Part shown: piece after piece, positions 1 to 64,000 of the stretch | Numbering within the stretch: the stretch's first letter is position 1 | Layout: every line of letters starts with the position of its first letter | Assembly: GCA_035510575.1 (NCBI GenBank) | Contig: DATKGV010000012.1 | Span: forward strand, 7,596 to 71,595 | Source of the DNA: Minisyncoccota bacterium | GTDB taxonomy: Bacteria; Patescibacteriota; Minisyncoccia; Phycocordibacterales; UBA9973 | Length of the DNA: 64,000 bases | Direction of reading: 5' to 3' | Translations under genes and position numbers: made by a program | Notes under the pieces: generated by a model | The model's input: only the letters and a program-made list of their open reading frames with translations | Told to the model about the DNA's origin: nothing | Databases searched by the model: none

Positions 1-354
1 ATTTCCGTACGGATTTTTTTGTACAAATATCGCATTGGAACGGATGAGATTTCGAAGCGAAGTGTTTATGGACGGACGAGACAATCCTGTACCAAAGTCG
101 AGCTGCTTTCCCTGATGTGATTTGATGCCATTCTCAAACTGAGTGAAGCTTATACTGTCTTCGTCCTTGTGAAATCCAAATGTGCGACGGCAGATGTAGA
201 GAAGACATCGCGCTTCGGCCTCCGGTAATCTAGGAAGAACAAAATCCAAAATGATATTTGGAATCTGAGAACTATTGGGTATTAAATTTTGTTTATGATC
301 GTCCATTGTTTTTGGAAGAGAGAAGCATCGACTTTTAATCGATGTTTCTCTCAT
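1..354 (-). CDS. Partial ORF running off the left edge of the window. N-terminal winged-helix, replication-initiator/replisome-organizer-like protein (phage or plasmid type).
   Basis: Hand translation of the minus strand gives an open frame from an ATG at 354 to position 1 with no stop codon. The product, MRETSIKSRCFSLPKTMDDHKQNLIPNSSQIPNIILDFVLPRLPEAEARCLLYICRRTFGFHKDEDSISFTQFENGIKS..., has a wHTH pattern typical of phage replication proteins. GC is about 50%. This ORF is not in the supplied track because it is truncated at the window edge. Confidence 0.3.
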   Translation of the reverse strand, partial: MRETSIKSRCFSLPKTMDDHKQNLIPNSSQIPNIILDFVLPRLPEAEARCLLYICRRTFGFHKDEDSISFTQFENGIKSHQGKQLDFGTGLSRPSINTSLRNLIRSNAIFVQKNPYGN

Positions 355-459
355 ATTGTTTTGCCGTCGACCTTTACTCGGCCGTGTCGGGGATTAGCCC
401 CCGATCTCAGCCCTCATGCCACTGCGACAAGGGCTGAGTCAGTGGCGAATCCCTATCGG

Positions 460-1641
460 TTATTTGCCACTTTTCTTTGCCTTGTCAGCTGTGGGTTTCT
501 TGGGACCGTCTTCTTTTGAGTCTCGAAGGTCTTTGTCGAACTTTTCCGCCGGTGTTAATTCCGCCGGAAGCTCGCCTTTTGCTTCGGCGACTTTCTGCTT
601 TCCGAATTCGACCACTCGGGCGAATCCATCCTCGAGAAGTTCCGGCGACATCATTTCGATGGCGGACCAGCTTCGAGTATTGAAGGCATACTCAAGCGCA
701 TCGGTCTTATTTTTCTTTTCCGCTGCGCTTGAGCTTGGCCAGAGCGATACGAGGTAGCCCTCAATTTCTTCTAGCCATCGCTTTTTACCCTGTACCCATT
801 TGCGCTTGTCTTCTTCGGTCTTGATCAAGTCGCCGGCATCCTGTTCGGCATAGCTGAACCGTGCCGCAATTGGATCTTTAATGATCGCTTCAATGGCAGG
901 AGCAAAGTCTTCGTAGGTCGGGTTTTTAAATACCGCACCATCGAGGAGATTGCCTCGCCCTTTGAGGACCACTGACTGACGCCAGACTTCGCGCTTCTTG
1001 CGTTGGATGAGTTCGTGGCGCTCCATGAGTACCAAGACATCAAATTCATATGCGGCGTTTTTCTCTGCCTGCATCTTCACTCCGGTCTTGGTGAACTCCT
1101 TGCGTCCGTCCTCGTCCACTTCCTGCTCCATGCGATCCGACACGCGGCCGGTTGCAAGGATATGCAGGGGTGATTGCACGAGTGGGATTGAAAAGTATTT
1201 ATTCCACTCGCTCTTGATCGACATCCAATCCTGTATCTGGAATGTCTGTCGATTAAGTTTCTTCTTATAAGCTTCTTGGAAGTCCATCCAGATGTGAGTG
1301 ATGCTGTCGATCACCATGATGTCGGCATATCCATCCGAACAGAGCTTCATTGCTTTTACCAAGTCGGCCAGCGAGTGTGTCTCGCGCACCATCGCTTCGA
1401 TTCCATTCTCTTTGAAAAGAGGAATCAGAAACTTTGATGCTTTCTCGGTATCAATAAGCACAATCGGCTTCTTACTGTTGATCTTCTTATGAAGACCAAT
1501 CGCTACTAATGCGGCAGTCCAACTTTTACCGGTTCCCGGTTCCCCTTCAAATGCCGCTTTGAAGAAAGGTTTTGTGTTCCCGATGGCGGTGAAGAATGTA
1601 TCTTCAGCTGTCGGAGAACTGCTTCGTTCTAGTGTTTGCAT
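460..1641 (-). CDS. P-loop ATPase, phage-associated AAA/RecA-like (AAA_24/Sak4-like).
   Basis: Walker A motif GEPGTGKS near the N-terminus and a Walker B-like MVIDSITH. GC of about 50% is atypical for the window. Confidence 0.5.
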   Translation of the reverse strand: MQTLERSSSPTAEDTFFTAIGNTKPFFKAAFEGEPGTGKSWTAALVAIGLHKKINSKKPIVLIDTEKASKFLIPLFKENGIEAMVRETHSLADLVKAMKLCSDGYADIMVIDSITHIWMDFQEAYKKKLNRQTFQIQDWMSIKSEWNKYFSIPLVQSPLHILATGRVSDRMEQEVDEDGRKEFTKTGVKMQAEKNAAYEFDVLVLMERHELIQRKKREVWRQSVVLKGRGNLLDGAVFKNPTYEDFAPAIEAIIKDPIAARFSYAEQDAGDLIKTEEDKRKWVQGKKRWLEEIEGYLVSLWPSSSAAEKKNKTDALEYAFNTRSWSAIEMMSPELLEDGFARVVEFGKQKVAEAKGELPAELTPAEKFDKDLRDSKEDGPKKPTADKAKKSGK

Positions 1642-1721
1642 AATTTATTTTGCTTGACACCACGAAGGGGTCTTTGATACACTTGTATCTGTTTGATGAA
1701 AGGCTCCCTTCGAGGGGTCTT

Positions 1722-2039
1722 TTATTTTTTCTCTAGTAATGTGCTGATTCGTTTGTCAGCGTCAGCAAGCATGTCTTTCTTGATTTGCTTGATGATTTCT
1801 CTGAGTAATCCATCGCGGATGATTCCATGAGCCATGACCATGGCTTTCTCGTCTTCCGCATCCATGTTGGTTAGCTTGCCCATAAGTTCGCCGGTGTATT
1901 CGGCTACCTGGTCAAATGTCTCTGCAAGGATTCGTTCGTCGACAATTGCCGGCGCTCTATCCTCGACTAGTTTTAATGCTTCCCTCGCTAGTACTTTCAT
2001 TTGTGCTTTGTTTGGCATCTGTGTCTTCTTTGAGCTCAA
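1722..2039 (-). CDS. Hypothetical protein. It overlaps the upstream ORF, so its true start may be an internal Met.
   Basis: ORF only. It lies in the GC-rich block. No motif recognised. Confidence 0.25.
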   Translation of the reverse strand: MSSKKTQMPNKAQMKVLAREALKLVEDRAPAIVDERILAETFDQVAEYTGELMGKLTNMDAEDEKAMVMAHGIIRDGLLREIIKQIKKDMLADADKRISTLLEKK

Positions 2040-2286
2040 ACTTAAGGTCGCGCCTCTTTTGATTTTTAAGGCTTAGGGCGACGTTCTTCTTCAGTCGTAG
2101 CTCGTTAGGCTGATAATCGATATCGACTTGATCGCCTATTTGCAGTCGATACTTTTCTGTGAGCCATCTACCTTCGAGGATTAAAGCTGGTATGCCATAT
2201 CTTCGATAGGTAACCGCTCTAGTTTTTTTAAGTGTTTTCATTGCTAGCATCTGCCGTTGTACATCGGCTGATCTCTTTCGAGACAA
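1957..2286 (-). CDS. Small AbrB/SymE-fold protein (SymE-like).
   Basis: The segment IPALILEGRWLTEKYRLQIGDQVDIDY resembles the SymE/AbrB swapped-hairpin core IPAITLKGQWLEAAGFxxGTxVDV. Confidence 0.35.
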   Translation of the reverse strand: MSRKRSADVQRQMLAMKTLKKTRAVTYRRYGIPALILEGRWLTEKYRLQIGDQVDIDYQPNELRLKKNVALSLKNQKRRDLKFELKEDTDAKQSTNESTSEGSIKTSRG

Positions 2287-2350
2287 TGTTGTCAGACTTC
2301 GCTCTCGTCTGATTGGTTAATAATTTCGACCTTTAAGGCGAGCGTAAGCG

Positions 2351-2384
2351 GGCAATAAAAAAGCCCTGCTTTTTTCGCAGGGCT
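2351..2384 (-). terminator. Rho-independent terminator downstream of gap.
   Basis: Stem AGCCCTGC / GCAGGGCT with loop TTTTTTC. On the minus strand it is followed by TTTTTATT. Confidence 0.7.
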
Positions 2385-2409
2385 TTCTTGAAATTTTCTT
2401 ATATGGTTT

Positions 2410-3453
2410 TTATTTTATACTTTGTCCAGTCTTGATGACGTGTTCGACCAACGTGTGGGTGTACCCCATTTCATTGTCGTACCAGCCCATGACTTTCACA
2501 AGATTGCCTCCGACAACGCGAGTCATTTCAAGGTCAGCGATTGAAGCATGAGAATTTCCAAGTATGTCGCTTGAAACCAATGGTTCATTTGTGACAGCAA
2601 ATAATTTGTCCCAACGCTTATCAGCTGATGCTTTCTTTAATATTTCATTCACTTCTTCTTTTGTTGTTGGTCGCTTTGAAATGAAAGTAATATCAACAAT
2701 TGAGCCGGCTATCACTGGCACGCGGATAGATATGCCATCAAAGAGACCTTTTAGCTCTGGGAACGCTTCTGTGACTGCAATAGCAGCACCTGTAGAGCTA
2801 GGAACGATATTCTGAGCGGCAGCCCTGCCTTCACGCAGGTCTTTCTTGCTTGGTCCATCCACAAGTGATTGACTAGCAGTATAACCATGAACAGTATTTA
2901 AAATTGCCTTCTCTATGCCTAAACTCTCATGTAATATTGCAATAAGTGGCGATGCAGCATTTGTCGTGCAAGAAGCGTTTGAAGTTATATCGCAAATGCC
3001 GAATTTGTCTTCATTAACTCCAAGCAATATTGTTTCGCCTTTCGCGCTGCCAAGCGAAGATTTTGAAGGTGCTGATATGACAACTTTCTTTGCTCCGCAA
3101 GTTATATGGAATTGCGCTTTGTCATATGAAGTAAACAAGCCGGTAGATTCAACAACAACATCAATATTTAAGTCCTTCCATGGTAGTTTTGCCGTATCTT
3201 TTTCTGAAATAAACTTAACTTTTTTATTGTCAATAATAAAATCAGTGCCAGAAATTTTCACATCATGATTCCAGTCATGGTAGACAGTGTCATGACGAAG
3301 CAAATACGCCAAGCTATCAATAGAACCGAGATCATTGACAGCAACTATCTCAATGTCCTCCCTTTCCCATGCGATTTTTAGAAATGCCCGGCCAATCCTG
3401 CCAAAGCCATTAATTGCCACCCGAACTTTTTTTGTATTGTTGAATAATTTCAT
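2410..3453 (-). CDS. gap: Glyceraldehyde-3-phosphate dehydrogenase.
   Basis: N-terminal NAD-binding motif INGFGRIGR. Catalytic motif SNASCTTN. Confidence 0.92.
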   Translation of the reverse strand: MKLFNNTKKVRVAINGFGRIGRAFLKIAWEREDIEIVAVNDLGSIDSLAYLLRHDTVYHDWNHDVKISGTDFIIDNKKVKFISEKDTAKLPWKDLNIDVVVESTGLFTSYDKAQFHITCGAKKVVISAPSKSSLGSAKGETILLGVNEDKFGICDITSNASCTTNAASPLIAILHESLGIEKAILNTVHGYTASQSLVDGPSKKDLREGRAAAQNIVPSSTGAAIAVTEAFPELKGLFDGISIRVPVIAGSIVDITFISKRPTTKEEVNEILKKASADKRWDKLFAVTNEPLVSSDILGNSHASIADLEMTRVVGGNLVKVMGWYDNEMGYTHTLVEHVIKTGQSIK

Positions 3454-3490
3454 AATTCGATTATATCATTTTATTATTATAAATTACAAA

Positions 3491-3513
3491 ATTTAGTAGT
3501 TGAACTACTAAAT
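3491..3513. repeat. REP palindrome copy 1: ATTTAGTAGTT-G-AACTACTAAAT.
   Basis: Perfect palindrome with 11-bp arms, 22 bp upstream of the RAYT start. Confidence 0.8.
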
Positions 3514-3534
3514 TTATGATATAATCAAATAATC

Positions 3535-4164
3535 ATGAGAAATCATATTTTTGAAATTGGGAAATATTATCATATTTATAATAGAGGAGTAGATAAAAGA
3601 GATATTATTTTAGACGAAGAAGATATTAAAAGGTTTTTGCAAAGTTTAATTGAATTTAATACTATTGATCCAATTCAAAGTATTTTTCAACAACACTTAA
3701 AGAAAAAGTTAAAATTTAGTAGTTCAACTACTAAAAAACAATTGGTTTCTATTGTTGCTTATTGTATAAATCTTAATCATTTCCATTTACTCATTACTCC
3801 TCTAGTAGATAAAGGAATTGAAAAATTTATGCAACGTATTGGTGGTTACACTAGGTTTTTTAATGAAAAATATGATAGATCTGGAGCTTTATTTCAAGGA
3901 AGATTCAAATCAAAAATTATAGAAGATAATAATTACCTTCTTAATTTAAGTGCTTATATAAATTTTAATAATAGAAAAGAAGATGGAGATTTTATTTCAG
4001 AATTTAGTAAATCAAGCCTTGAGGAGTATATTCAAGATGACACAAAAGGTCTTTGTTCCAAAAAAATAATTTTATCTAATTTTAAAAATAAAAAAGATTA
4101 TTTAGAATTTGCAAAATCTTCATGGAAAGAAACTTTAAAAAGAAAAGAAGAAGTAGAATTTTAG
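3535..4164 (+). CDS. REP-associated tyrosine transposase (RAYT, IS200/IS605 TnpA-like Y1 HUH transposase).
   Basis: HUH motif HFHLLI. Conserved GYTRFFNEKYDRSGALFQGRFKS block typical of Y1 transposases. YHIYNRG near the N-terminus. Flanked by REP palindromes. Confidence 0.7.
   Translation: MRNHIFEIGKYYHIYNRGVDKRDIILDEEDIKRFLQSLIEFNTIDPIQSIFQQHLKKKLKFSSSTTKKQLVSIVAYCINLNHFHLLITPLVDKGIEKFMQRIGGYTRFFNEKYDRSGALFQGRFKSKIIEDNNYLLNLSAYINFNNRKEDGDFISEFSKSSLEEYIQDDTKGLCSKKIILSNFKNKKDYLEFAKSSWKETLKRKEEVEF
3715..3735. repeat. REP palindrome copy 2: TTTAGTAGTT-C-AACTACTAAA. It lies inside the RAYT ORF and is in frame.
   Basis: Perfect palindrome. It encodes KFSSSTTKK within the RAYT. Confidence 0.8.
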
Positions 4165-4178
4165 TAGTTGGACTACTA
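4162..4178. repeat. REP palindrome copy 3: TAGTAGT-TGG-ACTACTA.
   Basis: The palindrome overlaps the RAYT stop codon TAG. Confidence 0.75.
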
Positions 4179-4939
4179 TTATTTATATAATTTAAAACAT
4201 TTATTCTTAAGTATAGCTACTTCTTTTATTATATTTAGTTTTGATGCATATTTTACATCCTCATCAAATTCCCAACTACGTAATTCTCTTCCACTAATAG
4301 AATCCCAAATTAATTTTTTAAATTTGGATTTAGATTTTTTATATGCATTTAAACACACTTCTACTTCTGGTGATTTTGTTCCTTTTAAATAACTAATTAT
4401 TAATCCCGCTCCTAAATAATCTTCAATATTGGGACGTAATTCCTTATCCCCCTCCATCTTTCTCCACAAGATATAATAGTAACAGGTATTTTATTAAATT
4501 TTCTTATTCTATTAACTATTTGCGCCACAGGACGAGCATTTATTATGGAACCAATAAAAACAAAATCATTATTTTCAGCTATTTTAGAATAAGTTGAACC
4601 ATTACGAGATGGTAATAAAAATTTTTTACCATTACATGATTTATTAAAAGACAAAGAAGATAAGGATTGTTTATTATAAAGTTTTGCTTCTGACCTTCCT
4701 AATACAACTTCTGCATTAATCTCTTTTGCATATGAATCTATATCTTCTATTTCTGTTTTTGAAAAAGGAAAAATTTCTGATCCATAGTGAATTGCTGTTG
4801 TTACAGTAGTGGAGAAACTCAAAATATCAACAATTATAATAATATCTTTTCTTTTTACTGCTTCTTTTATACCATTTAGACCCCAATCCAATTTACATTC
4901 AAATGGTTCTTGATTAAATACATTATCTGTTTCTTTCAT
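4179..4939 (-). pseudogene. 2-phosphosulfolactate phosphatase family (ComB-like), split by a frameshift at a G5/C5 homopolymer near 4440-4446.
   Basis: Two adjacent-frame ORFs, 4412..4939 and 4179..4469, together resemble ComB: VDILSFSTTV; FLLPSRNGST...ISCGERW; EDYLGAGLIISYL. The frames are joined by a +1 shift at GGGGG. Confidence 0.5.
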
Positions 4940-4951
4940 TATTTTTGAGAA

Positions 4952-4978
4952 AATTTTAGTAGTTGGACTACTAAAATT
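4952..4978. repeat. REP palindrome copy 4: AATTTTAGTAGT-TGG-ACTACTAAAATT.
   Basis: Near-perfect palindrome just upstream of the ComB-like gene start. Confidence 0.75.
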
Positions 4979-4984
4979 ATTAAT

Positions 4985-6433
4985 TTATTTTAATAACTCT
5001 TTTAATATCTTCTGAACAAGTGCAGGATTAGCCGAACCTTTGGTTTCCTTCATAATTTGGCCGACAAGTGACATAAGGGCATTTTCCTTGCCCCCTTTAT
5101 ATGTTGCTACCACTTGCGGATTAGCATCAATAACTTTTTGAACGATTTCTTTAAGCGCGCTCTCATCATGATTCTGTATCAGTCCCTTCTCATTGGCTAT
5201 TTTTTCCGGAGATTCGTCGTTGACTACAATCATAGCAAGCATATCTTTGGCTACACGAGATGAAATTTTTCCATCAGTTGCCATATTTATAAGCTCGGCA
5301 AAGTTTTTAACGCTTGGAAGTTTAATATCTCCATTTAATTTTTTTAACCCCAAATAATCAGAAGTTATATAATTGGAAGATATTTTAATTTTATTTTTAT
5401 CATTTAATATTTTAGCAATATCTTCAAACCATGTTCCAAGTTCAATATCAGTAATATAGCTTTCAATATCCTCATCTTTTATTCCGTAATCATTCTTATA
5501 ACGATTTCGTTTTGCGCTTGGCAATTCAGGCAAGCTTTTCCTTATTGCTTCAATATCAAAGACCTTGCTTAAATACAATTTTGGCAAATCAGGGTCCGGG
5601 AAATAGCGATAATCATTAGCATTTTCTTTTGAACGCTGAGAGAAAGTTATTTGTTTATTCTCATCCCAACCACGAGTTTCTTGAACTATTTCACTTCCCT
5701 TTCCAGCATCAAGTAATTCTGTCATTCTTTTAATTTCAAATTCTGCTGCTCGTTCAACTGCGCGAAAAGAATTGATATTTTTTATTTCGCATTTTGTGCC
5801 TAATTTATCAGGATTATCAGAAAGTGATATATTAAGCTCCACTCGCATTTGGCCTTTTTCCATATTTGCTTCTGAGACGCCAAGATAACGAAGCAAAAGC
5901 TGTAATTCACGGCCAAAGTTCCCCGCTTCTTTAGCGCTGTGTATAACTGGTTCAGTAACAAGTTCCATAAGCGGTACGCCTGCGCGATTAAAATCTACAA
6001 GCGAATAATCGCCCTTGTCGTGCTTGCTTGTTGCTGTATCTTCTTCAAGATGAACTCGAGTTATAGCAACTCCATTTAATTCTCCGCCTGAAACGATCGG
6101 AAATTTATATTGAGAAATCTGATACGCCTTTGGTATGTCGGGATAGAAATAATTTTTGCGGTCAAATTCGGTAAAATCGGCAATATTGGCATTCAGTGCA
6201 AGCCCTACTTTTATAACATATTCAACTGCTTTCTTATTTATTACAGGCAAAGTGCCGGGGTGTGCCATGCAGACCGGGCAGATATTTACGTTTGGCGCAT
6301 CTATATCTGGATTATTGGCGCAACCGCAAAACATCTTTGAATTTGTCTTCAATTCCGCGTGAATTTCAAGGCCTATGGTTGTGTAATATTGTTTCGGCAT
6401 TGGTTGATTATAGCAAAAGTTGTAAAATTTCAA
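4985..6433 (-). CDS. gatB: Asp-tRNA(Asn)/Glu-tRNA(Gln) amidotransferase subunit B.
   Basis: N-terminus YYTTIGLEIHAELKTNSKMFCGC. C-terminal GatB/YqeY domain. Confidence 0.9.
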   Translation of the reverse strand: MKFYNFCYNQPMPKQYYTTIGLEIHAELKTNSKMFCGCANNPDIDAPNVNICPVCMAHPGTLPVINKKAVEYVIKVGLALNANIADFTEFDRKNYFYPDIPKAYQISQYKFPIVSGGELNGVAITRVHLEEDTATSKHDKGDYSLVDFNRAGVPLMELVTEPVIHSAKEAGNFGRELQLLLRYLGVSEANMEKGQMRVELNISLSDNPDKLGTKCEIKNINSFRAVERAAEFEIKRMTELLDAGKGSEIVQETRGWDENKQITFSQRSKENANDYRYFPDPDLPKLYLSKVFDIEAIRKSLPELPSAKRNRYKNDYGIKDEDIESYITDIELGTWFEDIAKILNDKNKIKISSNYITSDYLGLKKLNGDIKLPSVKNFAELINMATDGKISSRVAKDMLAMIVVNDESPEKIANEKGLIQNHDESALKEIVQKVIDANPQVVATYKGGKENALMSLVGQIMKETKGSANPALVQKILKELLK

Positions 6434-6465
6434 AAATTATGTAATTATTTACTCGTAATAATATT

Positions 6466-6547
6466 GCCCGAGTGGCGGAATTGGTATACGCGCACGACTT
6501 AAAATCGTGTCTCGCAAGGGATGTGGGTTCGATTCCCACCTCGGGCA
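6466..6547 (+). tRNA. tRNA-Leu, anticodon UAA, type II with a long variable arm.
   Basis: Acceptor stem GCCCGAG/CTCGGGC. Anticodon stem CACGA/TCGTG with loop CTTAAAA. T-arm GTGGG-TTCGATT-CCCAC. No encoded CCA. Confidence 0.9.
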
Positions 6548-6592
6548 CAAAGAAAAAAAGCAGGCAAAATACCTACTTTTAATTTTGAGAAT

Positions 6593-6958
6593 TTAATTAG
6601 TTTGAACACCCAGCTTTTTTTGTATGGCATTTATATTCAATGTTTTATCTATTGCAGATTGGTCTACTGTTGGAAGCTTTAAACTTGGTATGACGCTTTG
6701 TACTTGGTTAATTCCCTGGCTGATTGCGCTTCCCCAAATTACATTATTCCAAACATACATGACAGGTTTAGAAAGATATTTATTCCAGATATCTTGGCCT
6801 GTCTGTTCAATATAATTTACATTGCCTTGGAATTGAGGAGAATTAATGAAGGATTTGATATTAACCTTAAACAGAACAAACAAAATTATTATTATAATAA
6901 TTGCTCCCCCGATATGGATATGTATATTTGATCTTGGTTTTTGCATATCTTCACTCAT
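6593..6958 (-). CDS. Hypothetical membrane-anchored protein.
   Basis: N-terminal TM helix GGAIIIIIILFVLF. Confidence 0.35.
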   Translation of the reverse strand: MSEDMQKPRSNIHIHIGGAIIIIIILFVLFKVNIKSFINSPQFQGNVNYIEQTGQDIWNKYLSKPVMYVWNNVIWGSAISQGINQVQSVIPSLKLPTVDQSAIDKTLNINAIQKKLGVQTN

Positions 6959-6973
6959 GCTCCTATTTTATCA

Positions 6974-8290
6974 CTAATCTCGAGCTGTGTCATTCTTAAT
7001 CATATTTGCTGATATTTTAGGCAGGTAAAGAAGTGGATCAAGATAAGCGCTTGTCGGCGCGATTGGCATAATGAACGTCTTGCCATTACAGCTTAAGCTT
7101 GGCACCGTCTTCACATCAGCGCCTTGAGATGCATAAACCGTCACGTGCAAATGCGGCGCAGTTGAGTGGCCAGTATTGCCGGATAATGCGACCACATCTC
7201 CTGTTTGAACTTTTTGACCGGCAACTCCCAATATTAATGATAAATGGCCGAATGTGCTCGATAGCCCGTTATAATATCTTATGAAAACCCATTTGCCGAA
7301 AGATGCTCCTTTGCAATATTGATCAGTATCGCCTGTGCCGATGATTGTGCCTGCACCCATTGATTTGACCTGCGTGCCGATTGAAGCTCTGAAGTCCACA
7401 CCGCTATGAGAACCTGAGACATAGAGGCGCTTCGCCGCGACTGTTTTCCCAAAAAGCTGCGTTACAAAGACACTATCAAGAGGCCAGGATAAAACGCTTG
7501 ATCCTTCTGCCGGCAGAAGATTAGGATTTAATATGAATTTAAGCTGCGATTCATAATCGCTTAATTTCTTTTCAAATTCATCGCGCTTTTTCTGGCGGTC
7601 AGCCAGAAGCTTTTTATACGCTGATTCTGTATTTTTAGTTTCAGTCAGGAGATCGCTATTTTCTTTTTTTGTTATTTCTATAACCTGTTGCTTTTGTATC
7701 AAATTATTCTTTAGAGTCGTCAAATTCTTTTGCTCAGTTTCTTTCTTGTTTTTTGATATATTGAGCGAATTTATTTGTTCTCCCAAATCTATGATATGCT
7801 TCCGTATTCCTTCATTGATATTCAATATGTTATTATACTCCCTGCTCATACTGGCCAGATCATCTTGAGAGAGTAATTTTTCTATCGTAGTCAAACTATC
7901 GCTCTCATTCAAATCTTTCAGCATTTTAATCAAAGAACTTTTTGATTCATTTACTGATTTTTGCTGAATGCTTATATTGCCGGACAATTCCTGGATAACC
8001 AGATTTGCCGCGACAATTTTCTTTTGCGTTTGCGCTTTTTCCGTGAGCAGCTTGGATCTTGTTAAAGCAAGTTCTTTAATCAAATTTGCCAAAGTATTCG
8101 ATTTTTCATTGGTTTGCGATATTTGCGCTTGATATTGGCTTATTTCATTATCAAGGGCTTGTATTTGGCTGTTAACATCATTTATTTGCTTATTCAAATC
8201 TTCGGCTGTTGCGGAGTAAATATGATGTGCCGGAACGCAAAAAATAGACACCATAATTATCAAGCTTGCTATAAATATCAGCTTTTTCAT
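6974..8290 (-). CDS. M23 family peptidase (LytM/EnvC-like) with a signal peptide and a long coiled-coil.
   Basis: C-terminal M23 motifs HSGVDF...GNTGHSTAPHLH. Q/N/K-rich coiled coil. Confidence 0.75.
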   Translation of the reverse strand: MKKLIFIASLIIMVSIFCVPAHHIYSATAEDLNKQINDVNSQIQALDNEISQYQAQISQTNEKSNTLANLIKELALTRSKLLTEKAQTQKKIVAANLVIQELSGNISIQQKSVNESKSSLIKMLKDLNESDSLTTIEKLLSQDDLASMSREYNNILNINEGIRKHIIDLGEQINSLNISKNKKETEQKNLTTLKNNLIQKQQVIEITKKENSDLLTETKNTESAYKKLLADRQKKRDEFEKKLSDYESQLKFILNPNLLPAEGSSVLSWPLDSVFVTQLFGKTVAAKRLYVSGSHSGVDFRASIGTQVKSMGAGTIIGTGDTDQYCKGASFGKWVFIRYYNGLSSTFGHLSLILGVAGQKVQTGDVVALSGNTGHSTAPHLHVTVYASQGADVKTVPSLSCNGKTFIMPIAPTSAYLDPLLYLPKISANMIKNDTARD

Positions 8291-8308
8291 TATAAGTTTA
8301 TTATACTA

Positions 8309-9790
8309 CTACGCGCGAAGTATTTGTATTGCGGCATTCAAGCGGGAAATCGTTTCATTCTTGCCTAATATTGAAGCTATAATAAACGGATCTGGAGATT
8401 TATCGAGGCCTGACAGAGCATAGCGAATCGGCCAAAGAATATCGCCGCGGCCAATTTCTTCGGCATAAGGCCATAATTTTTCTTTGATATTTTCTTTTGT
8501 AAAATCTTTAATTGGTATGTCCTGTATTATAGATATCGCATTTGCGAGATAATCTGAAAGTATTTGATATTTGTTTTCCTCGGGTATTTTTGATGACTTA
8601 AAGAATAATGAATCCCTGTCAAATGCGGGCTTGCCGAAAAAGTAAGTCAATTCGCCATTTACAGCCATATCCGCTATATCTTTTCCTTTTGAAATTCTTT
8701 CCATGATTATTGGAACAATATTATGTATTACTTCGTTCGTATAGCCCTTAAGTTTCCTTAAACTATTTGGAATAAATTTTTCCGCATATTCTTCTTGCTC
8801 TTCATAAGATAACAATTTTAAATGTTCTTTGTTTATCCAATCCAATTTTTCTTCGTTGAATTTTCCTCCGCTGTGATGAATTTTATCTATGTCAAAAAGC
8901 TTTATAAACTCATCCATATTTATTATTTCAGTTTCATTTCCGGGATTCCATCCTATAAAAGCCAGGAAATTCACCATGGCCTCCGGCAGATATCCTTCTT
9001 TTTCATATTCCAAGACATCTTTAGCCCCGTCGCGCTTGCCTAATTTCTTTTTGCCATCCGGCCCCATTATAGGGGGCAAAGTTGCAAAATGCGGCCTTTC
9101 TATTTCTAAGGCGTCATAAAGCGAAAGAAACTTCGGCGTTGAAGCGATAAACTCATCGGCGCGCATAATATGGGTTACGCCCATTTCAAAATCATCAATA
9201 ATGTGCGCGAAATTATATGTGGGATAACCGTCGCTTTTTATTAATATGAAATCATCAAGCGCTTCAGGTCCCGCTTTCAAATCTCCGCGGACCAGATCAT
9301 TCCACTCATACGGTTTAATATCTGCAACTTTAAAGCGAAGGGGCTGCGTTCCATTCCATATCGGCGGATTTTTCGGCCGGTGATTCCTGTATAAAAATGG
9401 TTTTTTAGATTCTTTCGCTTGCCTGCGAAAAGTTTCCACTTCTTCTTCGGTATAAGGATCGGCATAAGCCATGCCTTTATCTATCAGTATTTTCGCGTAT
9501 TTTAAGTATGATGAGAGCCGTTGCGACTGAATGTATGGAGCATGAGATCCTCCTATGTCAGGTCCCTCGTCCCAATCAATTCCCAGCCATTTCAAAGATT
9601 CAATTATATGGCTTATCGAACCGCCAACTTCCCTTTCTTTGTCGGTATCTTCTATTCTAAGTATAAATTTGCCATTATGCGCTTTGGCATAAGCAAAAGC
9701 GTATAGAGCAGTTCTAACGCCGCCAATGTGCATAAAACCTGTAGGTGAAGGAGCAAAGCGCGTGACAACAGTTTTAGAATTTGTAGACAT
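8309..9790 (-). CDS. gltX: Glutamyl-tRNA synthetase.
   Basis: HIGG motif, VVTRFAPSPTGFMHIGGVRTAL. KLGKRDG (KMSKS-like). Confidence 0.9.
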   Translation of the reverse strand: MSTNSKTVVTRFAPSPTGFMHIGGVRTALYAFAYAKAHNGKFILRIEDTDKEREVGGSISHIIESLKWLGIDWDEGPDIGGSHAPYIQSQRLSSYLKYAKILIDKGMAYADPYTEEEVETFRRQAKESKKPFLYRNHRPKNPPIWNGTQPLRFKVADIKPYEWNDLVRGDLKAGPEALDDFILIKSDGYPTYNFAHIIDDFEMGVTHIMRADEFIASTPKFLSLYDALEIERPHFATLPPIMGPDGKKKLGKRDGAKDVLEYEKEGYLPEAMVNFLAFIGWNPGNETEIINMDEFIKLFDIDKIHHSGGKFNEEKLDWINKEHLKLLSYEEQEEYAEKFIPNSLRKLKGYTNEVIHNIVPIIMERISKGKDIADMAVNGELTYFFGKPAFDRDSLFFKSSKIPEENKYQILSDYLANAISIIQDIPIKDFTKENIKEKLWPYAEEIGRGDILWPIRYALSGLDKSPDPFIIASILGKNETISRLNAAIQILRA

Positions 9791-9792
9791 AA

Positions 9793-10923
9793 TTATGATT
9801 CATGGCTAACTGCTATAGCAAGAGCCTGTTCAGCAATCTTTTTTGCTGCGTCGGGTGATGCGAAAGCAAGAGCTTTATTTTTCATTTGAGTAAGTTTTTC
9901 TTTATCAGCCATTAACCTGTCAATTTCTGCGACAAGAACATGCGGTGTCAGATTGCTTTCTTCTATCACAAGGCAAGCGCCAGTTCTGGCATAACTGAAC
10001 GCATTTTTCTTTTGATGATCGCCGTTTGAATTTGTAATTGGAATAATTATAGATGGTATTCCCCAAGATGCTATTTCAAAAATAAAAGATCCTGCTCTTG
10101 AAATTACCAAAGTGGCAGCGCCTGCAGCCATGCGTATGGCAAGATTATTCAAGTAAGGAATAGGCACGTATCTTATAAGATTTTTTGAATCGCTTTCCAT
10201 TACAAGTTTAGACCGCGCGAGCACGTCATCAATATTTTTGACTCCTGTTTGATGAATTATTTGATAGCGGGAAAGAAGCTCTGGTAAGACCTCAATGATA
10301 TTATTATTTATAACTTCCGCTCCTTGCGAGCCGCCAAGAACAAAAATAACAGGCAATTTGGGATCAAGCTTGAAAAATTCAAATGCGCCCTCTGGACTTC
10401 CATGCAGTATTTCTTTGCGAATCGGTTGGCCGGTTAAAGCCGTTTTATCCTTTGGAAGATGTTCTCCGGCTTCTGGCCACGATACGGCTACGCGCTTGGC
10501 GAATTTAGCAGTCCACGCATTTAGCCGTCCTGGAATTGAATCTGATTCATGAACAATGACAGGTATGCGAAGCAATCTGGCCGCAAAAACCGCCGGGAAA
10601 GCAGAATAGCCCCCTTTTGATATGACAACATCGGGGTAAATAAAAAACATAGTGATTAAGCCGAAGAACATGCCAATAGCCAAAGGGAAAATATCAAAAA
10701 AGTTCCTGATAGAAAAATAAGTGCGCATTTTGCCTGACGGTATCTGGACAAAAGTGATCTTATTCTCAAAAAGCATGCGCTTATCGTATGGAGTATCGGA
10801 CATATAATAAAGCCGCAAATCGATTATCTTCTGCTTTTCTGCAACTTCAAGTAATTCTTCGGCTATGGCAATGAGCGGCAGAAAATGTCCGCCAGTCCCG
10901 CCTCCTGTAAGTAATATCTTCAT
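9793..10923 (-). CDS. murG: MurG, the lipid II-forming GlcNAc transferase.
   Basis: N-terminus LLTGGGTGGHFLPLIAIA. GT28 family. Confidence 0.9.
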   Translation of the reverse strand: MKILLTGGGTGGHFLPLIAIAEELLEVAEKQKIIDLRLYYMSDTPYDKRMLFENKITFVQIPSGKMRTYFSIRNFFDIFPLAIGMFFGLITMFFIYPDVVISKGGYSAFPAVFAARLLRIPVIVHESDSIPGRLNAWTAKFAKRVAVSWPEAGEHLPKDKTALTGQPIRKEILHGSPEGAFEFFKLDPKLPVIFVLGGSQGAEVINNNIIEVLPELLSRYQIIHQTGVKNIDDVLARSKLVMESDSKNLIRYVPIPYLNNLAIRMAAGAATLVISRAGSFIFEIASWGIPSIIIPITNSNGDHQKKNAFSYARTGACLVIEESNLTPHVLVAEIDRLMADKEKLTQMKNKALAFASPDAAKKIAEQALAIAVSHES

Positions 10924-11037
10924 AAGCGCTATTATAATCCATTTATTGTCACTTTTCCAGTATATTAAAATAAAAAACCTGTCAATTACTTGGCAGTAAT
11001 CAACAAGTTTTTTTATTAATTAAAATTTTCGCTTCCC

Positions 11038-11238
11038 TTATTTAAATTTTATGTTTCTTCTTAAAGCGTATATAATAACGAACATGGTTAATACCGTGTT
11101 TAATATTAATCCCCAAAAGAGCAAAGGAGGTGATACACTATTAGCTCCTTGAATGATAGATGTGCCAATGAGATATGTGAAAATAATCCAACAGAGTATT
11201 CCTGTTGCAACTGCCAAAAACCGAACAAATTTTTTCAT
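11038..11238 (-). CDS. Small membrane protein.
   Basis: Two TM helices. ORF only. Confidence 0.3.
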   Translation of the reverse strand: MKKFVRFLAVATGILCWIIFTYLIGTSIIQGANSVSPPLLFWGLILNTVLTMFVIIYALRRNIKFK

Positions 11239-11299
11239 AACTTTACTTTTTTAGTTAACAAATATTTCCTACTATACTACCATAGAAAATATAATCTTG

Positions 11300-12403
11300 T
11301 CAAGCTGGCTTTTTTTGAGAGTTAGAAATATTTAGCACTATTCCCATTGTGCCGAGCGCAAGCAGAAGCGCCGTGCCACCGTGGCTTATAAATATGAGAG
11401 GAACGCCGGTTAATGGGAAAACACCGATAATGGATGCTATATTCATGAACGATTGCGCAGTTATCATTGTGATAATGCCTATGACTAAAAGCTTGCTGAA
11501 TGAATCCGGCGCGTAATGCGCAATGCGATATCCGCGCAATGCAAAAGCGATAAATAGGCAAATAATAATCGTGCATCCTACAAATCCAAGTTCCTCGCCG
11601 ATAACGGCGAATATCGAGTCGCCTTGCGGTTCAGGCAAATAATTGAATTTCTGAATGCTTTGGCCCAGCCCTCTGCCGAATATTCCGCCGGAACCGACGG
11701 CAATAAGCGATTGCTGAAGTTGATATGAAGAACCGCTTCCATTTTCATTCGGGTTTAAAAATGTATTGATGCGCTCCATGAGATAGGGCTTGAATGCGGC
11801 AAGAATAATGAAAGCTATAATGCTCGCGCCGAATAATCCCAAAATATATTTCCACGGCAAGCCGGAAACAAACAGCATTACTAAAGCCGTAGCAGTTATA
11901 AGTATCAAACTTTTAGTATCGGGCTGCTTAAGCAAGATGAAAGCGATAATGGAAAGACAGATAATAAGCGGCAGTATGCTGAAGCGCACGTCTTTAATTC
12001 TTCCTTTTACCCAAGACAGCCAAGCCGCAAAATACATTATAAAACCTATCTTTAAGAATTCCACCGGCTGGAATGAAATCCCAAAAATATCAATCCATCG
12101 CCTAGCTCCTCCATGAATGGATCCCAAATGAGGCACAAATACCAAAGTTGTCAGCGCTATTGATATTAAAAATATAATAAGCGAGTATTCTCTCCAAAAT
12201 TTATACGGTATATGAAGGCCGAAATATAAGGCAACAAGCCCTCCGCAGAGGCCGAATACAAATTGATTAAATATAACTCCATAAAATTCGGATTCGTTTT
12301 TAGCGAGAATTCCAAGCGAGGCGGATGTGAACATAATCACGCCGATGATTATAAGCGCTATGACAATGCCGAAAAAAAAATTATCGATTTTTTTTATTTT
12401 CAT
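11300..12403 (-). CDS. ftsW: SEDS family lipid II flippase/glycosyltransferase (FtsW/RodA).
   Basis: Multi-TM SEDS pattern. The likely start MKIKK overlaps the mraY stop (TAATG). The upstream extension in the ORF track is probably spurious. Confidence 0.75.
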   Translation of the reverse strand: MKIKKIDNFFFGIVIALIIIGVIMFTSASLGILAKNESEFYGVIFNQFVFGLCGGLVALYFGLHIPYKFWREYSLIIFLISIALTTLVFVPHLGSIHGGARRWIDIFGISFQPVEFLKIGFIMYFAAWLSWVKGRIKDVRFSILPLIICLSIIAFILLKQPDTKSLILITATALVMLFVSGLPWKYILGLFGASIIAFIILAAFKPYLMERINTFLNPNENGSGSSYQLQQSLIAVGSGGIFGRGLGQSIQKFNYLPEPQGDSIFAVIGEELGFVGCTIIICLFIAFALRGYRIAHYAPDSFSKLLVIGIITMITAQSFMNIASIIGVFPLTGVPLIFISHGGTALLLALGTMGIVLNISNSQKKPA

Positions 12404-13452
12404 TAATCTATCATTGAAATTATAACTCCCAAAATTGCGGTTATAGTGCCCACAATCCAATAGCGCATCGTGACTTTATATTTGGGCCAGCCGAGCGCTT
12501 CAAAATGATGATGAAGAGGCGCGAAGAGAAAAATTTTCCTGCCATTGCGCAACCTTCTTGAAGCCATTTGCATTATATCCGACAGTGATGTGATGAAGAG
12601 CGGAAACGCGATTATCGGCAGCAGCAAAACGGTGTTTGTGAGAAAGGCTATGACAGAGAGCGTAACTGTAAGCCCGATCATGCCGGTTTCTCCCATATAA
12701 AAGCGCGCCGGCGGAATATTGAACCACAAGAATGATAAAATTGAACCTGCCACAACCGCGCAGAACACGGCCAAGTCGATCTGATTATGAAAGAAAGCTA
12801 TAAGCGCGTAGCTTCCGAATATTGCCGCCAATACCCCGCCTGACAGGCCGTCGATGCCGTCAATCACCGAGGATGAAAACACCCCGAGCATTATTATTAT
12901 GAAGAACGGAATAAAAATATATCCTAATTGAATAAATCCATACCAAGGTATATAGAGCTGTGAAATTCCAAGCTTGGCAAAAAACCACCAGCCGATAGTT
13001 ATGCCAAGCAATATAATAATGCTCACTTTAAGATATCGCAGTTTTATGGGATCAGTTGTCCATTGGCCGCGGCCGAAAATTTGCAGGAAATCGTCTCCAA
13101 GCCCTATCAATGAAGCCGTTATCAGCGTGAATAGAGGAAGAATAGTTTGATTGCGGCTTATAAAATATAATTTGTTTGTTAGATCATTATTAATGATTAA
13201 ATTAATGAAGCCGAAAATAAAAATGGTAATAATCACGGATACCCATATTATCATTCCGCCTGTGCGGGGAGTCGATACCTCGGCTTTCTCATCATGCAAT
13301 TTTTGAAAGTCGCTTTCAGGGACGTTTTCATTTCTTGAAATTCTGCGCCACATGCGATACTTGTAGAAATAATGAGTGGCAATCGGAGTCAGCAAGATTC
13401 CGACAATGAAACTGATTATGGCCGGCAATAAAATTTTTATGGCGTTAGTCAT
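12403..13452 (-). CDS. mraY: Phospho-N-acetylmuramoyl-pentapeptide transferase.
   Basis: GLGDDFLQIFG and GLSGGVLAAIFGSYALIAFFHN motifs. Polytopic membrane protein. Confidence 0.9.
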   Translation of the reverse strand: MTNAIKILLPAIISFIVGILLTPIATHYFYKYRMWRRISRNENVPESDFQKLHDEKAEVSTPRTGGMIIWVSVIITIFIFGFINLIINNDLTNKLYFISRNQTILPLFTLITASLIGLGDDFLQIFGRGQWTTDPIKLRYLKVSIIILLGITIGWWFFAKLGISQLYIPWYGFIQLGYIFIPFFIIIMLGVFSSSVIDGIDGLSGGVLAAIFGSYALIAFFHNQIDLAVFCAVVAGSILSFLWFNIPPARFYMGETGMIGLTVTLSVIAFLTNTVLLLPIIAFPLFITSLSDIMQMASRRLRNGRKIFLFAPLHHHFEALGWPKYKVTMRYWIVGTITAILGVIISMID

Positions 13453-13984
13453 TTTTGTCGCTTTGATTAATAACTTTTTCTAATTGAGTTTTGACTTCGG
13501 AATAATTCGGAAGCCCTTCAATTGAAGCTATGCCCATATATGAAAGCATGTCAAAGGTTGGGCGATAAAGGATGCGCCTATTATCACTGCTGTCGATTAT
13601 TTTTTCTATCAATCCTCGAACCAGCAGGTTGCGCAATATGAAGCTTGAATTTACGCCTCTGATATAATCTATTTCGCTTCTGGCAATTCCATTCTTATAA
13701 AGAATTATTGAAAGTGTTTCAAGCGAAGCTTTTGAAAGTTCTTTCGTTATTTCATCTTTGCGGATTGATTCAATAAGAGGGCTCAATTCTTTTGATATGC
13801 CCAAAACCACGCTGTCATCTTTTCTGACAAGCACCAATCCCCTATTTTCATGAGATTTTTGGAGTTTAAGAAGTGCAACTTCCACTTCTTCTTTTGTAAC
13901 TTCAAAAATCTCGGCAATTTTACTGATTGCCATATCTTCGCCCTTATAAAAAAGTAGTCCTTCAATTTTTGATTCTAATTCCAT
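13445..13984 (-). CDS. scpB: Segregation and condensation protein B.
   Basis: ScpB wHTH pattern IEGLLFYKGEDMAISKIAEI. Confidence 0.8.
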   Translation of the reverse strand: MELESKIEGLLFYKGEDMAISKIAEIFEVTKEEVEVALLKLQKSHENRGLVLVRKDDSVVLGISKELSPLIESIRKDEITKELSKASLETLSIILYKNGIARSEIDYIRGVNSSFILRNLLVRGLIEKIIDSSDNRRILYRPTFDMLSYMGIASIEGLPNYSEVKTQLEKVINQSDKND

Positions 13985-13994
13985 AATATTAATC

Positions 13995-14765
13995 TTAATT
14001 ATTTTCTATAATTTTTTGCTTGCTCATACTTATATCTCCGAATGAAGAATTTTGGATCACATCTATAATGCCCTCGCGCACTAATTCTAACATGGCTAAG
14101 AATGAAACGATAATATGAACACGAGCTTCCTCACCTGTTTTTGCGCCATGGCTTTTGGCGAATTCTCCAAATGAAATATTCATTGCGTTTTGGATCCGAT
14201 CAGTCAAGCTGTTTATTACGTCATCCAGATTGATTATTTTTTTTACTTCAATTTCCGGCAGTTTTTCTGCTTCTTTGGGCGCGCGAGAAATAACTTCAAA
14301 AATTGATTTAGTCATATTTGCGGGCGTAATCAGCAGATCAGGCGAGAATAATGGCTCGTTCCAAATGCGCTCGCATGGAGCGAATATTATATTTGCCCCG
14401 AAATTATTCTTGATATCTATGCTGGCATTCTTGATAATCTGGTATATTTTAAGGCGTTTTTCAAGATCAATTATTTTTTCATTTTCATCTTCTGTCAGCA
14501 GAAGATTGGGAAGCAGCGATTTTGATTTTATAAGTATCAGAGTTGCCGAGATAAGTATGAAATATGATACGTCGGCAATATGTTTGTCTTTTGAAACATT
14601 TGACAATGATTTTATATACGCCATATAATCATTTGTCACTTCAGCAAGCGATATTTCATTTACAAAAAGCTTCCTTTGCTCAATCAGCGACAACAAAAGT
14701 TCAAGCGGACCTTCAAACGTCCCCGCACGAACTTTATATGTTGATGTTGTACTTTCTTCGGACAT
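13995..14765 (-). CDS. scpA: Segregation and condensation protein A.
   Basis: FEGPLELLLSLIEQRKLFVNEISLAEVTNDY. Confidence 0.8.
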   Translation of the reverse strand: MSEESTTSTYKVRAGTFEGPLELLLSLIEQRKLFVNEISLAEVTNDYMAYIKSLSNVSKDKHIADVSYFILISATLILIKSKSLLPNLLLTEDENEKIIDLEKRLKIYQIIKNASIDIKNNFGANIIFAPCERIWNEPLFSPDLLITPANMTKSIFEVISRAPKEAEKLPEIEVKKIINLDDVINSLTDRIQNAMNISFGEFAKSHGAKTGEEARVHIIVSFLAMLELVREGIIDVIQNSSFGDISMSKQKIIENN

Positions 14766-15761
14766 TTAATGTTCTAAAATAGTTATTTTAATATCATTAT
14801 TTGTGACTGATAATTTAGCTGTTCCGCCAATTGGAAAAGTTATTTTGGGATCTGTATGTCCAAAATCTACATTTCCGATTATAGGAATTAAATCAAGTTC
14901 TTTCTTTGACTTTATAACTTTTAATAATAATTTTTTTGTAAAATTGCTTGCAATATTAAAGCGTCCGATTACAATACCTTTTACTAAATTAAAATTAGGT
15001 TGATGAATAAGCGCCTGAAGATTTCTATCAAATTCAACAATGAATGAATCATTTCCAGTATCATCATCTTCAATAAAAATAATAGTATCAGTTAAATCGG
15101 GAAAATATTCAGTGCCTCTTAATAATCCAAAAGTGCATTCATTTGATCCGATTATGGTTCCAATTGCGGTGCCTTCATTTAAAACCCAATACCCCTCATT
15201 TTTTATTAAATTTCGTTTTTCTTGATCTCTCCACCATGAATCATCACTCCAAAATTGACTTGGAATAATATCAAAACTGTCATTAGTTTCTAAGCATTTT
15301 TTAAAATATTCAAGTGTGTATTCATAATATTTTTTTTGTCCAAATGTTGAATAATGTGGTCCTGAATAATTAACTAAACCAGTTTTAGTAAAAATTGCAT
15401 TATTTAAAGCAGTAATGTCAGAATATCCACAAAAAATCTTGGGATTATTTTTAATAATATCCCAATTTATATATTTTAATAATTGATTACTATTAAATCC
15501 ACCTCTTGGTGTCATAATACATTTAACATTTTTATCTTCAAATGCATCGTGTAAATCGCTAATTCTAGATTCTATGGAAGAAGAGCCGAATTCATCGAAT
15601 TCATTAACATATTTTCCAAATGAAACTTTATATCCCATTTCTTCAAGTCTTTTTTTCCCTAAATCTGCTATTTCTTTAGAAATGGTTGAATTAGATTGAG
15701 ACGGTGCAATAATTCTTATCTCATCACCCTTATTAAGTTTTTCTGGGAAAATTTTCTGCAT
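14766..15761 (-). CDS. ldcA: LD-carboxypeptidase (peptidase S66).
   Basis: GDEIRIIAPS and catalytic GYSDITAL motifs. Confidence 0.75.
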   Translation of the reverse strand: MQKIFPEKLNKGDEIRIIAPSQSNSTISKEIADLGKKRLEEMGYKVSFGKYVNEFDEFGSSSIESRISDLHDAFEDKNVKCIMTPRGGFNSNQLLKYINWDIIKNNPKIFCGYSDITALNNAIFTKTGLVNYSGPHYSTFGQKKYYEYTLEYFKKCLETNDSFDIIPSQFWSDDSWWRDQEKRNLIKNEGYWVLNEGTAIGTIIGSNECTFGLLRGTEYFPDLTDTIIFIEDDDTGNDSFIVEFDRNLQALIHQPNFNLVKGIVIGRFNIASNFTKKLLLKVIKSKKELDLIPIIGNVDFGHTDPKITFPIGGTAKLSVTNNDIKITILEH

Positions 15762-15762
15762 A

Positions 15763-17181
15763 TTATTTTTTATTTATATTTAAACCTAATTCTTTAAGTT
15801 GTTTATCAGAAGTTATAGATGGAGATTTCATCATTAAATCTTTTCCTTCCCCATTTTTAGGAAATGCTATGACTTCTCTAATATTTGGTTCGTTTTCAAG
15901 TATCATCATTAAACGATCAAAACCCCAAGCTATACCTCCATGTGGCGGAGTTCCAGAACGAAATGCATCAAGCATATAGAAAAGATTTTTTTCTACTTCT
16001 TCTTTTTTAACTCCCATAATGTCATAAACTGCAAGAAGTGCTTCTGGTTCGTGGTTTCTGATAGAACCACCACCTATTTCATAACCATTAAGTACAATAT
16101 CATATTGATTTGTAAGAATATTAGATATATTTCTTTTATTTAATAAATCATCATGAAATTGTGGTTGTGCAGCTGAAAAAGGATTGTGAGTAAATGTCCA
16201 TTCTCCTTCTGCTTGTGGATTATTTTCATCATTAGCTTTTTCAAAAAATGGAAAATCAATTACCCAACAAAATGCTAAAAGATTTTTATTTTCCTTATCT
16301 TTTCTTATGTCTGGTCTATCAGTACCATATTTTTCAATTGCATCTTTATAAGGAATTTTTGGGAATGGAATTTCTTGTATTTCTTTTTCAGGATATAATT
16401 TTTGAACGATTTCTATTAATAAATTTTCATTAAGAGATATTACTTCTTCACGATCAACGAAACTCATTTCCATATCAAGTTGAGTAAATTCAGGTTGACG
16501 ATCACCTCTTAAATCTTCATCTCGCATACATTTTGCCATTTGAAAGTATTTTTCCATTCCTGATGCCATTAGAAGTTGTTTGTATTGTTGGGGAGCTTGT
16601 GGTAATGCATAAAATTTTCCTTGGTCAAGTCTTGAAGGCACAATAAAGTCTCTAGCACCTTCTGCTGTTGATTTTGAAAGTATAGGAGTTTCTATTTCTA
16701 TAAAATTCTCTTTATCTAAATAATCACGAATAAATTTTACAACTTTGTGCCGATTGCGAATATTTTTTTGCATTCTAGTTCTGCGTAAATCAAGATATCT
16801 GTGTTCCAGTCTATGCTCTTCGCCTATTTCATAACCATCAGTAGACAAATCAATTGCTGGAGTTTCTGCTTTATTCAAAACATCAATATCAATAACTTCA
16901 AGTTCAATGTCTCCATTTATTGCTCCATCTTTTATATTTTTTTCCGGGCGCTTATTTATGACGCCGATTATTTTAAGAACCCATTCATTGCGGATTTCCT
17001 TCACTTTTTCTATTGCTTCCGCATGATTAGGCAGGACTACGCATTGGATTTTGCCTGTCACATCTCTCATATCAATAAAAATCATTTTTCCTTGATCGCG
17101 GCGGACATCCACCCATCCGGCAATGGTAACTTGTCTGCCTATAAAATTTTTTAAGTCCGCTATATGTGTGCGATTTGTCAT
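15763..17181 (-). CDS. aspS: Aspartyl-tRNA synthetase, compact form lacking the bacterial insertion domain; likely non-discriminating given gatB.
   Basis: QLLMASGMEKYFQMAKCMRDEDLRGDRQPEFTQLDMEMSF. Class II motifs. Confidence 0.85.
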   Translation of the reverse strand: MTNRTHIADLKNFIGRQVTIAGWVDVRRDQGKMIFIDMRDVTGKIQCVVLPNHAEAIEKVKEIRNEWVLKIIGVINKRPEKNIKDGAINGDIELEVIDIDVLNKAETPAIDLSTDGYEIGEEHRLEHRYLDLRRTRMQKNIRNRHKVVKFIRDYLDKENFIEIETPILSKSTAEGARDFIVPSRLDQGKFYALPQAPQQYKQLLMASGMEKYFQMAKCMRDEDLRGDRQPEFTQLDMEMSFVDREEVISLNENLLIEIVQKLYPEKEIQEIPFPKIPYKDAIEKYGTDRPDIRKDKENKNLLAFCWVIDFPFFEKANDENNPQAEGEWTFTHNPFSAAQPQFHDDLLNKRNISNILTNQYDIVLNGYEIGGGSIRNHEPEALLAVYDIMGVKKEEVEKNLFYMLDAFRSGTPPHGGIAWGFDRLMMILENEPNIREVIAFPKNGEGKDLMMKSPSITSDKQLKELGLNINKK

Positions 17182-17207
17182 AACGCTGATGTTTTTAAAT
17201 TATAATA

Positions 17208-17423
17208 TTAATGCGCAGCAAATTTGGAAATCCATTCATAAGGATAAGAAATAATGAAAACTATGGCGACTAGAATCCAGTAGAATGGAGCAAAAGCGAA
17301 ATATATAACTCTGTCCTTGTGCCACATCGGCAAATACCATTTTTGCATTTTCATATAAAGCAGGTTCAGCGGATAATAAATTATTCCCAATACTATCAAT
17401 AATAATGTGGCTATAAATCTCAT
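17208..17423 (-). CDS. Small membrane protein.
   Basis: Two TM helices. ORF only. Confidence 0.3.
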   Translation of the reverse strand: MRFIATLLLIVLGIIYYPLNLLYMKMQKWYLPMWHKDRVIYFAFAPFYWILVAIVFIISYPYEWISKFAAH

Positions 17424-18391
17424 AAATTAACTCCTATATTATCGCGGATAATGCGCATTTTTTCCGTAATGCGGGGTTTTATTTTATTCGCTCCTTCTTT
17501 CAAGATTGAAATAACTTTCTCCGGATTATTCATGTATGATTCCCTTTTCTTTCTCATTGGACTTATAAAAGCTATTATTTCATTTAAAAGCATTTCTTTT
17601 GATTCTTTATATCCAAGCCCGCCATGCTCATATCTTGCGCGAAGATCCTGCAAGGACTCCCCTTGCAAAAATAGCTTATGCAAGGCGAAAATATTGCACT
17701 TTTCCGGATCCTTAGGTTCTTCAGGCGTTTTGGAGTCCGTGACTATTTTCATAACGGCTTTTTTTATTTCATCATCGCTTCCAAAAAGCGGAATTGTGTT
17801 GCCGTAGCTTTTCGACATTTTTCTGCCGTCAATGCCTGGAACTATTGCCACTTCTTTCATTATTAATGCTTCCGGTATTTTAAATGTCTCCCCAAATGTA
17901 TTATTGAATTTTTGAGCAGTATCGCGCGCGTACTCAATATGCTGTTTTTGGTCGGCTCCCACCGGCACAATATCCGCGTCTTCTATTAAAATATCAGCAG
18001 CCATAAGCATCGGATAATCGAAAAGGCCGGCTGTCACCTCTTTTGCCTTCATATGGGCATCTTTATATGTTGTCGCCCGTTCAAGATACGACACCGTTGT
18101 TATGCAATTAAAATACCAAGCAAGTTCCGCAACTTCCGGAATATCCGACTGTTTGAATAGATTTACTTTTTCCGGATCAAGGCCGCAAGCCAGATAATCC
18201 ATAGCGACTTCCAGTATGTTTTTTGACAGATTATCTTTGTTTTGGGTTGTTGTTACGGCATGCAAATCCGCGATGAAAATCGAGGAATCATATTTGTCTT
18301 GAAGATCCACAAATTGCTTTACAGCTCCGAAATAATTGCCTATATGCATCACGCCCGAGGGCTGCACGCCCGATAATAATCGTTTTTTCAT
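17420..18391 (-). CDS. trpS: Tryptophanyl-tRNA synthetase.
   Basis: LSGVQPSGVMHIGNY (HIGH) and KMSKSYGN. Start assigned to MKKRLLSG, because the upstream ORF extension is occupied by a terminator hairpin. Confidence 0.85.
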   Translation of the reverse strand: MKKRLLSGVQPSGVMHIGNYFGAVKQFVDLQDKYDSSIFIADLHAVTTTQNKDNLSKNILEVAMDYLACGLDPEKVNLFKQSDIPEVAELAWYFNCITTVSYLERATTYKDAHMKAKEVTAGLFDYPMLMAADILIEDADIVPVGADQKQHIEYARDTAQKFNNTFGETFKIPEALIMKEVAIVPGIDGRKMSKSYGNTIPLFGSDDEIKKAVMKIVTDSKTPEEPKDPEKCNIFALHKLFLQGESLQDLRARYEHGGLGYKESKEMLLNEIIAFISPMRKKRESYMNNPEKVISILKEGANKIKPRITEKMRIIRDNIGVNL

Positions 18392-18448
18392 ATAAGCTGT
18401 ATAATACCAAAATAATGCGACTTTTGCACATATTTTATTAATCATATA

Positions 18449-18484
18449 AATAGAAAACCCAACAGTGGATTTCCTACTGTTGGG
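18449..18484 (-). terminator. Rho-independent terminator after the 103-aa gene.
   Basis: Stem CCCAACAGT / ACTGTTGGG. On the minus strand it is followed by TTTTCTATT. Confidence 0.65.
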
Positions 18485-18488
18485 TAAT

Positions 18489-18800
18489 TTAAACATGACT
18501 CATTTTTTCAACAAGAACAACGGCACTTAAATTCTCACATGTTCCATTTAACCAGCCTGCAACAAGATAACACATAGAAATGTCATCTGTTGATACAAGA
18601 TAATTAAATATAACCTCAAACTTATCATTAGAATTTTCAGCGATTACCGTTTTAATATCGTTGTAGATTTTTTGACAAAGACCCAAAAGAGAGTTTACAC
18701 TCATGTTTAGATCGTAATCGTAAGCGAAATCATGTTTAATAATTCCACCTTCTACCATAGATACACCTGATTTTTTGATAAAGAATTTAATTTTTTTCAT
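18489..18800 (-). CDS. Hypothetical protein.
   Basis: ORF only, very AT-rich. Own terminator. Confidence 0.4.
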   Translation of the reverse strand: MKKIKFFIKKSGVSMVEGGIIKHDFAYDYDLNMSVNSLLGLCQKIYNDIKTVIAENSNDKFEVIFNYLVSTDDISMCYLVAGWLNGTCENLSAVVLVEKMSHV

Positions 18801-18961
18801 TTCTTTGAGTATTAAATTGTTAGTAAATTATTTATTAAGTTCTCTCAATATCCATAAAGAAACTGGGAGAACCTAATAAAATCTAACAATCAAACTCAAT
18901 TTCAAAGAACTAATTTACTGTTGGCAGTTTATCACATAATATCACATTTGTCAAGCATAGC

Positions 18962-18992
18962 AGGCCTGCGGAAGCAAGGCTTCCGCAGGCCT
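18962..18992. promoter_or_regulatory. Perfect 31-nt GC-rich palindrome AGGCCTGCGGAAGC-AAG-GCTTCCGCAGGCCT in a divergent intergenic region.
   Basis: 14-bp arms. Lies between divergently oriented genes, the 103-aa gene and dnaB. Preceded by direct repeats TATCACAT x2 at 18930-18947. Confidence 0.5.
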
Positions 18993-19058
18993 TTAATTAT
19001 CAATAGTTTTGCACATCTTAATCACAGATTTATTCGAAAAGGCAAGATTGCATAGCTT

Positions 19059-20477
19059 ATGCTTAATGCTACAATAATCTTTATGGCAGATACAAAACAA
19101 AAAACAAATCTTCGCGTTCCTCCGCAAAGCGTGGATTCGGAAAAAGCCGTTCTCGGCTCTATTATGCTTCGGCCTGGAGCCATACATGAAATTAATGGCA
19201 TCATAAACGCTGATTCTTTTTATGCTTCAAAGCATTCTCAAATTTATAAGACGATGCTTGAACTTTCAAATAAGGGCGAGCCGATAGACATACTATCTGT
19301 CTCACATAAATTAACCGAGAAAGGGCTTATTGATTCCGTGGGCGGCAGCAGTTACTTGAGCGAACTTGTTAATGCCGTTCCAGCTTCAACGAATATCAAG
19401 CATTATGCCGAAATTGTGTCAAAGAAAAATATTTTAAGAAAAATAATTGAAGCCGGAGCCGATATATCTGAGATGGGTTTTCGTGAAGAAGTGGAGAATG
19501 TCTTTGATGTGCTGGATCAAGCGGAAAAGCGCATGATGGGCATCAATGACAATGTCGGCTCCCATTCGTTTAAGTCCCTTAAAGAAAGCTTGCCTGAAGC
19601 CTGGGAACGATTGGAACGGCTTCATGAAAATAAAGGCGAACTGCGAGGCGTATCGACAGGATTTCATGATTTGGACCAATATCTGTCCGGCCTTCAGAAA
19701 TCGGATCTTATCATCTTGGCGGCGCGCCCATCAATGGGCAAGACCACGCTTGCTTTAGATATTGCCCGCCAAGCTGCGCTAAAGAACGGCATTACGACTG
19801 TTATCTTTTCTCTTGAAATGAGCACTCAGCAGCTTGTTGATAGAATGCTGGCTGCAGAATCAAGAGTCAATGCCTGGAATTTAAGAACAGGCAATTTATC
19901 GGCTGAAAGCGAATTTTCAAAAATTCGCGATTCTCTTGATCGCTTGTCCAAGGCGCCTATTTTTGTCGATGATATGGCCGGCAATTCCATAGTCCGCATG
20001 CGATCAATCTGCCGCCGCATCCGCGCCGAACACGGCATAGGCATGATTATCGTGGATTATCTCCAGTTGATGTCGACTTCCAAAGATTATGACAGCATGG
20101 TCAATCAAGTAACTGAAATTTCCCGTTCCCTCAAGGCGCTTGCTAAAGAATTCGAAGTGCCGGTTCTGGCATTGTCCCAGCTTTCCCGAGCTGTTGAATC
20201 GCGCGGCGGCAGGCCTCGACTATCCGATCTTCGCGACTCGGGTTCCATCGAGCAGGATGCCGATGTCGTGATGTTCATCCATCGGGAAGATAAGGGCAAA
20301 GATGAGTCGGAAAGGACCAATATAGCGGAAATATTGATTGAAAAGCATCGCAATGGGCCTGTTGGCAAGATAAATCTGTACTTCGATGAAAAGACCACGA
20401 CTTTCATGAACGTAGAGAAGACAAATTTAAATCAGTTTATCTCGACTCAATCCGGCGATGAATTGGATGAACTTTAA
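19059..20477 (+). CDS. dnaB: Replicative DNA helicase.
   Basis: DnaB N-terminal domain, Walker A ARPSMGKTTLAL, RecA-like core. The start may be the internal MADTKQ at 19083. Confidence 0.9.
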   Translation: MLNATIIFMADTKQKTNLRVPPQSVDSEKAVLGSIMLRPGAIHEINGIINADSFYASKHSQIYKTMLELSNKGEPIDILSVSHKLTEKGLIDSVGGSSYLSELVNAVPASTNIKHYAEIVSKKNILRKIIEAGADISEMGFREEVENVFDVLDQAEKRMMGINDNVGSHSFKSLKESLPEAWERLERLHENKGELRGVSTGFHDLDQYLSGLQKSDLIILAARPSMGKTTLALDIARQAALKNGITTVIFSLEMSTQQLVDRMLAAESRVNAWNLRTGNLSAESEFSKIRDSLDRLSKAPIFVDDMAGNSIVRMRSICRRIRAEHGIGMIIVDYLQLMSTSKDYDSMVNQVTEISRSLKALAKEFEVPVLALSQLSRAVESRGGRPRLSDLRDSGSIEQDADVVMFIHREDKGKDESERTNIAEILIEKHRNGPVGKINLYFDEKTTTFMNVEKTNLNQFISTQSGDELDEL

Positions 20478-20489
20478 AAGATAATAAAA

Positions 20490-20528
20490 AAGCTGAGAAT
20501 TAAATATTCTCAGCTTCTTATGTTTTTT
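20490..20528. terminator. Bidirectional terminator between convergent dnaB and the 146-aa gene.
   Basis: Stem AAGCTGAGAAT / ATTCTCAGCTT flanked by A-run and T-run. Confidence 0.65.
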
Positions 20529-20967
20529 AAGATAATAATACAGATGATATAGCAGATTGAATAATTTCGATGATTTTCATAAAAGGAGGTAACGCTCCGT
20601 GTGTAACCGTTCTAACTTCATATTCTATTTTTAATTGAGGAATGTCAGTTTTTATTCCCTCATTAAAAATTTCTAATGTTAAAAAAGGTTTTGGATCGAA
20701 TACATTTATCTCACTAGTATCTTCAGTTCCCATTGGAGTGCGGGTCCAAACACAAAGAACCTGTTTATCATCACTGGATTTTATCCTTAAGCCAACAGAG
20801 CACTCATAAGCTTTTGATCCACTCGGAATAATTAATTCCACGACGGAGTATTTAGACATCCCAGTTATAACTTTTTTGGGTTCTTTTTCTTCTCCGAAAT
20901 TCTTTTTGAGAAAATTAAATATTTTCTCTACAGAATCAATCTGTAATACACTTCCTGTTTTTCCCAT
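20527..20967 (-). CDS. Hypothetical protein.
   Basis: ORF only. Confidence 0.4.
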   Translation of the reverse strand: MGKTGSVLQIDSVEKIFNFLKKNFGEEKEPKKVITGMSKYSVVELIIPSGSKAYECSVGLRIKSSDDKQVLCVWTRTPMGTEDTSEINVFDPKPFLTLEIFNEGIKTDIPQLKIEYEVRTVTHGALPPFMKIIEIIQSAISSVLLS

Positions 20968-21099
20968 ATCTATTAAATTTTAGAATTATATATTTTCTTT
21001 GATATTACTATATATTTATTATGTTGTCAATAATAACAATAATATTCTACTATATTTAATACAAGATAATTTTTTACAAAAATATGCTAAAATCATTTT

Positions 21100-21750
21100 A
21101 TGAATCCAATAGAAAAACTTGCAGAGCAATTTAAAGAATTTCCGGGCATTGGCGAACGGCAGGCCAAGCGCTTCGTTTATTTCTTGCTTCATAAGAATCC
21201 GGATTATGTAAATGAACTTGGCGAGGCAGTTTTGTCGATTAAGAATTTAATACACCAATGCCCGTCATGCTTCTTATTTTTCCAAGGAGATAAGGGCAAG
21301 TTATGCGAGGTTTGTGCAAATAGTAATACTGACAGAACTTCCCTTCTGATTGTTGAAAAAGATGCCGATTATGAAAGTATAAAGAAAAGCAAGAATTATA
21401 ATGGCATGTATTTTATACTTGGTGGACTGGTGCCCATTGTCACGAAAGAAACGCCTAATTTTGTGCGCATTAAAGAGCTTTTAAAAACTGTTGAAGAAAG
21501 ATCAAAAAAACCTGCCCGCCCTCACGAAAGTTCGGGAGCAGGCGGGGGCGAACTTAAAGAAATTATTGTAGCCTTATCATTAAACCCGCAAGGCGAGCAT
21601 ACGGACATGTATCTTAGGGAGATATTGAATCCGCTTAAAGAAACATATAAATTTAATATCGTATCTTTGGGGCGAGGTCTTTCTACTGGCACTGAACTGG
21701 AATATTCAGACAGCGAGACGATAAAAAATGCTCTTTTAAATAGAGCATAA
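21100..21750 (+). CDS. recR: Recombination protein RecR, carrying an in-frame GC-rich repeat insertion.
   Basis: HhH EFPGIGERQAKRF. C4 zinc finger CPSCFLF..CEVC. Toprim EIIVALSLNPQGEHT. An atypical KKPARPHESSGAGGG insert is encoded by repeat A. Confidence 0.85.
   Translation: MNPIEKLAEQFKEFPGIGERQAKRFVYFLLHKNPDYVNELGEAVLSIKNLIHQCPSCFLFFQGDKGKLCEVCANSNTDRTSLLIVEKDADYESIKKSKNYNGMYFILGGLVPIVTKETPNFVRIKELLKTVEERSKKPARPHESSGAGGGELKEIIVALSLNPQGEHTDMYLREILNPLKETYKFNIVSLGRGLSTGTELEYSDSETIKNALLNRA
21504..21550. repeat. GC-rich repeat family A, copy 1 (AAAAAAACCTGCCCGCCCTCACGAAAGTTCGGGAGCAGGCGGGGG), in frame in recR.
   Basis: Near-identical reverse-complement copy at 26125-26170. Partial copy at 48156-48170. 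About 70% GC in an AT-rich context. Confidence 0.8.
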
Positions 21751-21757
21751 TTTATTT

Positions 21758-22209
21758 CTAACCCAATTTTTTCTCTATATCTTTTAATTCATCGCTTATC
21801 TCTTTGAGTTCAACAACTTCTTTCTGTATTTCTTCTTCTGTTTTTTTGCTTACTTGATCTTCCTTATCAATGAAATTTTTAATTTGTGATATATCTATTT
21901 CTTCGCTTCTTATTTCCTCTTCCGTTTTTTCATCTACTCTCTTTTCTTGTTTTATACCGGAAATTATAATTCTATCGCCGACAAAAAACGAGACAAAAAG
22001 TCCTATAAACATTGAAAGCAATATTCCTAATATTACCGAAAGCCACCCGGGTATATTGAGATTATCCGCTATTATCCAAATGCCGCGCCAGATCAATATG
22101 ATGCCTATGCTGCCGAGGAATGCGTAAAGAATAGGCAAACGGCTCAATCTATTCCGCACTTGCCTCTCCAAATGAGAGAAATATTTTATTATTGTTTTAA
22201 TAATATCCA
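21758..22209 (-). CDS. Membrane protein with an acidic C-terminal coiled tail.
   Basis: Two TM helices. The ORF-track start at 22231 is TTG, whereas ATG MDIIK lies at 22209. Confidence 0.35.
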
Positions 22210-22227
22210 TACGGCGATTATAGCATA

Positions 22228-22260
22228 TCAAAATAAAAACGCTCCAGATTTATATTGGAG
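22228..22260 (-). terminator. Terminator downstream of rplU.
   Basis: Stem GCTCCA / TGGAGC. On the minus strand it is followed by GTTTTTATT. Confidence 0.6.
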
Positions 22261-22265
22261 CGATT

Positions 22266-22607
22266 TTATTTAATGGCTGAAATTTTGATTTCGGTGAATG
22301 GCTGGCGATGGCCGTTGCGCTTGAGGTATCGGCTTTTCTGCTTATATTTGACAACCTTGACTGTCTTGCCGCGGCCTTGCTTTTGAAACAATGATTCTAC
22401 TTTAGCATTTGATATGTAAGGCGATCCGATAGTGGTATCGACGCCGTTATCCACAAGCAGAATTTTATCAAAAACAATCTTGTCTCCAACATTAAAATTA
22501 CCGTCAAGCTTCTCGATTTTAAGAATATCGCCGACTGCGACTTTATACTGCTTTCCGCCTGTGCAGATGACAGCGAATTCTTTGTTGTTTTTTATTATTT
22601 TTGCCAT
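22266..22607 (-). CDS. rplU: Ribosomal protein bL21.
   Basis: FAVICTGGKQYKV...GRGKTVKV pattern. Confidence 0.9.
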   Translation of the reverse strand: MAKIIKNNKEFAVICTGGKQYKVAVGDILKIEKLDGNFNVGDKIVFDKILLVDNGVDTTIGSPYISNAKVESLFQKQGRGKTVKVVKYKQKSRYLKRNGHRQPFTEIKISAIK

Positions 22608-22715
22608 ATATATTATTCAAAAAGTGCAGAAAACCGCCAAATAGCCAAGTTTTCCACAGACCTCATCATACACAAAAGTTTTGAAAAACGCAAGCAGAGC
22701 TGTATACTAGAGCTT

Positions 22716-23627
22716 ATGATATCGAAATATAATTATAAGGGCTTGATATGGGTTGATCTTGAATCGCCCACTGAAGAAGAAATAAATCACATAATGGAGC
22801 ATTATTCCATACCGGGCGCGGTGGGAAGAGAAATACTCAATGAGAGCATACAATCCAAAGTGGATTTGTATCCTAATTTTATTTATCTTATATTGCATTT
22901 TCCGCAAATTTCCAGCAAAGAGAGCAGAAGCGTGGAAAAAGAAATTGATTTTATCGTCGGCAACGAATTTATAATTACCATACATTACGAATTCATTGAT
23001 TCGATTAACGAGTTTTCAAAGACCTTTGAGAATGACGCGATGTCAAATAAAGATTTGAGAATTGAACATGCGGGATTGCTTTTCTCCAATTTGATAAAAA
23101 CTTTATACATAAATTCCCGCCGCCAATTGCACAGCGTCAATCTGCTCTTGAAAGATACCGAGGATAAGATTTTCGAGGGCAAAGAGGGAGATATGGTTGC
23201 AACCATATCGAATATCAACCGCACTTTGCTTGATTTCAAGCAGGCCTTGAGATTCCATAAGGAAGTTCTAAACTCATTTGAAATTTCAGCCAAGAAATTC
23301 TTCGGAGAAGAATTCGGCTTTTATATCTCGTCAATAATCAACGAATACAATAAGACCCGCGCCATACTGGATAGCCATAAGGAAATACTTGATGATTTGC
23401 GCAATACCAATGATTCCCTATTGGCGAATAAAACCAAGGAAACGATGAAAATTCTGACTATTATCACTTTTCTTGTTTCTCCTATTACCGTCATTGCCAA
23501 TATTTTCATGATAAACAGCAATTTCTTGAAAACAGGAAACATAAATCATTATTACTTGGTATTATTATTAATGTTCACTACGAGCTTGCTCGCATATTTA
23601 TATATAAAGACAAAGAAATGGCTCTAG
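22716..23627 (+). CDS. CorA-family divalent cation transporter, with the non-canonical pore motif (F)MIN instead of GMN.
   Basis: N-terminus WVDLESPTEEEI. Two C-terminal TM helices. ANIFMINSNF aligns where YGMNF is expected. Confidence 0.55.
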   Translation: MISKYNYKGLIWVDLESPTEEEINHIMEHYSIPGAVGREILNESIQSKVDLYPNFIYLILHFPQISSKESRSVEKEIDFIVGNEFIITIHYEFIDSINEFSKTFENDAMSNKDLRIEHAGLLFSNLIKTLYINSRRQLHSVNLLLKDTEDKIFEGKEGDMVATISNINRTLLDFKQALRFHKEVLNSFEISAKKFFGEEFGFYISSIINEYNKTRAILDSHKEILDDLRNTNDSLLANKTKETMKILTIITFLVSPITVIANIFMINSNFLKTGNINHYYLVLLLMFTTSLLAYLYIKTKKWL

Positions 23628-25000
23628 AAATATACAATACTTTATCCAGGAAAAAAGAAATTTTTAAGCCAATTCATGGTAATAATGTTGGTTTTTATAC
23701 TTGTGGACCAACTGTTTATAATTATGCCCATATTGGAAATTTAAGAACTTATATCTTTGAGGATATATTTAAACGCGTTTTAATTTTTAATGGTTATAAA
23801 GTTAAACATGTGATGAATATTACTGATGTAGGTCATTTAACTGGTGATCGTGATATGGGTGAAGATAAAATAGAAAAAGAAGCAAAAAAAGAAAATAAAA
23901 CTGTTTGGGAAATAGCTAGTTTTTACACAAAAACTTTTAAAGAAGATTTAAAAAACATAAATATTATTTTTCCTGATATTGTTTGTAAGGCTACTGATAA
24001 TATAAAAGAACAAATAAAAATGATAAAGGTTTTAGAAAAAAAAGGTTTCGCTTATAAAATAACTGATGGAATATATTTTGATACTTCGAAAGTTAGTGAT
24101 TATACAAAACTTTCTCATCAAAACCTTGAAGCTCTAAAAGAAGGAGCTAGAGTTGAAATAAATAAAGAAAAGAAAAATCCTACTGATTTTACTCTTTGGA
24201 AATTCTCACCAAAAGATGTAAAAAGACAAATGGAATGGAATAGCCCTTGGGGAGTAGGTTTTCCAGGTTGGCATATTGAGTGTTCTGCCATAAGTGTTAA
24301 GTATCTTGGAGAACAATTTGATATACATTGTGGAGGTGTTGATTTCATTAATTTACACCACACAAATGAATTAGCACAAACTGAAGCTGTTACAGGGAAA
24401 ATACCATGGGTTAAATATTGGGTACATGGAGAATTTTTAAATATAAAAAATGGTGAAAAAATGGCTAAAAGCACAGGAAATTTTCTGACTTTAAAAAGTG
24501 AATTTATTAATAAAAATATTAATCCTTTAATTTATCGTTTTGCTACTTTTAGTGTTCATTATAGAAAACAAATGGAATGGAATGATGATGTGTTAGAATC
24601 AGCAAAGAATGGCTTTAATAATCTATCTTCAAAAATTGAAAGTTTAGGAAAAAAGAAAGGTAGTATAAATAATGAGTGGAAAGAAAATTTTATACTTGCA
24701 ATAAATGATGACTTAAATATGCCCCAAGCAATGGCAGTATTAAATGAAATGTTGAAGTCAGAAATTTCAAATGAAGATAAACTTGCAACAATTTTAGATT
24801 TTGATAAAGTATTGGGCCTTGAATTAAAAAAGATTAAACCAATAAAAATTCCTAATAATATTAAAGATTTACTCAATCAAAGAGATGAAGCAAAGAAAAA
24901 TAAGAACTGGCAAGAGAGTGATAAATTAAGAAAACAAATAGAAGAACTCGGTTATGAGATAAATGATACTAAAGATGGACAGCAAATTAGGAAAATATAA
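23618..25000 (+). CDS. cysS: Cysteinyl-tRNA synthetase.
   Basis: CGPTVYNYAHIGN (HIGH) and KMAKSTGN (KMSKS). Confidence 0.9.
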   Translation: MALEIYNTLSRKKEIFKPIHGNNVGFYTCGPTVYNYAHIGNLRTYIFEDIFKRVLIFNGYKVKHVMNITDVGHLTGDRDMGEDKIEKEAKKENKTVWEIASFYTKTFKEDLKNINIIFPDIVCKATDNIKEQIKMIKVLEKKGFAYKITDGIYFDTSKVSDYTKLSHQNLEALKEGARVEINKEKKNPTDFTLWKFSPKDVKRQMEWNSPWGVGFPGWHIECSAISVKYLGEQFDIHCGGVDFINLHHTNELAQTEAVTGKIPWVKYWVHGEFLNIKNGEKMAKSTGNFLTLKSEFINKNINPLIYRFATFSVHYRKQMEWNDDVLESAKNGFNNLSSKIESLGKKKGSINNEWKENFILAINDDLNMPQAMAVLNEMLKSEISNEDKLATILDFDKVLGLELKKIKPIKIPNNIKDLLNQRDEAKKNKNWQESDKLRKQIEELGYEINDTKDGQQIRKI

Positions 25001-25001
25001 T

Positions 25002-26066
25002 CTATTTTTGACTTTTAATTGCAAGTAAGCAAAGTTTATAGAGAATTCTTGCGCCAACATTGCCGTCCCATTCGCCTTCTTTACCCGGAGCAACTTCACA
25101 CAAATCAAAACCGATTATTTTCTTTTTTGAAGCTATAAGCTTTTCAAATAAGAACGTCATTTCTTCTATCGAAAATCCTCCGGGCATTGGCGTGCCGGTA
25201 TTTGGGCATAAATATGGCAGAAGTCCATCTATGTCAAAAGATATATAGACATTATCTGGCAAAGTTTTAATAATTTTATCGCAAACTTTTGCCCAACTAC
25301 TGCCATTAAAAATTGATTTTTTTATTTCATAATCAGTGAATATAGTCACGCGATTTTTATTTGCCTCGGCAAATTTAATTTCAGCCTCGCAACAATCTCT
25401 TACGCCAATCTGCGTAAGTTGGCTGATATTCTTAATTTTAAGAGCATTAAAGAATATTGAGGCATGAGAGTATTTCAATCCCTCATAAGCATTTCTCAAA
25501 TCGCAATGCGCGTCTATATGCAAGATTCCGAAAGATTTATATTTTTCCGAAAGCGCTTCTAGGTATCCAAGCGGCACGCTGTGATCTCCGCCGACTACTC
25601 CCGCAATTTTGCCTTCATCAAGCAATTTGGCGGTATTTTCCTTAATTGATTCTTTCAATAACAGACACTCTTTGTTTATATACTTTTGCAGATCTTTATT
25701 TACACGGCCGTCAGAATATTCGCCTAAATACTTTTCTGCCTTCTCTCTGACTTGTTTGTTTTTATAAAATATATCTGCTGGTATTTCCTGCATGGCAATT
25801 CCCATTCTCCATCCATCGGGCAAGATTGGATCATATAGATCAATTTGTTGGGAAGCGTTCAGTATTGCTTCCGGACCTTTAGATGCGCCTGTTTTATAAG
25901 AAACAGTTGCTTCCCAAGGAATTGGCACAAGTACTGCTTCCGATTCAGCCGGCAAGAATGGCAAGCCGAAAATACCGTGATCACGCAGGCCGTTTTCATT
26001 CGGATTAAATTTGGCAATTTTTTCTTTACGCGCCTTTTCTCTATTTTTTGAATTATTTTTTGTCAT
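25002..26066 (-). CDS. speB: Agmatinase (arginase/ureohydrolase family).
   Basis: Metal-binding motifs GGDHS, DAHCD, SFDIDGL. Confidence 0.75.
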   Translation of the reverse strand: MTKNNSKNREKARKEKIAKFNPNENGLRDHGIFGLPFLPAESEAVLVPIPWEATVSYKTGASKGPEAILNASQQIDLYDPILPDGWRMGIAMQEIPADIFYKNKQVREKAEKYLGEYSDGRVNKDLQKYINKECLLLKESIKENTAKLLDEGKIAGVVGGDHSVPLGYLEALSEKYKSFGILHIDAHCDLRNAYEGLKYSHASIFFNALKIKNISQLTQIGVRDCCEAEIKFAEANKNRVTIFTDYEIKKSIFNGSSWAKVCDKIIKTLPDNVYISFDIDGLLPYLCPNTGTPMPGGFSIEEMTFLFEKLIASKKKIIGFDLCEVAPGKEGEWDGNVGARILYKLCLLAIKSQK

Positions 26067-26067
26067 T

Positions 26068-27336
26068 TTAAGACAATCTCTCTTTGAAATCCTTATAGCC
26101 GAATTTCTTTATAATTTTAATCTTACCCCCGCCTGCTCCCGAACTATCGTGAGGGCGGGCAGGTTTTTTTATTATAGCAATTGAAGGAAGATTTATGCCA
26201 TTAAAAGTATTGTTCTTAACCATCGTATAAATGGCCATGTTTAAGAAAATTATTTTTTGCCCGATAGTTGAAGGTTGTGGAAAAGAGTAATCTCCTATAA
26301 CATCTCCAGTCAAACAGCTCGGGCCGACTAAGCGATAAATGTTCACATTTCCTTCTGTAGCTGATTTAGCGCCAAGAATAGTTGGTAAATAAGGCATTTC
26401 CAAGACGTCAGGCATATGAGTAGTGGCCGAGACGTCTATTACAGCGATATTCATATTATTTTTTGTTATATCAACTACGCTGCCTATTAAAATGCCAGCA
26501 TTAAGTGCTATGGCTTCACCCGGCTCTAAATAAACTTGCAAGTGCGGATATTGGGCTTTAAAATCCATGATTATCTTATTAAGAAGCGCAATATCATAGT
26601 CCTTGCGCGTAATATGATGCCCGCCGCCGAAATTAACCCATTTCATCCGAGGCAAAAATTCGCCGAATTTTTCTTCAAATACTTTAAGCGTACGCTCTAG
26701 TGCATCAGCATTAAGCTCGCAAAGATTATGAAAATGAAGGCCGTCTATGCCATCCAAATTATTTGATTCAAAATTCGTTTTGGTCACGCCGAAATGGGAA
26801 TTAGGCCTGCTTGGGTCATACATAGGATTTTCCGTTTCGCTATGTTCCACATTTACCCTGATTCCGCAAGAAATTTTCTTTTTAGAATTTTTAATAACAT
26901 TCTTAAATTTATTCCATTGCGAAAATGAATTAAAAACCATATGATCAGCGTATCTGACATATTCTTTCATATTTTCTTTAGTATATGACGGAGAAAAGAC
27001 GTGGACTTCCCCGCCGAATTTTTTATATCCTAGACGCGCTTCATTTACTGAACTTGCTTCGCTTCCTGTAAGATATTTTTTGATCAATGGGAAAACGGAA
27101 AACATAGAAAAACTTTTCAGCGCCATTATGATTTTACAGCCGGTTTTTTCTTGAACGGAAGAAAGTATTTTAAGATTATGTTCCAATCTTTCCTCGCTCA
27201 CCACATAACAGGGCGTTTCAACATCAGAAAAATCCTGCGCATTCCAGCCCTCTTCATCTACCCAAGGTTCAATAAACATATTTTCTTTTTTATCAGGCAT
27301 TTTAATTTTAATTTTTGATGCTACAAACTCTGCCAT
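26068..27336 (-). CDS. nspC: Carboxynorspermidine/carboxyspermidine decarboxylase (PLP fold III), with a repeat-encoded C-terminal extension.
   Basis: NspC-like alignment throughout: KSFSMF...NFGGGHHI...EPGEAIA...GPSCLTGDV. C-terminal tail IKKPARPHDSSGAGGGKIKIIKK is encoded by repeat A copy 2. Confidence 0.8.
   Translation of the reverse strand: MAEFVASKIKIKMPDKKENMFIEPWVDEEGWNAQDFSDVETPCYVVSEERLEHNLKILSSVQEKTGCKIIMALKSFSMFSVFPLIKKYLTGSEASSVNEARLGYKKFGGEVHVFSPSYTKENMKEYVRYADHMVFNSFSQWNKFKNVIKNSKKKISCGIRVNVEHSETENPMYDPSRPNSHFGVTKTNFESNNLDGIDGLHFHNLCELNADALERTLKVFEEKFGEFLPRMKWVNFGGGHHITRKDYDIALLNKIIMDFKAQYPHLQVYLEPGEAIALNAGILIGSVVDITKNNMNIAVIDVSATTHMPDVLEMPYLPTILGAKSATEGNVNIYRLVGPSCLTGDVIGDYSFPQPSTIGQKIIFLNMAIYTMVKNNTFNGINLPSIAIIKKPARPHDSSGAGGGKIKIIKKFGYKDFKERLS
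26125..26170. repeat. GC-rich repeat family A, copy 2 (reverse complement of copy 1), at the 3' end of nspC.
   Basis: CCCCCGCCTGCTCCCGAACTATCGTGAGGGCGGGCAGGTTTTTTT. One mismatch relative to copy 1. Confidence 0.8.
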
Positions 27337-27351
27337 GGCAGAGTTTGTAGC
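27320..27351. promoter_or_regulatory. Perfect 32-bp palindrome GCTACAAACTCTGCCATGGCAGAGTTTGTAGC centred on the nspC start codon.
   Basis: The minus-strand ATG at 27334-27336 sits in the central CCATGG. The arms would form a 14-bp stem sequestering the AUG, or a dyad-symmetric operator. Confidence 0.7.
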
Positions 27352-27362
27352 ACTTCGTTATT

Positions 27363-29030
27363 TTAATAAACTTCCTGTTGATAACACTTCTCGCAATATA
27401 TGGTTTCTGGTCGATCTGGAGAGTAGGTTGTCTCAAATTCATTCAAACAATCTTTTTTCATACACTTCCTATGCCAAAGCTTGATGGGATTTCTTTTGGA
27501 CATTCTTTCTTTGTGACGACATTCAAAATCTTTGTGAGGTGAAGGCAGATGCATTCTTTTATAAAAATCTAATTCTGCTTGTATTAGTCTGAAGTTCTTG
27601 TTGCATTCTTCACAGACCAAAATTTCATTTGTTAGATTATCTACAACATCCTCTGGCATATTTGGTATTTCACCTTTTTTAATAGTTTCTTTTCCATAAG
27701 TACCAGTCGCTTTATCTTGCCATTTGTATCCTCTTTTCATTGTTTCATCTTTATTAAGAGGAAAGAAGTCTTGAATTAGTGATTCATTATAAGCAAAAGG
27801 CGCAACTTCTGGCGGAAAGAATTGTCCAAATATGTCTTCTTTTTTGAATTGTTCCTCAATTTTTTCTTTTAAATTAAAATATTCTTCTTTTGAATATTCC
27901 TTGTTCAAGATCATATAGTTACCTTTTCTAATAGAAATACATCCTATGGCATTTGATAAATGGTGGCAATTATCACAATACTCAACTTCATTACAATAAA
28001 ACACAAAAGCTGAATTTTTAAGTCTACTACCTTCAAGAGCACCCATAATATTGTATCCGAATTCAGGTTTATAATAATAATTATTACAATCCCAACTATC
28101 TATTGGTTTTTCGGTATCTTTCATATAAGAACAATTTTTTGAATCATAAGTATCAAAGAGCATTACTCCTTCATGACAATTATGAAGATAGTCTCCGGTT
28201 ACATTATGACATTTTGTTTGTGTGGAAAATTTTACGATAGTTTCCTTTTTTAATTTTTCAAATTCTTTTTTGGCGTTTTCTATACTTTCATAATCTTTTA
28301 AAATTTCAGATTTTTTCTTATCATATTCTTCTTTACTATATTTAATATTAAAAATTGAATTAGATATATTCATTCCATTTACGCAGAAAATACAATTATT
28401 TGAATTGTGAGTGTTGTAACAGAATAACAAATCACTAGACGACTGACATTTTTCACAAAACATGCATTTAAAACATTTACGACTATCTATGCATTCATAA
28501 CATAATTCTGATTCATGAAGAAAGGCGCAGTCTACGCACTGCTTGTCTCTTTGCATTAGTCTCCCATATAGACAATCTTCATTATAATCAGAAGCGAAAA
28601 TCAGATAGCAATCTTTATTTTCAGCTGATCCATTTGTATAATCGCTTCTAACATTTTGTATAGCCACAAGACCAAGCCTAGGTACTTCAAGTTGTAATTC
28701 TCTATATTGTTCAAAAAAAGTTTTAGAAAAATCATAATCTTTTGCAAAACTTTTTGGATCCCAATCATCACTCCACCAACATTTACTACAATATACTTTA
28801 TATGGAGATTCTGGATCATAAAGTGTAATCATATCTTTTTTACATAAATCGCACGGTCTTTTATATAAGATTCTTTCGTTTCGAAAGAGTAGACGTCTAG
28901 CCATTCGGCATTCTGGACAATAAAGCGGTGAAGCTGTTTTCATTTGTTCATAAAAAACAAGGTCTTCAGGTCTAATAATGAAGTCTTGTTTGCAAGTCCG
29001 GCACACTTTTTTTTCTGATTGGTATTTCAT
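27363..29030 (-). CDS. Cys-rich multi-zinc-ribbon protein (paralog A) of a family I do not recognise, embedded in the polyamine operon.
   Basis: 555 aa with at least 10 CxxC pairs. N- and C-terminal modules resemble each other (CxxC..F.I...D..FY....P..CP.CR..R...RN...LYKR.C). Identical C-terminal YSPDRPExIYCEKCYQQEVY to the paralog at 48195..49982. Confidence 0.7.
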   Translation of the reverse strand: MKYQSEKKVCRTCKQDFIIRPEDLVFYEQMKTASPLYCPECRMARRLLFRNERILYKRPCDLCKKDMITLYDPESPYKVYCSKCWWSDDWDPKSFAKDYDFSKTFFEQYRELQLEVPRLGLVAIQNVRSDYTNGSAENKDCYLIFASDYNEDCLYGRLMQRDKQCVDCAFLHESELCYECIDSRKCFKCMFCEKCQSSSDLLFCYNTHNSNNCIFCVNGMNISNSIFNIKYSKEEYDKKKSEILKDYESIENAKKEFEKLKKETIVKFSTQTKCHNVTGDYLHNCHEGVMLFDTYDSKNCSYMKDTEKPIDSWDCNNYYYKPEFGYNIMGALEGSRLKNSAFVFYCNEVEYCDNCHHLSNAIGCISIRKGNYMILNKEYSKEEYFNLKEKIEEQFKKEDIFGQFFPPEVAPFAYNESLIQDFFPLNKDETMKRGYKWQDKATGTYGKETIKKGEIPNMPEDVVDNLTNEILVCEECNKNFRLIQAELDFYKRMHLPSPHKDFECRHKERMSKRNPIKLWHRKCMKKDCLNEFETTYSPDRPETIYCEKCYQQEVY

Positions 29031-30281
29031 TTAATAATCTTTTTTAAGCGCAGGTGGAACATCTTTAAGTTTTTTAACTGTCCAAGTTAATCCTGTCTTT
29101 GCCATTTCGTCCAAGAATATTTTTGAATCAAGCGATTCATCTTCAGTATTCTTGACTCCTGTGCCCTTCCATTTGCCTTGTAAGACAAGTTTGGCGCATG
29201 TAACCGTCGGAATGGCTGTAGTGTAGCCGATAGCATTGCCGCCGGTTTCCTTGAAAGCGCTCTCGTGGTCGCAGACATTATAAATGTAAACAACTTTTTT
29301 CTTGCCATCTTTGATGCCTGAAATAATATTGCCGATATTAGTCTTGCCTTTATAACTTTTATTGAAATCCTCGCCCTTTGGAAGTATGGCTTTCAAGAAT
29401 TTAACTGGAATAATGGATGTGCCTTGGTAATCTATAGGATCAATTCTGGTAAGCCCGACATTGTAAAGTACGCGCAAATAAGTCAAATATGTCGTTGAAA
29501 ATGTCATCCAAAAGCGAATTCTCTTCAAATCCGGCATGTGAGTCGGTATTGTCTCCATTTCTTCGTGATACATGAGATATGGGGTAAATCTGCCCGCTTC
29601 TGGAAAATCAAAATCAATATGCGAGGCATCTTCGTCGATAAGGCGCCCTCTCTCCTGCCATTTGCCGTTTTTCCAGAACTTAATCGGCAGGATTAGTTCG
29701 CGCAAATTTATTTCCGGGTCGAAATTCGGAGCAAATTTTATTTTCTTGTCTTTTGATCCGCCGTTGCAGTCCAATATGTCAATTGTGTAAACTTTATCAA
29801 AAAGATAATCGCGCGCGTAAGCCGAGAAAATATTTGAGACCCCAGGATCAAAACCGCAGCCGGTTATGGCAAGCAAATTTTTATTTTTAAAATCTTTGTC
29901 TTTGGCAAGCTGTTTGGCGTAAGAAAAGCCGTATTTATCCGGATGCTCATAGCAAGCGGTGTCTATATAGTTGACGCCATATTCCAAACAGGCATCCATG
30001 ACTTTCAAATTATCATAAGGACTTCCCCAATTTACGACAAGTCTGGGATTTACTTCTTTCAGAAGTTTCAGAAGGAATAAATCCTCGCTGACATCGCCCC
30101 GATGGATATGCAAATCCACTTTGCCGTTTGTTCTTTTTTTTATTGAATCCCTGACAGCTTCGCATTTGGCAAGCGTCCGCCCGACGACATGAATCTCGGA
30201 AAAAATATCCGGATATTGGGCCATCTTATGCAAGCCGACGCTGCCGACATTCCCGCATCCGATTACAAGTATTTTAGACAT
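29031..30281 (-). CDS. Carboxynorspermidine dehydrogenase/synthase (saccharopine dehydrogenase-like).
   Basis: N-terminal Rossmann ILVIGCGNVGS. SDH-like core. Stop abuts the start of paralog A. Confidence 0.8.
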   Translation of the reverse strand: MSKILVIGCGNVGSVGLHKMAQYPDIFSEIHVVGRTLAKCEAVRDSIKKRTNGKVDLHIHRGDVSEDLFLLKLLKEVNPRLVVNWGSPYDNLKVMDACLEYGVNYIDTACYEHPDKYGFSYAKQLAKDKDFKNKNLLAITGCGFDPGVSNIFSAYARDYLFDKVYTIDILDCNGGSKDKKIKFAPNFDPEINLRELILPIKFWKNGKWQERGRLIDEDASHIDFDFPEAGRFTPYLMYHEEMETIPTHMPDLKRIRFWMTFSTTYLTYLRVLYNVGLTRIDPIDYQGTSIIPVKFLKAILPKGEDFNKSYKGKTNIGNIISGIKDGKKKVVYIYNVCDHESAFKETGGNAIGYTTAIPTVTCAKLVLQGKWKGTGVKNTEDESLDSKIFLDEMAKTGLTWTVKKLKDVPPALKKDY

Positions 30282-30357
30282 AAAATAAGTTTACTATCGC
30301 CACCCCTATAAGTCAATAAATAATCTTTGATTTTCGGCTTAAATGTTATATATTTAA

Positions 30358-31680
30358 GTGGTTATGGCACGAAAAATTATAATAAATAAATTCGGCGGAG
30401 GAATACTGACTAAAAAATTCATTCCGTTGATTAAGGAGCGTTTGAATGAGCAAATAAAAGCAGGTTATATGCCTGTCATTGTCGTTTCAGCAATGCATGG
30501 AATTACTGATGAAATAATCAAGTTTCTAAATAATAAAAAAATATCAGATCAATCAATTAGAGTGTTTATAAAAAATCTTAGAGATATGCATGATCAAATA
30601 ATGGCAAATATGGGTGTTAAAGTTAATTTGCAAGAAATATTTTCTAAGTTAAGGACTGTCCTTGAGGAGGCCCTCTTAAGGACAGTCCTTGCACCCGCAG
30701 ACGAAGATGAAATAGTTTCTTATGGAGAGAAATTATCGGCAGCTATTTTAACTTCTTATTTAAGCGACCTTAAATTGCCGGTAAAGAAATATTTAGCAGA
30801 AGAAATACCTATAATAACTGATGATAATTTCAAGAATGCAAATATTTTATATAAGGAATCGGAAAAAAATGTTCAAAATAAATTTCTCAATTTAAAAGAA
30901 ATACCAATTATTCCAGGTTTTACCGGCATAACTAGAGACGGGCAAACTACGACGCTTGGCCGAGGAGGCACTGATACGACTGCTTGCTTCATCGGATCTG
31001 CTCTTCAAGCTCGCAATATAATTTTATGGAAAGACGTGGCAGGCGTGTTTTCAGCCGATCCTAAAATAGTTCCCAAGGCGCGCACAATACCGTATATAAG
31101 CTACAGAGAAGCCGAGGAATCCGGCAAAGTCATTCATGAAAAAGCCATTCAATATGTTAAAATGTTTAAAACCCCGATTGAAATAACTTATATCGCAAAT
31201 CCCAAATTAAAGACAAAAATTGGCAAAATTATGGATCAGCAAAAAGGCGCCAAGATAGTCAGCTTCAAAAAAGATCTGGCTCTGATTATTATTACTGATG
31301 AAACTGCAAAAATAACGGAGCTTCTATATGAGACGAGCCGAATTTTTTCCAAATACAAAGTTGATATGATACTTATCAGCAATACCCGTTACAGCTTGCA
31401 AATCGTGGCTGATAATAACAACGGATTGCTCGATAAAGTTATTGGCGAATTAAAAGGCAACTTTTCTAAAATTGAAATTTCCAAGGTTAACATGTTTTTC
31501 TTAGTCGGCAATTTTAACGTCAAAGATGTGAATGATTTCAATGATATTTTAATCAAGCATAAAACCGGCCTCCAAATCAGCGCCTTCCTTTATGAGAATT
31601 GCACTCGGCTTGAAGCAGTGGTTAAAAGTGATAAGGTTGAAGATATTATTAGAGTTCTATATAAGAAATTTATTAAATAA
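30358..31680 (+). CDS. lysC: Aspartate kinase.
   Basis: Amino-acid kinase N-terminus IINKFGGGIL. C-terminal ACT-like region. Contains an in-frame nested palindrome encoding LRTVLEEALLRTVLA. Confidence 0.85.
   Translation: MVMARKIIINKFGGGILTKKFIPLIKERLNEQIKAGYMPVIVVSAMHGITDEIIKFLNNKKISDQSIRVFIKNLRDMHDQIMANMGVKVNLQEIFSKLRTVLEEALLRTVLAPADEDEIVSYGEKLSAAILTSYLSDLKLPVKKYLAEEIPIITDDNFKNANILYKESEKNVQNKFLNLKEIPIIPGFTGITRDGQTTTLGRGGTDTTACFIGSALQARNIILWKDVAGVFSADPKIVPKARTIPYISYREAEESGKVIHEKAIQYVKMFKTPIEITYIANPKLKTKIGKIMDQQKGAKIVSFKKDLALIIITDETAKITELLYETSRIFSKYKVDMILISNTRYSLQIVADNNNGLLDKVIGELKGNFSKIEISKVNMFFLVGNFNVKDVNDFNDILIKHKTGLQISAFLYENCTRLEAVVKSDKVEDIIRVLYKKFIK
30650..30692. repeat. Nested palindromic insert in lysC (TAAGGACTGTCCTT-GAGGAGGCCCTCTT-AAGGACAGTCCTT).
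   Basis: Two self-complementary 13-mers, AAGGAC(T/A)GTCCTT, flanking a GC-rich core. Encodes the duplicated peptide LRTVL. Confidence 0.65.
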
Positions 31681-31681
31681 A

Positions 31682-32770
31682 ATGAAAATATTTAATGTTG
31701 GAATTCTTGGCGCTACGGGCATGGTCGGACAGAATTATATTCGCCTTCTGGAAAATCATCCGTGGTTTAAAGTTGTCTATCTGGCAGCTTCAGCCAATTC
31801 CGCCGGCTATAAATATCATGAGGCGGTTTCAAGCAGATGGCACATGGCATCGCCTATTCCAGCAGATGTGAAAAATATTATTGTAGAAGATGTGGCTAAT
31901 GTGGATAAAGCTAGAACAAAATGTGATTTTGTCTTTTCAGCTTTTGAACTTCCAGATAAAAAATTAGTCAAGGAAATAGAAGAGAAATATGCAAGCGTCG
32001 GACTGCCGGTCATATCTAATGCTTCTGCAAATAGAAATACTGATGATGTTCCAATGATTATTCCAGAAATTAATACTGAGCATTTGGAGATGATTCCAAT
32101 TCAGCAAAAAAATCACGGCTGGAAAAAAGGTTTTATAGTTGTGAAGCCGAATTGCAGCTTGCAAAGCTATCTTCTGCCGATTTTCGCCTTGATTCAGGCC
32201 GGTTATCCTGTTAAAAAAATACTTATTACCACTCTTCAAGCTGTTTCCGGAGCGGGCTATCCGGGAGTTGCAAGCTTGGATATTTTAGACAATGTTATAC
32301 CTTATATCGGCGGCGAGGAAGAAAAAACCGAAAACGAACCGCTGAAAATTTTAGGCCAGATTAAAAGCAAAAAGTTTGTTAATGCCGAAGATATTGCAAT
32401 CTCAGCGACTTGTACAAGAGTGCCGGTATCCGACGGTCATTTGGCAGCAGTCAATATTTTATTCGGGGCAAGCAAACCAACTAAAGAAGAAATAATAAAA
32501 ATTTGGACAGAATTTAAATCTTTACCACAAAATTTGAAACTGCCTTTTGCTCCTAAAAACCCGATAATTTATCTTGAAGAAGAAAATCGTCCACAACCGA
32601 AATATGATCGTGACACAGATAAAGGCATGGCTGTAACTGTCGGACGCTTAAGAGATTGCAGTATATTCGACTATAAGTTCGTATCTTTAAGCCATAATAC
32701 CGTTCGCGGAGCCGCCGGAGGAGGAATCCTAAACGCCGAACTTTTAGTTAAAAAGGGGTATATAAAATAG
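31682..32770 (+). CDS. asd: Aspartate-semialdehyde dehydrogenase.
   Basis: N-terminus VGILGATGMVGQ. Catalytic Cys region KPNCSL. Start taken at MKIFNVG, immediately after the lysC stop. Confidence 0.85.
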   Translation: MKIFNVGILGATGMVGQNYIRLLENHPWFKVVYLAASANSAGYKYHEAVSSRWHMASPIPADVKNIIVEDVANVDKARTKCDFVFSAFELPDKKLVKEIEEKYASVGLPVISNASANRNTDDVPMIIPEINTEHLEMIPIQQKNHGWKKGFIVVKPNCSLQSYLLPIFALIQAGYPVKKILITTLQAVSGAGYPGVASLDILDNVIPYIGGEEEKTENEPLKILGQIKSKKFVNAEDIAISATCTRVPVSDGHLAAVNILFGASKPTKEEIIKIWTEFKSLPQNLKLPFAPKNPIIYLEEENRPQPKYDRDTDKGMAVTVGRLRDCSIFDYKFVSLSHNTVRGAAGGGILNAELLVKKGYIK

Positions 32771-34153
32771 TTACCAGCCGAATTCTTTGCCGACATCATC
32801 TGGAGTTTCTCTTTTGCTAGCCACAACAATATGTCCATTCTCGACAATAATTTTCATTGGAGAAGAAAGCATGCAGTGTTTAGCTGCCAGAGAATCTTCA
32901 TAAGCTCCTGTATCATAAACAACAAGATACATTGACTCGTTGCCGCCATTAACATCAAAATCTGGCAACATTATTACTCCATTTTTACCCTTATAGACAT
33001 CATCTGAATCGCAGCTAGATCCTGCCAGCCAAACTTCAGTTAAATTATTATCATTTTTATTGTTTACTGGAGAAAGCGCCCATTTTTGTTCTATGGCCCA
33101 CGTATCAAGAAGGTCGTTCATAAAACTGCCATCTATCACATACCACTTCTTAGCTGGACATTTTTTATAATTAATAATTTTTGTGTCTATTATTTTAAAT
33201 ACTGTAATTTGCGCTGGCGCTACCATGTATCTGCCCCACTCGCAAATTAGATTAGGATGAGGAACTCCCCTTTTTTCAGATTCTCGTTTGAGCAGTTCTA
33301 AAATTTTTTCCATTAATTTATCTGTCGAATAACCTTTAGTTCTTGTATATGGTATGGGCATGCCGCCTCCAATATCCAGAGTATCAAGAGATGGATTCTT
33401 TTCTTTTAATTTAAAATATACATCAAGGGCATATTTAATAGGAACAATAACATCAGATAATTTTTCTATTTGTGATCCTATATGATAGTGAATAATTTTC
33501 AAATTCTTAAATGATTCCATTTTGAGAATTTCTTTTGCTGAAAATCCGAAACGATCAATCGGCTTATTCCAATAAGAACTGGTTTTTACCGGCATATCAA
33601 GCCGGAGGCCGACGTCAAATTTAGAATATTGAAATGGTTTGAGTTCGTTCGGCCCCTCGATTATCGGAATTATTTTTAATCCCCGATGCTGAAGCTCATC
33701 TATCAGATTTATATATTTATCAGTTTTTGGACCGCTGCAAAGAACGCGAATGTTTGGATTGAAAGTTTCTTGTTCAAGCATTTTCTTCACTAGCCATAAT
33801 TCATTATAGGAAGAAGTTTCCAAGTGTGCTCCTTCGCCAACTATGGACATAACAACTTCTTTGGTTTGATTAACTTTCATCGGATAATGATAATAAAACT
33901 TGCCTTTATATCCCAACTTTTTCGACAGCATAACAGTCAAATCAAGCATATCTTCTATTCGCTCTTCAATCACAAAAGGCATCAAAATTTCTAGTGATGT
34001 TCCAAACTTCTCCGCCAAGTAGCGGACGTTGTATATATTATGGCCTTCTTTGATTATTAAATCCCCTTCATTATTGAAATCAAAATATTGAGTGTTGAAA
34101 TCATTTATGCCGAGCTTCCATAATTTTCTGGAAGCGATTGAACGTTTATTCAT
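32771..34153 (-). CDS. PLP-dependent fold III decarboxylase, arginine/ornithine decarboxylase-like.
   Basis: PLP-lysine region YPMKVNQ. LDIGGGMP. CEWGRYMVAPA (EPGR-like). SSCDSDD. Confidence 0.65.
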   Translation of the reverse strand: MNKRSIASRKLWKLGINDFNTQYFDFNNEGDLIIKEGHNIYNVRYLAEKFGTSLEILMPFVIEERIEDMLDLTVMLSKKLGYKGKFYYHYPMKVNQTKEVVMSIVGEGAHLETSSYNELWLVKKMLEQETFNPNIRVLCSGPKTDKYINLIDELQHRGLKIIPIIEGPNELKPFQYSKFDVGLRLDMPVKTSSYWNKPIDRFGFSAKEILKMESFKNLKIIHYHIGSQIEKLSDVIVPIKYALDVYFKLKEKNPSLDTLDIGGGMPIPYTRTKGYSTDKLMEKILELLKRESEKRGVPHPNLICEWGRYMVAPAQITVFKIIDTKIINYKKCPAKKWYVIDGSFMNDLLDTWAIEQKWALSPVNNKNDNNLTEVWLAGSSCDSDDVYKGKNGVIMLPDFDVNGGNESMYLVVYDTGAYEDSLAAKHCMLSSPMKIIVENGHIVVASKRETPDDVGKEFGW

Positions 34154-34238
34154 CTCTTTGCATCAAGCAATTTTTTTTCTGCCTGTGATAAATAATAATA
34201 AAAACAATTGTATCAAAAATTACAAATATGTAAAGCTT

Positions 34239-35342
34239 TTACAGCCCTTCCGCTTTCAATTTTTCCACTATGTCTCTCGCGCTGCGCGACAATTTTGCCG
34301 GCATCTTGATAATTATGCGAAGAATGATGTCGCCTCGGCCGCGACTGGACGGGACTCCTTTGCCTCTTACGCGCAGCATTTCGCCATTATTAATGCCTTC
34401 GGGTATTTTTACTTCTACCACATTGCCTTCAAGGGTCTTCAGATTGTAAGCCATGCCCATAAGAGCATCAGTAAGCTTAATCGGCAGATCCATGGTTAAG
34501 TTTAAACCATCACGCTTAAAAACGGGATGTGGTTCCACATTTATTTTAATATATAAGTCGCCCGATGTTCCATCTTGCACCGCTTCGCCGCTTCCGGTTA
34601 TGCGGACCATTTCGCCGTTATTAATTCCAGCCGGGATATTTACGCTTATCTCTTCATCTTTCTTATAGACGCCGCTGCCGTGGCATTGAGGACACTTCTC
34701 AGACGGAATTTTGCCTTTGCCTCGGCAGGTCTCGCATGTCTTGACGCTTGAAAAACTCCCAAGAATCGATTGCCTGATTTCGCTGACTTGGCCGCTGCCG
34801 TTGCAGGTCTTGCAAGTATTCATTTTTGATCCCGGTTTTGCGCCGGTGCCTTTGCAGACATCGCAGACAGATTGCTTATTGATAAATATCTTGCGAGTCG
34901 CGCCGAAAATCGAGTCCTTGAACGGCAGATTGATTTCAGTCGATATGTCTCTGCCTCGGCGGGCGCTTTGCTTGCTTCGTTTCATGCTGCCACCAAAAAA
35001 ATCGCCGAAAATATCGCCAAGATCTCCCATATCAAATTCTACGCCTCCATTCTGGCCGGTGAAATCAAAACCGCTGAAACCGCCTTGCTGATATCCTTGT
35101 TGCGCTCCGCCATAACCTCCTCCGTTAAAAGATGGACCTTCCGATCCGAATCTGTCGTATTGCGCGCGCTTTTGATCATCTGAAAGCGTCTGATAGGCCT
35201 CATTGACTTCCTTGAACTTCTTATCGTCTCCTTTATTCTTATCAGGATGATATTTATGCGCCATCTTATGAAAGGCCTTCTTGATTTCATCTTTCGAAGC
35301 AGTTTTATTTACACCAAGTGTATTGTAGTAATCTTTAGGCAT
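34239..35342 (-). CDS. dnaJ: Chaperone DnaJ.
   Basis: J domain with HPD (HKYHPDKN). Gly-rich linker. Four CxxCxGxG zinc-finger repeats. Confidence 0.92.
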
Positions 35343-35409
35343 GTGATTTGTTTCGTAATAACTTGTCCCGTAGTGAGCTTTGCTCTACTATGGGATCTTT
35401 GGCCATGAA

Positions 35410-37302
35410 TTATTTCTTCTCTGGATTTTCGTTTACTTCAGCGTCTTTGATTTCTTCGCCTTGAGCTTCTGGAGTTGCTGGTGCGCCTTCTTGCGGAGCG
35501 TTCTTGCTCATAGCTTCGCCAATTTTTGAAACTTCAGTTGTAAGAGCTTCGAGTGCAGTTTTAATTGCTTGCAAGTCAGTGCCGTCTTTGGCTTTCTTCA
35601 CATCGGCAATTTTGCCTTCTACGCTTGTCTTAAGTTCAGTCGGAATTTTATCGCCGTATTCTTTAAGCGATTTTTCAGATGAAAAGATTATCATTTCCGC
35701 CGTATTTTTCTCATCAACCAATTCCTTCTTCTTGGCATCCTCATCAGCATGAGCTTCGGCGTCATCTTTCATTTTCTTTATATCGGCATCAGTAAGACCA
35801 GATGAGGCCTCAATGCGGATTGATTGCTCCTTACCCGAAGCTTTATCTTTAGCTTTAACATTTAAGATTCCGTTGGCATCAACATCAAAAGTCACTTCTA
35901 TCTGCGGCATGCCTCGAGGGGCCGGCGGAATGCCATCTAGAATAAACCTGCCGAGTGACTTATTATCGGATGCCATCGGGCGCTCGCCTTGCGTAATATG
36001 AATTTCCACGGATGTCTGATTATCAGCGGCAGTTGAGAACACTTGGCTCTTTGAGTTTGGAATTGTCGTATTGCGTTCAATAAGCTTGGTAGCCACTCCG
36101 CCAAGCGTTTCAATGCCGAGCGATAGCGGTATGACGTCAAGAAGAAGGACATCTTTAACATCGCCTTGAAGGACTCCAGCTTGAACAGCCGCGCCGAGCG
36201 CCACAACTTCATCCGGATTAATGGAACGGTTCGGCTCTTTGCCGTTGAACAATTTCTTGACTTCTTCAACAATTTTAGGCATGCGCGTCTGTCCGCCAAC
36301 CATGATAATTTCATTAATTTCATTCATCTTGAACGGCGAGACCTCCATTGCGCGCTTTGAAATCTCTATCGATCTCGTAATATATTCTTCAGCTAGCGAC
36401 TCAAGCGTGGCGCGAGTCATTTTCATAAGAAGATGCTTCGGGCCCGATGCATCGGATGTGATAAACGGAATATTAATTTCTGTTTCCGGCGTGGTTGAAA
36501 GTTCAATCTTGGCTTTTTCAGCGGCTTCATCAAGGCGCTGAAGCGCCAGCGGATCTTTAGTGACATCTATGCCTGATTCTTTTTTATATTCAGCCGCAAT
36601 CCAATTGATTATTTTCTGATCTATATCACGGCCTCCCATGTGCGAGTCGCCGTCGGTGGATTTCACTTCTATAACATCGTCTGAGACCTCAAGCACGGAA
36701 ATATCAAATGTTCCGCCTCCGAAATCGTACACAACTATCTTTTCATTTTTCTTGGTATTAAATCCATAAGCAAGAGCGGCCGCTGTCGGCTCATTTATAA
36801 TTCTCTTTACATCGAGACCGGCAATTGCTCCGGCATCTTTGGTGGCTTTTCTTTGCGCGTCATTGAAATATGCTGGCACGGTAATAATAGCTTCAGTGAT
36901 TTTCTCGCCAAGCTTGGCTTCAACATCGGTCTTAATCTTTGAGAGAATCATGGCTGAAATCTCTTCCGGACGATACCATTTATTGCCGATATTCACTTCA
37001 ACTCCGCCGTCAGTTCCTTTCTGAATTTTGAACGGCGCCGTTTTTTGCGATTTCTGGATTTCCGGATCGTCAAACATGTGGCCCATGAATCGCTTGATGC
37101 CGTAAATAGTATTCTGCGGATTTGTCACCGCCTGGCGCTTGGCAAGCAAACCGACAAGGCGATCGCCATTCTTGGCAATTGCGACAATCGACGGAGTTGT
37201 TCGTCCGCCTTCAATATTTTCTATAATCTTCGGCTGCCCTCCTTCTATAATCGCAACCGCGCTATTTGTTGTACCCAAGTCAATACCAATTATTTTTGAC
37301 AT
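35410..37302 (-). CDS. dnaK: Chaperone DnaK (Hsp70).
   Basis: [21 protein letters not shown]. Start taken at MSKIIGID. An in-frame ATG 15 nt upstream is also possible. Confidence 0.92.
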
Positions 37303-37335
37303 ATATTTGTTTAGCATAGCAAATTATTTATTTCT

Positions 37336-37369
37336 GAATGGTCTGGTGAGAAAGTCCGAGGACCTGAAG
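37336..37369. repeat. Repeat family B, copy 1 (TGAATGGTCTGGTGAGAAAGTCCGAGGACCTGAA), in the dnaK 5' leader.
   Basis: A second copy at 50198-50231 is identical at 32 of 34 positions. Confidence 0.75.
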
Positions 37370-37423
37370 AAATATATAATTTGCGAAGCGTTTTTAATTA
37401 ATAATTTTTAATTTATAGAAGCA

Positions 37424-37451
37424 TTATATACTACTCTTTTATTTTTGACAA
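37424..37451 (-). promoter_or_regulatory. Sigma70-type promoter for dnaK: -35 TTGTCA, 16-bp spacer, -10 TATAAT.
   Basis: Minus-strand reading gives cTTGTCAaaaataaaagagtagtaTATAATg, about 100 nt upstream of the dnaK ATG. Confidence 0.6.
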
Positions 37452-37483
37452 GTATTTCGTGGTCGCGAGATACTTGTATATTG
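37445..37483 (+). promoter_or_regulatory. Divergent promoter for the regulator gene: -35 TTGACA with an extended -10 TGtTATATT. It overlaps the inverted repeat ACAAGTAT-N14-ATACTTGT (37448-37477).
   Basis: The -35 hexamers of both promoters share the near-palindromic TTGACAA. A second IR, ATGTCAA-N14-TTGACAT, lies at 37509-37536 in the leader. Confidence 0.45.
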
Positions 37484-37563
37484 GTAATATAATTGATAAT
37501 ATATGGGCATGTCAACCCCGTAGTAGATTTTGACATTTAAAAGGGGTTTTCATTATAAAATAT

Positions 37564-38109
37564 ATGTCAAAATTCACTACAGGGTCAAGTAAAAGCGACT
37601 ATTCCAAGAAAATATTGAAGATTTTGGCTGAAAAACCGGCAGTTTCTGTTATGGAACTTGTAGATAGGGCTTTAGGCGCTCAGATAGCGCCTAAAGCCCT
37701 ATCTACGTATGCCCTTACACGCTCGCTAAAAGGCCTTACAGAGGCAGGATTTGTTGAGAGCGTATCATCGGGTCAAAACGAATACGCGCGTCTTACAAAC
37801 GAAGGCAAGCGCAAGGCCTATAGCATAAAACTGGAATCCGGACTTGTTTCAACGAAATGGGACGGCTATTGGCGAATGATTATGCTTGATCTGCCAGAAG
37901 AACGCAAAAGCGAACGCGAGGCGCTTCGCTATCTGCTCAAAAAGGCCGGATTTGTCTGTGTTAAAAATTCTGTCTGGGTGTCTATGTACCCATATGAGAA
38001 TCTTTTCATAAATATTAAAAAAGATCTCGGTCTTACAACCGAGATGATGATACTCGTCACAGATAAAATTGACGAAGAAACAGAGAAAGAATTAATTAAG
38101 ATGTTTTAA
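37564..38109 (+). CDS. Small winged-helix regulator with a PaaX_C-like C-terminal domain.
   Basis: N-terminal wHTH ILKILAEKPAVSVMELV. C-terminal WDGYWRMIMLDLPEERKSEREALRYLLKKAGF...NSVWVS resembles the PaaX C-terminal domain. Located between grpE and dnaK. Confidence 0.45.
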   Translation: MSKFTTGSSKSDYSKKILKILAEKPAVSVMELVDRALGAQIAPKALSTYALTRSLKGLTEAGFVESVSSGQNEYARLTNEGKRKAYSIKLESGLVSTKWDGYWRMIMLDLPEERKSEREALRYLLKKAGFVCVKNSVWVSMYPYENLFINIKKDLGLTTEMMILVTDKIDEETEKELIKMF

Positions 38110-38722
38110 ATTCAAATATAGTCACTCTGGCCGGGCGAATGATTCTGACTTGCCCCGTATTTGCGGGGTCGCCTATCTTGTATCCGGCTTGGATTACTTT
38201 TTCTATGATATGATCTTTACTTTGATCGTCAGTTAAAACGCTTTCAATGGACTGATGAAGATTAGGATCAAAAGGCACATTTACTTTATCGATTTTCTCA
38301 ACGCCGGAATTGGATAAGCTTGTCATAAACTGCTGGTAAATGTATTCAATGCCTGTCCGCCAATTTTTATCAACGTTTTCCCAGACGTCTTTGTTGGCAA
38401 ATGCCATATCAAAGCTATCAAGCGCCGGAAGAAGATTTTCTATTATTCTCTCTTTGGCATGTATTGAGACGCTCTTGCTGATTTGATCCATTTCTTTCTG
38501 TAGATTGATATAATCGGCTTTGGCTCTCTGCCAGCCGGTCAGATATTCCTCTTTTTCAGCGCGAGCTTTCTTCAAATCCTCCCTTAATTTCTTGACAATA
38601 TCTTTTGTCGGCAATTCATCGCCGTCTTCAGTGCTGTCAACAAAAGTCACATCTTGGAAATTTTCTTCAGGTTCTTGTTTTTTTATTTCTTCTTCATTAT
38701 CCATATAAATTATCATAAACAA
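38096..38722 (-). CDS. grpE: Nucleotide exchange factor GrpE.
   Basis: Acidic N-terminus, coiled coil, GrpE C-terminal beta domain. Confidence 0.85.
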   Translation of the reverse strand: MFMIIYMDNEEEIKKQEPEENFQDVTFVDSTEDGDELPTKDIVKKLREDLKKARAEKEEYLTGWQRAKADYINLQKEMDQISKSVSIHAKERIIENLLPALDSFDMAFANKDVWENVDKNWRTGIEYIYQQFMTSLSNSGVEKIDKVNVPFDPNLHQSIESVLTDDQSKDHIIEKVIQAGYKIGDPANTGQVRIIRPARVTIFEFKTS

Positions 38723-38760
38723 AAAATCAGATTATCGCAAATCTGATTTTTTTAAAATAT

Positions 38761-39177
38761 TTAACGCTTGCTCCACTGCGGCGATTTGCGGGCTTTTTTG
38801 AGTCCGAATTTCTTGCGTTCAACGACGCGAGGATCGCGCTTGAGCATTTTGGCTTTCTTAAGAGGACTGCGAAGTTCTGCGTCAAATAATACCAATGCGC
38901 GCGATATGCCATGGCGAACCGCTTCGGCTTGAGCGTGAACGCCTCCGCCGCGAACAGTAGCGATTATTTCAAATTTGTCCGCTGATGCCGCTATTTCAAA
39001 GGCCTCGGTGACAATCTTTTTCAATTCAGCTGTCGGGAAATATTTGATAAACTCTTTGCCATTAATCGAATATGAATTCTTGGAAGCTTTATGAAGGCGA
39101 ACAACGGCAGTCGCGGTCTTGCGGCGGCCAATGGCTCTCCAGTATTCTTTTTCTTTTGTTGGTGATTTCTTTTCCAT
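38761..39177 (-). CDS. rpsI: Ribosomal protein uS9.
   Basis: TVRGGGVHAQAEAVRHGISRAL...RDPRVVERKKFGLKKARK. Confidence 0.9.
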   Translation of the reverse strand: MEKKSPTKEKEYWRAIGRRKTATAVVRLHKASKNSYSINGKEFIKYFPTAELKKIVTEAFEIAASADKFEIIATVRGGGVHAQAEAVRHGISRALVLFDAELRSPLKKAKMLKRDPRVVERKKFGLKKARKSPQWSKR

Positions 39178-39180
39178 AAA

Positions 39181-39534
39181 TTATTCTTTTACTGTTAAAT
39201 GCTTCATCATTTGAGGCCTGAGCTTGTTGGACGGAAGCATTCCATAGACAGCCAGTCCATAAAGTCCGGCCCAGCCCTTTTTGCCGATTATTTCCGCATT
39301 AGTTGAAGTTCTGAAACCTCCGGGATATCCTGAATATCTCTCATGAAGGGTCTCATTCATCCGGCGGAGCGACATTTTTGTTTTGCTTGCATTTATTATA
39401 TCTACGCGGACATCGGCAACTTTGTTCGGAACATAATCCGGGCTTGTCTTTCCCATGAGAGCTTTGGCGGCTTCTGAAGCTATTCGCCCGAAAGCTTTAT
39501 CTGTTGCATCAATTGTGTATGTTTTCATAGTCAT
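39181..39534 (-). CDS. rplM: Ribosomal protein uL13 (short form).
   Basis: uL13 pattern GRIASEAAKALMGK...YSGYPGG. Conserved rplM-rpsI order. Confidence 0.85.
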   Translation of the reverse strand: MTMKTYTIDATDKAFGRIASEAAKALMGKTSPDYVPNKVADVRVDIINASKTKMSLRRMNETLHERYSGYPGGFRTSTNAEIIGKKGWAGLYGLAVYGMLPSNKLRPQMMKHLTVKE

Positions 39535-39536
39535 AA

Positions 39537-39890
39537 TTATACAAATTCTATTATTGCCATTTTGCTTGCATCGCCCGCGCGGCGCGGCAATTTGGTAATG
39601 CGCGTATATCCTCCGGAGCGGCTTTTATATTTAGGAGCGATAACATCGATTAATTTGTCCGCCTCGGCTTTAAGATTATATAAGCGGGAAATAACTAGGC
39701 GTCGAGACGCCAAAGTGCCGATATTGGCTTTTGTAATCATTTTTTCAACCATCGGGCGCAGTTCTTTGGCTTTTGCTTCAGTCGTTTCAATACGACCATG
39801 GGCGATAAGCGACAAGACCAAGCCCTTCAATAAGGCGCTTCTTTGGCTTCTGCCTCTTCCGAATTTTCTAATGTTATTGTGATGTCGCAT
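39537..39890 (-). CDS. rplQ: Ribosomal protein bL17.
   Basis: MRHHNNIRKFGRGRSQRSALLKGL...GGYTRITKL. Confidence 0.9.
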   Translation of the reverse strand: MRHHNNIRKFGRGRSQRSALLKGLVLSLIAHGRIETTEAKAKELRPMVEKMITKANIGTLASRRLVISRLYNLKAEADKLIDVIAPKYKSRSGGYTRITKLPRRAGDASKMAIIEFV

Positions 39891-39906
39891 AAAATATAAT
39901 TAATAA

Positions 39907-40884
39907 TTACTTAAGAGTTATACCATACCCGCCGAGAATTTTCTTTATTTCTTGTATTCCTTTGTCGCCGATGCCTTCGATCTCAAGCAAGTCCTCTTTC
40001 TTCTTGCGGGCGATGCCGCCGATTGTCCTGATATTGGCGCTAGTCAAGGCATTTAGCGTGCGAGTGGAAAGATCAAGAGTGTCTATGCGGGTCTTTAAAA
40101 TATCCGTAAACTCATTGCCTTCGCTCTTTAGAGAATCATTTTTTTCTTTTGAGTTTTCTTCTTTCATATCTTCCTTGCCAGGCAATCTGGAAGATATGGC
40201 AAAACCGATAATGGCTTGCAGTTGTTCTACCATGATAGTAATGGCTTTTTCAAGCGCTTCGCGAGGAGAAAAAGTGCCATCTGTTTCAATGATCATGCGC
40301 AAGCGATTATGGTTTGTCTTGTCTCCGACGCGCATATTTTCAACTTCATAAGCAACGCGCCTGATAGGAGTAAAGATGGCATCGACAGCTATGACGCCGA
40401 CTTCGGTTTTTGTTTTTTGGTGCAAATCCTTTGGGACGAATCCTAGCCCTTTTTGTATTGTCATTTCAATAGAAAGAGTAATCTTGCCGGTAACTTCGGC
40501 TATATGAAGATCTTTATTCAAAACTTCTACCTGGCCAGTGGCTTCAATGTCTCCAGCTGTGACTGATTTAGGCCCTTTGACCAATAATCTCACAACTTGC
40601 GGTTCGTCTGTCAGCAAGCGGAAGCGGATTTGCTTTAAATTCAGCAGGATAGTTATAACATCCTCCTTAACGCCGTCAAGAACAGAAAATTCATGATCAA
40701 CTCCGTCTATTTTAAGAGAAGTAATAGCCGCTCCGACAAGCGATGAGAGCATAATGCGGCGAAGCGAATTGCCCAAAGTATGCCCATAACCCGGATAAAG
40801 GCCGTCTATTTCATAAACGCCTTTCGTGCCAGCTTCGGAAACTATTGATAATTTTGACGGCAATATGATATTTAAATCAGACAT
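39907..40884 (-). CDS. rpoA: RNA polymerase alpha subunit.
   Basis: Alpha N-terminal domain plus C-terminal domain. Operon context rpsD-rpoA-rplQ. Confidence 0.9.
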   Translation of the reverse strand: MSDLNIILPSKLSIVSEAGTKGVYEIDGLYPGYGHTLGNSLRRIMLSSLVGAAITSLKIDGVDHEFSVLDGVKEDVITILLNLKQIRFRLLTDEPQVVRLLVKGPKSVTAGDIEATGQVEVLNKDLHIAEVTGKITLSIEMTIQKGLGFVPKDLHQKTKTEVGVIAVDAIFTPIRRVAYEVENMRVGDKTNHNRLRMIIETDGTFSPREALEKAITIMVEQLQAIIGFAISSRLPGKEDMKEENSKEKNDSLKSEGNEFTDILKTRIDTLDLSTRTLNALTSANIRTIGGIARKKKEDLLEIEGIGDKGIQEIKKILGGYGITLK

Positions 40885-40910
40885 ATGATTTTGCGTTACT
40901 TTATAAATTA

Positions 40911-41519
40911 TTAACGACTATAAAATTCAAGCACAGTATTAAGATCAAGGTATCCTTCTATATTTTTAGGATTGCCCTGCATAACTCCGGAAAGCGATTC
41001 AATATTAAAAGTCAGCCAATTTGGAAGATTATATTCTTTCATTTTTTTATCCATGTCGGCGAACAACGGGCTTTTCCTGCTTCCTTCGCGGACGGCAATC
41101 ACATCGCCGATGCGAACTTGGCTAGACGGGATAGTTGTTTTTTTGCCGTTCAATATTATATGCCCGTGAGAAACCATCTGGCGGGAAAGGCGCCTAGTAT
41201 GAGCAAGCCCAAGGCGGTAAACGATATTATCAAGCCGAGTTTCAAGCAAATCAAAAAGATATTCGGTGGCCAAAACGCCCTTATGGGAAACCGCTTCTTT
41301 TACGTAATTTGAAAATTGTTTCTCGCTGAGGCCGTACATAAAGCGAACTTTCTGTTTTTCCACGAATTGCAAGGCATATCCTGAAAGAACTTTAGGCCTT
41401 TTGTTTTTAAGATTTTTGGAATGCTTGGCTTCAGACATCGTGAATTTTGGCGTCTGACATTTTTCAAATACGCCTGATCCCAAACGCCTGCAAATTTTAT
41501 ATTTTTTGACTGTTTTCAT
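40911..41519 (-). CDS. rpsD: Ribosomal protein uS4.
   Basis: N-terminus KYKICRRLG. S4 RNA-binding domain. Start placed at MKTVKK, because the ORF-track extension overlaps the intercistronic hairpin. Confidence 0.85.
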   Translation of the reverse strand: MKTVKKYKICRRLGSGVFEKCQTPKFTMSEAKHSKNLKNKRPKVLSGYALQFVEKQKVRFMYGLSEKQFSNYVKEAVSHKGVLATEYLFDLLETRLDNIVYRLGLAHTRRLSRQMVSHGHIILNGKKTTIPSSQVRIGDVIAVREGSRKSPLFADMDKKMKEYNLPNWLTFNIESLSGVMQGNPKNIEGYLDLNTVLEFYSR

Positions 41520-41529
41520 AATATTTGTT

Positions 41530-41571
41530 CCCCATGTCGGACTTGTGGTTAGCCATAAGTCCGACATGGGG
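41530..41571 (-). promoter_or_regulatory. Intercistronic hairpin between rpsK and rpsD, with a perfect 15-bp stem.
   Basis: CCCCATGTCGGACTT / AAGTCCGACATGGGG with a 12-nt loop. It starts 6 nt after the rpsK stop and ends about 10 nt before the rpsD start. Confidence 0.6.
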
Positions 41572-41576
41572 TCTCA

Positions 41577-42032
41577 TTAGACCCTTCTCGGCTTTTTTGG
41601 CTTTGGACCGTTATGAGGAACCGGGGTCATATCGCGAATGCTTGTTATATCTATATCGTAAGCCATGAAAGCGCGGATAGTCGGCTCGCGGCCGCTGCCG
41701 ACTCCTTTGACGACAACATCGACCTCTTTAATGCCAAGCTCCTTTGCTTTTTCACCGACAGCCGAACCGGCTTTTGAAGCGGCAAAAGGCGTGCCTTTTT
41801 TAGCTCCTTTAAACCCCAATGATCCGGCGGAAGTCCAATAAATCGTGTTGCCATTTTTATCCGAAAGAAGAACTTTCGTGTTATTGAAAGTGGCTTCGAT
41901 ATGCAATGTTCCGGAAATGAACTTCTTCTTAGGAATTTTCGGCGCTTGGCTGGGCGAACTTTCCGCAACATTTTTTTCTGCCGGCTCAATTTTGTCTTCT
42001 TCTTTTTTGGTTATAATTTTTATTTTTCCCAC
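41577..42032 (-). CDS. rpsK: Ribosomal protein uS11 with a Lys-rich N-terminal extension.
   Basis: ATFNNTKV...TSAGS...TPFAA...VKGVGSGRE...TPVPHNG. Confidence 0.85.
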   Translation of the reverse strand: MGKIKIITKKEEDKIEPAEKNVAESSPSQAPKIPKKKFISGTLHIEATFNNTKVLLSDKNGNTIYWTSAGSLGFKGAKKGTPFAASKAGSAVGEKAKELGIKEVDVVVKGVGSGREPTIRAFMAYDIDITSIRDMTPVPHNGPKPKKPRRV

Positions 42033-42074
42033 TTTAGTATGTTTGCTAATTAATAAATCAAATAAAAATCAATT

Positions 42075-42455
42075 CTATGTCTTTTCAGCTTTTCTTCGTC
42101 CGCTGCCCATTGTCTTCCTGACATTGCCTCTGACCGTGCGAGAATTGGTCTTGGTCCTCTGCCCGTTGACTGGAAGGCGGCGCATATGGCGTATTCCCCT
42201 GTAGGTCTTAATATCTTTTAATCTTTTTATATTGGCGGCAATTTCACGCTTTAAAACGCCTTCAATGGGCATGGTCTCAATGATTTTGCGGATTGCATTT
42301 TCTTGATCAACAGTTAGAGCGTCGCTTTTTATGTTAGGGTCTATCTTGGCTTCTTTCAGTATTTTTCTGGCGCGGGAAATGCCTATGCCATATAAGCAGG
42401 TCAAACCTACGTCTAAATGCTTATTGTTTGGAATTGTTATGCCTAATATTCTCAT
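42075..42455 (-). CDS. rpsM: Ribosomal protein uS13.
   Basis: MRILGITIPNNKHLDVGLTCLYGIG. Confidence 0.9.
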   Translation of the reverse strand: MRILGITIPNNKHLDVGLTCLYGIGISRARKILKEAKIDPNIKSDALTVDQENAIRKIIETMPIEGVLKREIAANIKRLKDIKTYRGIRHMRRLPVNGQRTKTNSRTVRGNVRKTMGSGRRKAEKT

Positions 42456-42457
42456 AA

Positions 42458-42568
42458 TTACTGCTTCTGCTTGTGCTTAGGATTAGAACAAACCACGCGA
42501 AGATGGCCTTCGCGTTTTATCATCTTGCACTTGGCACAAATTTTTTTTACGGCTGATTTTATCTTCAT
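42458..42568 (-). CDS. rpmJ: Ribosomal protein bL36.
   Basis: [36 protein letters not shown]. Internal start used. The ORF-track extension is not conserved. Confidence 0.85.
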
Positions 42569-42672
42569 ATTCTTTATCACGCGAAAGAAAAATATAGGGA
42601 CCTTCCCCGTATTTTCAACTAAAAATGCTATATGACAGTATGATACATTATTTGAATAAAAAAGCAAGAGGA

Positions 42673-42888
42673 TTAAACTCTTTTGATTATCCTGCCTTTT
42701 CCGCCATACGAATCAATGAGAACTTCAACGCGATCCCCCACTAATACCTTGATTCTATGTATCCGCATTTTGCCGGCAAGATACGAGATAATATTCTTGC
42801 CATCGCCCACATCAACTCTGAAAAGAGTGTTAGGAAGAGCTTCAGTGACAGTGCCTATAACAGTATTATTATCGTCTTGTTGATTCAT
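42673..42888 (-). CDS. infA: Translation initiation factor IF-1.
   Basis: S1-like OB fold. [14 protein letters not shown]...[11 protein letters not shown]. Confidence 0.9.
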
Positions 42889-42931
42889 TTAATGTGACCA
42901 TATTGTAACAAAAGAATATTTTTCCGTCAAA

Positions 42932-44212
42932 TTATTGCGTATAAATCTTTATTCTAGAGGTATCATCTGGCAGATATGACTGCCATGGCGGAAAGATTTT
43001 GATGCTGGCGGAATCTATGCCGGGATCTTGCTTGAATATCGACTGTATGGAATCTTTTGAAACTCCCATCAAATTTGATTTGATTGCCGTTATATCCGGC
43101 TGCCAGAGGGCTTCTATATTGCCAGTCAAAGTAAACGGCAATGATTGAGTATCTTTGCCTATTAACTGATTTGGATCTGCAAAACTAAAAGATAATCCGG
43201 GCACATTGCTTATTGTTATCTCTTTCAATTCATCAGCCGAAACATCGGGAAATAGATTTTTTATCAATACTGCCGATAAGTCATTTTCTTTTAAGAGAAT
43301 AGCTGATAATGTTCCGCTAATTTTAACGCTTGCATCCGGCGTTTTAGATAAAATATTATCATCGATACTATACGCAAACCTCACAGCACTAGGATACAAG
43401 AAATATCCAGCCGGTATTTCAGCATTCACTTTTTTAATCAAATTATCTTTGAATGACGAGTTGGCGATAATGCTCAAATTACTTTCTATTGAAAAATCGG
43501 TTTTATACACTTCTCCCTGCGCTCCGCCCGCTAATGCTGTTTGTATTTTGCCGTATATCTTGCTATATTTCGGCGTTCCTTTAAATGAACTTACGTTAAA
43601 ATCGCTTGGTGATCCGTTATAGGAATCGCCTGCCAGAAATGCAGTTATAGAAGCAAGAGTTTTTCCGGGAATAATTTTGCCGGCGCTCTTTGCATATCCC
43701 GGTATGGATACGGCCTTATCGGTCAAATACGCTTTTCCGCCGGTATCTGAAAGGAAAGCGTGCATTGGCAATTTTATCGGTTGCGCGCTGTATTCATTAT
43801 ATAAAGTAATTATGCCCTTGGCTTTCAAAGATACATTGCTTGATTCGGTAAAGACCACGTTCTCGTTTTCCTGATCAGAAACAATCATTAATTCAAACGT
43901 TATAGGATTATTTATTTGCGCGGATGCGCCGGTATTTTTCAAAGCGATAAATTGCTTATTATTTAAAGTTAACGATTGATGTTTTGCTTTTATATTGATA
44001 TTGGCCACTTGAAATTCATTTGAAATCCAATATATTCCTCCGATAAAAGATACAATTAACAGTACAACAACCAAACCGCGCAAATAACTTTTATTTTTAT
44101 GTTCATGCGGCAATTGCGCGCTTGTTAAAGTTTCTTTGGGGCGCGCAATACGAACCATATCATGATTTCTTGATTTATTAGATTTTACATCTTCCAATAA
44201 TTTTTTGCTCAT
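42932..44212 (-). CDS. Hypothetical membrane-anchored protein with one TM helix and a large extracytoplasmic domain.
   Basis: Start taken at MSKKLLED, which forms an ATGA overlap with the upstream FtsA/PilM-like gene. TM LRGLVVVLLIVSFIGGIYWI. Confidence 0.4.
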   Translation of the reverse strand: MSKKLLEDVKSNKSRNHDMVRIARPKETLTSAQLPHEHKNKSYLRGLVVVLLIVSFIGGIYWISNEFQVANINIKAKHQSLTLNNKQFIALKNTGASAQINNPITFELMIVSDQENENVVFTESSNVSLKAKGIITLYNEYSAQPIKLPMHAFLSDTGGKAYLTDKAVSIPGYAKSAGKIIPGKTLASITAFLAGDSYNGSPSDFNVSSFKGTPKYSKIYGKIQTALAGGAQGEVYKTDFSIESNLSIIANSSFKDNLIKKVNAEIPAGYFLYPSAVRFAYSIDDNILSKTPDASVKISGTLSAILLKENDLSAVLIKNLFPDVSADELKEITISNVPGLSFSFADPNQLIGKDTQSLPFTLTGNIEALWQPDITAIKSNLMGVSKDSIQSIFKQDPGIDSASIKIFPPWQSYLPDDTSRIKIYTQ

Positions 44213-45369
44213 ATTATTTTCGCTTTCCTCCTTGCAATAGCTATCGCTTCTATCATTAAAAATGGATCGCATATATTGTCTTTTATGCTGCACATGTTCA
44301 AAAATTCCTGTCCCTCTAGGGTTACTACGGCGCACTTTCTGTCGCGTTTCATAGCATCAATAAATAACTCTTTAATATCCGCATCGGCAGTCAAAAATAC
44401 GGTCTTAGGAATTTGCAGCTTGCCGCGTAAATCATAAACGCATTGCCTGAATGATTTATGCCATAAGTCCTTGATCGATTCAATTATCGGCTTAATCTTA
44501 TTTTTGCGCTTTTCTTCCATAATGTCAGCCATGAAAAGATTGAGTAATTCTCCGGCATCGCGCAATTCCATATGAAGGTTGGCGCATAAATGCCTTAAAA
44601 AAGTATTTTTTCCAAAGGGAAAAGAAATTGATGTTTCCAGAACTCCGCGAGATACGATGCCAATATCGGTAATCTCTCCGCCAATATCAAGCAAAATATA
44701 TGAGTCAGGGCTCACGTATTTGTCGCGCACAGCCAGATAGGAAGCCAGCATAAACGATGAAAAAGAAATATTCCTGCTGTTCAAGGTGTTTGACAATGTA
44801 TCGCGCATCTTATTTAAAAATAATTTAGGCGAAAGAGATGCAAGCATGCTCATTTCCAAGGACTTGGCGGACTTGCCGATTGGATTTTCGTCCCTATGAT
44901 TATCCAACAAAACGCTCATAATGCGATTCTCTATTAATTCCGGAACGCTATCAATTCCTTTATATTTTTTCTGGTATTCGGAATTTAATTTGGATATTTC
45001 TTTTTTAATCAAATCGGACGCAAATTTTTCCCTGAAAATAAATGAGTGCTCCTTGGATATTTTTATAGTTCTAGTTTCCGATAAATACCAAGGCGAAGCC
45101 AAGACGCAGACAATTTCATCAGGCACGCCGATTTTTTCGTTGTAAATGGATATTGCGACAGAGTTCAAAGCAGAAATGGTATCCTTTATAAACAAATCAG
45201 GACTAAATTCGCCGCGAAATTTAATTTCTTTGCGGAATGATTTAATTATAGTTGGTAAACTATTTGCATCGGAAGAAATATGAGCAAAAGCTCCTCCAAC
45301 ACTGCCGGAGCCGATATCAAAAATTATTGCTTTTCTTGCGTTATTCTTTTGCTTGAACAGAAATCCCAT
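44209..45369 (-). CDS. Actin-fold ATPase of the FtsA/PilM family.
   Basis: Phosphate-1 IFDIGSGSVGGA. Phosphate-2 LLDIGGEITDIGIV. No FtsZ gene follows, so PilM-like cannot be excluded. Confidence 0.5.
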   Translation of the reverse strand: MGFLFKQKNNARKAIIFDIGSGSVGGAFAHISSDANSLPTIIKSFRKEIKFRGEFSPDLFIKDTISALNSVAISIYNEKIGVPDEIVCVLASPWYLSETRTIKISKEHSFIFREKFASDLIKKEISKLNSEYQKKYKGIDSVPELIENRIMSVLLDNHRDENPIGKSAKSLEMSMLASLSPKLFLNKMRDTLSNTLNSRNISFSSFMLASYLAVRDKYVSPDSYILLDIGGEITDIGIVSRGVLETSISFPFGKNTFLRHLCANLHMELRDAGELLNLFMADIMEEKRKNKIKPIIESIKDLWHKSFRQCVYDLRGKLQIPKTVFLTADADIKELFIDAMKRDRKCAVVTLEGQEFLNMCSIKDNICDPFLMIEAIAIARRKAKII

Positions 45370-45414
45370 AGCATTATCATTATACTACAGGATTTGATAA
45401 AAGCGTTAGTAAAA

Positions 45415-47178
45415 TTATTCTAAAACGGCCTTAATGCGCCTGATGCCTGAAGAGACGGCTTCTTCTTTGATTATTTTAAAATGGCCCAATTTGGAAGTGT
45501 TTTGGACATGCGGTCCGCCGCAGAATTCTTTGGAGATAGGATTGCCATTTTTATCTGAAATTACGTAAATTGAAACAATTTGCGGATATTTTGCGCCAAA
45601 CTCCATTTCTGCGCCGATTTTTTCCGCTTCAGACAATGGCATCTCATGATGAACGACTGCAAGACCTTCTTTTATTTTAGCATTGACCCAATTTTCCGCT
45701 TTTTTCTTCTCTTCATCGGTTAATTTGTGATCGCAAATAAAATCCATACGCAAGCGCTCTTCAGTAATATTGCTTCCGCGCTGTTTTATTTCCGGACTAA
45801 CAATAGCTTGAAGTCCAGCAAGCAACAAATGATGCGCAGTATGGAGTTCTATCGTTTTTTCATTATGATTTGCCAGACCGCCTTTAAACATGCCAGCAGC
45901 AGAAGTGCGAGATAGTTCTTGGTGTTCTTTGAGAGCTTCTTCAAAACCAATCTCGTCAAACTCAACGCCTTCTTCAGTACAAAGTTCTTTCATTATCTCC
46001 ATTGGAAAACCAAAAGTCTCAAATAAATAAAAAGCATTTTCGCCACTCAATCTTTTTTTAAGAGAAATACCATTAAAAGTTTTAATATTTTTAATTGAAA
46101 CGCCGTTCACAGTTTTAACATTTTCAATAGGTATTCCATTAATATTTGAAATATTGCTTATAAATTTTTTAAACTCTTTAAGACCATACTCCAATGTTTG
46201 CCTAAATTTACTTTCCTCTTTTGTTATTTCACCTTTATCATCAAGACTATAAGTATTTCTATAAATCTTTTTTATTTTTTCAATTTCTTGAGTAAGTGAA
46301 GTTTTAGAAAGTCGCACAGCTCTTCTGATTAACCTTCTTAACACATATCCTCTTCCCGTATTTGCCGGCAAGATACCATCGGAAATCATAAAAAGAGCAG
46401 TTTTGACATGATCCGCAATAATGCGCTCATTTCTTGTTTTTTCATTATTAAACAAATCCGTATCATAAACGCTTTCTTTCTTATCCACTATTGTGAGCAA
46501 TCTCTCAAGCCCCATGCCGGTATCAACGCCAAGAATTGCTAATTTTTCAAGATTGGCTTCACCTTTATCTAATTGTTCCCGTGAACCATCGCAGAAATAT
46601 TCATTGAAAACAATATTCCAAATTTCCACATCTTCGCCGCTGGCATTTTTGCAATAAATCTCGGTTGTCGGACCGCATGGTCCGGAATCACCAGTCGGGC
46701 CCCAGAAAACATCTTCGCCTTCTTCTCTGATGTCTTTAATTCCAATTTCTTTCCAAATTTTTTCCGATTCTTCGTCTTTCGGAACATTTTTATTTCCTTT
46801 ATAAAAAGTCACATAAGAAATTTGGAGTCCCAGTTCTTTGGCAATAAATTCATAGGCATATTCTATCGCTTCGCGCCGGCCATAGCCGCCGAAAGAAAAA
46901 TTGCCCAGCATTTCAAAAAAAGAAAGATGTGTCGCATCTCCCACCTCATCTATGTCTCCGGTGCGGACGCATTTCTGGACAGTTGCAACATTTTTAGCGC
47001 CGAAATCGCGCAAGGCATTTTCAGGCGCCCCGTAATACGGCTTAAATTGCTGCATTCCGGCAGTAGTGAAAAGCACCGAGATATCGCCCTCCGGCACCAA
47101 AGAAGAAGACGGCAATATCTTATGCCCGCGTTCTTTAAAAAATTCCAAAAATCTGCTGCGTAATTTTTCTGATTGCAT
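45415..47178 (-). CDS. alaS: Alanyl-tRNA synthetase, compact form with catalytic and editing domains and no C-Ala domain. It carries an internal tandem peptide repeat.
   Basis: Catalytic N-terminus FTTAGMQQFKP and SFFEMLGNFSFGGY. Editing motifs HTAHHLL and CGGPHV. Internal repeat NINGIPIEN/VKTVNGVSIKN/IKTFNGISLKK. Confidence 0.8.
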   Translation of the reverse strand: MQSEKLRSRFLEFFKERGHKILPSSSLVPEGDISVLFTTAGMQQFKPYYGAPENALRDFGAKNVATVQKCVRTGDIDEVGDATHLSFFEMLGNFSFGGYGRREAIEYAYEFIAKELGLQISYVTFYKGNKNVPKDEESEKIWKEIGIKDIREEGEDVFWGPTGDSGPCGPTTEIYCKNASGEDVEIWNIVFNEYFCDGSREQLDKGEANLEKLAILGVDTGMGLERLLTIVDKKESVYDTDLFNNEKTRNERIIADHVKTALFMISDGILPANTGRGYVLRRLIRRAVRLSKTSLTQEIEKIKKIYRNTYSLDDKGEITKEESKFRQTLEYGLKEFKKFISNISNINGIPIENVKTVNGVSIKNIKTFNGISLKKRLSGENAFYLFETFGFPMEIMKELCTEEGVEFDEIGFEEALKEHQELSRTSAAGMFKGGLANHNEKTIELHTAHHLLLAGLQAIVSPEIKQRGSNITEERLRMDFICDHKLTDEEKKKAENWVNAKIKEGLAVVHHEMPLSEAEKIGAEMEFGAKYPQIVSIYVISDKNGNPISKEFCGGPHVQNTSKLGHFKIIKEEAVSSGIRRIKAVLE

Positions 47179-47180
47179 GT

Positions 47181-47672
47181 CTATTTTATGTTTGCGTCGT
47201 TATTATTGCTGTCTTTGAAAAGAATGGTCTTCCTCAGCTGCTGTTCTATAAACCACAAAACTATGAATATAAAAAGAGTTAATATTGTCGCTATAATGGC
47301 TATGCTAAAGAGGCCGAATCCAGATGCCATGCCTATGCCGGCCGAAACCCAAAGTCCCGTGACAGTAGTCAAACCCATCAATTTTGAATCTTTTGTAAAT
47401 ATAAGTCCGGCGCCGATAAATCCAACACCAACGATTATCTGGGCGACAATCATCAAAGGATTCATTCCAGCAAAACCTGCATATGTTTTAACCATTTCAT
47501 TTGAAATGATGACAAACAGAGCCGAACCCATGGCCACTAGCGCGTAAGTCCGCATGCCGGCCGTTTTATGCGCCCACATGCGCTCAGTGCCGATAACCAT
47601 GCCTAATAATAAAGCCACAAAAAGACGCAATATTACATCCAATGTAGCCGGATCAATAAAATTATTTATCAT
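47181..47672 (-). CDS. MgtC/SapB family membrane protein.
   Basis: LLLGMVIGTERMWAHKTAGMRTYALVAMGSALFV matches the MgtC signature. Confidence 0.7.
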   Translation of the reverse strand: MINNFIDPATLDVILRLFVALLLGMVIGTERMWAHKTAGMRTYALVAMGSALFVIISNEMVKTYAGFAGMNPLMIVAQIIVGVGFIGAGLIFTKDSKLMGLTTVTGLWVSAGIGMASGFGLFSIAIIATILTLFIFIVLWFIEQQLRKTILFKDSNNNDANIK

Positions 47673-47692
47673 AATGCCTTATTATATCATAA

Positions 47693-48115
47693 TTACTTTA
47701 ACCTATCATAATGATACCCTTCTTCTTCTCTTTTTCTCGTTTGTTCTTCTGTTTCTGTTATATATTTTCCCTTGCCTGTTAATGTATTTTCAACCCAAAG
47801 AAAATATGGCGGGGTTGTCATTGAAATATCGGATCTCACTATCATTGGAATATTATACGAGTGTTCTGTTTCTATATGTTTAATAAGCTTGTCGCTTAAT
47901 ATTTTCGTGGTTGCAAGCATTAGCATGCATTGGCCAATTTCTCGTATGACATTGTTCCATGGATATATTGAATTAACCATCCAATAATCCGCAGAAGTGG
48001 CCAACTTTTCTTCTATGGCGGAATAACCTATTGCTCTCGCCTCTTCCATATCCATGCAAGTCGTATAAACAAAAACGATTTCTTTTGACTCTTTTTCTAC
48101 TTTTTCAAAAATCAT
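47693..48115 (-). CDS. cutA: Divalent cation tolerance protein CutA.
   Basis: VYTTCMDMEEARAI...LATSADYWMVNSIYPW...NIPMIV aligns with the CutA1 fold. Confidence 0.65.
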   Translation of the reverse strand: MIFEKVEKESKEIVFVYTTCMDMEEARAIGYSAIEEKLATSADYWMVNSIYPWNNVIREIGQCMLMLATTKILSDKLIKHIETEHSYNIPMIVRSDISMTTPPYFLWVENTLTGKGKYITETEEQTRKREEEGYHYDRLK

Positions 48116-48149
48116 AATAATTACATTATATATTAATTAATAAACTTCC

Positions 48150-48185
48150 TGCTGACCCGCCTGCTCCCGACTACAGTAGAGCGAG
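48150..48185. repeat. Partial copy of GC-rich repeat family A (CCCGCCTGCTCCCGA core), flanked by a duplicated pseudo 3' end of the Cys-rich paralog gene.
   Basis: 48156-48170 matches the repeat A core. AATAAACTTCCTGCTGA (48139-48155) duplicates the paralog stop region AATAAACCTCTTGCTGG (48197-48213). Confidence 0.55.
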
Positions 48186-48194
48186 TAACATTTC

Positions 48195-49982
48195 TCAATA
48201 AACCTCTTGCTGGTAACATTTCTCGCAGTATATAATCTCTGGTCGGTCTGGTGAATATGATGTTTCAAACTCTATGTCACAGTTATTATTTCCGTGAAAA
48301 TGACTTGTCTTGTCACACATACACTTCCTATGCCAGAGTTTCATAGGATTACGCATTTTTAATCTTTCTCTATGACGACAAAAGAAACATAGATGTGGCA
48401 ATGGCACTTTTAATTTTTTATACAAATTTAATTCATCTTCTATTACTTTAAAGGCCTTCCGGCAATAAATATTATTTTCATTTACATTTTCGCATTCTAT
48501 AATTTCTCTAATTATTTCATCAGAAACGTCATTTAGTTTATCCGGCAAATCTTTTGCTTTTATAGTTGCTTTATATTCATTTACTTGCCTCTCTCGCCAT
48601 TTATAACCTTCTTTTAATATCTTCTCTTTTGTTTTAGGAAAATAATCTTGAGCAACTGTTTCATTGTAGGCAAATGGTGAAAGTTCTACTGGAAAAAATT
48701 CTCCATATTTATAAATAATCTTATTTTTATCAACATAAGGAATATTCATCATTTGCTGTTTTATTTTTGAAACGAGTTTTTCATATTCATCTTTTGAATA
48801 TTGTTTATTTAAAATACAATATTTTTTATTTCTTAAGCCAAGACAGCCAAATAGGTTAGAACAGCCATAACAATTAAAGCAATATTCTATTTCATTTGAA
48901 CTATATACAACACTAGTAAAAAGATTGCGGTAATTTCCTATTCCAGTGTCAAAAATTTCATAAGTCAATTCTGCTAATCCTATTCCAGGACCAGAATCAT
49001 AACCATCTTTTACATCTTTTTCTAGCCAATGAGAATATTTACAATCTTCTATATTGCCCTTTGCATCAAAACAAAATTTGCAATTTTTTGTTCCCTCAAG
49101 ATTATCGCCGATAGAATTAACTGTTTTTATATGGATAGCAAAGCGATGTAATGACTTTAAATACAATTCTTTGAAATTTTTTTTGAGCTCTAAAATTATT
49201 TTATAATCTGTTAAATCCAATTCAGCCAGACGATGATTATACTCTTCTTTAGACAGTTGCTTATTCCACATACAATAGGACTTGCTTCGAAGATTACTGC
49301 AACCAAAACAATTTACACAGCCATGACAATCATATAAAAAATAAGAGTCGACACAATTTTTGCAGTTTAAAGAATATAAAAGATGGTAACAATCTGAACA
49401 AATAACATCATCATAACAAAGTTCTGCATCATTAACTACATAAAGATCGGAAGAATCTTTAATTCTTGAAATCCGATTCGAATAAAAAGTTTGTTCAATT
49501 TGCCAAGAACCAGATGACATGTAACTGTTTCTACTTTCCTCAGCAATATTACAATAATCACTATTCGTAGCATTGCTATTTGAAAGAATTTGGAGGGGAA
49601 ATTGATTCATTAGATTTTTCCATTGCTTAAAAAATGGTTCAGAAAAATCATAATCACGCCCATAAAACATTGGGTCCCATTTATCTCCCCACCAATATTT
49701 TATATCATAAACTATGAGATTTTCATCTGGAGGATAAAGAGAAATTAAAGTTTCATTATGATCGGGAGCATTGCATTTCCTCTTAAAAAGAGACATCTCA
49801 TTTCGCCAGCATAATCTTCTTATCGTTCTGCATTCCGGACAAAAAGTTGGTGGAGGAACTTTAATTTTCTCATAAAAAGAAAAGTCGTCCGGCTCAATAA
49901 TAAAGTTTTGCTTACAGTTTTGGCATATTCTAGTTTCTGAATTCATATTCAGAATTATGCCACAATACCTCCGCCTAGGCAA
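48195..49982 (-). CDS. Cys-rich multi-zinc-ribbon protein (paralog B).
   Basis: 595 aa. Same architecture and identical C-terminal motif as 27363..29030. Overlaps the mnmA 3' end by 28 nt. Confidence 0.7.
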   Translation of the reverse strand: MPRRRYCGIILNMNSETRICQNCKQNFIIEPDDFSFYEKIKVPPPTFCPECRTIRRLCWRNEMSLFKRKCNAPDHNETLISLYPPDENLIVYDIKYWWGDKWDPMFYGRDYDFSEPFFKQWKNLMNQFPLQILSNSNATNSDYCNIAEESRNSYMSSGSWQIEQTFYSNRISRIKDSSDLYVVNDAELCYDDVICSDCYHLLYSLNCKNCVDSYFLYDCHGCVNCFGCSNLRSKSYCMWNKQLSKEEYNHRLAELDLTDYKIILELKKNFKELYLKSLHRFAIHIKTVNSIGDNLEGTKNCKFCFDAKGNIEDCKYSHWLEKDVKDGYDSGPGIGLAELTYEIFDTGIGNYRNLFTSVVYSSNEIEYCFNCYGCSNLFGCLGLRNKKYCILNKQYSKDEYEKLVSKIKQQMMNIPYVDKNKIIYKYGEFFPVELSPFAYNETVAQDYFPKTKEKILKEGYKWRERQVNEYKATIKAKDLPDKLNDVSDEIIREIIECENVNENNIYCRKAFKVIEDELNLYKKLKVPLPHLCFFCRHRERLKMRNPMKLWHRKCMCDKTSHFHGNNNCDIEFETSYSPDRPEIIYCEKCYQQEVY

Positions 49983-51139
49983 ATATCTTTGTCATATACT
50001 ACAATTGATTGACCAGAATCAACTAAAACATCATTATCAAAGGTTACTCTAGCTTCTTTATCCGAAATAATTTTTATATGACAGTTTAGTAATTCTCCAT
50101 GATAGCGAATTTGCGCAGTATATATTTTATTTTTGTCCGGAAGCTCATTTATCCAATTTGTATTATTAATAATTAATGAGCTAAAAAATTCTTTTTTTGA
50201 ATGGTCTGGTGAGTTAGTCCGAGGACCTGAAAAAAATGAATTATTTGGCGAATTTAAAACTGTAATTGTATTTTCTTTTAAATTTTTTGAAACAACATAA
50301 AGAGGCCTATTTTCGGAAGATTTTTCAGTAATCGTAAATCCATGCCTTTCGCCTAAAGTGAAAAATATTGCTCCATCATGAGTGCCTATAACTTCCTCAT
50401 TTTCATTCAGAACATTTCCCTTTTTTGATTCTATATAATGCTTTAGAAAATCTTTCATATCAAGTGGCCCTAAAAAGCAAACACCTTGACTATCTTTTTT
50501 AACTGCCGTAGGAAGCTTATATTTCTTTGCAAGTTTACGAACTTCTGTTTTCTTTAAATGTCCAATTGGGAAAAGTATATGTTCTAAATCTTTCTGAGTA
50601 AGAGTCCACAAAAAATAACTTTGATCTTTTGATGAATCAGGACTTTGTTTTAAAAAGTATTTTTCCTCCCCTGCTAAGGGGAGGTGGTCTTTAGACCGGA
50701 GGGGTGCACCCCCTCGTCTTTCAGACACTCCCCCTTCGCAGGGGGAGAAAAAAACTTTAGCATAATGTCCAGTTGCAATAAAATCTGCTCCATGACTTTT
50801 TGCAAAATTCCAAAATACACCAAACTTCACTTCGCGATTGCACATGACATCTGGATTGGGAGTATGGCCCTTTTTATATTCTTCTATCATATAGAGAGCC
50901 ACATTCTTCTTATATTCTTCCTCCGCATTACACTCCAAAAACGGAATGTTTAAATGGGCGCAAACTTTCATGGCGTCGCGCCGTTCATTTCGCCAAGAGC
51001 ATTCTATGAAGTCCGGCGTCCATGTGCGTATAAAAACTCCGACGACATTATAGCCTTGGTCTTTTAAAAGCGCGGCGCTGACTGAAGAATCTACGCCTCC
51101 GGAAACGCCGACAAACACTGTTTTATTATTTTTATTCAT
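49955..51139 (-). CDS. mnmA: tRNA-specific 2-thiouridylase MnmA carrying two in-frame repeat-derived inserts.
   Basis: PP-loop VGVSGGVDSSV. GHYA...DQSYFL. The insert SPCEGGVSERRGGAPLRSKDHLPLAGEE is encoded by a GC hairpin triplet. The insert FFSGPRTNSPDHSKKEFF is encoded by repeat B. Confidence 0.85.
   Translation of the reverse strand: MNKNNKTVFVGVSGGVDSSVSAALLKDQGYNVVGVFIRTWTPDFIECSWRNERRDAMKVCAHLNIPFLECNAEEEYKKNVALYMIEEYKKGHTPNPDVMCNREVKFGVFWNFAKSHGADFIATGHYAKVFFSPCEGGVSERRGGAPLRSKDHLPLAGEEKYFLKQSPDSSKDQSYFLWTLTQKDLEHILFPIGHLKKTEVRKLAKKYKLPTAVKKDSQGVCFLGPLDMKDFLKHYIESKKGNVLNENEEVIGTHDGAIFFTLGERHGFTITEKSSENRPLYVVSKNLKENTITVLNSPNNSFFSGPRTNSPDHSKKEFFSSLIINNTNWINELPDKNKIYTAQIRYHGELLNCHIKIISDKEARVTFDNDVLVDSGQSIVVYDKDICLGGGIVA
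50198..50231. repeat. Repeat family B, copy 2, in frame in mnmA.
   Basis: TGAATGGTCTGGTGAGTTAGTCCGAGGACCTGAA, compared with copy 1 at 37336-37369. Confidence 0.75.
50664..50747. repeat. Array of three GC-rich hairpins in frame in mnmA.
   Basis: CCTCCCC-TGCTAA-GGGGAGG. GAGGGG-TGCA-CCCCCTC. CTCCCCC-TTCGCA-GGGGGAG. Confidence 0.75.
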
Positions 51140-51154
51140 AATCTAAAACTGGAA

Positions 51155-52024
51155 TTAATTCTTGCTCCATCTGGCAAAAATGCCGCACGGAAGCAATCGA
51201 TTGCTTTTGCTTTCTTCTATCACCAATTCGCCTGATTCAATAACACCATTGTATCTTTTCATCATATCTTTCAAATTATTTTCATACGTAATAGGCGAAT
51301 AACCGGCAGTATAGCCGTTTATAAGGACAAATAGCGGATTTTCGGATAATATTTGCTTGCCTAAATCCATAAGTTCCAGAAAATTTTCTTCTATTTTCCA
51401 CAATTCATCTTTAGGACCGTGGCCGAAAGCCGGCGGATCCATAACGATAGCGTCATATTTGCGTCCGCGCTTGATTTCCCTTTTCATAAATTGGATGACA
51501 TCATCTGTTATCCACCTTATAGGAGCATTCTCCAAGCCAGAAAGTTCGGCATTCTGGCGCGCCCAAGCAACAGCTGTTTTTGATCCGTCAACATGGCAAA
51601 CTTCCGCTCCGGCTCGCGCGCATGCCATAGTCGCTCCGCCCGTGTAAGCAAACAGATTTAAAACGCTGATAGGATTATCGCGCTTATTTTTTTTTATTAT
51701 ATTTTCCATCCATTGCCAATTAATTGCTTGTTCAGGGAAAAGGCCTATGTGCTTGAAAGATGTCGGCTTGATTGCAAAAATCAAATTATGAAGCGTAATA
51801 TTCCAAGATTTCGGAGTAACTTCTTTAATAATCCATTTGGTGCGCTCGCCGTTTCTAATAAATTTTAATTCGGCTTTATCCCAAACATCTTCAGGCAATA
51901 ATCTGCGCCAAAGGGCCTCTGGATCCGGGCGCGATAATATATAAGGCCCATAGCGTTCGAGCTTGCAACCCTCGCCTCCGTCAAGCAATTCATATTCTTT
52001 TTGTTTTTCTATTTTTAAAATCAT
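51155..52024 (-). CDS. Class I SAM-dependent methyltransferase, RlmI/RlmK-like rRNA methyltransferase.
   Basis: LNLFAYTGGATMACARAGA...VDGSK...AIVMDPPAFG. Confidence 0.65.
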   Translation of the reverse strand: MILKIEKQKEYELLDGGEGCKLERYGPYILSRPDPEALWRRLLPEDVWDKAELKFIRNGERTKWIIKEVTPKSWNITLHNLIFAIKPTSFKHIGLFPEQAINWQWMENIIKKNKRDNPISVLNLFAYTGGATMACARAGAEVCHVDGSKTAVAWARQNAELSGLENAPIRWITDDVIQFMKREIKRGRKYDAIVMDPPAFGHGPKDELWKIEENFLELMDLGKQILSENPLFVLINGYTAGYSPITYENNLKDMMKRYNGVIESGELVIEESKSNRLLPCGIFARWSKN

Positions 52025-52047
52025 ATTTATCTGGCCATAGGCGATGA

Positions 52048-52956
52048 TTATTTGAGATATTTGGCAATATTAATCTTATGCTCTTGGAATGTTTTTGCAA
52101 AATGTATCATGCCATTCTTATCATACAGATAATACAGATATGGAGAGTCAACAGGATAAAGAGATGCGCTTATGGACATTAGCCCGGGATTTGCAATAGG
52201 TTCCGATGGAAGTCCCAATATCTTATAAGTGATAGGCGCGGCATCAACTTGAAGGGGCATGCCAAGCGAAAGGCGCTTCCAGAGAATTCCGGAAATGATT
52301 TTCATATCGCTTTCGCTGGACGCTTCATGCTCAAGTATGGAAGCCATTGTTATAATATCATTCAAGCTGTGCTTGGAATTCAAAACATCTTGGCGCAATT
52401 TTGCCGTTTGCTTGTCGAAATTATCGGATAAAACCGAGATTATTTCATCCGTGGTGGAAAGAGAAAAGAAAAAATAAGTATCCGGGAATAAATATCCCTG
52501 TTTTGCGGCGGCATTTTTATCAAATTCTTCTTTATTAAAACCAGCAATATTTTTTGACAGCAAATCGGATATCTCGCCGTTGGTCAAACCTTCCCTGATT
52601 GTAATCTTAATCGGATTAACATTATGCATTCCGTGAGCAAGATCCCATGCTACTTTAAAAAGCGGCGAATTTTTATTGAAATAATAATCGCCCCACGGTA
52701 TCTGCCTATCGCTTTTGAATAATTCAGCCAGCAATTGGAGCAAGGTTTTTGAACGAATAATATTCTTGTCTTTTAAATCATTGGATATCGCATGAAGCGA
52801 TTCTTTGGGAGAAATATGAATTGTAGTCGGATTTGAGCCGATAGGCGCTGATATTAAAGAATAATAGCCGATAATAAAGACAATCATGGCAATTAAAACA
52901 TACACACGGCTTCGGCGTGTGTATGTTTTAATTGGTTCTTTATCGGATATATCCAT
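52048..52956 (-). CDS. mltG: Endolytic murein transglycosylase MltG (YceG-like).
   Basis: N-terminal TM helix. YceG motifs GYLFPDTYFF and ASILEHEAS. Confidence 0.8.
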   Translation of the reverse strand: MDISDKEPIKTYTRRSRVYVLIAMIVFIIGYYSLISAPIGSNPTTIHISPKESLHAISNDLKDKNIIRSKTLLQLLAELFKSDRQIPWGDYYFNKNSPLFKVAWDLAHGMHNVNPIKITIREGLTNGEISDLLSKNIAGFNKEEFDKNAAAKQGYLFPDTYFFFSLSTTDEIISVLSDNFDKQTAKLRQDVLNSKHSLNDIITMASILEHEASSESDMKIISGILWKRLSLGMPLQVDAAPITYKILGLPSEPIANPGLMSISASLYPVDSPYLYYLYDKNGMIHFAKTFQEHKINIAKYLK

Positions 52957-52959
52957 ACG

Positions 52960-54258
52960 TTATATAGGCAAATTCGTAGGCGGTTTTGCAATCTTTGATT
53001 CAATGCGCTTGAAGCTTGGCGTCTCAGAAACCATACCTGGAAAGTGATAAATCGTCGCAAGTTCTTCCGATGAAAGGACAAAAATATTGGCTTTGTGCGA
53101 TGGAAAAAATGCTGAAAGAATCGCTGGATAATTATACGCATATTGGATTGGTGGATGAAAGAAAGTTCTCATGCGATACCAATCAAGCATTCTCTTCTTT
53201 ATTTTTGTCAGAGCAAGACCAGTCGGATCAGACCATGGCGCGTCAAACTGAGTTGAATTAACACGCCATAATTCATTTGAAAAAGGCGCTGCATATTGGC
53301 GAAAAAGAAGGCGGGAAGAACGCCTTAAATTTTGAAACTGTTCTTCGGTAGTGATTCTTTTATCAGATAAAGTTATAAGGCGTATGCCGCAGTCAAAGTG
53401 TATCTGCCTCAAATTCGTGGACCATAGTTTGATCATATCATCCAAATAACCTGGGGCACGAATTTCCATAGAATCTGTTCCTCCTGGACCTTCTCCGAGA
53501 TGCAATCTTACAAACGGTTTGAGCACTTCTTTTATATGTTCCTCGGCATAGGTCTCAAAATCAATATTTTTGCCGGTAACATGGCTGTGATATTTTTTTA
53601 TGCTTTGCCTTATAATTATTTGAATCCAGACCTGCTGGCCTTTGGGTAGAGCGCCCAAATATTCAATAACCGGAGTTATGGGATCAACTTTGAATTCTTC
53701 TTTAGTTCCGCTTTTCATTTCCTCCATCTGCTTGTATGTTTTTATCGACTGGACATCATGCTTTAATTTCTTGAATTCGCAGCCCCACATATTCCAGTCG
53801 CCGTTTTTCTTGTATTGAGGCACATGAAAAGCATAATCGTCAACTTCAACAACTTTGGCCTGAGGATATTGGCCATAAATCTGGGTCTCAACCAAATCGC
53901 GTATGCGCGTCGGCGTGCGCACAAAGAAATGGACATTGCCGTCAATGGAAGCTATTTCAAGAGAAAACCACATCCATGGCGCTCCTTGTATATACTGCTC
54001 CCAAAAACCCTTGAAGCTTTTATGATAAAAAGCATTCGATAAAACTAGTTCCATGGCGGCCGGGGTCTTGACGACATCGCGCGGCACTTGAATTTCAAGA
54101 AGCACCCACTTGATGCCCATGATAAACCGCTCTTGGCGATAATGATGCCATAAATTAAAAGCAATCATAGCCAAAGGAATCGGCATCAAATAGCCGATGA
54201 CAACCAACAATATCTGTATAAGATTAAAATTATGCGTGGCAAAAAATTCTTGAATCAT
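52960..54258 (-). CDS. Hypothetical protein with an N-terminal TM anchor.
   Basis: ORF only. No motif recognised. Confidence 0.4.
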   Translation of the reverse strand: MIQEFFATHNFNLIQILLVVIGYLMPIPLAMIAFNLWHHYRQERFIMGIKWVLLEIQVPRDVVKTPAAMELVLSNAFYHKSFKGFWEQYIQGAPWMWFSLEIASIDGNVHFFVRTPTRIRDLVETQIYGQYPQAKVVEVDDYAFHVPQYKKNGDWNMWGCEFKKLKHDVQSIKTYKQMEEMKSGTKEEFKVDPITPVIEYLGALPKGQQVWIQIIIRQSIKKYHSHVTGKNIDFETYAEEHIKEVLKPFVRLHLGEGPGGTDSMEIRAPGYLDDMIKLWSTNLRQIHFDCGIRLITLSDKRITTEEQFQNLRRSSRLLFRQYAAPFSNELWRVNSTQFDAPWSDPTGLALTKIKKRMLDWYRMRTFFHPPIQYAYNYPAILSAFFPSHKANIFVLSSEELATIYHFPGMVSETPSFKRIESKIAKPPTNLPI

Positions 54259-54376
54259 TTTATTGGGACGATTTAAACATGCCGATTAGGATTGCAATAA
54301 ACAAAAGACCGACTAGGATTATCACAATATTTATAATACCGCGATTGCGCATGCCGTCATTATATCACAATTAAGT

Positions 54377-54410
54377 AATAAAATATCCCCGTCGATGGGG
54401 ATATTTTATT
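54377..54410 (-). terminator. Perfect 34-nt palindrome forming a terminator that overlaps the stop of the HTH protein gene.
   Basis: AATAAAATATCCCC-GTCGAT-GGGGATATTTTATT. The minus-strand hairpin is followed by a T-rich run. Confidence 0.6.
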
Positions 54411-55440
54411 ACGCTATGGAATACAGTCCGTTCTTGTTCTTCTTAAAATATTTTGAATTCTGCAGATTGACAAGTATGGTGTTCTTCTTCAAATATCTCT
54501 CTTTCATCACCTGGTTCACAATATCATCTTTCGACATAGGCCCGTTTTTTTTCAAAAGTTCTTTTATAACATCACGGACGACGCCTGACTTATACCCCCA
54601 TTCTGACAGAGCATATATGCCGCGCCCGACAAGAACGAATCTTGGATCCTTAATAAGCTCATTGTGGCAAGTCGCCGTATGGCATTTCTTGTTAAATGTC
54701 TCTGTAATAGCTTTAGCGACTTCTCTGAAATGCATGGGAGAACCGTGCTTGCGCATCATAAGAAAAGCATAATCCTTGATGCCGCGAGTTTTTATGCCTG
54801 AAGATGTGGACTTGCCCCATTCGCCGAGCGGATTCTTGCTGATCATCTTGGACATATTCAGCCAGCGTCTGGCTATTTCTTCATTCTTATATTGTTCGGA
54901 TAAATTTTTGACTTCATCAAGAAATCTCGCAATCAGATCGTTCTCGTGAACCAGCTCATCGTCTGAAAGTTTTTCATACAAGCTCTTGAGGGACTTATGA
55001 ACTTCTTCTGATATGGCATTATCGACGCTCCAGCGCGATTTAAAATGATTATCTTCTTTGTGCCTAGTGAAAGCGTCGCTCAGCGTCAAATACAAATTAA
55101 TATGATTCTGCGCAATTTTATCTTTTGAAATGTGATTTAGAAGATCTTGCTCCGAAACGATAGCGCCTAGGGTATGCATTAATTTCTTTAATTCCTCAAA
55201 AACAGCTTTCTCGCTTTTAAACGATTCTGATTTGCGGATTAAATTAAGAGCTGAATTCTCAATCTGGCGCACACGTTCGCGGGTGATGCCATATTTCTGG
55301 CCGATGGCTTCAAGCGTTTTCCTCTGGGCATCATCGGCAAGACCGAAGCGGTTCACTATAACTTCATGGGCGCGCGGTGGCAGGCCCGAAAGTATATGCT
55401 TGGTAACTTGCTTTGGTTTGAATGTGAGTGTGTTAGCCAT
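54409..55440 (-). CDS. Sigma-70 region 4-like HTH domain protein; putative transcription factor.
   Basis: N-terminal LEAIGQKYGITRERVRQIENSAL resembles sigma region 4.2. The remainder is unrecognised. Confidence 0.5.
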   Translation of the reverse strand: MANTLTFKPKQVTKHILSGLPPRAHEVIVNRFGLADDAQRKTLEAIGQKYGITRERVRQIENSALNLIRKSESFKSEKAVFEELKKLMHTLGAIVSEQDLLNHISKDKIAQNHINLYLTLSDAFTRHKEDNHFKSRWSVDNAISEEVHKSLKSLYEKLSDDELVHENDLIARFLDEVKNLSEQYKNEEIARRWLNMSKMISKNPLGEWGKSTSSGIKTRGIKDYAFLMMRKHGSPMHFREVAKAITETFNKKCHTATCHNELIKDPRFVLVGRGIYALSEWGYKSGVVRDVIKELLKKNGPMSKDDIVNQVMKERYLKKNTILVNLQNSKYFKKNKNGLYSIA

Positions 55441-55540
55441 TTGATTGTGATCTAAGATAATAAAATTTATTTGCTCTTTTTATAATATCATCAGTACTAA
55501 ATAAAGTCAACTATTTTGCAAGGTTTTATAAATTAAGCGC

Positions 55541-57355
55541 TTATTGTCCCTTATTTGATGTTTTTGCCTTTGAACGGCTTTGTTCAGTCAAGAACTTCTT
55601 GCGCAATCGTATATTTTTGGGGGTAATTTCAAGATATTCGTCATCCGCCATTATTTCAAGGCCCCTTTCAATGGACAGCTTGTAAGGCGGTTTGATTCTA
55701 ATGGCTTCGTCCGTGCCTGAAGAGCGCATATTTGAGAGCTGTTTGCCTTTTGTCGGATTGACTGCCATCTCGTCGCCTTTTGTAACATTGCCGATGACCA
55801 TGCCTTCATAAACTTCATCGCCATGCTCCACATACAAAATGCCTCTTTCCTGCAAAGTCCACAAGGAAAATGCAGCAACTTTGCCATTAACCATGGAAGT
55901 CATTGATCCGACATCACGCTTTTTTATTTCGCCGGCATAATCTCTGAATCCGATAAAACGAGAGGCGAGCATTCCTTCCCCTTTTGTGTCTATTATAAAT
56001 TGTCCGCGATATCCAAGCAATCCCCGAGTCGGAATTTCAATCAGCATTCTGGTAATTCCTTCTTTTTCATGCATATTGGTAATCGTTCCGCGGCGCGCCG
56101 CCAGCTTCTCAATCACAGAGCCGGCAAATTCATTTCTGACATCAATAGTAGCTTCCTCGTAAGGTTCCAGTTTTTTGCTATTCTCGTATTTTATAATGAC
56201 GTGGGGCTGGGAAACTTGAAGTTCAAATCCTTCGCGGCGCATATTTTCAAGCAGTATGGCGATATGCAATTCGCCGCGGCCGTACACAAGATAACCCTCT
56301 TGTATTTTCTCGGGATCGGATGTCTCAAAATTCACTTTTAATCCCACATTCACTTCAAGTTCTTTTTCCAGCCGCTCGCGTATTTGGCGGTTAGTGACAT
56401 ATTTGCCTTCTCGTCCGGCGAAAGGAGAATCATTCACCAAAAAATTAAGCGAAATTGTCGGCTCATCAATGGCAATAGATGGCAATGACGGCGTGTCAAT
56501 ATTGTCGCAAATAGTTTCTCCAATATAAACATCTGGAATTCCTGCAATCATGGCAATGTCTCCAGTAGTTAATATATCAATTTCTTTTCTATTTATGCCT
56601 TCAAAAGTAAACATTTTATTAATGCGAGTCGCGCGAGAACCTCCGGCATTATCTTTTACAATAATATTAGCTCCTGTTTTTATTGAACCGGCATAAGCGC
56701 GGACAATGGCCAAACGGCCCAAGAAATTATCATAACCCAGATTAAATACTTGAGCTTGAAAGGGCTTGTCAGAATTTACGGATGCTTCAGGCACAACTTC
56801 TAGAATTAAATCAAGAAGCGGAGTGAGATCTTTTGATTCATCCGTCAAATTATTTTTAGCAATTCCTTGCCGGCCGATCGCGTAGATAGTTTTAAAATTT
56901 ATTTGTTCATCGTTTGCTCCAAGCTCCATGAAAAGCTCCAGAACTTCTTCGTGCGTGCGGCTAGGATTGGCGGCCGGCTTGTCTATTTTATTTATGACGA
57001 CTATCGGCTTAAGCCCTAGTTCAAGTGACTTCTTCAAGACAAAGCGGGTCTGAGGCATCGGGCCTTCCTGAGCATCCACAAGCAGAAGCACGGAATCAAT
57101 GGCGCGAAGCACGCGCTCGACTTCAGAACCGAAATCGGCGTGCCCGGGAGTATCAACAATATTTATTTTGGTGCCTTTGTAATTGACCGAAGTATTCTTG
57201 GCGTAAATGGTGATGCCTCGCTCAAGCTCAATGGCGTTTGAATCCATAGTCGCGCCTTCTTCGCCTGCCATTCCGCATTGCTTCATTAATTGGTCGGTTA
57301 GTGTGGTTTTGCCATGGTCAACGTGGGCTATAATTGCTATATTTCTAATTTCCAT
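55541..57355 (-). CDS. typA: Translational GTPase TypA/BipA.
   Basis: AHVDHGKTT. DTPGHADF. NKID. EF-G-like domains. Confidence 0.9.
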   Translation of the reverse strand: MEIRNIAIIAHVDHGKTTLTDQLMKQCGMAGEEGATMDSNAIELERGITIYAKNTSVNYKGTKINIVDTPGHADFGSEVERVLRAIDSVLLLVDAQEGPMPQTRFVLKKSLELGLKPIVVINKIDKPAANPSRTHEEVLELFMELGANDEQINFKTIYAIGRQGIAKNNLTDESKDLTPLLDLILEVVPEASVNSDKPFQAQVFNLGYDNFLGRLAIVRAYAGSIKTGANIIVKDNAGGSRATRINKMFTFEGINRKEIDILTTGDIAMIAGIPDVYIGETICDNIDTPSLPSIAIDEPTISLNFLVNDSPFAGREGKYVTNRQIRERLEKELEVNVGLKVNFETSDPEKIQEGYLVYGRGELHIAILLENMRREGFELQVSQPHVIIKYENSKKLEPYEEATIDVRNEFAGSVIEKLAARRGTITNMHEKEGITRMLIEIPTRGLLGYRGQFIIDTKGEGMLASRFIGFRDYAGEIKKRDVGSMTSMVNGKVAAFSLWTLQERGILYVEHGDEVYEGMVIGNVTKGDEMAVNPTKGKQLSNMRSSGTDEAIRIKPPYKLSIERGLEIMADDEYLEITPKNIRLRKKFLTEQSRSKAKTSNKGQ

Positions 57356-57438
57356 AAAATAAAATCGCCCTCAGGCGTTTGTCTTAATACTGTATCATAT
57401 ATTTTATGAAATGTAAAATAAAAGCTAAAAAATTAATC

Positions 57439-59226
57439 TTAGTCGTATATTGGAATAGTTTTTATCATTCTATTTTGTTCAATTAAAATAATATTCTTAT
57501 CGTTTTTATCTATTTTATTATTATCATTCATTTCAAAAACATTAAAGCCAACCATGCCATTGTTGTAACAATACTTTTTGACATATTCATCAATAACTTT
57601 TGCCCCTAATATTTTGTCAGGAGTAATTTTATCTTCTATAAGAGATTCCGTTTGATACAAAGATGCTGCAAAAGTAACGGGAAGATTTGGATCAAGGATA
57701 AATTCTATCCTAGCATCTTTTTTATCTAAATTAAATACACTTTCTAACACATTTTTTTTAACAATAAGATCTTTTTTAGTTAAACTTTTTTCATATTTTT
57801 CTCGTCTTAATTTTTTGATCTGATTAAGTAAATCCATTTTATCTTGATCTTTTTCTATATCATCAAAAAAATCACAAGGAAATATCTCTTCATATTGCCA
57901 TGCATTATCTATCCAAATTTGCCCTTTTTCATTACCCTTTTTCTCTTTTCTTAATATTTTTAAACTCGAAGAAAATATATTTTTAGGGTCAATATAATTA
58001 TCACTCCATACATTAGAATCTACTAGTTTGGTAAATTTTTTTTCATATGATTCTTCATATTCTTCATTTGTTATCTGAAAAGGCTTAGTGGAGCTATTCG
58101 TATTAATATTATATATTTCAAAAACCATTTCTCTTTTTAATTTTTTAAAATTTTGCATTAGATTCTTAATTTCTGATACTAACTCACTCATTAATTTAGT
58201 GTCATAAGCATTTTCATCCCTTTTTTCTTCCATTGTTATACTACCTTTATATAAATTTAAAATAGAAACAGTATCTAAACTACCAGTTAGCATTTGAATA
58301 TCTGGACCTTCTCCCATTTTGTATTCTATTTTATTCTTTCTTTGTTCAATTATAGACAAAATGCCATATTTTATAATACTATCTAATTTACTTGTTGGAG
58401 AAAAATGTATGAAAAAATCCTTACTCTTTACTCCTTCAAAGATTTTTTTCTTATTAATTTCGTATTTTTCCTTAGCTTGTTCTGTAAGAATATTTCTTTT
58501 TTCAATAAATTTATTATCAATATTAGGTAGTTTTTTAATGATTTCATTTAAGTCGTATCCTGAATTTTGATTATAGGCATTGTCTGCTAATGTAAGAATT
58601 TCCGATTCATTAAATTCCAAACCAAACTCACTAGAGAGCTTATTTAAAAAACATACATCTCCATTATTAACAACTAATTTTTTAATTTTTTCTAGTAAAT
58701 CTCCAGAAATACCCAAATAAGCAAGAACTTCTATTATTCTGTAAGATTTTATATAATCTTTATTTTTTAGAAAAAATGACAATTCGTTAAACAACTCTTC
58801 TTTTTTTATTTCGGGAATTAATTCGCTTATCAAAAGTTGTTCCTTAGAAGAAAAAGTAGATTTTTTTAGCATATCTCCAGAAGAATTTTTTCTTAAAATT
58901 TGTTGAACTCTAAAAATAGTCACAAAATCAGTGCCATTTTCTTTTTCTCTCAAATTTTTTCTTAAAATCTCAAGTCCTCTTTCAATATCATCTCCACCTG
59001 GATTTTCTAATGAATATGAGTGAATCTCTTGTTGTATTTCAGGAATTAAATATTTATATTCCTCATAAAATCTTCTTTGTTCAATTAATTCTTTTCCCTC
59101 CTTATATTCATTTTTTTCTTGTTCCTTACTCAAATATTCCTGAGCTTTTTCAGGATTAGTTTTACGAATCTCTTTCAAATCTTTAGCAAGATTGTCACGG
59201 TAATTTGAATGATTAAATTCTTTCAT
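57439..59226 (-). CDS. Hypothetical protein (595 aa), Lys/Glu/Asn-rich and very AT-rich.
   Basis: ORF only. No motif recognised. Confidence 0.4.
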   Translation of the reverse strand: MKEFNHSNYRDNLAKDLKEIRKTNPEKAQEYLSKEQEKNEYKEGKELIEQRRFYEEYKYLIPEIQQEIHSYSLENPGGDDIERGLEILRKNLREKENGTDFVTIFRVQQILRKNSSGDMLKKSTFSSKEQLLISELIPEIKKEELFNELSFFLKNKDYIKSYRIIEVLAYLGISGDLLEKIKKLVVNNGDVCFLNKLSSEFGLEFNESEILTLADNAYNQNSGYDLNEIIKKLPNIDNKFIEKRNILTEQAKEKYEINKKKIFEGVKSKDFFIHFSPTSKLDSIIKYGILSIIEQRKNKIEYKMGEGPDIQMLTGSLDTVSILNLYKGSITMEEKRDENAYDTKLMSELVSEIKNLMQNFKKLKREMVFEIYNINTNSSTKPFQITNEEYEESYEKKFTKLVDSNVWSDNYIDPKNIFSSSLKILRKEKKGNEKGQIWIDNAWQYEEIFPCDFFDDIEKDQDKMDLLNQIKKLRREKYEKSLTKKDLIVKKNVLESVFNLDKKDARIEFILDPNLPVTFAASLYQTESLIEDKITPDKILGAKVIDEYVKKYCYNNGMVGFNVFEMNDNNKIDKNDKNIILIEQNRMIKTIPIYD

Positions 59227-59296
59227 ATATAGTTCTATGATAGCATTTTTTAGGTAAAAATGCTATAGGTTTTTTTGATTTTAAAAATCAAAAGTT

Positions 59297-60412
59297 TTAA
59301 AATAACTTTACAATATCATGGAATGTAATAACAGCCATAAGTAACATTAATAGACCAAAGCCAATCATATTAGCAAGATTAGCAATTTCAGGTTTAATAC
59401 GAGAACCTTTGATTTTTTCTATTAGAAGGAATAATAATCTACCTCCATCTAATGCTGGAAATGGAATTAAGTTTATAACAGCAAGATTGATAGATATAAG
59501 AGCCGTGAATGACAACAAATAAATAAATCCAAATTTTGCCGCATCTCCTACCACACCTACAATACCTACAGGTCCACTAATCGCAGATAAATTGCCGTGA
59601 CCAGTTAATCCATCATGAATCAATGTATAAAATCCTTTTATGGTTCCAATAAAAATATCTGATGATAATTTTAATCCTTCCCATACAGCTTTATGAATCG
59701 GAAGCTTGAGTGTGCCTATAACATCCATACTTATACCAATCATTGGAGTATTACTTGTTTTATTAATTTCTGGAATAACATTGAATTGTTTTAATTCTTT
59801 AGCGCGAACGACAGATATATTTATATTTTCTCCACCATGTCTTTTAACAAAATATTGAACACTCTCAGCAGATGGAGTCTCAGTCATATCTTTACCTGAT
59901 TCAAGTAGAATAATTTTATCACCAATTTTTAATCCTGCTTTTTCTGCTGGACTTCCAGATGCCAAACTAATGATAGTTAATGATTCATTAGCAAGTATAG
60001 ATCCAGTAGGGGTCGCACCAGATGAAGTTGGAAGTCCTGACATAAAACCAATAGAGAGCAGAAGCCATGCTACAAGAAAGTTCATTACTACACCAGCTAA
60101 AAGCACCATGGCTTGTATATACCTAGGTTTATGCATAAAGCTTCTTGCTTGATCAGACTCAGTTGTCACTTTTTCACTATTTTGCCCAGGAAAATCATCT
60201 GAACCTTGACCGTAAATTTTCACATAACCACCAAAAGGCAATGCGTTAAATTTATATGTTGTTTCCCCTCTTTTAATTCCAAAAAGTTTAGGTGGAAAAC
60301 CAAAAGAAAATTCATCTACACGAATTCCTGATTTCTTAGCGACAATAAAATGCCCAAATTCATGGGACACCACAAGCACTAATAAAATTATTAGGAATAT
60401 AATTACACTCAT
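59297..60412 (-). CDS. rseP: Site-2 protease, an M50 family zinc metalloprotease (RseP-like).
   Basis: HEFGHF zinc motif. PDZ-like region. C-terminal LDGG. Confidence 0.8.
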   Translation of the reverse strand: MSVIIFLIILLVLVVSHEFGHFIVAKKSGIRVDEFSFGFPPKLFGIKRGETTYKFNALPFGGYVKIYGQGSDDFPGQNSEKVTTESDQARSFMHKPRYIQAMVLLAGVVMNFLVAWLLLSIGFMSGLPTSSGATPTGSILANESLTIISLASGSPAEKAGLKIGDKIILLESGKDMTETPSAESVQYFVKRHGGENINISVVRAKELKQFNVIPEINKTSNTPMIGISMDVIGTLKLPIHKAVWEGLKLSSDIFIGTIKGFYTLIHDGLTGHGNLSAISGPVGIVGVVGDAAKFGFIYLLSFTALISINLAVINLIPFPALDGGRLLFLLIEKIKGSRIKPEIANLANMIGFGLLMLLMAVITFHDIVKLF

Positions 60413-60415
60413 TTT

Positions 60416-60949
60416 TTAATTCATTATATCAGTTTCTTTTTTAGTAAATATCGCTTCAAGATTATTATTTGATTCATCAACAAGTTTTTGAATATCTTCT
60501 TTGCCTCGTTTAACTTCATCTTCAGGTAAATCGGAAAGCTTATCTATCTCTACTTGTCGCTCTTTACGAACGCTTATGCGAGCATCTTCTAATTTCTCTT
60601 TCAAAATTTTTGTAAGTTTTGTACGATTCTCAGTCGTTAGCATTGGAAATATAACTCTAACTCCATCACTATCAGACGCTACAGACAATCCTAGATTAGC
60701 CGAAGAAATGGCACTTTCAATATCTTTAATTTGATTTTTGTCCCATGGAGCGACACGAAGAGTTTTTGGATCTTCCAAGTTTATACTCGCAACATTCTTA
60801 ATAGGCATTCTTGCGCCATAGCTTTCAATCATAATACTATCAAGTATCATAGGTGTTGCCCTACCGGTATGAATCTGCGAATACTCTTTAGAGAGCCATT
60901 CTTCTATTTTCTTTAATTCTATTTTTAAATTTGATGTGTTGTAACTCAT
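60416..60949 (-). CDS. frr: Ribosome recycling factor.
   Basis: RRF pattern throughout: RTGRATP, VRKERQ, KLVDE. Confidence 0.9.
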   Translation of the reverse strand: MSYNTSNLKIELKKIEEWLSKEYSQIHTGRATPMILDSIMIESYGARMPIKNVASINLEDPKTLRVAPWDKNQIKDIESAISSANLGLSVASDSDGVRVIFPMLTTENRTKLTKILKEKLEDARISVRKERQVEIDKLSDLPEDEVKRGKEDIQKLVDESNNNLEAIFTKKETDIMN

Positions 60950-60958
60950 AGGTTTCTA

Positions 60959-61654
60959 TTATAGCACAAGAGCGATATGTTCTAAAATCATTTTAACTGA
61001 TGAACCAGGAAGACTTAGAAAATCTCTACCCTTTTGTAATTCGCCAAGAATAAATTGAGATTCTTTATTATTTTTATCTTTTTTCCATTTATTATAAATA
61101 ATGAGTTCAATTTCGTTTATTATTTTCGTGGCATCATGTCTTAATTTACCACTACTTTCTTCATCTTTATATTCTTTTATTATTTTAGCGATAATATCTA
61201 TACGATCCTTAGGTGTTGCTAAAATAATTTCTTTAGAAATTTTTTTAAATGAATCATCTTCATTTAGTGTTTTAATAACATGCACTCGCGATAATATAGT
61301 ATCTAATAATAAAGAAGGATTCGGTATTATAATAAAGAAATGATTATTAATTGCTGGTTCTTCAAGAATTTTCAAAAGAGAACGTTCAGCTTCGGCATTT
61401 ATAAACTTCACGCCGATAATACAAATCTTCTTTTCATTAGTTGTTTTCTTTTCACTGTGCCATTCTTTTATCTTTCTACTATCATTTATAGTGAATGAAT
61501 CATAAATTTGGAAAAATATGTCAGGATTTTGAGTTTTAATATATTTATTTTTCTTTAAAAATTCTAATAGTTCAAATGGCGCCGTTTCAGGATTACCTAG
61601 AATGACATAGCTATGATATAGATTTTTAGGAAATAAGTTATCAAAAATATTCAT
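60959..61654 (-). CDS. DNA polymerase III delta-prime-like protein (degenerate HolB).
   Basis: LKILEEP...FIIIPNPSLLLDTILSRVHVIK resembles the delta' sensor region. No Walker A. Confidence 0.5.
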   Translation of the reverse strand: MNIFDNLFPKNLYHSYVILGNPETAPFELLEFLKKNKYIKTQNPDIFFQIYDSFTINDSRKIKEWHSEKKTTNEKKICIIGVKFINAEAERSLLKILEEPAINNHFFIIIPNPSLLLDTILSRVHVIKTLNEDDSFKKISKEIILATPKDRIDIIAKIIKEYKDEESSGKLRHDATKIINEIELIIYNKWKKDKNNKESQFILGELQKGRDFLSLPGSSVKMILEHIALVL

Positions 61655-61660
61655 AATATT

Positions 61661-63358
61661 TTATTTCAAATATTCTGGCGCATAGACACTTATATAATCC
61701 ACTACTTCACTCATAACTTGCGTGGCATTACCCGATGCCGATTTTGGACCTTTCTCCATTAACACTGCAAAAGAATATTTAGGATTATCATAAGGGAAAA
61801 ATCCAACTATCCAAGAGTTCGTATTTGTATTACCAAGACCAATCTGCGCCGTACCAGATTTCGCCGCAACTTTGACAAAAGGGAGGTTGAGCGCTGTCGC
61901 AGTGCCAGATGTCACAGCCTGTCTCATGCCATCTTGGATAACTTTCATCATATCTTGATTAACAGGAATAGTTATTTTTTTTGTATCAAAACTTGTATCA
62001 TTCAAACGAACATGAGGGACAGGAATTATTCCATTATCTGCTATACCAGCAACTGCGCGAGCCATCTGAAGCGGAGTTACTTGAAATCCGTACTGGCCAA
62101 TGGCAGTATTGTAAGTGTCGCCGACTCTCCATGGATCGCCTTTGAATGTTTTTATCTTCCAGTCAGGCGTTGGAATAATTCCAGATTTCTCGCCTGGAAG
62201 ATCAATGCCAGTTTTAATAGATATGCCGAACATCTGCGCATACTTGTCAATATTAACAATGCCCAAGCCATTCTGATCTTGATAGCCGCCGCCTATCTCG
62301 TAAAAATAAACATCCGATGAAATTGCAATCGCTTTTTGCATATCAACATATCCGAATGAGCCGTGATCTTTAAATATTGATTTCTTGTCTGGAAAATACG
62401 GATTAGGTATTGAAATGGATCCGTTGGCAAAAATTTGCTTGAACGGAGTGATGATATTTTCAACAAGAGCGGCATAGCCGATAAACGGCTTGACGATGGA
62501 ACCCGGAGTATAAAGTCCTGAAATAGGCCGATTAAGAAATACTTTGCGCTTGTCTGAAAAATAGCTATTGATGGTTTTAGCGTCCTCGCCGGCTGAAATT
62601 ATATTAGGATTGTATTCTGGATAGCTTGCAATGGTCAGCAGTTCCCCGGTTTTTATATCCATAATAACTCCAGCTCCGCCGGAAAATGACGAGACATGCG
62701 CCATCGAAGCTATGGAATTGTACATTTTTTGCTGGATTTTGGAATCTATTGACAGCTTGATATTGCCTCCGGATACGGGATTAGACACAACATTGTCGGA
62801 TTGAATCACTCCATTGACGTCGGTTTCCGATATGTGCACGCCGTTGGCGCCGGTCAGAGCGGCATTATAAGATTTTTCAACGCCGTCCTTTCCTATGAAA
62901 TTATCCTGCCAATAATTCCCCAATGAATCTTTTGCCGGCTGGCTGATATATCCGAGCAATAATCCGAACCCGGACTCATTTATGTAAGATCTCTGGGGCG
63001 GCGAGAATTTATTTATATTTTCTTTATCCCACGTATTCCATGCAAGCAAAACGTCTTTGCGGTCATAAATCAAGCCTCGATCGGCAAAAATCGGCTGCTT
63101 GGACAAAGTATTATTTTCGCTTTTCTTGAAATACGCTTCTCCGTGTATTATTTGAAGATTGCCTATTTTCCATAAGAATATGAGCGCCGCCGCCATAAAA
63201 AACAAGCCAAGCAGAAAAATTGAATTCTTGGGAATCGCTTTTTCCAATCTGCCCTCAAATTGCTGAGTATTGAAATTAGGCAAATTCTTGGAATCAAGAA
63301 AGGTCTCATCCGGATCAATGTCTTTTTTTATAAGTTTGTGATTAATGCGGAATTTCAT
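61661..63358 (-). CDS. Penicillin-binding protein 2-type transpeptidase (class B PBP).
   Basis: N-terminal TM. SIVKP (SxxK). KSGTAQ (KTG). Transpeptidase fold. Confidence 0.8.
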   Translation of the reverse strand: MKFRINHKLIKKDIDPDETFLDSKNLPNFNTQQFEGRLEKAIPKNSIFLLGLFFMAAALIFLWKIGNLQIIHGEAYFKKSENNTLSKQPIFADRGLIYDRKDVLLAWNTWDKENINKFSPPQRSYINESGFGLLLGYISQPAKDSLGNYWQDNFIGKDGVEKSYNAALTGANGVHISETDVNGVIQSDNVVSNPVSGGNIKLSIDSKIQQKMYNSIASMAHVSSFSGGAGVIMDIKTGELLTIASYPEYNPNIISAGEDAKTINSYFSDKRKVFLNRPISGLYTPGSIVKPFIGYAALVENIITPFKQIFANGSISIPNPYFPDKKSIFKDHGSFGYVDMQKAIAISSDVYFYEIGGGYQDQNGLGIVNIDKYAQMFGISIKTGIDLPGEKSGIIPTPDWKIKTFKGDPWRVGDTYNTAIGQYGFQVTPLQMARAVAGIADNGIIPVPHVRLNDTSFDTKKITIPVNQDMMKVIQDGMRQAVTSGTATALNLPFVKVAAKSGTAQIGLGNTNTNSWIVGFFPYDNPKYSFAVLMEKGPKSASGNATQVMSEVVDYISVYAPEYLK

Positions 63359-63620
63359 TTTTATATAGGATGATATGGCGGCGAATAAATTGGATACTAA
63401 TATATATTATGAATATAATCAATGTAAACCACAGGGGCGATGATATAAAGCCATGCCCCGGCACAACATATATAGAATGCATAATGATGCCGACTGCTAT
63501 GAATTCATAAAATTGAGCAAAGATAAAAATGCCGGCAAGACCTAAGATAGCGGTAATCCACCAAGGCAGAAGAAATATGGAAAGAAATAATATGACGTCA
63601 AAAGCAATTCTTTTTATCAT
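63342..63620 (-). CDS. Small polytopic membrane protein, possibly MreD-like given its position upstream of the PBP2 gene.
   Basis: Three TM helices. Context only. Confidence 0.3.
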   Translation of the reverse strand: MIKRIAFDVILFLSIFLLPWWITAILGLAGIFIFAQFYEFIAVGIIMHSIYVVPGHGFISSPLWFTLIIFIIYISIQFIRRHIILYKNEIPH

Positions 63621-63671
63621 AAAGCTAATTATACGTCAAAGACCTAAACTTCACCAGTAATCAATTAATAA

Positions 63672-63941
63672 TTATCTGTTACTAATTTTACGATAAATGG
63701 AACGGGTAATTAGAAAAATAATTACTACTAGTAATCCATAGAAAACAATTTTATTTCCGAGAATAAAAGCTAAAGCGGTTAGTAAGAAAAGTTTTATATA
63801 TGTTATTGGTTTTTGGGTTGCATCCAATGGTTTGGATATTGTTTGGGATGAAACTGAGGAATTTAATTCTTTTTGTGTTGCAATTTTTGCGTTATTTACT
63901 TTGACATAATTGCTATCGCGAAAATTATCAACAACACCCAA
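63672..63941 (-). CDS. Hypothetical protein with a C-terminal TM helix.
   Basis: ORF only. Near the window edge. Confidence 0.25.
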   Translation of the reverse strand: MGVVDNFRDSNYVKVNNAKIATQKELNSSVSSQTISKPLDATQKPITYIKLFLLTALAFILGNKIVFYGLLVVIIFLITRSIYRKISNR

Positions 63942-64000
63942 ACTATTTGATATAGGTTCGCTTATTGAAGTGGGTAAAACATCATTTATTTTAGAACTAA

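Follow-up and report, generated by a model that had tools for sequence, protein, structure and literature searches.

What is the role of two exceptionally cysteine-rich proteins that a member of the Patescibacteria encodes inside otherwise ordinary housekeeping operons, and does their genomic position reveal it? The question is posed by the window studied here, a 64,000-nt stretch of a Minisyncoccota bacterium contig (DATKGV010000012.1), in which a sequence-only reading had singled out two paralogous genes:

27363..29030, (−) strand: paralog A, 555 aa, an "A-type" family member, solitary and highly conserved
48195..49946, (−) strand: paralog B, 583 aa from the ATG at 49946, a "B-type" family member

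Both open reading frames were found as described. A contains 36 Cys (6.5%) and B contains 34 (5.8%), about 10-fold above the median of 0.58% across the 49 ORFs of the window. The reported size range of 555–595 aa is correct for A, but a 595-aa B requires an alternative TTG start (ORF 48195..49982, (−) strand). Because all homologues begin at the same point, ATG 49946 is the most likely start of B, giving 583 aa and placing the gene 8 nt past the mnmA stop. More than ten CxxC pairs had been noted in each protein; the counts are 13 for A and 12 for B, but most of these pairs are not metal sites. No signal peptide or transmembrane segment was present in either protein (maximum Kyte-Doolittle hydropathy 0.7–0.9), and the sequence-based prediction shows both to be cytoplasmic.

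The location of A between CANSDH and CANSDC and of B between mnmA and cutA was reproduced, the neighbours of A being a saccharopine-dehydrogenase-type CANSDH and a PLP decarboxylase CANSDC, and those of B mnmA and CutA1. The stop/start abutment or overlap ascribed to both operons proved accurate at one junction, where the CANSDH TAA stop is directly followed by the ATG of A. The overlap of mnmA and B, in contrast, is probably not real, given the start of B at ATG 49946, and with M20 (nt 27279) as the probable start of CANSDC, an 83-nt spacer with a strong hairpin is left between A and this gene. Taken at face value, this arrangement would mean that A aids carboxy(nor)spermidine synthesis and that B aids tRNA 2-thiolation by MnmA, an explanation for which the close packing of A against the CANSDH stop and of B behind mnmA, and the presence of mnmA near family members in 2 other loci (L035 and L058), can be cited. 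The comparison with other genomes argues strongly against it from both gene sides. Neither CANSDH nor CANSDC was found within 6–8 kb at any of the 145 family loci, 30 of which hold A-type orthologues, and the two genes are directly adjacent, without A, in three related Paceibacteria (L152, L153 and L154, with gaps of 118, 0 and 1 nt, respectively). Moreover, an 81%-identical A orthologue is flanked by genes for a TrmB regulator and a LysM/M23 peptidase, and B-type orthologues follow a T4CP-like ATPase or TerC gene, not mnmA. The suggested links to polyamine metabolism and to tRNA thiolation thus failed, and we regard the operon-based explanation as highly improbable; judged by gene order across these loci, the operon positions of A and B in the window are a lineage-specific accident, not a functional clue.

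Full-length alignment of A with B gives 39% identity (E 2e-133). One paralog's N-terminal module can likewise be aligned to the C-terminal module of its counterpart (30%, E 5e-11), confirming the internal duplication of the terminal modules that had been proposed from their motifs. A recent origin of the pair, by duplication or gene conversion, had been suggested from a DNA identity of about 75% at the 3′ ends. This identity holds for the last 60–90 nt (80% over 60 nt and 73% over 90 nt) but drops to 60% by 120 nt and to 40% by 300 nt. The peptide encoded there carries the shared motif YSPDRPExIYCEKCYQQEVY, and 19 of its 20 residues are identical between A and B, as had been noted. At identical residues, however, the fraction of shared codons was 0.47 in these last 20 aa vs 0.61 gene-wide, and synonymous differences in the tail were saturated. 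The low codon sharing indicates that the 3′ DNA similarity results from purifying selection on the peptide, and on this ground recent gene conversion at this end was rejected. The orthologue groups are also separate (68–87% identity among A-type and 60–73% among B-type proteins), which contradicts a recent duplication; by these comparisons A and B are ancient, not recent, paralogs. The orthologues of both types evolve slowly (60–87% identity) and are conserved like housekeeping genes.

A profile search placed the two proteins in a family of 4,727 clusters (50% identity) at E ≤ 1e-3, or 2,093 at E ≤ 1e-30, the best 150 of these matches being nearly all full-length (about 530–610 aa). Named sources were nearly all CPR of the Paceibacteria or Gracilibacteria type, with a few other labels, and the family appears to be restricted to Patescibacteria (CPR), very large, multigene and functionally uncharacterised. 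A phage origin was rejected, with only 1 partial match in 2.9 million viral contigs. In 145 loci, sampled by family-derived peptide patterns and hence not an unbiased genome survey, we counted ~335 family genes from tblastn HSPs, a procedure by which a few frameshifted genes may be double-counted. At least two copies were present in 81 loci and up to 9 stood in a row; an array of nine 1.7-kb copies amounts to 1–2% of a genome. The same strand was shared by 378/383 family and accompanying ATPase genes, with a median gap of 63 nt. Tandem paralogs are conserved at the ends and more variable in the middle. A-type genes are solitary in 29/30 loci. B-type genes are the first gene of a tandem array in other genomes, with another paralog following in 4/4 cases and a long form of the ATPase preceding in 2/4.

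To describe the architecture of these proteins, we used an AlphaFold model of A built from a 146-sequence alignment of 50%-cluster representatives (pLDDT 90.3, pTM 0.91); an earlier run with a 30-sequence alignment gave a pLDDT of 68 and left the solenoid unresolved. The model shows a predicted plan of two treble-clef finger pairs around a duplicated acidic β-solenoid, which in A is laid out as follows:

28866..29030, (−) strand: residues 1–55, Zn finger 1, a zf_Tbcl-type treble clef with ligands C10, C13, C38 and C41, followed by an Arg-rich helix
28761..28865, (−) strand: residues 56–90, Zn finger 2, zf_Tbcl_2-like, with ligands C60, C63, C81 and C84
28338..28664, (−) strand: residues 123–231, β-solenoid half 1, of 12-residue coils, ending in the cap CxxCxNxxNxSxxIFNxxYSKEEY
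28239..28337, (−) strand: residues 232–264, helical hairpin between the solenoid halves (helices 233–243 and 247–262)
27897..28238, (−) strand: residues 265–378, β-solenoid half 2, closed by a second copy of the cap (…GCISIRKGNYMILNKEYSKEEY)
27636..27896, (−) strand: residues 379–465, cap helix and acidic, aromatic/Pro-rich conserved linker (GxFFPxxxxPFxYNE…FPL…GYxW)
27477..27635, (−) strand: residues 466–518, Zn finger 3, the second of zf_Tbcl type, with C473, C476 and C504, followed by a second Arg-rich helix
27366..27476, (−) strand: residues 519–555, Zn finger 4, zf_Tbcl_2-type, with C523, C528, C546 and C549 and the near-invariant C-terminal tail

Each finger pair consists of a zf_Tbcl finger and then a zf_Tbcl_2-like finger in a LIM-like tandem, with a basic helix following the first finger (mean net charge +4.6 at residues 39–58 and +4.5 at residues 502–521 of A). 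Cys or Ser occupies coil positions 1, 4, 7 and 10 of the solenoid (period-12 layout, DSSP strand pattern), and the narrow core is predicted to be packed with these two residues interchangeably. The unit C.NC.GC.NL....K.YC..NKQYSKEEY, previously recognised as a repeat, is present twice per protein and caps each solenoid half; the cap residues N228 and N376 are equivalent and invariant. Variability peaks in the hairpin (mean column entropy 2.70, the highest of all regions). The linker, with a mean net charge of −5.7, carries near-invariant G402, F404, F405, P406, Y414, N415, G434 and W437. Several Asp, Asn and Tyr positions of the protein are near-invariant, and a catalytic role is possible.

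The pattern of Cys conservation separates the fingers from the solenoid. Finger Cys are 84–100% conserved or co-vary as units (r 0.71–1.0), whereas solenoid Cys are 16–85% conserved, frequently have Ser instead and show pairwise r ≤ 0.43. All four Cys of Zn finger 1 are conserved at 98–100% (146 sequences) and those of Zn finger 4 at 99–100%. Zn finger 2 is found in ~54% of the family and is degenerate in B; its Cys 63, 81 and 84 co-vary with r = 0.99–1.0. In Zn finger 3, Cys 476, 501 and 504 co-vary with r = 0.71–0.92; at position 501, 80% of members have Cys whereas A has Asp, and H499 of A may take over as the ligand. The putative Zn sites supported by co-variation are those of the terminal fingers only, four in A and three in B. 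Given the lack of co-variation and the frequent Ser replacements among the solenoid Cys, we rejected a "metal wire", with one metal per coil held by four inward Cys, as well as multiple solenoid Zn sites. A metallothionein-like or metal-storage protein was rejected on the same numbers, the bulk of the Cys not being conserved ligands.

These data also bear on metal handling, which the sequence-only reading had offered as a third possible function and in which the proteins would act as a buffer, store or chaperone of Zn or thiophilic metals together with CutA1 and MgtC. Besides the Cys excess, this explanation can draw on the gene that follows B:

47693..48115, (−) strand: CutA1-family gene directly downstream of B (Pfam CutA1, 69 bits)

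An MgtC gene also follows B, after CutA1, and CutA1 homologues recur in or beside arrays at 7 loci (e.g., L028, L037, L052, L097, L110, L114 and L129). However, the solenoid Cys behave unlike metal ligands: they are individually dispensable, mostly by Ser swaps, whereas a storage protein should retain its metal ligands. The recurrent neighbour thus stands, the Cys pattern does not fit, and a metal-handling function seems improbable to us.

That the proteins belong to no characterised family was upheld, the profile searches giving only "probable treble clef" Pfam models, for which A and B fall below threshold. Scans of A and B against Pfam, NCBIfam, PADLOC and PHROGs returned only sub-threshold zf_Tbcl and a weak match to phrog_15341 (function unassigned). 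For zf_Tbcl (PF13451; cutoff 24 bits), A scored 21.1 bits, at residues 9–46 in Zn finger 1, and B 15.7 bits; an array paralog in locus L070 reached 24.1 bits, and 22/74 relatives matched at E ≤ 0.01 (best 4e-8). For zf_Tbcl_2 (PF23477; cutoff 27 bits), A and B gave no match at E ≤ 1, while its motif, defined as CxxC-x(8-14)-P-x(3)-RPxxYCxxC, is visible by eye in Zn finger 4 of both; 23/74 relatives matched at E ≤ 0.01 (best 2e-6), at the position of this finger. Just two further Pfam families were hit, each in one of the 74 relatives. PDB sequence searches with A and with a profile of the N-terminal module found nothing significant, and a literature search on the family, its motifs and Cys-rich CPR proteins found no specific mention. 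Zn fingers 1 and 3 share CxxC…FxI…D/ExxFY…PxxCxxCRxxRR with zf_Tbcl, and Zn fingers 2 and 4 share CxxC…(F/Y)xP…RPxxVYCxxC with zf_Tbcl_2. Unlike these small uncharacterised Pfam domains, A and B devote only ~30% of their length to fingers, and the solenoid and linker have no model.

The finger pairs also bear a marginal similarity to LIM domains. The second knuckle of Zn finger 1 together with Zn finger 2 gave a marginal match to the LIM domain of CRP1 in the PDB profile search (E 0.0099–0.014), and Pfam LIM matched 1/74 relatives (E 0.0017). As in avian CRP1 (PDB 1CTL and 1B8T), two treble-clef-type Zn sites follow each other in tandem with similar spacing, but the ligands are C4+C4 rather than C2HC+C4, the family is bacterial and its fingers flank a solenoid. 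Membership in the LIM family (PF00412) was rejected, the CRP1 match being below threshold. LIM domains are protein-docking modules, which would fit an adaptor role. For the solenoid, we compared narrow β-solenoids, namely the ryegrass ice-binding protein (3ULT), the spruce budworm antifreeze protein (1M8N), Tenebrio-type 12-residue Cys-ladder helices, YadA/UspA1 heads and curli CsgA. These are secreted or surface proteins with Cys in disulfides or with ice- or ligand-binding faces on display, whereas the family is predicted to be cytoplasmic, swaps Cys for Ser, has flanking Zn-finger modules and shares only 5–9% sequence identity with them. An antifreeze or ice-binding solenoid, which would be secreted, with a flat TxT/TxN face and a disulfide-braced core, was rejected. 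The top Foldseek matches in the PDB were GlmU, LpxA/LpxD and γ-carbonic anhydrase (E at least 0.014, TM 0.07–0.10), left-handed β-helix enzymes with which the family has the parallel β-helix in common. Hexapeptide enzymes, however, have 18-residue coils, the motif [LIV]-G-x4 and trimeric active sites, whereas the coils here have 12 residues and no hexapeptide motif. With this period, the weak Foldseek scores and no Pfam Hexapep match in A, B or relatives, an enzyme of this class was also rejected.

Across genomes, a VirD4/TrwB/HerA-like ATPase was present in 39/115 non-A loci (27 directly adjacent) vs 0/30 A-type loci (Fisher p 3.7e-5). The 1.23 Mb around family loci held 49 copies, a ~20-fold enrichment near non-A members; the overall figure for T4CP homologues in Patescibacteria is about 2 per genome (PMC12102498). 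Roughly two thirds of the non-A loci had no ATPase within the flanks examined, and no T4CP-like ATPase lies within the 64-kb window; family members are thus encoded beside the ATPase, but window A and B, and A-type genes generally, are not. In domain searches, the ATPase beside family members was recognised by the Pfam model for the T4SS coupling protein DNA-binding domain and by that for the central domain of HerA. A finger of the form CSxCxKxTxVPFKPEPGRPVYCKxC was carried by 21/51 of the neighbouring ATPases; in locus L070 it lies at the C-terminus of the long form and scores 34.4 bits with PF23477, above the cutoff of 27. The ATPase family (TrwB_AAD_bind/K06915) is CPR-enriched, with 2,083 CPR vs 30 other bacterial genomes, and its function is unassigned (PMC6744442 supplement). 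Just 148 of 5,713 patescibacterial T4CP homologues are near virB4, and exaptation of these ATPases has been suggested (PMC12102498). Two further genes of the window have homologues in the array loci:

52960..54258, (−) strand: "c11" membrane protein, 432 aa, the usual partner of the array-side T4CP-like ATPase
54409..55440, (−) strand: "c29" protein with Sigma70_r4 and HARE-HTH, 33–37% identical to array-locus c29 proteins

The window c11 is 28–31% identical over its full length to array-locus c11 proteins (tblastn). c11 matches the N-terminal part of phrog_5156 and the ATPase its C-terminal part; c29 lies upstream of c11 in array loci L028, L037 and L040.

Our preferred explanation, which we hold tentatively and at somewhat less than even confidence, is that A and B are Zn-stabilised, non-enzymatic adaptors or scaffolds that serve the orphan VirD4/TrwB/HerA-type ATPase. 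Docking on the ATPase, or jointly on a nucleic-acid or protein cargo, would fall to the finger modules at the two ends and to the invariant C-terminal tail, the variable surface of solenoid and hairpin would confer paralog-specific binding, and the window copies would have been displaced into unrelated operons (CANSDH/CANSDC and mnmA/cutA), where they are merely co-transcribed. We propose the link to the ATPase because of the adjacency and the common finger type. Since A-type genes, which form the most conserved subfamily, are never beside the ATPase, at least A may act independently. The Legionella coupling protein DotL works with the adaptors IcmS, IcmW and LvgA. The family resembles such T4CP systems (VirD4/TrwB; DotL) in adjoining T4CP-like ATPases, in the common finger domain and in the invariant C-terminal tail, and differs from them in that the patescibacterial ATPase is in most cases an orphan that lies far away from virB4 and may have been exapted (PMC12102498). 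Neither sequence nor structure comparison linked the family to a known adaptor or effector.

The same proteins could instead clamp DNA or RNA with their treble-clef modules and Arg-rich helices, either as partners of the DNA-dependent TrwB/HerA-type ATPase when DNA is taken up, exported or processed, or alone as RNA chaperones. In treble-clef fingers the helix past the second knuckle often binds nucleic acid, the basic helices stand out on an otherwise acidic protein with near-invariant R42, R46, R505 and R509, and the coupling-protein and HerA domains of the adjoining ATPase point in the same direction. However, homology to characterised DNA or RNA fingers was not detected (only marginal LIM and C2H2 matches in the PDB, with E of at least 0.01), LIM-like tandems typically mediate protein-protein contacts, and the acidic bulk of solenoid and linker would keep nucleic acid away. 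We consider nucleic-acid binding rather unlikely.

Alternatively, the ATPase could recruit the proteins by their tails as cargo and deliver them as effectors into the host cell on which the epibiont lives. T4SS signals usually lie at the C-terminus of a substrate, and this end is extremely conserved in the family; arrays of diverged paralogs directly adjoin the ATPases, and tandem arrays of T4SS-related genes, the VirB2 pilins, are also known in Patescibacteria (PMC12102498). Yet most patescibacterial T4CP homologues do not lie near the virB4 channel genes, slow orthologue evolution is atypical for effectors, no signal peptide was found, and with 555 aa, four Zn sites and a β-solenoid, the protein would make a poor substrate for unfolding; translocation of the family as effectors is doubtful in our view. 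Still less probable is an anti-phage defence system, in which diversified solenoid "sensor" arrays would operate with the HerA-like ATPase as effector. The ATPase does match the PADLOC mad8 (E 5e-14) and HerA models, and diverged tandem paralogs with conserved ends and a variable middle would suit sensors, but A and B had no PADLOC match, the arrays showed neither a nuclease nor any other effector domain, the orthologues are conserved rather than fast-evolving, and the ATPase family is near-universal in CPR (PMC6744442 supplement), unlike patchy defence islands.

For genome scans, the lesson of this locus is that tight operon embedding in one genome can mislead on function. Patescibacteria account for much of bacterial diversity with genomes of ~1 Mb, and the majority of the proteins specific to their lineages lack an explanation; with thousands of clusters, no family model and no structural neighbour, the present family is one of the larger blind spots. 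Returning to the adaptor reading, the linkage offers candidate partners for the near-universal orphan T4CP/HerA-like ATPase of CPR, and what these ATPases were exapted for becomes experimentally approachable through it. In a bolder extension, which we put forward as speculative and rather unlikely, the family, the orphan ATPases (a long form with zf_Tbcl_2 and a short form), c11 and CutA1 would constitute an undescribed, membrane-associated and nearly CPR-wide machine that moves or processes DNA or protein without a canonical T4SS channel, the paralogs being its cargo- or target-specific adaptors. If true, such a machine would account for the orphan T4CPs and for a significant part of what these ~1-Mb genomes encode.

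The two Cys-rich genes proposed by the sequence-only reading were both present as open reading frames:

27363..29030, minus strand: A, 555 aa
48195..49982, minus strand: B, 595 aa counted from a TTG

A contained 36 Cys (6.5%) and 13 CxxC pairs and B 34 Cys (5.8%) and 12 pairs, bearing out the claim of more than ten pairs each; the median over 49 window ORFs was 0.58% Cys, the richest protein after A and B reaching 2.3%. End-to-end alignment (39% identity, E 2e-133) confirmed their paralogy. The N-terminal module of one protein also matched the C-terminal module of its paralog (30%, E 5e-11), which shows that the terminal modules arose by duplication within the gene, as had been proposed. Pfam returned the neighbours originally named, carboxynorspermidine dehydrogenase (CANSDH) and decarboxylase (CANSDC) around A, the latter called carboxynorspermidine decarboxylase by several sources, and mnmA and cutA around B. 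The claimed operon abutment held for A, whose ATG directly follows the CANSDH TAA stop; the overlap of B with mnmA probably does not exist. Because all B homologues begin at the position of ATG 49946, B is probably 583 aa long and free of that overlap. CANSDC probably starts at M20 (nt 27279), since its homologues are 395–405 aa long and the NCBI model of the window's own gene 403 aa; this start leaves an 83-nt spacer between A and CANSDC.

The reported likeness of about 75% between the 3′ ends of A and B was real at the DNA level (80% identity over the last 60 nt, 73% over the last 90 nt, 60% by 120 nt). The recent duplication or gene conversion read from it was ruled out by separate orthologue groups and by codon usage at the 3′ end. 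A and B each pulled out their own group from Paceibacteria-type MAGs (A-type matches 68–87% and B-type 60–73% identical, versus 39% for A against B), and the same codon was used at 47% of A/B-identical residues in the last 20 aa versus 61% gene-wide. The 3′ similarity therefore stems from selection acting on the encoded peptide, YSPDRPExIYCEKCYQQEVY, rather than from gene conversion.

No curated family explained A or B, in agreement with the earlier failure to assign them to a characterised zinc-ribbon family. The Pfam scan returned only a sub-threshold zf_Tbcl (PF13451, "probable treble clef"), the NCBIfam and PADLOC scans and a PDB sequence search gave no match, and PHROGs gave one weak match to a phrog whose function is not known. 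An exhaustive profile search over 1.84 billion cluster representatives recovered 4,727 clusters at E ≤ 1e-3, of which 2,093 also passed E ≤ 1e-30, and the best 150 matches listed were nearly all full-length (about 530–610 aa). Among 74 diverse members, Pfam found zf_Tbcl in 22 and zf_Tbcl_2 (PF23477) in 23, with LIM and Med15_N, each in one member, as the sole other matches; a profile of the N-terminal module gave a marginal LIM-like match (CRP1, E 0.01). Viral models matched only a small Zn-ribbon part of the family, which was essentially absent from viral contigs. We consider it very unlikely that these proteins are defence sensors. Literature, family-model and solved-structure searches returned nothing for the architecture or gene neighbourhood. 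Treble-clef fingers and β-solenoids are known kinds of building block, and we regard both the protein family and the candidate system as new, their function being putative.

The structure prediction suggested by the sequence-only reading yielded a confident AlphaFold2 model of A (pLDDT 90.3, pTM 0.91) on an alignment of 146 family sequences from the profile search; an earlier 30-sequence alignment had given pLDDT 68. Along A (residues), the model comprises:

1–55: ZnF1, the first of four predicted Zn fingers
56–90: ZnF2
91–122: short helices
123–231: β-solenoid half 1
232–264: helical hairpin
265–378: β-solenoid half 2
379–465: cap helix and conserved aromatic/Pro linker
466–518: ZnF3
519–555: ZnF4

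The solenoid follows a period-12 layout with Cys or Ser in columns 1, 4, 7 and 10, and both halves are closed by the cap motif …C.[NG]LR.K.YCI.N.QYSKEEY, which is the "repeated unit" noticed earlier. It was compared with the narrow β-solenoids of UspA1/YadA heads, curli CsgA and the spruce budworm antifreeze protein. A hydrophobic segment was absent (maximum 19-residue Kyte-Doolittle score 0.7–0.9). The helices after ZnF1 and ZnF3 carry net charges of +4.6 and +4.5 and the rest of the body is acidic; that the family binds nucleic acid is unlikely. The family protein is cytoplasmic, with an acidic, moderately variable solenoid, terminal pairs of LIM-like treble-clef fingers, basic helices and three or four predicted Zn sites.

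Over 146 diverse sequences, the finger Cys were near-invariant (C10, C13, C38, C41, C473, C523, C528, C546 and C549) or lost solely as whole sets, with presence correlations of 0.99–1.0 for Cys 63, 81 and 84 of ZnF2 and 0.71–0.92 for Cys 476, 501 and 504 of ZnF3. Solenoid Cys were 16–85% conserved, mostly replaced by Ser, and correlated pairwise at ≤0.43, from which we conclude that they are probably small core-packing residues in a very narrow helix and not ligands. The Zn-site count that had been proposed as a check is therefore confined to the fingers. We conclude that A has four predicted sites, the third formed by C473, C476 and C504 with D501 at the position normally held by Cys and H499 perhaps taking over as ligand, and that B has three, because its ZnF2 is degenerate.

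Scanning species-representative genomes yielded 65 loci, from Paceibacterota, Nomura-, Lipton-, Harrison-, Staskawicz- and Jorgensenbacteria as well as Peribacteria and Gracilibacteria, with other or mis-binned labels on a few of the records; a metagenome scan added 80 (574 of 599 candidate stretches confirmed). Onto this pattern-derived sample of 145 loci we mapped the proteins encoded near A and B in the window, along with clusters of neighbours that recur. The co-occurrence of family and polyamine genes, checked in both directions, found CANSDH or CANSDC near a family member in 0/145 loci, and three Paceibacteria polyamine clusters (L152, L153, L154) without the insert. These three match the window in synteny (DnaJ, arginine/ornithine decarboxylase, divergent ASD and aspartate kinase, CANSDH, CANSDC), and in each of them no gene separates CANSDH from CANSDC, the gaps being 118, 0 and 1 nt. 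An A orthologue 81% identical is flanked by a TrmB-type regulator on one side and a LysM/M23 peptidase on the other, and this neighbourhood, or xth-murI…CCA-adding enzyme, recurs at A-type loci. CysS lies downstream of the polyamine cluster in L152 and L154; in L154 another member of the family, sharing 40% identity with A, sits beside it at the operon end, and members also occur near CysS in L043, L070 and L086. The closeness to polyamine genes thus reflects regional synteny around dnaK-dnaJ…cysS, and the A-type insertion between CANSDH and CANSDC is specific to the window's lineage. B-type orthologues always head an array; they follow the long ATPase or TerC and do not follow mnmA. The suggested ties to polyamine metabolism and tRNA thiolation, specific functional hints drawn from A and B within their operons, are refuted by these neighbourhoods, and such a role is scarcely credible.

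The window clusters a complete arginine-to-spermidine route at 25002..34153, in a reduced CPR genome, with synteny common to L152, L153 and L154. Besides CANSDH, CANSDC and agmatinase it holds:

32771..34153: PLP arginine/ornithine decarboxylase
30358..32770: aspartate kinase and ASD

Agmatinase also lies 3′ of CANSDC in L152 and L153; agmatine-deiminase-pathway genes (agmatine deiminase and N-carbamoylputrescine amidase) replace it in L154. Between the A stop and the probable CANSDC start (spacer 27280..27362) is a perfect 16-bp-stem hairpin at 27319..27352 (centre GCCAUGGC, ΔG -26.3 kcal/mol, z -6.75 against shuffles), followed 3′ on the minus strand by an A-rich, not U-rich, stretch. The 118-nt CANSDH/CANSDC spacer of L152, lacking a Cys-rich gene, likewise contains a GC-rich loop on a 24-bp stem, so structured inserts seem drawn to the junction. 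A 33-nt dispersed repeat, TCAGGTCCTCGGACTnnCTCACCAGACCATTCA, occurs on the minus strand at 37335..37367, 18 nt upstream of the dnaK ATG, and at 50198..50230, in frame within mnmA, where it encodes SGPRTNSPDHS. The copies are identical at all 31 specified bases (chance expectation none), and the repeat was not found in 154 other loci; a regulatory box is one possibility, a small mobile element tolerated in coding sequence another. A GC-rich (0.62 vs 0.37 for the window), hairpin-rich, in-frame mnmA segment (~50650..50760, minus strand), encoding roughly SPCEGGVSERRGGAPLRSKDHLPLAGEE, looks like an insertion reminiscent of in-frame palindromic elements. In L012 a similar peptide, GPRPGGPDHSK, interrupts the CCA-adding enzyme.

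The family expands in tandem arrays, with about 335 genes over the 145 loci, at least two copies in 81 loci and up to nine consecutively; 378 of 383 family and ATPase genes share a strand, at a median spacing of 63 nt. The ATPase is of VirD4/TrwB/HerA type (Pfam TrwB_AAD_bind, DUF87, T4SS-DNA_transf, TraG-D_C) and was present in 39/115 non-A loci (27 directly adjacent) versus 0/30 A-type loci (Fisher p 3.7e-5), a density of 49 genes in 1.23 Mb. Patescibacterial genomes hold about two T4CP homologues each, only 148 of 5,713 lying near virB4, for which exaptation was suggested (PMC12102498); K06915, of the same ATPase family, is CPR-enriched (2,083 CPR vs 30 other bacterial genomes) and has no assigned function (PMC6744442 supplement). 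Of two forms, the long one (600–740 aa) carries a C-terminal finger, CSxCxKxTxVPFKPEPGRPVYCKxC, in 21/51 ATPase ORFs (34.4 bits for PF23477 in L070), of the same type as ZnF2 and ZnF4, and the short one (about 485–520 aa) lacks it. Often an array has a long ATPase at one end and a short one at the other, L070 being an example. Recurrent companions are c11 (a membrane protein of 450 aa that no Pfam model matched), a Sigma70_r4/HARE-HTH protein and, in 7 loci, CutA1; metal buffering by the family together with CutA1 is improbable. The phrog_5156 profile (824 aa) is matched by c11 in its N-terminal part and by the ATPase in its C-terminal part. The window holds homologues of all three companions, and no T4CP/HerA-like ATPase was found in it:

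52960..54258: c11 homologue
54409..55440: HARE-HTH protein homologue
47693..48115: CutA1 homologue

The HARE-HTH protein, c11 and the ATPase form a conserved CPR module (L028, L037, L040, L070, L077 and others); at 52960..55440 its first two genes are present, and YceG/MltG, a methyltransferase and mnmA stand where its ATPase would be. In Nomurabacteria-like L070, L025 and L047, dnaK and dnaJ are split by c11, long ATPase, Cys-rich genes and short ATPase, with a PaaX-like regulator upstream; the window (35410..38109) keeps the PaaX-like gene (37564..38109) and has dnaK next to dnaJ.

With this strong linkage and common finger type, we infer, tentatively and at somewhat less than even odds, that the family proteins are non-enzymatic adaptors or scaffolds of the T4CP/HerA-like ATPase. 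Their conserved termini would attach to the ATPase or bind its cargo jointly with it, and each paralog would owe its own recognition to the surface of solenoid and hairpin. Counting against adaptors, A-type genes never adjoin the ATPase (0/30 loci); that the proteins are themselves translocated cargo is improbable. The description given here stands on much firmer ground than the mechanism. It links a large and conserved CPR family, organised in arrays, to unexplained orphan coupling ATPases, which opens the question of these ATPases to experiment.

Follow-up and report, generated by a model that had tools for sequence, protein, structure and literature searches.

A small regulator gene (REG) that lies beside dnaK in the 64-kb window (the whole stretch of 64,000 nucleotides of DNA analysed here) probably encodes a transcriptional repressor that controls both the Hsp70 operon and its own gene, with a palindrome between the two genes as its predicted site of action. 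The operon under its control would likely be dnaK-dnaJ here and grpE-dnaK-dnaJ in deeper relatives. The REG protein is a “mini-PaaX”, with the DNA-binding and dimerisation parts of PaaX and without its C-terminal domain. A large share of bacterial diversity belongs to the Patescibacteria (CPR), which have very few transcription factors and are hardly amenable to experiment; for these organisms the locus provides a concrete candidate regulator-operator pair that is kept in at least 377 species genomes. A full-text literature search returned no description of a REG-type regulator in Patescibacteria/CPR and nothing on chaperone-gene control in these lineages, and the comparisons below suggest that REG probably represents a type of chaperone-gene repressor not described before.

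REG occupies positions 37564-38109 of the plus strand, between dnaK and grpE; it is divergent from dnaK and convergent with grpE, with which it overlaps by 14 nt. The first-pass annotation of this DNA had placed a 181-aa ORF here, divergent from dnaK, and exactly such an ORF was found. dnaK (Hsp70; 35410-37317, minus strand; Pfam HSP70, E 4e-243), whose true start is likely the ATG at 37302, is followed after 67 nt by dnaJ (34239-35342, minus strand; Pfam DnaJ, DnaJ_C and DnaJ_CXXCXGXG), which is presumably co-transcribed with it. These genes continue a minus-strand run, infA-rpmJ-rpsM-rpsK-rpsD-rpoA-rplQ-rplM-rpsI and then grpE, dnaK and dnaJ. grpE (38096-38722, minus strand; Pfam GrpE, E 1e-33) begins 38 nt downstream of rpsI, a position that suggests that in the window's clade it probably rides on the ribosomal-protein operon. 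No operator lies upstream of grpE, the weight matrix described below having no second match in the 64-kb window. With 37% G+C the window is A+T-rich, and it has the character of a Patescibacteria (CPR) genome; the MAGs closest to it are labelled Nomurabacteria or Paceibacterota.

The association of REG with Hsp70 genes is deeply conserved. A first homologue search returned 2080 REG homologues, and scanning a single genome for each species gave 377 species genomes that encode a REG relative; the best 80 loci were kept. Conservation of the ORF next to dnaK in related genomes had been named beforehand as a check on the regulatory reading, and the pairing holds: by tblastn with the window proteins, dnaK lies divergently upstream of REG in all 76 of these best loci that reach the dnaK N-terminus. 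The REG-dnaK gap is below 400 bp in most loci, extra genes are inserted in some, and grpE is found 0 to 6 kb downstream of REG. REG relatives are on average 63.9% identical to the window protein, compared with 81.1% for DnaK, 62.5% for DnaJ, 61.6% for S9, 52.2% for L13 and 50.5% for GrpE; on these sequence identities, REG is under strong constraint and is conserved to the same degree as DnaJ and ribosomal protein S9. An exhaustive profile search gave 3513 clusters at 50% identity with E <=1e-3 and 22 with E <=1e-30, which indicates that REG belongs to a tight orthologous group within a large radiation of ~185-aa two-domain proteins. All nine informative distant orthologues (27-41% identity; P0135, P0127, P0126, P0141, P0160, P0271, P0369, P0318 and P0310) show the divergent arrangement as well, with either grpE-dnaK-dnaJ or dnaK as the partner, and the opposite flank of REG usually holds rpsI-rplM-rplQ-rpoA. 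From this arrangement, the ancestral layout seems to have been REG divergent from grpE-dnaK-dnaJ, and grpE seems to have moved to the other side of REG in the window's clade.

The shared intergenic region (37318-37563) contains a 34-bp palindromic candidate operator, TGACAAGTATTTCGTG-GT-CGCGAGATACTTGTAT (37446-37479), centred between 37462 and 37463. The inverted repeat ACAAGTAT (37448-55)-N14-ATACTTGT (37470-77) noted at first pass is present and can be lengthened to arms of 12 nt around a 6-nt gap, so that it forms part of a palindrome conserved in the loci of relatives. The palindrome occurs in all 76 intergenic regions read (consensus aCAAGTaTTTCGtGacCgCgAAATaCTTGT), and its G+C-rich centre CGYGRYCRCG is conserved within an A+T-rich spacer. 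A weight matrix derived from the 76 related sites has a single match in the 64-kb window, with a score of 44.9; every other position stays below 8, and the best of 20 shuffles gives 11.9. Each of the 80 related loci (821 kb in total) likewise has one match and no more, always upstream of REG. A metagenome scan for both half-sites with any centre returned 24 stretches. Fourteen have the centre CGYGRYCRCG or a one-base variant of it, and every one of these lies beside a REG homologue, with dnaK on the same contig in 11 and contigs that are too short in the other three; the remaining 10 have other centres and other contexts. Neither the matrix, applied to the window and 80 loci, nor the metagenome half-site scan revealed further regulon members, and within this scope the apparent regulon is a single operon. 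Among the distant orthologues, the intergenic regions of eight of the nine were read (all but that of a second copy of P0126; P0126 itself is included). The operator is recognisable in all eight, and in seven the frame TTGACAAGTA-N-TACTTGTCAA is intact around a clade-specific centre, as illustrated by versions such as CGCGTACGCG, CACTATATTG, TTACGACCGTA and CACGACCGTG. The operator of locus L118 has an intact right half and a rearranged left half.

Predicted promoters are arranged symmetrically about this palindrome. The dnaK promoter (37423-37451, minus strand) has a -35 TTGTCA (37451..37446), a 17-nt spacer and a -10 TATAAT (37428..37423); it scores 11/12 and has a predicted start near 37416. 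Its hexamers are those already recognised in the first-pass annotation, and the spacer is 17 nt instead of the 16 nt given there. Among 76 loci, 40 have TATAAT without a mismatch as the dnaK -10, and 57 agree with it at five or more of the six bases. The REG promoter (37474-37502, plus strand), read from the sequence together with the conserved block GATAATATAT-N4-5-ATGTCAA of relatives, pairs a -35 TTGTAT (37474-79) with an extended -10 TGaTAATAT (37494-502) at a 17-nt spacing. The predicted transcription start is the A of the ATG at 37509, seven bases beyond this -10. TTGTAT matches TTGACA at three of six positions, which is below the promoter-scan threshold, and relatives mostly have TTGTCA. 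The plus-strand promoter assigned earlier, which combined TTGACA and an extended -10, is not upheld, and relatives instead support TTGTAT/TTGTCA-17-TAATAT; TTGACA (37445-50) was rejected as the REG -35 because the only -10 at legal spacing is a poor GATACT after an 18-nt spacer. The dnaK -35 thus falls inside the left operator arm and the REG -35 inside the right arm, the palindrome centre is ~46.5 bp from each predicted transcription start, and the -10 boxes that flank the operator are conserved at fixed spacing among loci.

Because the outer arms coincide with the -35 boxes, part of the palindrome conservation could be promoter conservation. Carried to its limit, this argument would have the palindrome kept as a set of symmetric bidirectional-promoter elements, or as the site of another factor, with REG an unrelated neighbour. 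The outer arms TTGACA / TGTCAA are indeed -35-like on both strands, and binding by REG is a prediction from sequence. We consider this explanation improbable, since the conserved G+C-rich centre is no promoter element and varies with REG clade while the frame stays. Moreover, the site is always upstream of REG, as expected for an autoregulatory operator, and the REG-dnaK pairing is kept down to 27% REG identity.

We propose that two back-to-back sigma-70-type promoters would fire outward from the 34-bp palindrome that holds both -35 hexamers. REG would form a homodimer joined by its Cas2-like PaaX_M domain, as in PaaX, and the two winged-helix domains of the dimer would sit on half-sites ACAAGTATTTCG. 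The bound dimer would block RNA polymerase at both promoters, and both dnaK-dnaJ and REG's own gene would be repressed. The same contacts could have the opposite outcome, with REG bound to the palindrome and activating one or both promoters in a class II-like manner from a site that overlaps the -35. The site centre at about -46.5 relative to both predicted starts is a position at which some activators bind, and the REG -35 in the window is weak. Repression is favoured because the promoters are near consensus, the dnaK promoter being so unaided, because PaaX, like most small autoregulated wHTH proteins in divergent arrangements, acts as a repressor, in its case by competition with RNA polymerase (PMC9493321), and because in relatives with short, 72-nt spacers, such as L026 and L034, the operator core lies within the dnaK core promoter. 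Activation is accordingly given a low probability, slightly below that of a palindrome kept for reasons unconnected with REG.

The start of REG has been remodelled in the window. An ancestral leaderless start, ATGTCAA (37509-37523, plus strand), survives here as a four-codon stub (MSTP-stop, TAG). In 49 of 76 loci an ATGTCAA has its first base at +46 or +47 relative to the palindrome centre, and the REG start codon in such relatives is ~7 nt past the -10, a distance that suggests that REG mRNA is probably leaderless. In the window, an inserted hairpin element of ~70 nt (37515-37585, plus strand) directly follows ATGTCAA, with TCAA on both flanks. Its 25-nt arms are 84% complementary (RNA fold -22.8 kcal/mol, z -3.96), and the present REG start codon (37564) lies within its 3' arm. 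REG translation in the window is therefore unusual, with a start codon in a hairpin and no good Shine-Dalgarno sequence. Related hairpins occur at the same spot in L061, L006, L005 and L076, while L017, L021, L067 and L075 have 0.5 to 1.2 kb of extra sequence between operator and REG, which holds identifiable opposite-strand genes in L017, L021 and L075. A second inverted repeat reported in the REG leader, ATGTCAA (37509-15)-N14-TTGACAT (37530-36), is present, but it is not a conserved operator because it pairs the conserved start ATGTCAA with the insert; most relatives do not have it, and the window-specific hairpin insertion supplies its right arm. Its arms are 7 nt long, and the 283-nt A+T-rich spacer has 20 such inverted pairs. 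Rfam returned spurious miRNA-like matches on the hairpin and nothing else over 37250-37700. A separate palindromic element in the dnaK 5' leader (37319-37384, minus strand; fold z -4.93) recurs at other places: L020 and L119 carry it in their own dnaK leaders, L002 has it at a different position, and in the window another copy lies in frame in an mnmA-like ORF at ~50.2 kb. A small mobile repeat seems a better description of it than a dedicated riboregulator, and it was rejected as an RNA thermometer because it is a repeated element that also occurs within a coding region.

REG is a two-domain protein. A winged helix-turn-helix DNA-binding domain spans aa 13-77 (37600-37794, plus strand), and PaaX_M (PF20803, “PaaX central Cas2-like domain”) spans aa 97-177 (37852-38094, plus strand; Pfam E 9e-21, 74.2 bits vs a cutoff of 24, profile positions 2-82 of 83 covered). 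PaaX_M is the presumed dimerisation module, and this Cas2-like half is nearly invariant among relatives, with invariant columns from W99 to D154. The winged helix expected from the first inspection is supported by a structural model, by fold matches and by weak winged-helix matches of the N-terminus in Pfam; its recognition helix is likely aa 44-60, and Y49, R53 and K56 are invariant in relatives. The C-terminal domain had been called PaaX_C-like. It is PaaX_M instead; PaaX_C has no Pfam match in the protein, which stops four residues past PaaX_M. Pfam also returned no HrcA domain and no MerR-type HTH. An AlphaFold model based on a 27-sequence alignment (mean pLDDT 77) places helices at aa 13-23, 29-37 and 44-60 and strands at aa 64-69 and 72-77 in the winged helix, followed by a linker helix (aa 79-91), a strand-helix-strand-strand-helix-strand domain (aa 103-166) and, after this Cas2-like fold, just one short helix. 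Foldseek against the PDB returned E. coli PaaX 8a39 (E 1.4e-6), the Jannaschia homologue 3l09 and Rv0674 3kfw with probability 1.0. These PaaX-type matches are at or near the top and span the whole length of REG, with MarR and ArsR winged helices next. TM-scores against solved PaaX structures are low (~0.35) because the relative domain orientation in the REG model is uncertain; as modelled, REG shares the overall two-domain fold with those structures. A PDB sequence search with the REG family profile gave marginal wHTH matches and did not recover PaaX, so that fold comparison was required to recognise the kinship.

Cas2 likeness raises the thought that this domain is an active nuclease and that REG belongs to a defence or toxin-type module. 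Similarity to Cas2 is weak (TIGR01573, 16.4 bits vs a cutoff of 24.5, E 0.008), and an invariant Asp, D109, ends strand 1, as in Cas2. Such a role is highly unlikely, given that no cas or partner gene is conserved nearby, that Hsp70 genes are the sole constant neighbours, and that the N-terminal wHTH and autoregulatory palindrome suit a DNA-binding regulator; for 3L09, the PaaX homologue of Jannaschia, the middle region is described as a dimerisation motif (PMC9493321). Least credible of all is an ordinary PaaX orthologue controlling phenylacetate (aromatic) catabolism, a role that the name ‘PaaX’ given to many homologues by JGI, the Pfam PaaX_M match and the best PDB match might suggest, because REG reaches 36.7 bits with TIGR02277 (NCBIfam; aa 54-154 only), far below the equivalog cutoff of 264.55, has no PaaX_C, has no paa genes in any neighbourhood examined and has an operator unlike TGATTC-N27-GAATCA. 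Public annotations of REG homologues read “hypothetical protein” or “PaaX”, and the database name “PaaX, phenylacetic acid degradation repressor” that many of them have is misleading.

Searches turned up no canonical heat-shock system near this locus. CIRCE does not occur in the 64-kb window at up to three mismatches, and in the window and 117 loci together (1.12 Mb) it has two matches at exactly 4/18 mismatches (L040 and L065), both far from the REG-dnaK intergenic region. HAIR has four matches in the window vs 1.9 expected, which is chance level, and none is near dnaK. The absence of both elements asserted in the first-pass annotation is thus borne out, with none in the window above chance. 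HrcA gave no tblastn match below E = 1 in 1.12 Mb with an approximate B. subtilis query that may contain errors, and hrcA or other stress regulators may be present elsewhere in the genome. The initial suggestion of a non-canonical chaperone or heat-shock regulator at inverted repeats gains support from synteny, from operator conservation and from the lack of CIRCE or hrcA-like sequence in 1.12 Mb.

What might release the putative repressor can be narrowed by comparison with PaaX, the C-terminal domain of which binds the inducer phenylacetyl-CoA (PMC9493321). Release by this ligand is improbable for REG because the protein is without that domain. Our preferred candidate for the signal is proteotoxic stress, which could act in two ways. 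In a chaperone titration scheme, DnaK/DnaJ would keep REG competent for DNA binding; alternatively, the REG dimer could be intrinsically heat labile. DnaK/DnaJ feedback or thermolability would be most plausible given the single-operon regulon and the extreme conservation of the Cas2-like domain.

If REG acts as proposed, a new protein family, independent of HrcA, HspR, CtsR and RheA, would join the short list of bacterial heat-shock repressors and the Cas2-like fold would acquire a new role. REG would also be part of a ~185-aa mini-PaaX radiation that may be a major transcription-factor family of reduced genomes. A more far-reaching scenario, which we offer tentatively and regard as doubtful, is that the main proteostasis regulator of a large part of the Patescibacteria has taken on a Cas2-fold domain as its module for sensing and dimerisation; REG would then be a DnaK/DnaJ-titrated or heat-labile repressor in a one-operon Hsp70 feedback loop with leaderless translation.

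Comparison with known systems helps to define what is distinctive about REG. PaaX is an autoregulated repressor that competes with RNA polymerase at its promoters and has the operator TGATTC-N27-GAATCA (PMC9493321). REG and PaaX both have an N-terminal winged helix followed by PaaX_M, and PaaX is the best structural match over ~179 columns. REG is shorter, with 181 aa vs 305 aa in the E. coli chain 8a39, and is without the C-terminal helical domain; its operator is a contiguous 34-bp palindrome, unlike the widely spaced PaaX boxes, and the genes around REG are not paa genes but dnaK, dnaJ, grpE and ribosomal genes. The REG operator and the E. coli PaaX box may have TTCGYG in common. REG differs from Cas2 in falling below the TIGR01573 cutoff and in having no cas genes among its conserved neighbours. 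In its proposed role REG resembles HrcA/CIRCE, in that it adjoins grpE-dnaK-dnaJ, has a palindromic operator over a sigma-70-type promoter and would control chaperone genes negatively. HrcA belongs to an unrelated protein family, and the REG operator is unlike CIRCE (TTAGCACTC-N9-GAGTGCTAA); hrcA stands first in its operon, while REG is read divergently. In the HrcA model the chaperone GroEL maintains repressor activity; no groESL-linked operator site was seen for REG. The proposed role also resembles that of HspR/HAIR, in which a repressor mainly for the dnaK operon is encoded within or beside it. HspR differs in being a MerR family protein encoded by the last gene of the dnaK operon and in its HAIR element, CTTGAGT-N7-ACTCAAG. 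DnaK serves as co-repressor in the HspR system and thus provides direct feedback, and by analogy a DnaK feedback of this kind is the model that we favour for REG. RheA of Streptomyces albus is a small autoregulated repressor divergent from its sole heat-shock target, hsp18, with intergenic inverted repeats, and is an intrinsic thermosensor. REG is similarly divergent from a single target with an inverted repeat in the shared intergenic region; it differs from RheA in protein family, target (Hsp70 rather than a small Hsp) and operator, and thermosensing by REG is hypothetical. Taken together, sequence comparisons make it reasonably likely that REG fills a role like that of HrcA, HspR and RheA from within a different protein family, as a truncated PaaX relative with a different operator geometry and different targets.

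The site immediately 3' of ATGTCAA, the conserved leaderless start of the mini-PaaX regulator divergent from dnaK, appears to be a hot spot for insertion. It is occupied in the window (37509-37585) and in related loci L061, L006, L005, L076, L017, L021, L067 and L075, either by hairpin elements (CCCCGTAGTAG...CACTACAGGG or CCCCGTCGCTCG/CGAGCGACGGGG) or by an additional 0.5 to 1.2 kb of sequence. The window's new in-frame regulator start codon comes from the insert and is buried in a 25-bp stem.

The dnaK 5' leader carries a small palindromic repeat (window 37319-37384, in the minus-strand RNA), which has TTCAGGTCCTCGGACTnnCTCACCAGACCATTCA as its core and CAAATTAT / ATAATTTG as terminal inverted repeats. 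The dnaK leaders of L020 and L119 share this feature, and the repeat is present in L002 as well. A second copy in the window (~50170-50250, minus strand) lies in frame within an mnmA-like ORF (49955-51139), to which it contributes ..FFSGPRTNSPDHSKKEFF... The repeat has no match in Rfam, and it resembles a MITE or an insert akin to the Rickettsia palindromic element. The window also encodes, on the minus strand, two paralogous Cys-X2-Cys-rich proteins of 555 to 595 aa (27363-29030 and 48195-49982), with N-termini that include ..CRTCKQDFIIRPEDLVFYE.. and ..CQNCKQNFIIEPDDFSFYE...

The perfect palindrome TTAGTCAAGTATTTCACGATCGTGAAATACTTGACTAA (L100 5926-5953; L102 1429-1456; L113 3819-3846; L104 1079-1106) has half-sites in common with the dnaK-regulator operator but a different centre. 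In L100 and L102 it has trpS on one side and a SpoU-like methylase gene on the other; in L104 it is found immediately 3' of a 197-aa mini-PaaX paralogue. A paralogous regulator may use it as its operator. In L090 and L091, the palindrome TTTTGCAAT-N20-ATTGCAAAA covers a -35-like box just upstream of the gene for P0157. This protein is a mini-PaaX paralogue of greater divergence, and its N-terminus includes a hydrophobic segment. Members of the ~185-aa mini-PaaX family (3513 clusters) may in general regulate their own genes through palindromes that overlap the promoter.

On the other side of the regulator gene, grpE lies 38 nt downstream of rpsI and has no operator, and may therefore be co-transcribed with the ribosomal-protein/rpoA operon in the window's clade. 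About 50 nt past the grpE stop codon, a terminator-like hairpin with a T-run on its 3' side (38024-38045, minus strand) falls within the regulator coding sequence of the opposite strand, where it encodes the invariant regulator motif DLGLTTEM.

One distant relative, L120, encodes a second PaaX_M protein of 187 aa (555-1118, minus strand), which has a hydrophobic N-terminal segment. Its gene lies directly 3' of dnaJ in the same direction, a position reminiscent of that of hspR, which closes actinobacterial dnaK operons.

Follow-up and report, generated by a model that had tools for sequence, protein, structure and literature searches.

A dispersed hairpin element in the dnaK leader and, in frame, in mnmA of Patescibacteria and its likeness to mobile palindromic repeats

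Two copies of a 34-mer, one located upstream of dnaK and the other within mnmA in a 64-kb stretch of a Patescibacteria genome (hereinafter, the window), are probably the apices of a non-autonomous palindromic mobile element of the RPE/REPIN-like kind, tolerated in frame in surface loops of proteins. As judged from sequence comparison, the element is dispersed through the genomes of Patescibacteria, both Paceibacteria and Saccharibacteria; the DNA examined comprised the 64-kb window of the source genome together with about 200 kb from relatives. Genomes of Patescibacteria (candidate phyla radiation) are about 1 Mb in size and are regarded as streamlined. A hairpin family occupying operon spacers and essential genes, such as mnmA and pheS, would represent persistent selfish or semi-domesticated DNA in this group, and its insertions may explain part of the odd length variation in conserved Patescibacteria proteins.

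The 34-mer and the hairpin capped by it

A pattern search of the 64-kb window for the repeated 34-mer TGAATGGTCTGGTGAG(AA/TT)AGTCCGAGGACCTGAA gave exactly two matches, 37335-37368 and 50198-50231, both on the + strand and differing solely in the central AA/TT. No matches were obtained in 100 shuffles, and in a repeat search of the window the repeated stretch grew to 42 nt, with 90% identity. The initial annotation had reported the 34-mer at these two places, with the first copy starting at 37336, which is one base off. It had also read one and the same repeat as untranslated leader of dnaK and as in-frame coding sequence of mnmA, and this reading is supported by the open reading frames and the predicted promoter. 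The leader of dnaK, given there as roughly 100 nt, is predicted to be about 110 nt long from the consensus promoter match. In addition to what was annotated, the 34-mer proved to be a mere tip of a hairpin element of about 70 nt, both window copies proved to be antisense to host genes, and mnmA was found to hold a second, unrelated hairpin insertion of about 100 nt. The features of the two loci are the following:

35410-37302, - strand: dnaK, from the list of open reading frames, 100% identical to P0121 (NCBI DnaK, 630 aa)
37317-37386, + strand: hairpin copy 1, located within the predicted 5' leader of dnaK in antisense orientation to dnaK (cmsearch)
37423-37451, - strand: promoter-like site TTGTCA-17-TATAAT, near-consensus sigma-70-like, 11 of 12 matches (prediction)
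49955-51139, - strand: mnmA (tRNA 2-thiouridine synthase), phmmer against PDB MnmA E 8e-73, hosts copy 2
50180-50249, + strand: hairpin copy 2, located within mnmA in antisense orientation to this gene (cmsearch)

Both mnmA and dnaK are located on the - strand, and the written strand of the 34-mer is therefore antisense to both. Copy 1 (cmsearch 76.9 bits, E 1e-15) folds with -27 kcal/mol, z -5.4; its apex is TGGTCTGG-TGAGAAAGT-CCGAGGACC, and its stem is formed by GCAAATTATTTATTTCTGAA / TGAAGAAATATATAATTTGC. Copy 2 (82.3 bits) folds with -21.3 kcal/mol, z -3.5. The AT-rich stems of the two copies are unlike each other, each being self-complementary. The covariance model detected two copies in the 64 kb, including when its filters were off.

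The source of the window is a metagenome-assembled genome, and an artefact of assembly or a chimera was accordingly considered. Such an origin is unlikely, because the same sequences are present in independent assemblies: the dnaK leader of the JGI metagenome contig L005 is identical to that of the window, and the MnmA protein P0001 was recorded from NCBI, JGI and Logan assemblies. The frame is also kept in all coding copies, and the probability of an artefact is negligible.

The element is about 70-110 nt long and is represented by an AT-rich stem of about 22 bp, a bulged T and two inverted, hairpin-forming conserved motifs, TGGTCTGG and CCGAGGACC, separated by a variable apex of 9 to about 45 nt. 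Its outermost parts are an outer helix of 2-6 bp, followed by a purine-rich internal loop with GAA opposite GAA; most copies contain a tandem G.A/A.G mismatch beside a covarying A-T/G-C pair. Near the tip, GGTCT pairs with GGACC, with an invariant T.G wobble, and GG/CC close the variable apex. The features other than Watson-Crick pairs are located on the TGGTCTGG strand, and it is this strand that folds better in 18 of the 24 copies. Direct repeats GAA...GAA and YGAR...YGAR flank the modules and are equally readable as G.A internal loops. The centre of the element is conserved and the stem ends vary, while the apex has no consistent structure across copies: it holds a further small hairpin in L002, L121 and L123, and a nested GC-rich hairpin, related to the repeat 'family A' of the window, in the methyltransferase copy of L007.

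Every copy folds as a long hairpin, z -3.5 to -10, the energies being those of RNA parameters, though the structure may be DNA. When 10 copies are aligned without gaps, pairing extends to 91.3% of cells, and both partners change in 22 of the 31 pairs; none of 500 shuffles reached the observed pairing values, and sliding the partner column gave 30-62% paired. Values for the 21 cmsearch rows (20 copies) are 90.2% of cells and 23 of 29 pairs, although this alignment leans somewhat towards structure, because it was fitted to the covariance model. Strong covariation within coding sequence calls for caution in RNA-motif discovery and in the use of gene callers and aligners on Patescibacteria genomes.

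Dispersal of the element through Patescibacteria

The covariance model, built from 10 copies, found 20 copies at E<1e-5 in 260 kb of Paceibacteria and Saccharibacteria loci, and three weaker ones besides; additional copies are present in many related genomes. In the control, 729 kb of viral contigs, the model gave 0 hits. The apex motif pair was matched by 109 stretches of viral sequence, which is about chance level, and none of them was a hairpin by the covariance model.

Exact-core scans, with a pattern that fixed GAGNNAGTCC, gave 2 loci among genome contigs and 3 among metagenome contigs. In the first loci obtained by the exact pattern, L001-L004, the tip always caps a 20-25-bp stem of differing sequence:

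L001, Saccharibacteria MAG: a copy inside pheS and another in a 557-aa ORF
L002, Paceibacteria MAG: a copy in the atpE-atpF spacer
L003, metagenome contig: a copy in the nrdA-nrdB spacer
L004: a copy just upstream of the 5S rRNA gene

An invariant 26-nt core common to phyla was rejected as ascertainment by the search pattern. The invariance of the 26-mer is partly an artefact, because the pattern fixed GAGNNAGTCC, and mnmA orthologs vary between TGGTCTGG and CCGAGGACC. On the copies compared, the truly conserved part is the motif pair TGGTCTGG / CCGAGGACC.

Analysis with Rfam 15 gave no relevant match, either at gathering thresholds on the whole window or at E<=10 at both sites, and returned one tRNA and noise. 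When peptides from all six frames were queried against 5.8 billion proteins, four word-sharing candidates appeared, none of which scored, the peptides being too short for the method. No description of the element was found in the literature on palindromic or MITE-like repeats in CPR/Patescibacteria.

In-frame copies in mnmA, pheS and a methyltransferase gene

The MnmA of the window is identical to P0001, the NCBI-named MnmA of a Candidatus Paceibacterota MAG. The 34-mer is translated there as FFSGPRTNSPDHSKKEFF, and the in-frame translation of copy 2 is (S)PNNSFFSGPRTNSPDHSKKEFFS. Compared with solved MnmA structures, the segment is inserted sequence, seen as a 14-residue gap at the element, and the same comparison revealed a second, larger extra segment in the window protein, residues ~131-164. 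Confidence in the AlphaFold model of the window MnmA is lowest at the two inserts, with pLDDT 52-55 at residues 301-320; the mean pLDDT of the model is a moderate 69. The segment is also missing in many close orthologs. MnmA orthologs vary in length between 353 and 465 aa. In 34 orthologs from Paceibacteria (65-75% identity), both positions proved to be hot spots of insertion, each with several unrelated insert types and empty forms; SGPR..SPDHS is present at the position of the window insert in five of them. The DNA of six orthologs (L006-L011) contains a homologous 70-83-nt hairpin at the same mnmA site, with the layout stem, T, GGTCTGG, loop (9-22 nt), CCGAGGACC and stem.

The second segment of the window MnmA corresponds to 50654-50758, a GC-rich in-frame hairpin of about 100 nt, unrelated to the 34-mer element, with about -58 to -61 kcal/mol, z about -6 and pLDDT below 50. 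In orthologs, this site holds one of at least four different types of insert or is empty. At the N-terminus of the orthologs P0053 and P0100, the segment PKQR(L/V).ATGQAGG is located between duplicated TVF(V/I)GVS / VFVGVS and resembles an insertion with a long flank duplication, or a mis-called start.

Judged by protein length, the inserted unit is the whole hairpin, because PheS of L001 has 27 residues where the solved structure from Staphylococcus has 2, and the SAM methyltransferase of L011 is 26 aa longer than the products of the empty genes of the window, L006 and L010. These lengths bear on the formation of palindromes in situ by template-switch mutagenesis (quasi-palindrome correction), in which the hairpins would not be mobile and the conserved apex would seed the process. 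The stems, near-perfect despite sequence divergence, agree with such a process, as does a perfect palindrome with a 21-bp stem at 37660-37706, in the PaaX-like gene between grpE and dnaK; this gene is as long as its orthologs, a hint that the palindrome was formed in situ by template switching. In-situ palindromization of the element is nevertheless quite improbable, because it explains neither the same apex and similar stems in unrelated genes of different Patescibacteria classes nor the presence of the whole hairpin as extra sequence in PheS and the methyltransferase.

Coding copies were found at the following sites:

mnmA site 2
mnmA site 1 (L011)
pheS and a 557-aa ORF (both L001)
methyltransferase gene (L007, L011)

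All coding copies, at no fewer than, that is at least, five distinct sites, are antisense to the TGGTCTGG strand. One frame is used throughout at the PDH end of the apex, and most copies read SGPR..PDHS. Most copies have three further open frames, and the one that is used exceeds these in hydrophilicity, with a mean hydropathy of -1.21. The sites of coding copies coincide with gaps relative to the solved MnmA and PheS structures. Conservation of the frame suggests that the inserts are translated.

If the element is mobile, as is preferred here, its insertions would survive where harm is small. In leaders and intercistronic spacers it would merely be transcribed as a hairpin, while survival in genes would need a frame-keeping length, an orientation antisense to the TGGTCTGG strand and the hydrophilic ..SGPR..PDHSKK.. 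in a surface loop. Because insertions would persist where they are little harmful, the element would be UTR sequence at dnaK and an extra loop of roughly 14-24 residues in MnmA, and neither role would require a host function.

Non-coding copies, mobility and relation to known repeats

The start of dnaK at 37302 agrees with the NCBI model P0121, which starts with MSKIIG. Copy 1 is placed inside the predicted 5' UTR because of this start and the consensus-match promoter (37451->37423); the hairpin ends about 15 nt ahead of the dnaK ATG. L121, L123 and L124 have a copy at the same position upstream of dnaK; that of L122 is degenerate. The dnaK-leader copy thus occupies the same place in at least four genomes, the DnaK proteins of which are only about 88-90% identical to that of the window, and changes in its stem are compensated across the window, L124, L121 and L123. 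The remaining non-coding sites are the atpB-atpE spacer, the mnmA leader (L010) and the spacer between the decarboxylase and deoxyhypusine-synthase (DHS) genes (L121, L123). Relative to transcription, non-coding copies were found in both orientations. A fixed orientation relative to replication was rejected, the TGGTCTGG strand belonging to the C-rich strand of the window but to the G-rich strand of L002.

The position of the dnaK-leader copy, shared by at least four genomes, and its compensated stem could instead mean selection for a host function. The main alternative to a mobile element is a host-beneficial structured element under purifying selection, for example an RNase III or other processing/stability hairpin in operon transcripts or a dnaK-leader regulator, with coding copies as by-products. 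Compensatory stem changes at one orthologous non-coding site, the location of non-coding copies in intercistronic spacers of operons (atp, nrd, rRNA), the conservation of the strand-specific invariant U.G, tandem G.A and GAA/GAA loops, and the better folding of the TGGTCTGG strand are all consistent with a host benefit. However, some spacers carry the element in sense and others in antisense orientation, and therefore no single RNA is made; the apex structure is inconsistent among copies, and no Rfam family matched at E<=10. Coding copies in essential genes, together with presence and absence at orthologous sites, suit selfish spread better, and the explanation by host benefit is unlikely.

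Unlikely, too, is that the hairpin, as ssDNA or RNA, is a strand- and structure-specific element maintained across Patescibacteria by long-lasting purifying selection, a REPIN-like replicator in coding sequence, the dnaK-leader copy of which was co-opted for regulation. The bulged T, the invariant T.G wobble and the G.A loops would then be recognized by an enzyme or a host protein, and the element would differ from any described REPIN in having protein-coding sequence as its habitat.

In five genomes, the dnaK-leader element adjoins a divergent gene of a PaaX-like winged-helix regulator. An 88-aa ORF is located between the PaaX-like gene and the hairpin in L121, L123 and L124 (~9600-9866) and is absent from the window and L122. 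A DNA operator of the heat-shock operon, substituting for CIRCE/HrcA and bound by the divergent PaaX-like protein, would agree with this neighbourhood of dnaK and the regulator gene and with the apex GGTC...GACC, an imperfect inverted repeat. It is very unlikely, since the same element is present at mnmA, pheS, atp, nrd and rRNA genes and a CIRCE-like site is absent from the window: a search there for the operator TTAGCACTC-N9-GAGTGCTAA with up to 3 mismatches gave 0 matches.

Occupancy of orthologous sites varies. The methyltransferase site is filled in L007 and L011 and empty in the window, L006 and L010; the decarboxylase-DHS spacer is filled in L121 and L123, and only a 42-nt spacer is present in L124; mnmA site 2 is patchily occupied among orthologs. 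The neighbour-joining tree of MnmA is star-like and does not separate one insertion at site 2 from several; copies of the B type (that of the 34-mer element) are found in a four-member group and, apart from it, in the protein of the window. Four-fold-type sites of the mnmA genes are saturated (0.29-0.46 identity; 0.36 for the window and L010). The mnmA stems of the window and L010 are about 85% identical, and the motif pair is identical in 5 of the 6 fetched mnmA orthologs. The motif pair and stems are alike despite saturated synonymous-type sites, which therefore points to constraint at the nucleotide level or to recent arrival.

As selfish DNA, the mobile element proposed here would spread, or would once have spread, via a folded single-stranded intermediate. 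Its mobilization would occur in trans, and HUH/Y1 enzymes (RAYT/IS200-type) are the obvious candidate class. Analysis of the element modules and of filled versus empty methyltransferase genes, which are highly diverged, revealed no transposition event, target-site duplication or parent element, and gene calls covering about 150 kb of related loci included no transposase family. The window itself contains one gene of the candidate class:

3535-4164, + strand: Y1_Tnp (IS200/RAYT-like HUH) gene, 209 aa, Pfam 36 bits (above cut-off), NCBIfam REP_Tyr_transpos 27 bits (below cut-off)

The palindromes flanking this gene, TTTAGTAGTTGAACTACTAAA, are REP-like and of the GTAG type, and are located at 3491-3511, 3713-3733, 4159-4180 and 4954-4975; one of them lies within the Y1_Tnp ORF, and two are nested in larger AT-rich hairpins. 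The 34-mer hairpin element (family B) was not found flanking this gene in the 64-kb window. As a source of the mobilizer, the gene may be regarded as a representative of a candidate class only, being flanked by a different palindrome.

Several groups of small repeats are comparable to the element. MITEs are characterized by conserved terminal inverted repeats, target-site duplications and an origin from IS elements. Like the MITE-type repeats Correia/NEMIS, ERIC, BOX and RUP, the element is small, non-coding, dispersed, transcribed as a hairpin in operons and sometimes intragenic, and it shares with them presence and absence at orthologous sites. Neither a duplication nor a parent IS sharing its ends was seen for the element, and it departs from MITEs because its centre is conserved and its ends vary. 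GC clusters of yeast mitochondria are GC-richer hairpin modules in an AT-rich genome, found in frame in var1, and the byp elements, which are related to them, are skipped by translating ribosomes. These are organellar and unrelated in sequence, and the conserved frame of the Patescibacteria element argues for translation instead.

REPINs are hairpin-forming doublets moved by RAYTs, and REPs are extragenic by definition (PMC3116915). With REPINs the element shares two inverted motifs with a spacer, a long hairpin in ssDNA or mRNA, a non-autonomous nature and long persistence at partly conserved positions, as well as a RAYT-like Y1 gene in the same window. It differs from REPs and REPINs in being also intragenic (at least five coding sites), and the RAYT-like gene of the window is flanked by the GTAG-type palindrome rather than by family B; no consistent GTAG/CGTC tag was found on family B copies.

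Rickettsia RPEs are palindromic repeats located in intergenic regions and in frame in unrelated housekeeping genes (Ogata et al. 2000, summarised in PMC10969869), and their insertions have one conserved frame and a conserved peptide compatible with the protein fold (PMC10969869). Likewise, the element is represented by short dispersed palindromes in a small AT-rich genome, both intergenic and in frame in genes, with one frame and one peptide. RPEs are about 150 bp long, versus 70-110 nt here, the likeness being drawn from descriptions of RPEs; the Patescibacteria element is further distinguished by a motif pair near the tip, an apex of variable length and strongly covarying stems. It is not an RPE in the strict sense, because its hosts are Paceibacteria and Saccharibacteria MAGs and not Rickettsia. 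On this comparison, Rickettsia RPEs and REPINs read as the closest parallels, the element being a member of neither. It may serve as a natural second system, beside Rickettsia RPEs, for the entry of palindromes into coding sequence and their absorption by proteins.

Other palindromes are present in the window. The GC-rich 55-nt repeat 'family A' is found at 21504-21558 (recR, + strand) and 26116-26170 (decarboxylase-like gene, - strand); the copies are 91% complementary, and both are read in frame, with one shared frame that gives KKPARPH(E/D)SSGAGGG. Long near-perfect palindromes with stems of 13-19 bp are located at 52890-52934, 41530-41571 and 30651-30690, within or at the ends of ORFs. Positions 1-2000 of the window have a GC content of 47%, versus about 37% for the remainder, and contain an ORF with an AAA_24 domain (460-1641); this region is possibly foreign DNA.

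Follow-up and report, generated by a model that had tools for sequence, protein, structure and literature searches.

The GC-rich hairpins that interrupt mnmA in the stretch of DNA analysed here (64 kb, hereafter the window) very probably represent a single copy of a short repeat that forms hairpins and is non-autonomous, that has integrated into the gene and is read through, and that belongs to a family residing in permissive loops of housekeeping genes. The unit is a compact palindromic structure inserted in frame, it recurs in unrelated genes in different frames and orientations, and its pairing is maintained while its sequence changes. Translation of the segment, its functional neutrality in the enzyme, and spread of the repeat by transposition through a single-stranded hairpin intermediate are inferred.

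The mnmA host gene and its in-frame insert

The gene mnmA, for tRNA 2-thiouridine(34) synthase, occupies positions 49,955 to 51,139 on the reverse strand, and its 394-amino-acid product is identified by the open reading frame and by Pfam matches to PF03054 (239.6 bits, E = 3.3e-71), PF20259, and PF20258. The protein has the PP-loop HUP domain, the PRC-barrel, and the C-terminal beta-barrel expected of its family, with the SGGxDS motif present as VSGGVDSS. It is 100% identical to an MnmA of 'Candidatus Paceibacterota' at NCBI, and its AlphaFold model matches PDB entries 2hma, 2deu, and 2der with TM scores of 0.73 to 0.79. Given that the identical 394-residue protein is recorded on three contigs (NCBI, JGI, and Logan), the insert is unlikely to be an assembly artefact.

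The insert is read in frame, with the translation ...GHYAKVFFSPCEGGVSERRGGAPLRSKDHLPLAGEEKYFLKQSPDSSKDQSYFL...; peptides such as ...HYAKVFFSPCEGG... and ...LAGEEKYFLK... would span insert junctions. An earlier note on this DNA had described the segment as inserted in frame between two conserved thiouridylase motifs, GHYA and DQSYFL, and had suggested that mnmA tolerates insertions, possibly in a surface loop; each element of its reading of the segment is supported. The interval from GHY to KDQSYF spans 44 residues here versus 14 to 15 in the shortest orthologues, and the segment is enclosed by residues 7-224, which match the N-terminal PP-loop (HUP) domain. In the AlphaFold model the insert is predicted as a low-confidence loop, with pLDDT below 50 from residue 132 to 158, between two beta strands (residues 128-131 and 161-164). 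Orthologues that share the segment, in which the earlier note had sought a possible refutation, carry the palindromic DNA signature as well. The element would have integrated into mnmA DNA at the tip of a beta-hairpin between GHY and DQSYF, and its translation would add some 30 disordered residues, rich in Pro, Gly, and Arg, as a loop that the enzyme tolerates. The gene remains open because the element is G+C-rich, free of stops in frame, and a multiple of three in length. The segment is probably translated and may be functionally neutral.

Architecture of the insert

Three GC hairpins had been described in mnmA, and all three are perfect, together spanning positions 50,665 to 50,747. They are CCTCCCC-TGCTAA-GGGGAGG at 50,665-50,684 (extendable to 8 bp with a 4-nt loop), a central GAGGGG-TGCAC-CCCCTC at 50,699-50,715, and CTCCCCC-TTCGCA-GGGGGAG at 50,728-50,747 (also extendable to 8 bp). 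Two small hairpins that the earlier note lacked, GGTC-TTTA-GACC at 50,686-50,697 and GTCT-TTC-AGAC at 50,716-50,726, bring the full count to five, and these compose one dimeric element of about 99 nt rather than an array. The pattern exceeds chance expectation. A single match to CCTCCCC-N3-8-GGGGAGG exists in the window, versus none in 100 dinucleotide shuffles, and the window contains 16 perfect GC-rich hairpins versus 0 to 3 in composition-matched shuffles. The GC content is 0.60 at the insert versus 0.37 window-wide, and the folding energy of a 121-nt region is -60.8 kcal/mol for RNA (z = -6.2) and -31.3 kcal/mol for DNA (z = -5.5), each value matched by none of 200 shuffles.

The complete insert, including its T-run and A-run ends, extends from 50,654 to 50,758 on the reverse strand and encodes KVFFSPCEGGVSERRGGAPLRSKDHLPLAGEEKYF; it is a single nested palindrome (inverted repeat I1) with 33-nt arms that are 82% complementary. 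Two 41-nt double-hairpin modules, inverted with respect to each other (head to head), make up the dimer; within the module, CTCCCCCTGCNAAGGGGGAGTG and CGAGGGGGT enclose a variable hairpin. Each module comprises an 8-bp GC stem with a GCNA loop, a short hairpin of variable sequence, and a 3' G-run; it starts as T-CTCCCCC and ends as CGAGGGGGT-C. The alpha half (CTCCCCCTGCGAAGGGGGAG-TG-TCTGAAAGA-CGAGGGGGTG; 50,707-50,747, reverse strand) includes the hairpin at 50,728-50,747 and its small neighbour, and is matched by covariance model R1 at 65.1 bits (E = 4.5e-14). The beta half is a variant module in inverted orientation (CCTCCCCTGCTAAGGGGAGG-TG-GTCTTTAGAC-CGGAGGGGTG; 50,665-50,706, forward strand) that includes the hairpin at 50,665-50,684 and the other small one, with a match to R1 at 45 bits (E = 3e-09). 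The central hairpin arises where the 3' G-run of one half pairs with the C-run of the other. The ends of the element are themselves inverted repeats (T-run and CTCCCCC at one, GGGGAGG and A-run at the other), and among module copies the 5' flank is T-rich, with T at position -1 in 94%.

One long hairpin was considered as the conserved fold, and the global minimum-energy fold of the window copy does pair both halves. It was rejected, since the local five-hairpin fold is the global optimum in two related loci (L001 and L053) and the small stems differ between the two halves in other copies; the local hairpins are therefore the conserved feature. Five local hairpins, contiguous with one another, make up the fold of the window dimer and equally that of related dimers from other genes. 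Likewise, a tRNA-like cloverleaf was ruled out at the insert, where neither ARAGORN nor Rfam indicates one: ARAGORN reports a tRNA-Leu at 6,466-6,548 alone, and the same tRNA is the sole match at threshold in an Rfam scan of the window. The best Rfam score on the insert comes from a eukaryotic snoRNA model, at 32 bits, below the cut-off of 47.

Dispersal across unrelated genes

An mnmA-specific element had been suggested by blastn and covariance-model searches of 1.4 Mb from relatives, in which no copies appeared outside mnmA, and was overturned by a scan of metagenomes. The 22-nt core of the module occurs in at least 119 metagenome stretches. At least 70 copies lie within open reading frames of 150 amino acids or more, representing at least 31 unrelated host groups and all six reading frames; among the matches listed, 61 of the 108 distinct contexts are in frames of that length. 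Further copies lie in intergenic DNA. All ten host frames tested proved to be housekeeping enzymes by Pfam (PheT, Fmt, Dus, KsgA, a ChlI/ComM-like protein, UvrD, the CCA-adding enzyme, ArgRS, Tgt, and a release factor). Dimers like that of the window are also found in PolA (L132, L193) and in a frame read from its sequence as TsaE (L096, L173). The monomer is free of stops in all six frames, and among the matches listed it runs opposite to host transcription in 20 host groups and with it in 11. The copies were picked by an exact match to the 22-nt core, leaving the inner hairpin and the flanks unselected, and conservation of the outer stem is for this reason partly an ascertainment effect. What had been described as a feature of mnmA is indeed an insertion there, but its unit belongs to a repeat family dispersed over many genes and genomes, and the story therefore concerns the repeat and not mnmA. 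The same family would have colonised permissive loops of many housekeeping genes of Patescibacteria/CPR.

At the peptide level, a word-indexed profile search for other hosts returned a single protein, a PolA-like fragment (P0121) with SISPCQGGVPEGRGG, and an exhaustive phmmer search with the 35-residue insert returned only a spurious repeat protein (P0122), since a query of about 30 residues is too short for libraries so large. Carriage by phage was considered and set aside, with one match, intergenic, in 2.9 million viral contigs.

Close to the window the element is rare. Neither a pattern search nor the covariance model found a second copy in the 64 kb, and model R1 has nine matches in 1.38 Mb around mnmA from 82 related genomes, confined to the mnmA hot spot (five loci) apart from one weak match elsewhere. 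Given this very low copy number, the element could in this clade be a vertically inherited relic that is no longer active as a repeat. Elsewhere, most loci have a single match and some metagenome contigs hold several copies per locus (L168, L162), and among the multiple-match loci inspected, L141 has a duplicated stretch, L160 insertions in two adjacent genes, and L168 tight clusters. The distribution suggests that the element is mobile, and it may have spread by transposition of a single-stranded hairpin intermediate. No consistent direct duplication of the target site was seen in comparisons of flanks only about 70% identical, no pair of modules among the matches listed in 2.2 Mb brackets a gene as an autonomous parent insertion sequence with the same ends would, and no cognate transposase was found for the GC module.

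Maintenance of pairing

Copies at the MnmA site in three other loci (L001, L003, L053) keep all five hairpins with small stems that vary (GTCT/AGAC, GCCC/GGGC, and GGCT/AGCC), and the encoded peptides therefore differ (VSERRGGAPLRSKD, VPKGRGGRPLWSSD, and VSVGRGGQTPPAVS). What is conserved is the nucleic-acid structure and not the peptide. Across module copies, 93% of the possible stem positions of the inner hairpin are paired versus 15% in shuffles, 98.3% of cells are paired, and the observed covariation score is reached by none of 500 shuffles. Pairing of the inner hairpin persists at orthologous sites despite flanks that are only 61 to 69% identical, as with the stems GCC/GGC, CCC/GGG, GCT/AGC, and TCC/GGA at the orthologous site in Fmt. 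Intact hairpins at orthologous sites, unlike what simple junk would predict, suggest either selection on the structure or templated repair.

The MnmA loop as an insertion hot spot

At this loop, about four fifths of the 120 closest MnmA orthologues have an insert, drawn from at least eight families. In 21 of the 120 the loop has 24 residues or fewer and no recognised insert, the shortest having 14 to 15 residues; the remainder mostly have 30 to 63 loop residues, from at least eight distinct families. The same pattern of loop lengths and inserts is seen in 80 mnmA loci from GTDB. Orthologues that share about 70% identity with the window protein alternate between inserts from unrelated families, at least eight in number, and an empty loop, and the site is free of stops and frameshifts in 85 of 85 loci. 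These comparisons point to an insertion hot spot: the MnmA loop would be one permissive site, repeatedly struck or overwritten by at least eight repeat families. A single ancient insertion of family A was considered and rejected, its eight members being scattered among families B, C, and E and empty loops in a neighbour-joining tree of the 120 orthologues with the loop masked, a tree so nearly star-like that the scatter is weak evidence.

A more ambitious reading, which is possible but rather doubtful, is that the modules, far from being decaying junk, are actively maintained hairpins throughout Patescibacteria, their pairing at orthologous sites kept by selection or by a dedicated copy-correcting enzyme (possibly HUH/Y1), and that preferential re-insertion into existing hairpins created hot spots such as those of MnmA and KsgA and steadily supplies essential proteins of these genome-reduced bacteria with new surface loops.

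Alternative explanations

The most serious alternative is that the insert is a REP/REPIN-type element mobilised in trans by a RAYT-like Y1 (HUH) transposase of the same genome, with the hairpins as its single-stranded DNA recognition sites. It is the main explanation made more specific. The window itself encodes a Y1_Tnp/RAYT-like protein at 3,535-4,164 (tblastn, 1.4e-28 to the L003 protein), with homologues in L003, L021, L072, L017, L130/L196, and L115; that of L003 lies 9 kb from an mnmA bearing the same dimer. An inverted dimer of GC-rich hairpins is REPIN-like, and the T at position -1 and the T-rich 5' flank would also suit such an enzyme. Yet the RAYT-like gene of the window is flanked by TAGTAGT-N3-ACTACTA hairpins and not by the GC module, the RAYT-like genes of other genomes have differing hairpins of their own (GTCCTAGG..., GTCCTAAGC..., and GTCCATACC...), and the GC module flanks none of these genes, including those of L072, L017, L130, and L003. 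Moreover, the only NCBIfam match of the window gene, to REP-associated tyrosine transposase, scores 27 bits, below the cut-off of 80; a Y1 gene accompanies the module in only three of the 119 metagenome loci, among the matches listed; and the module copies are intragenic and few, unlike REPs. Mobilisation by such an enzyme is unlikely, though it is the best of the rivals.

Far less probable is that MnmA has in this lineage gained a functional extension, perhaps an Arg/Gly-rich loop for binding tRNA, under selection at the protein level and palindromic only incidentally. A segment rich in Arg, Gly, and Pro would not be out of place in an RNA-binding enzyme, and most orthologues have some extension at this loop. 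However, the same DNA module encodes unrelated peptides in six frames of at least 31 unrelated host groups, the MnmA peptide itself varies where base pairing is kept, and orthologues about 70% identical have at least eight unrelated families or an empty loop. The low pLDDT of the segment (below 50) likewise argues against this reading.

A cis-acting RNA structure specific to the mnmA message, for instance one that mimics tRNA in autoregulation, stabilises the message, or makes translation pause, is similarly hard to credit. The fold is very stable and significantly non-random, and its stems covary, as those of functional RNAs usually do. Against this, numerous unrelated genes, and intergenic DNA as well, contain the element, which faces either way relative to transcription; it matches no Rfam family at threshold; and other orthologues have unrelated sequence, or nothing, at the same place. 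Hairpins of this kind may nevertheless have a general effect on mRNA.

When replication switches templates within one strand, hairpins can be newly made or 'repaired', and it is conceivable, with a very low probability, that the hairpins were made and kept perfect in situ in this manner, without transposition. Such a process would explain the apparently compensatory changes at orthologous sites without selection, but it cannot account for one shared 41-nt consensus, identical at its ends, that recurs in unrelated genes at over 100 places. As a means of upkeep for the stems of an existing copy it is plausible.

Least probable of all is an intervening sequence missing from mature MnmA (a mini-intein, an intron, or a translational bypass element): GC-rich palindromic inserts in fungal mitochondrial genes that are bypassed by the ribosome offer a precedent, but the reading frame is open across the site in every one of the 85 mnmA loci, the monomer is stop-free in six frames and its copies sit without a stop in frames of at least 150 amino acids, inteins and self-splicing introns need more than 99 nt, and there is no match to an Rfam intron.

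Relation to known palindromic elements

The repeat that very probably underlies the mnmA insert resembles palindromic elements known from Rickettsia. Rickettsia palindromic elements (RPEs) are short palindromic repeats found in frame within many unrelated housekeeping genes, with no known transposase (PMC10969869). RPEs are dispersed in a small genome, as the module may be too; both are placed in frame with the host frame left open, and both add a peptide segment at a structurally permissive place, with no transposase known for either; the likeness is one of layout and in-frame placement, drawn from description rather than from sequence alignment. An in-frame palindromic insert that leaves its host open is what is found in mnmA and in at least 70 copies in at least 31 host groups. 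The differences are equally clear. RPEs are about 100 to 150 bp long and form ten Rickettsia families, each with a conserved encoded peptide, whereas the unit here is a 41-nt GC-rich double hairpin that occurs as monomers, inverted dimers, and mosaics, in Patescibacteria. A conserved encoded peptide is unlikely for the GC module because it is read in all six frames.

REPs, REPINs, and BIMEs similarly are GC-rich imperfect palindromes of 20 to 40 nt with variants in inverted orientation, and here too the genome has a RAYT-like Y1 gene. The two inverted palindromes of a REPIN are found in the dimer, whose alpha and beta halves both match model R1. REPs, however, are extragenic and number tens to hundreds per genome, whereas the module is mostly intragenic and occurs once in 64 kb; the REP head GTAG or CGTC is absent from the module ends; and the RAYT-like gene is bordered by a hairpin unlike the dispersed GC module.

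Yeast mitochondrial GC clusters (for example GC42) concentrate substitutions in their loops, conserve their stems, and merge or shuffle as units (PMC4478555). They share with the module G+C-rich hairpins in an A+T-rich genome, kept stems, merging palindromic units, and no known transposase. They differ in being organellar, mostly intergenic, and targeted to an AG dinucleotide, whereas no target is definable here, and they have no sequence relationship to the module. Finally, intragenic MITEs (Coxiella QMITE, ERIC, and Anabaena MITEs) are non-autonomous inverted repeats that occasionally fuse in frame with open reading frames (PMC10969869). The module is likewise a non-autonomous inverted-repeat element fused in frame with its host; MITEs have recognisable terminal inverted repeats and target-site duplications, and often a parent insertion sequence; the element in mnmA has ends that are inverted repeats, with no consistent target-site duplication seen and no parent insertion sequence found.

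Implications for Patescibacteria

To our knowledge, in-frame palindromic DNA in essential genes has been described mainly in Rickettsia, where its mechanism has remained unknown for 25 years. Full-text literature searches, with incomplete coverage, found no description of such elements in CPR/Patescibacteria. The phenomenon now extends to this very large and densely sampled group, with a repeat unit that is much smaller, modular, open in six frames, and visibly covarying in its inner stem. Many metagenome-assembled genomes of Patescibacteria exist, and with them rates of insertion and loss, choice of target, hot spots, the upkeep of stems by selection versus templated repair, and the frequency with which inserts become real protein segments can all be counted, as was not feasible in Rickettsia. 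More broadly, CPR phylogeny uses universal marker proteins whose alignments such inserts inflate and fragment, and they account for part of the 'CPR-specific insertions' in housekeeping proteins.

A second insert in mnmA

The earlier note had also recognised a second, distinct type of insert within the same gene, and this is borne out. An unrelated insert ('family F') that differs from the hairpin insert lies in the C-terminal part of mnmA at 50,193-50,237 on the reverse strand, at residues of about 300 to 316, and encodes approximately SFFSGPRTNSPDHSKKEFF. It is a weak palindrome (-11.6 kcal/mol), and the corresponding segment has a pLDDT below 50 at residues 300-315. Family F is also present at this second mnmA site in L006, L023, and L007, and L080 has, at the GHY-DQSYF hot spot, an insert sharing 89% identity with the window copy over 45 nt. 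Two of the families seen at the MnmA hot spot, D and F, are likewise found in a KsgA-like gene (L104), an FtsK-like gene (L197), L137, L176, and L160, these host genes being assigned from sequence, without Pfam.

A GC-hairpin dimer inserted in MnmA

The three GC-rich hairpins that the earlier note described in mnmA are present within 50665-50747, where the plus strand reads successively CCTCCCC-TGCTAA-GGGGAGG, GAGGGG-TGCAC-CCCCTC and CTCCCCC-TTCGCA-GGGGGAG, with two small hairpins between them, GGTC-TTTA-GACC (50686-50697) and GTCT-TTC-AGAC (50716-50726). Together they form a nested palindrome spanning 50654-50758, whose 33-nt arms show 82% complementarity. Such a feature is well beyond chance expectation: none of 100 shuffles contains a match to the first hairpin pattern, the insert region has fold z-scores of -6.2 as RNA and -5.5 as DNA, and its GC content is 0.60 versus 0.37 window-wide. 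The finding is real and was read correctly.

The element is an inverted dimer of a 41-nt module, a double hairpin with a GC stem, a variable inner hairpin and a 3' G-run. The alpha half (50707-50747, minus strand) reads CTCCCCCTGCGAAGGGGGAG-TG-(small hairpin)-CGAGGGGGT, the beta half (50665-50706, plus strand), a variant of it, carries CCTCCCC/GGGGAGG, and the central hairpin joins the two. The covariance model of the module, R1, scores these halves at 65 and 45 bits respectively and, with filters off, finds no further match in the window. Orthologous copies in the related loci L001, L003 and L053 retain five contiguous local hairpins, with different small stems, and a monomeric form occupies the same MnmA loop in one orthologous protein (P0082) and two further loci (L100, L191).

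The host gene, mnmA (49955-51139, minus strand; Pfam PF03054, PF20259 and PF20258), encodes a protein 100% identical to one that NCBI annotates as tRNA 2-thiouridine(34) synthase MnmA, from a Candidatus Paceibacterota MAG and recorded on three contigs. The GC-hairpin segment is an insertion in a loop of this protein, as had been suggested for this segment between the GHYA and DQSYFL motifs: GHY and KDQSYF lie 44 residues apart here versus 14-15 in the shortest Paceibacteria orthologues (e.g., AINNNGLQKSPDES), and PDB relatives align to query residue 130 and again from 165, with about 10 residues of their own between. A structure predicted by AlphaFold from 40 orthologues (mean pLDDT 72) superposes on 2hma, 2deu and 2der with TM 0.73-0.79, and its pLDDT falls below 50 only at the N-terminus and at residues 218-221, 132-158 and 300-315. 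Residues 132-158 are the GC-hairpin insert, which the model would place between strands 128-131 and 161-164. Residues 300-315 correspond to the second, distinct insert type that had also been noted, confirmed here in the C-terminal part of mnmA (50193-50237; SFFSGPRTNSPDHSKKEFF) and unrelated to the GC-hairpin element. Beyond this insert, a Cys-rich, zinc-ribbon-like ORF of 595 aa (48195-49982) shares 28 nt with the 3' end of mnmA; L001 and L003 lack it at this position, having MgtC or CutA1 after mnmA instead, while in L005 the start of a similar ORF comes after mnmA.

Dispersal across unrelated genes

The decisive result is that the element is a dispersed repeat. Public metagenome contigs scanned for its 22-nt core CTCCCCCTGYNAAKGGGGAGTG yielded at least 119 stretches and, among the matches listed, the contigs are mostly 30-45% GC, 61 of 108 distinct contexts lie within ORFs of at least 150 aa, and the 70 such ORFs bearing the core fall into at least 31 unrelated groups. 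Also among the matches listed, all six reading frames are used (FSPCEGGVPEGRGG, SPPAKGECPKGEGV, LPLPRGSAQRARGS, PPRPSGTPPSQGEK, TPSPFGHSPLAGGE and DPLALRALPLSRGR), and the module runs opposite to the host gene in 20 groups and with it in 11. Pfam confirmed all ten hosts tested: PheT, Fmt, Dus, KsgA, a ChlI/ComM-like ATPase, UvrD, the CCA-adding enzyme, ArgRS, Tgt and a release factor. Dimers like that of the window occur in PolA (L132, L193), in L098 and L181, and in an ORF that from its sequence is probably TsaE (L096, L173). Further, R1 gave 139 matches in 627 kb of metagenome loci, with several copies per locus in L168 and L162 among the matches listed, and the module often forms mosaics with other GC hairpins, for example CCCCTCC-N-GGAGGGG. 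A single viral contig carried the core, in an intergenic copy.

The repeat is rare in the clade of the window, which has one copy in 64 kb; across 1.38 Mb around mnmA from 82 related genomes, R1 matched at the MnmA loop in five loci and, weakly, at one site elsewhere. Given this rarity, the window copy may be old and vertically inherited.

What is conserved in the element is structure. The search pattern fixed the outer stem, so its conservation is uninformative either way, and the inner stem was free of selection by the search. Inner hairpins take about 50 different sequences, and their possible stem positions are paired in 93% versus 15% in shuffles. In an alignment of 45 sequences 98.3% of cells are paired, the observed covariation score was reached by 0 of 500 shuffles, and sliding the stem partners along the alignment lowers pairing to 45-66%. 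Likewise, orthologous sites with flank identity of no more than 61-69% keep the inner stem paired, as in Fmt (GCC/GGC, CCC/GGG, GCT/AGC and TCC/GGA), and the RecG-like and YchF-like orthologous sets behave in the same way. Selection on the hairpin, recurrent replacement with new copies or templated repair of the stem could each account for this pairing.

Insertion hot spots

The loop between GHY and KDQSYF in MnmA is a hot spot for inserts, in line with the suggestion that mnmA may tolerate them. In the 120 closest orthologues (each with 63-75% identity to the window protein), the loop is short and without a recognised insert in 21; the GC-hairpin type, family A (SPCEGGV..GRGG...HLPLAGEEK), is present in 8, family B (NSFREATGGGVPFLGTPKNGVKELREKLF) in 31 and family C in about 24, and the remainder have families D, E, F, G, H and others. 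All 85 readable mnmA loci are open and in frame through the site. The families are mixed among the branches of a neighbour-joining tree of these orthologues with the loop masked, but the star-like shape of the tree makes this weak evidence. In L001 (7126-7305) and L003 (10370-10549) the sequence after the family-A dimer is ...CVREKLF or ...CIQEKLF, which corresponds to the 3' end of family B. This arrangement suggests nested or serial insertion, in which family A entered an older B element or took the place of most of it.

The second insert of the window mnmA belongs to family F, its DNA being 89% identical to the hot-spot insert of L080; this family also occupies the hot spot in L011, L036 and L042, and lies in another gene in L160. 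Additional insert positions exist in some genomes, with two more in L039 and family H at the second mnmA site in L016. Families D and F also occur outside mnmA, in putative KsgA-like (L104) and FtsK-like (L197) genes and in L137, L176 and L160. The KsgA-like site, between NISRK.F and EEKFWE, is a second hot spot resembling the MnmA loop, with an alpha module in L130 (1562-1607) and family D (PLLVEEGAGGGD...PPRPSGTPPQK) in L104 (5248-5338).

Several 'empty' MnmA hot spots (L027, L041, L047, L017 and L007) read NNYELK-I-NNYELKK, a near-exact 18-nt direct duplication with the copies 3 nt apart, and L034 and L043 have a small hairpin insert exactly between the two copies. It may be a target duplication or a footprint left by excision, or it may just encode the two beta-hairpin strands.

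Mobility and relation to known repeats

Flank comparisons of copies revealed no target-site duplication, and no autonomous parent element was found among the loci examined; 94% of copies have T at position -1, and TTTT is the usual 5' flank. A gene for a protein like the REP-associated tyrosine transposases (Y1/RAYT) lies at 3535-4164 in the window, with homologues close to the mnmA of L003 and at other loci. The window gene is bracketed by TAGTAGT-N3-ACTACTA hairpins at 3494 and 4162 (whole region 3489-4178), with a third copy in frame inside its coding sequence at 3717 and a fourth at 4957-4973; homologues in L072, L017 and L130/L196 similarly have upstream, internal and downstream copies of a hairpin whose sequence differs per genome. 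The GC module is absent beside the RAYT-like genes of the window and the homologue loci examined, which have their own hairpins instead; the association that defines REP-RAYT systems is therefore lacking. Our preferred guess is that the repeat would spread by a hairpin-dependent single-strand mechanism.

The module resembles a REP and the dimer a REPIN, but the repeat departs from these in extragenic location, copy number, GTAG head and RAYT flanks. Rickettsia palindromic elements are dispersed in frame at permissive sites of housekeeping genes, without a known transposase (PMC10969869), and the GC-hairpin repeat matches them in behaviour, its dispersal being across genes and genomes. It shares four traits with yeast mitochondrial GC clusters: hairpins rich in G+C within a genome rich in A+T, stem conservation, units that merge as modules, and no known mechanism (PMC4478555). 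Rfam holds nothing resembling the element, and the full-text literature searched contains no report of such repeats in CPR/Patescibacteria. The window element, in the MnmA hot-spot loop, is one dimeric copy belonging to a new Patescibacteria family of in-frame repeats made of GC hairpins.

Other repeats in the window

Four more long palindromes, perfect or near-perfect with 16-21 bp stems, lie inside ORFs or across ORF starts at 30650-30692, 37660-37706, 41530-41571 and 52890-52934. Read from sequence and synteny with L001/L003, the sites are, as listed, an aspartate-kinase-like ORF (where the palindrome encodes KLRTVLEEALLRTVL), a 181-aa ORF, and the N-termini of an S4-like and a YceG-like ORF; the 'RTVL' module is similar to inserts that L010, L030 and L039 carry at the second site of mnmA. 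A 4.6-kb segment with five ORFs is enclosed by a pair of GC-rich inverted repeats, each about 35 nt long (21514-21550 and 26126-26160; GCCCGCCCTCACGAAAGTTCGGGAGCAGGCGGGGGCG and a near reverse complement of it), which may delimit a mobile or invertible segment. Finally, positions 1-2000 are 47% GC versus 27-44% in every other 2-kb block, with several GC-rich stretches and strong predicted folds.
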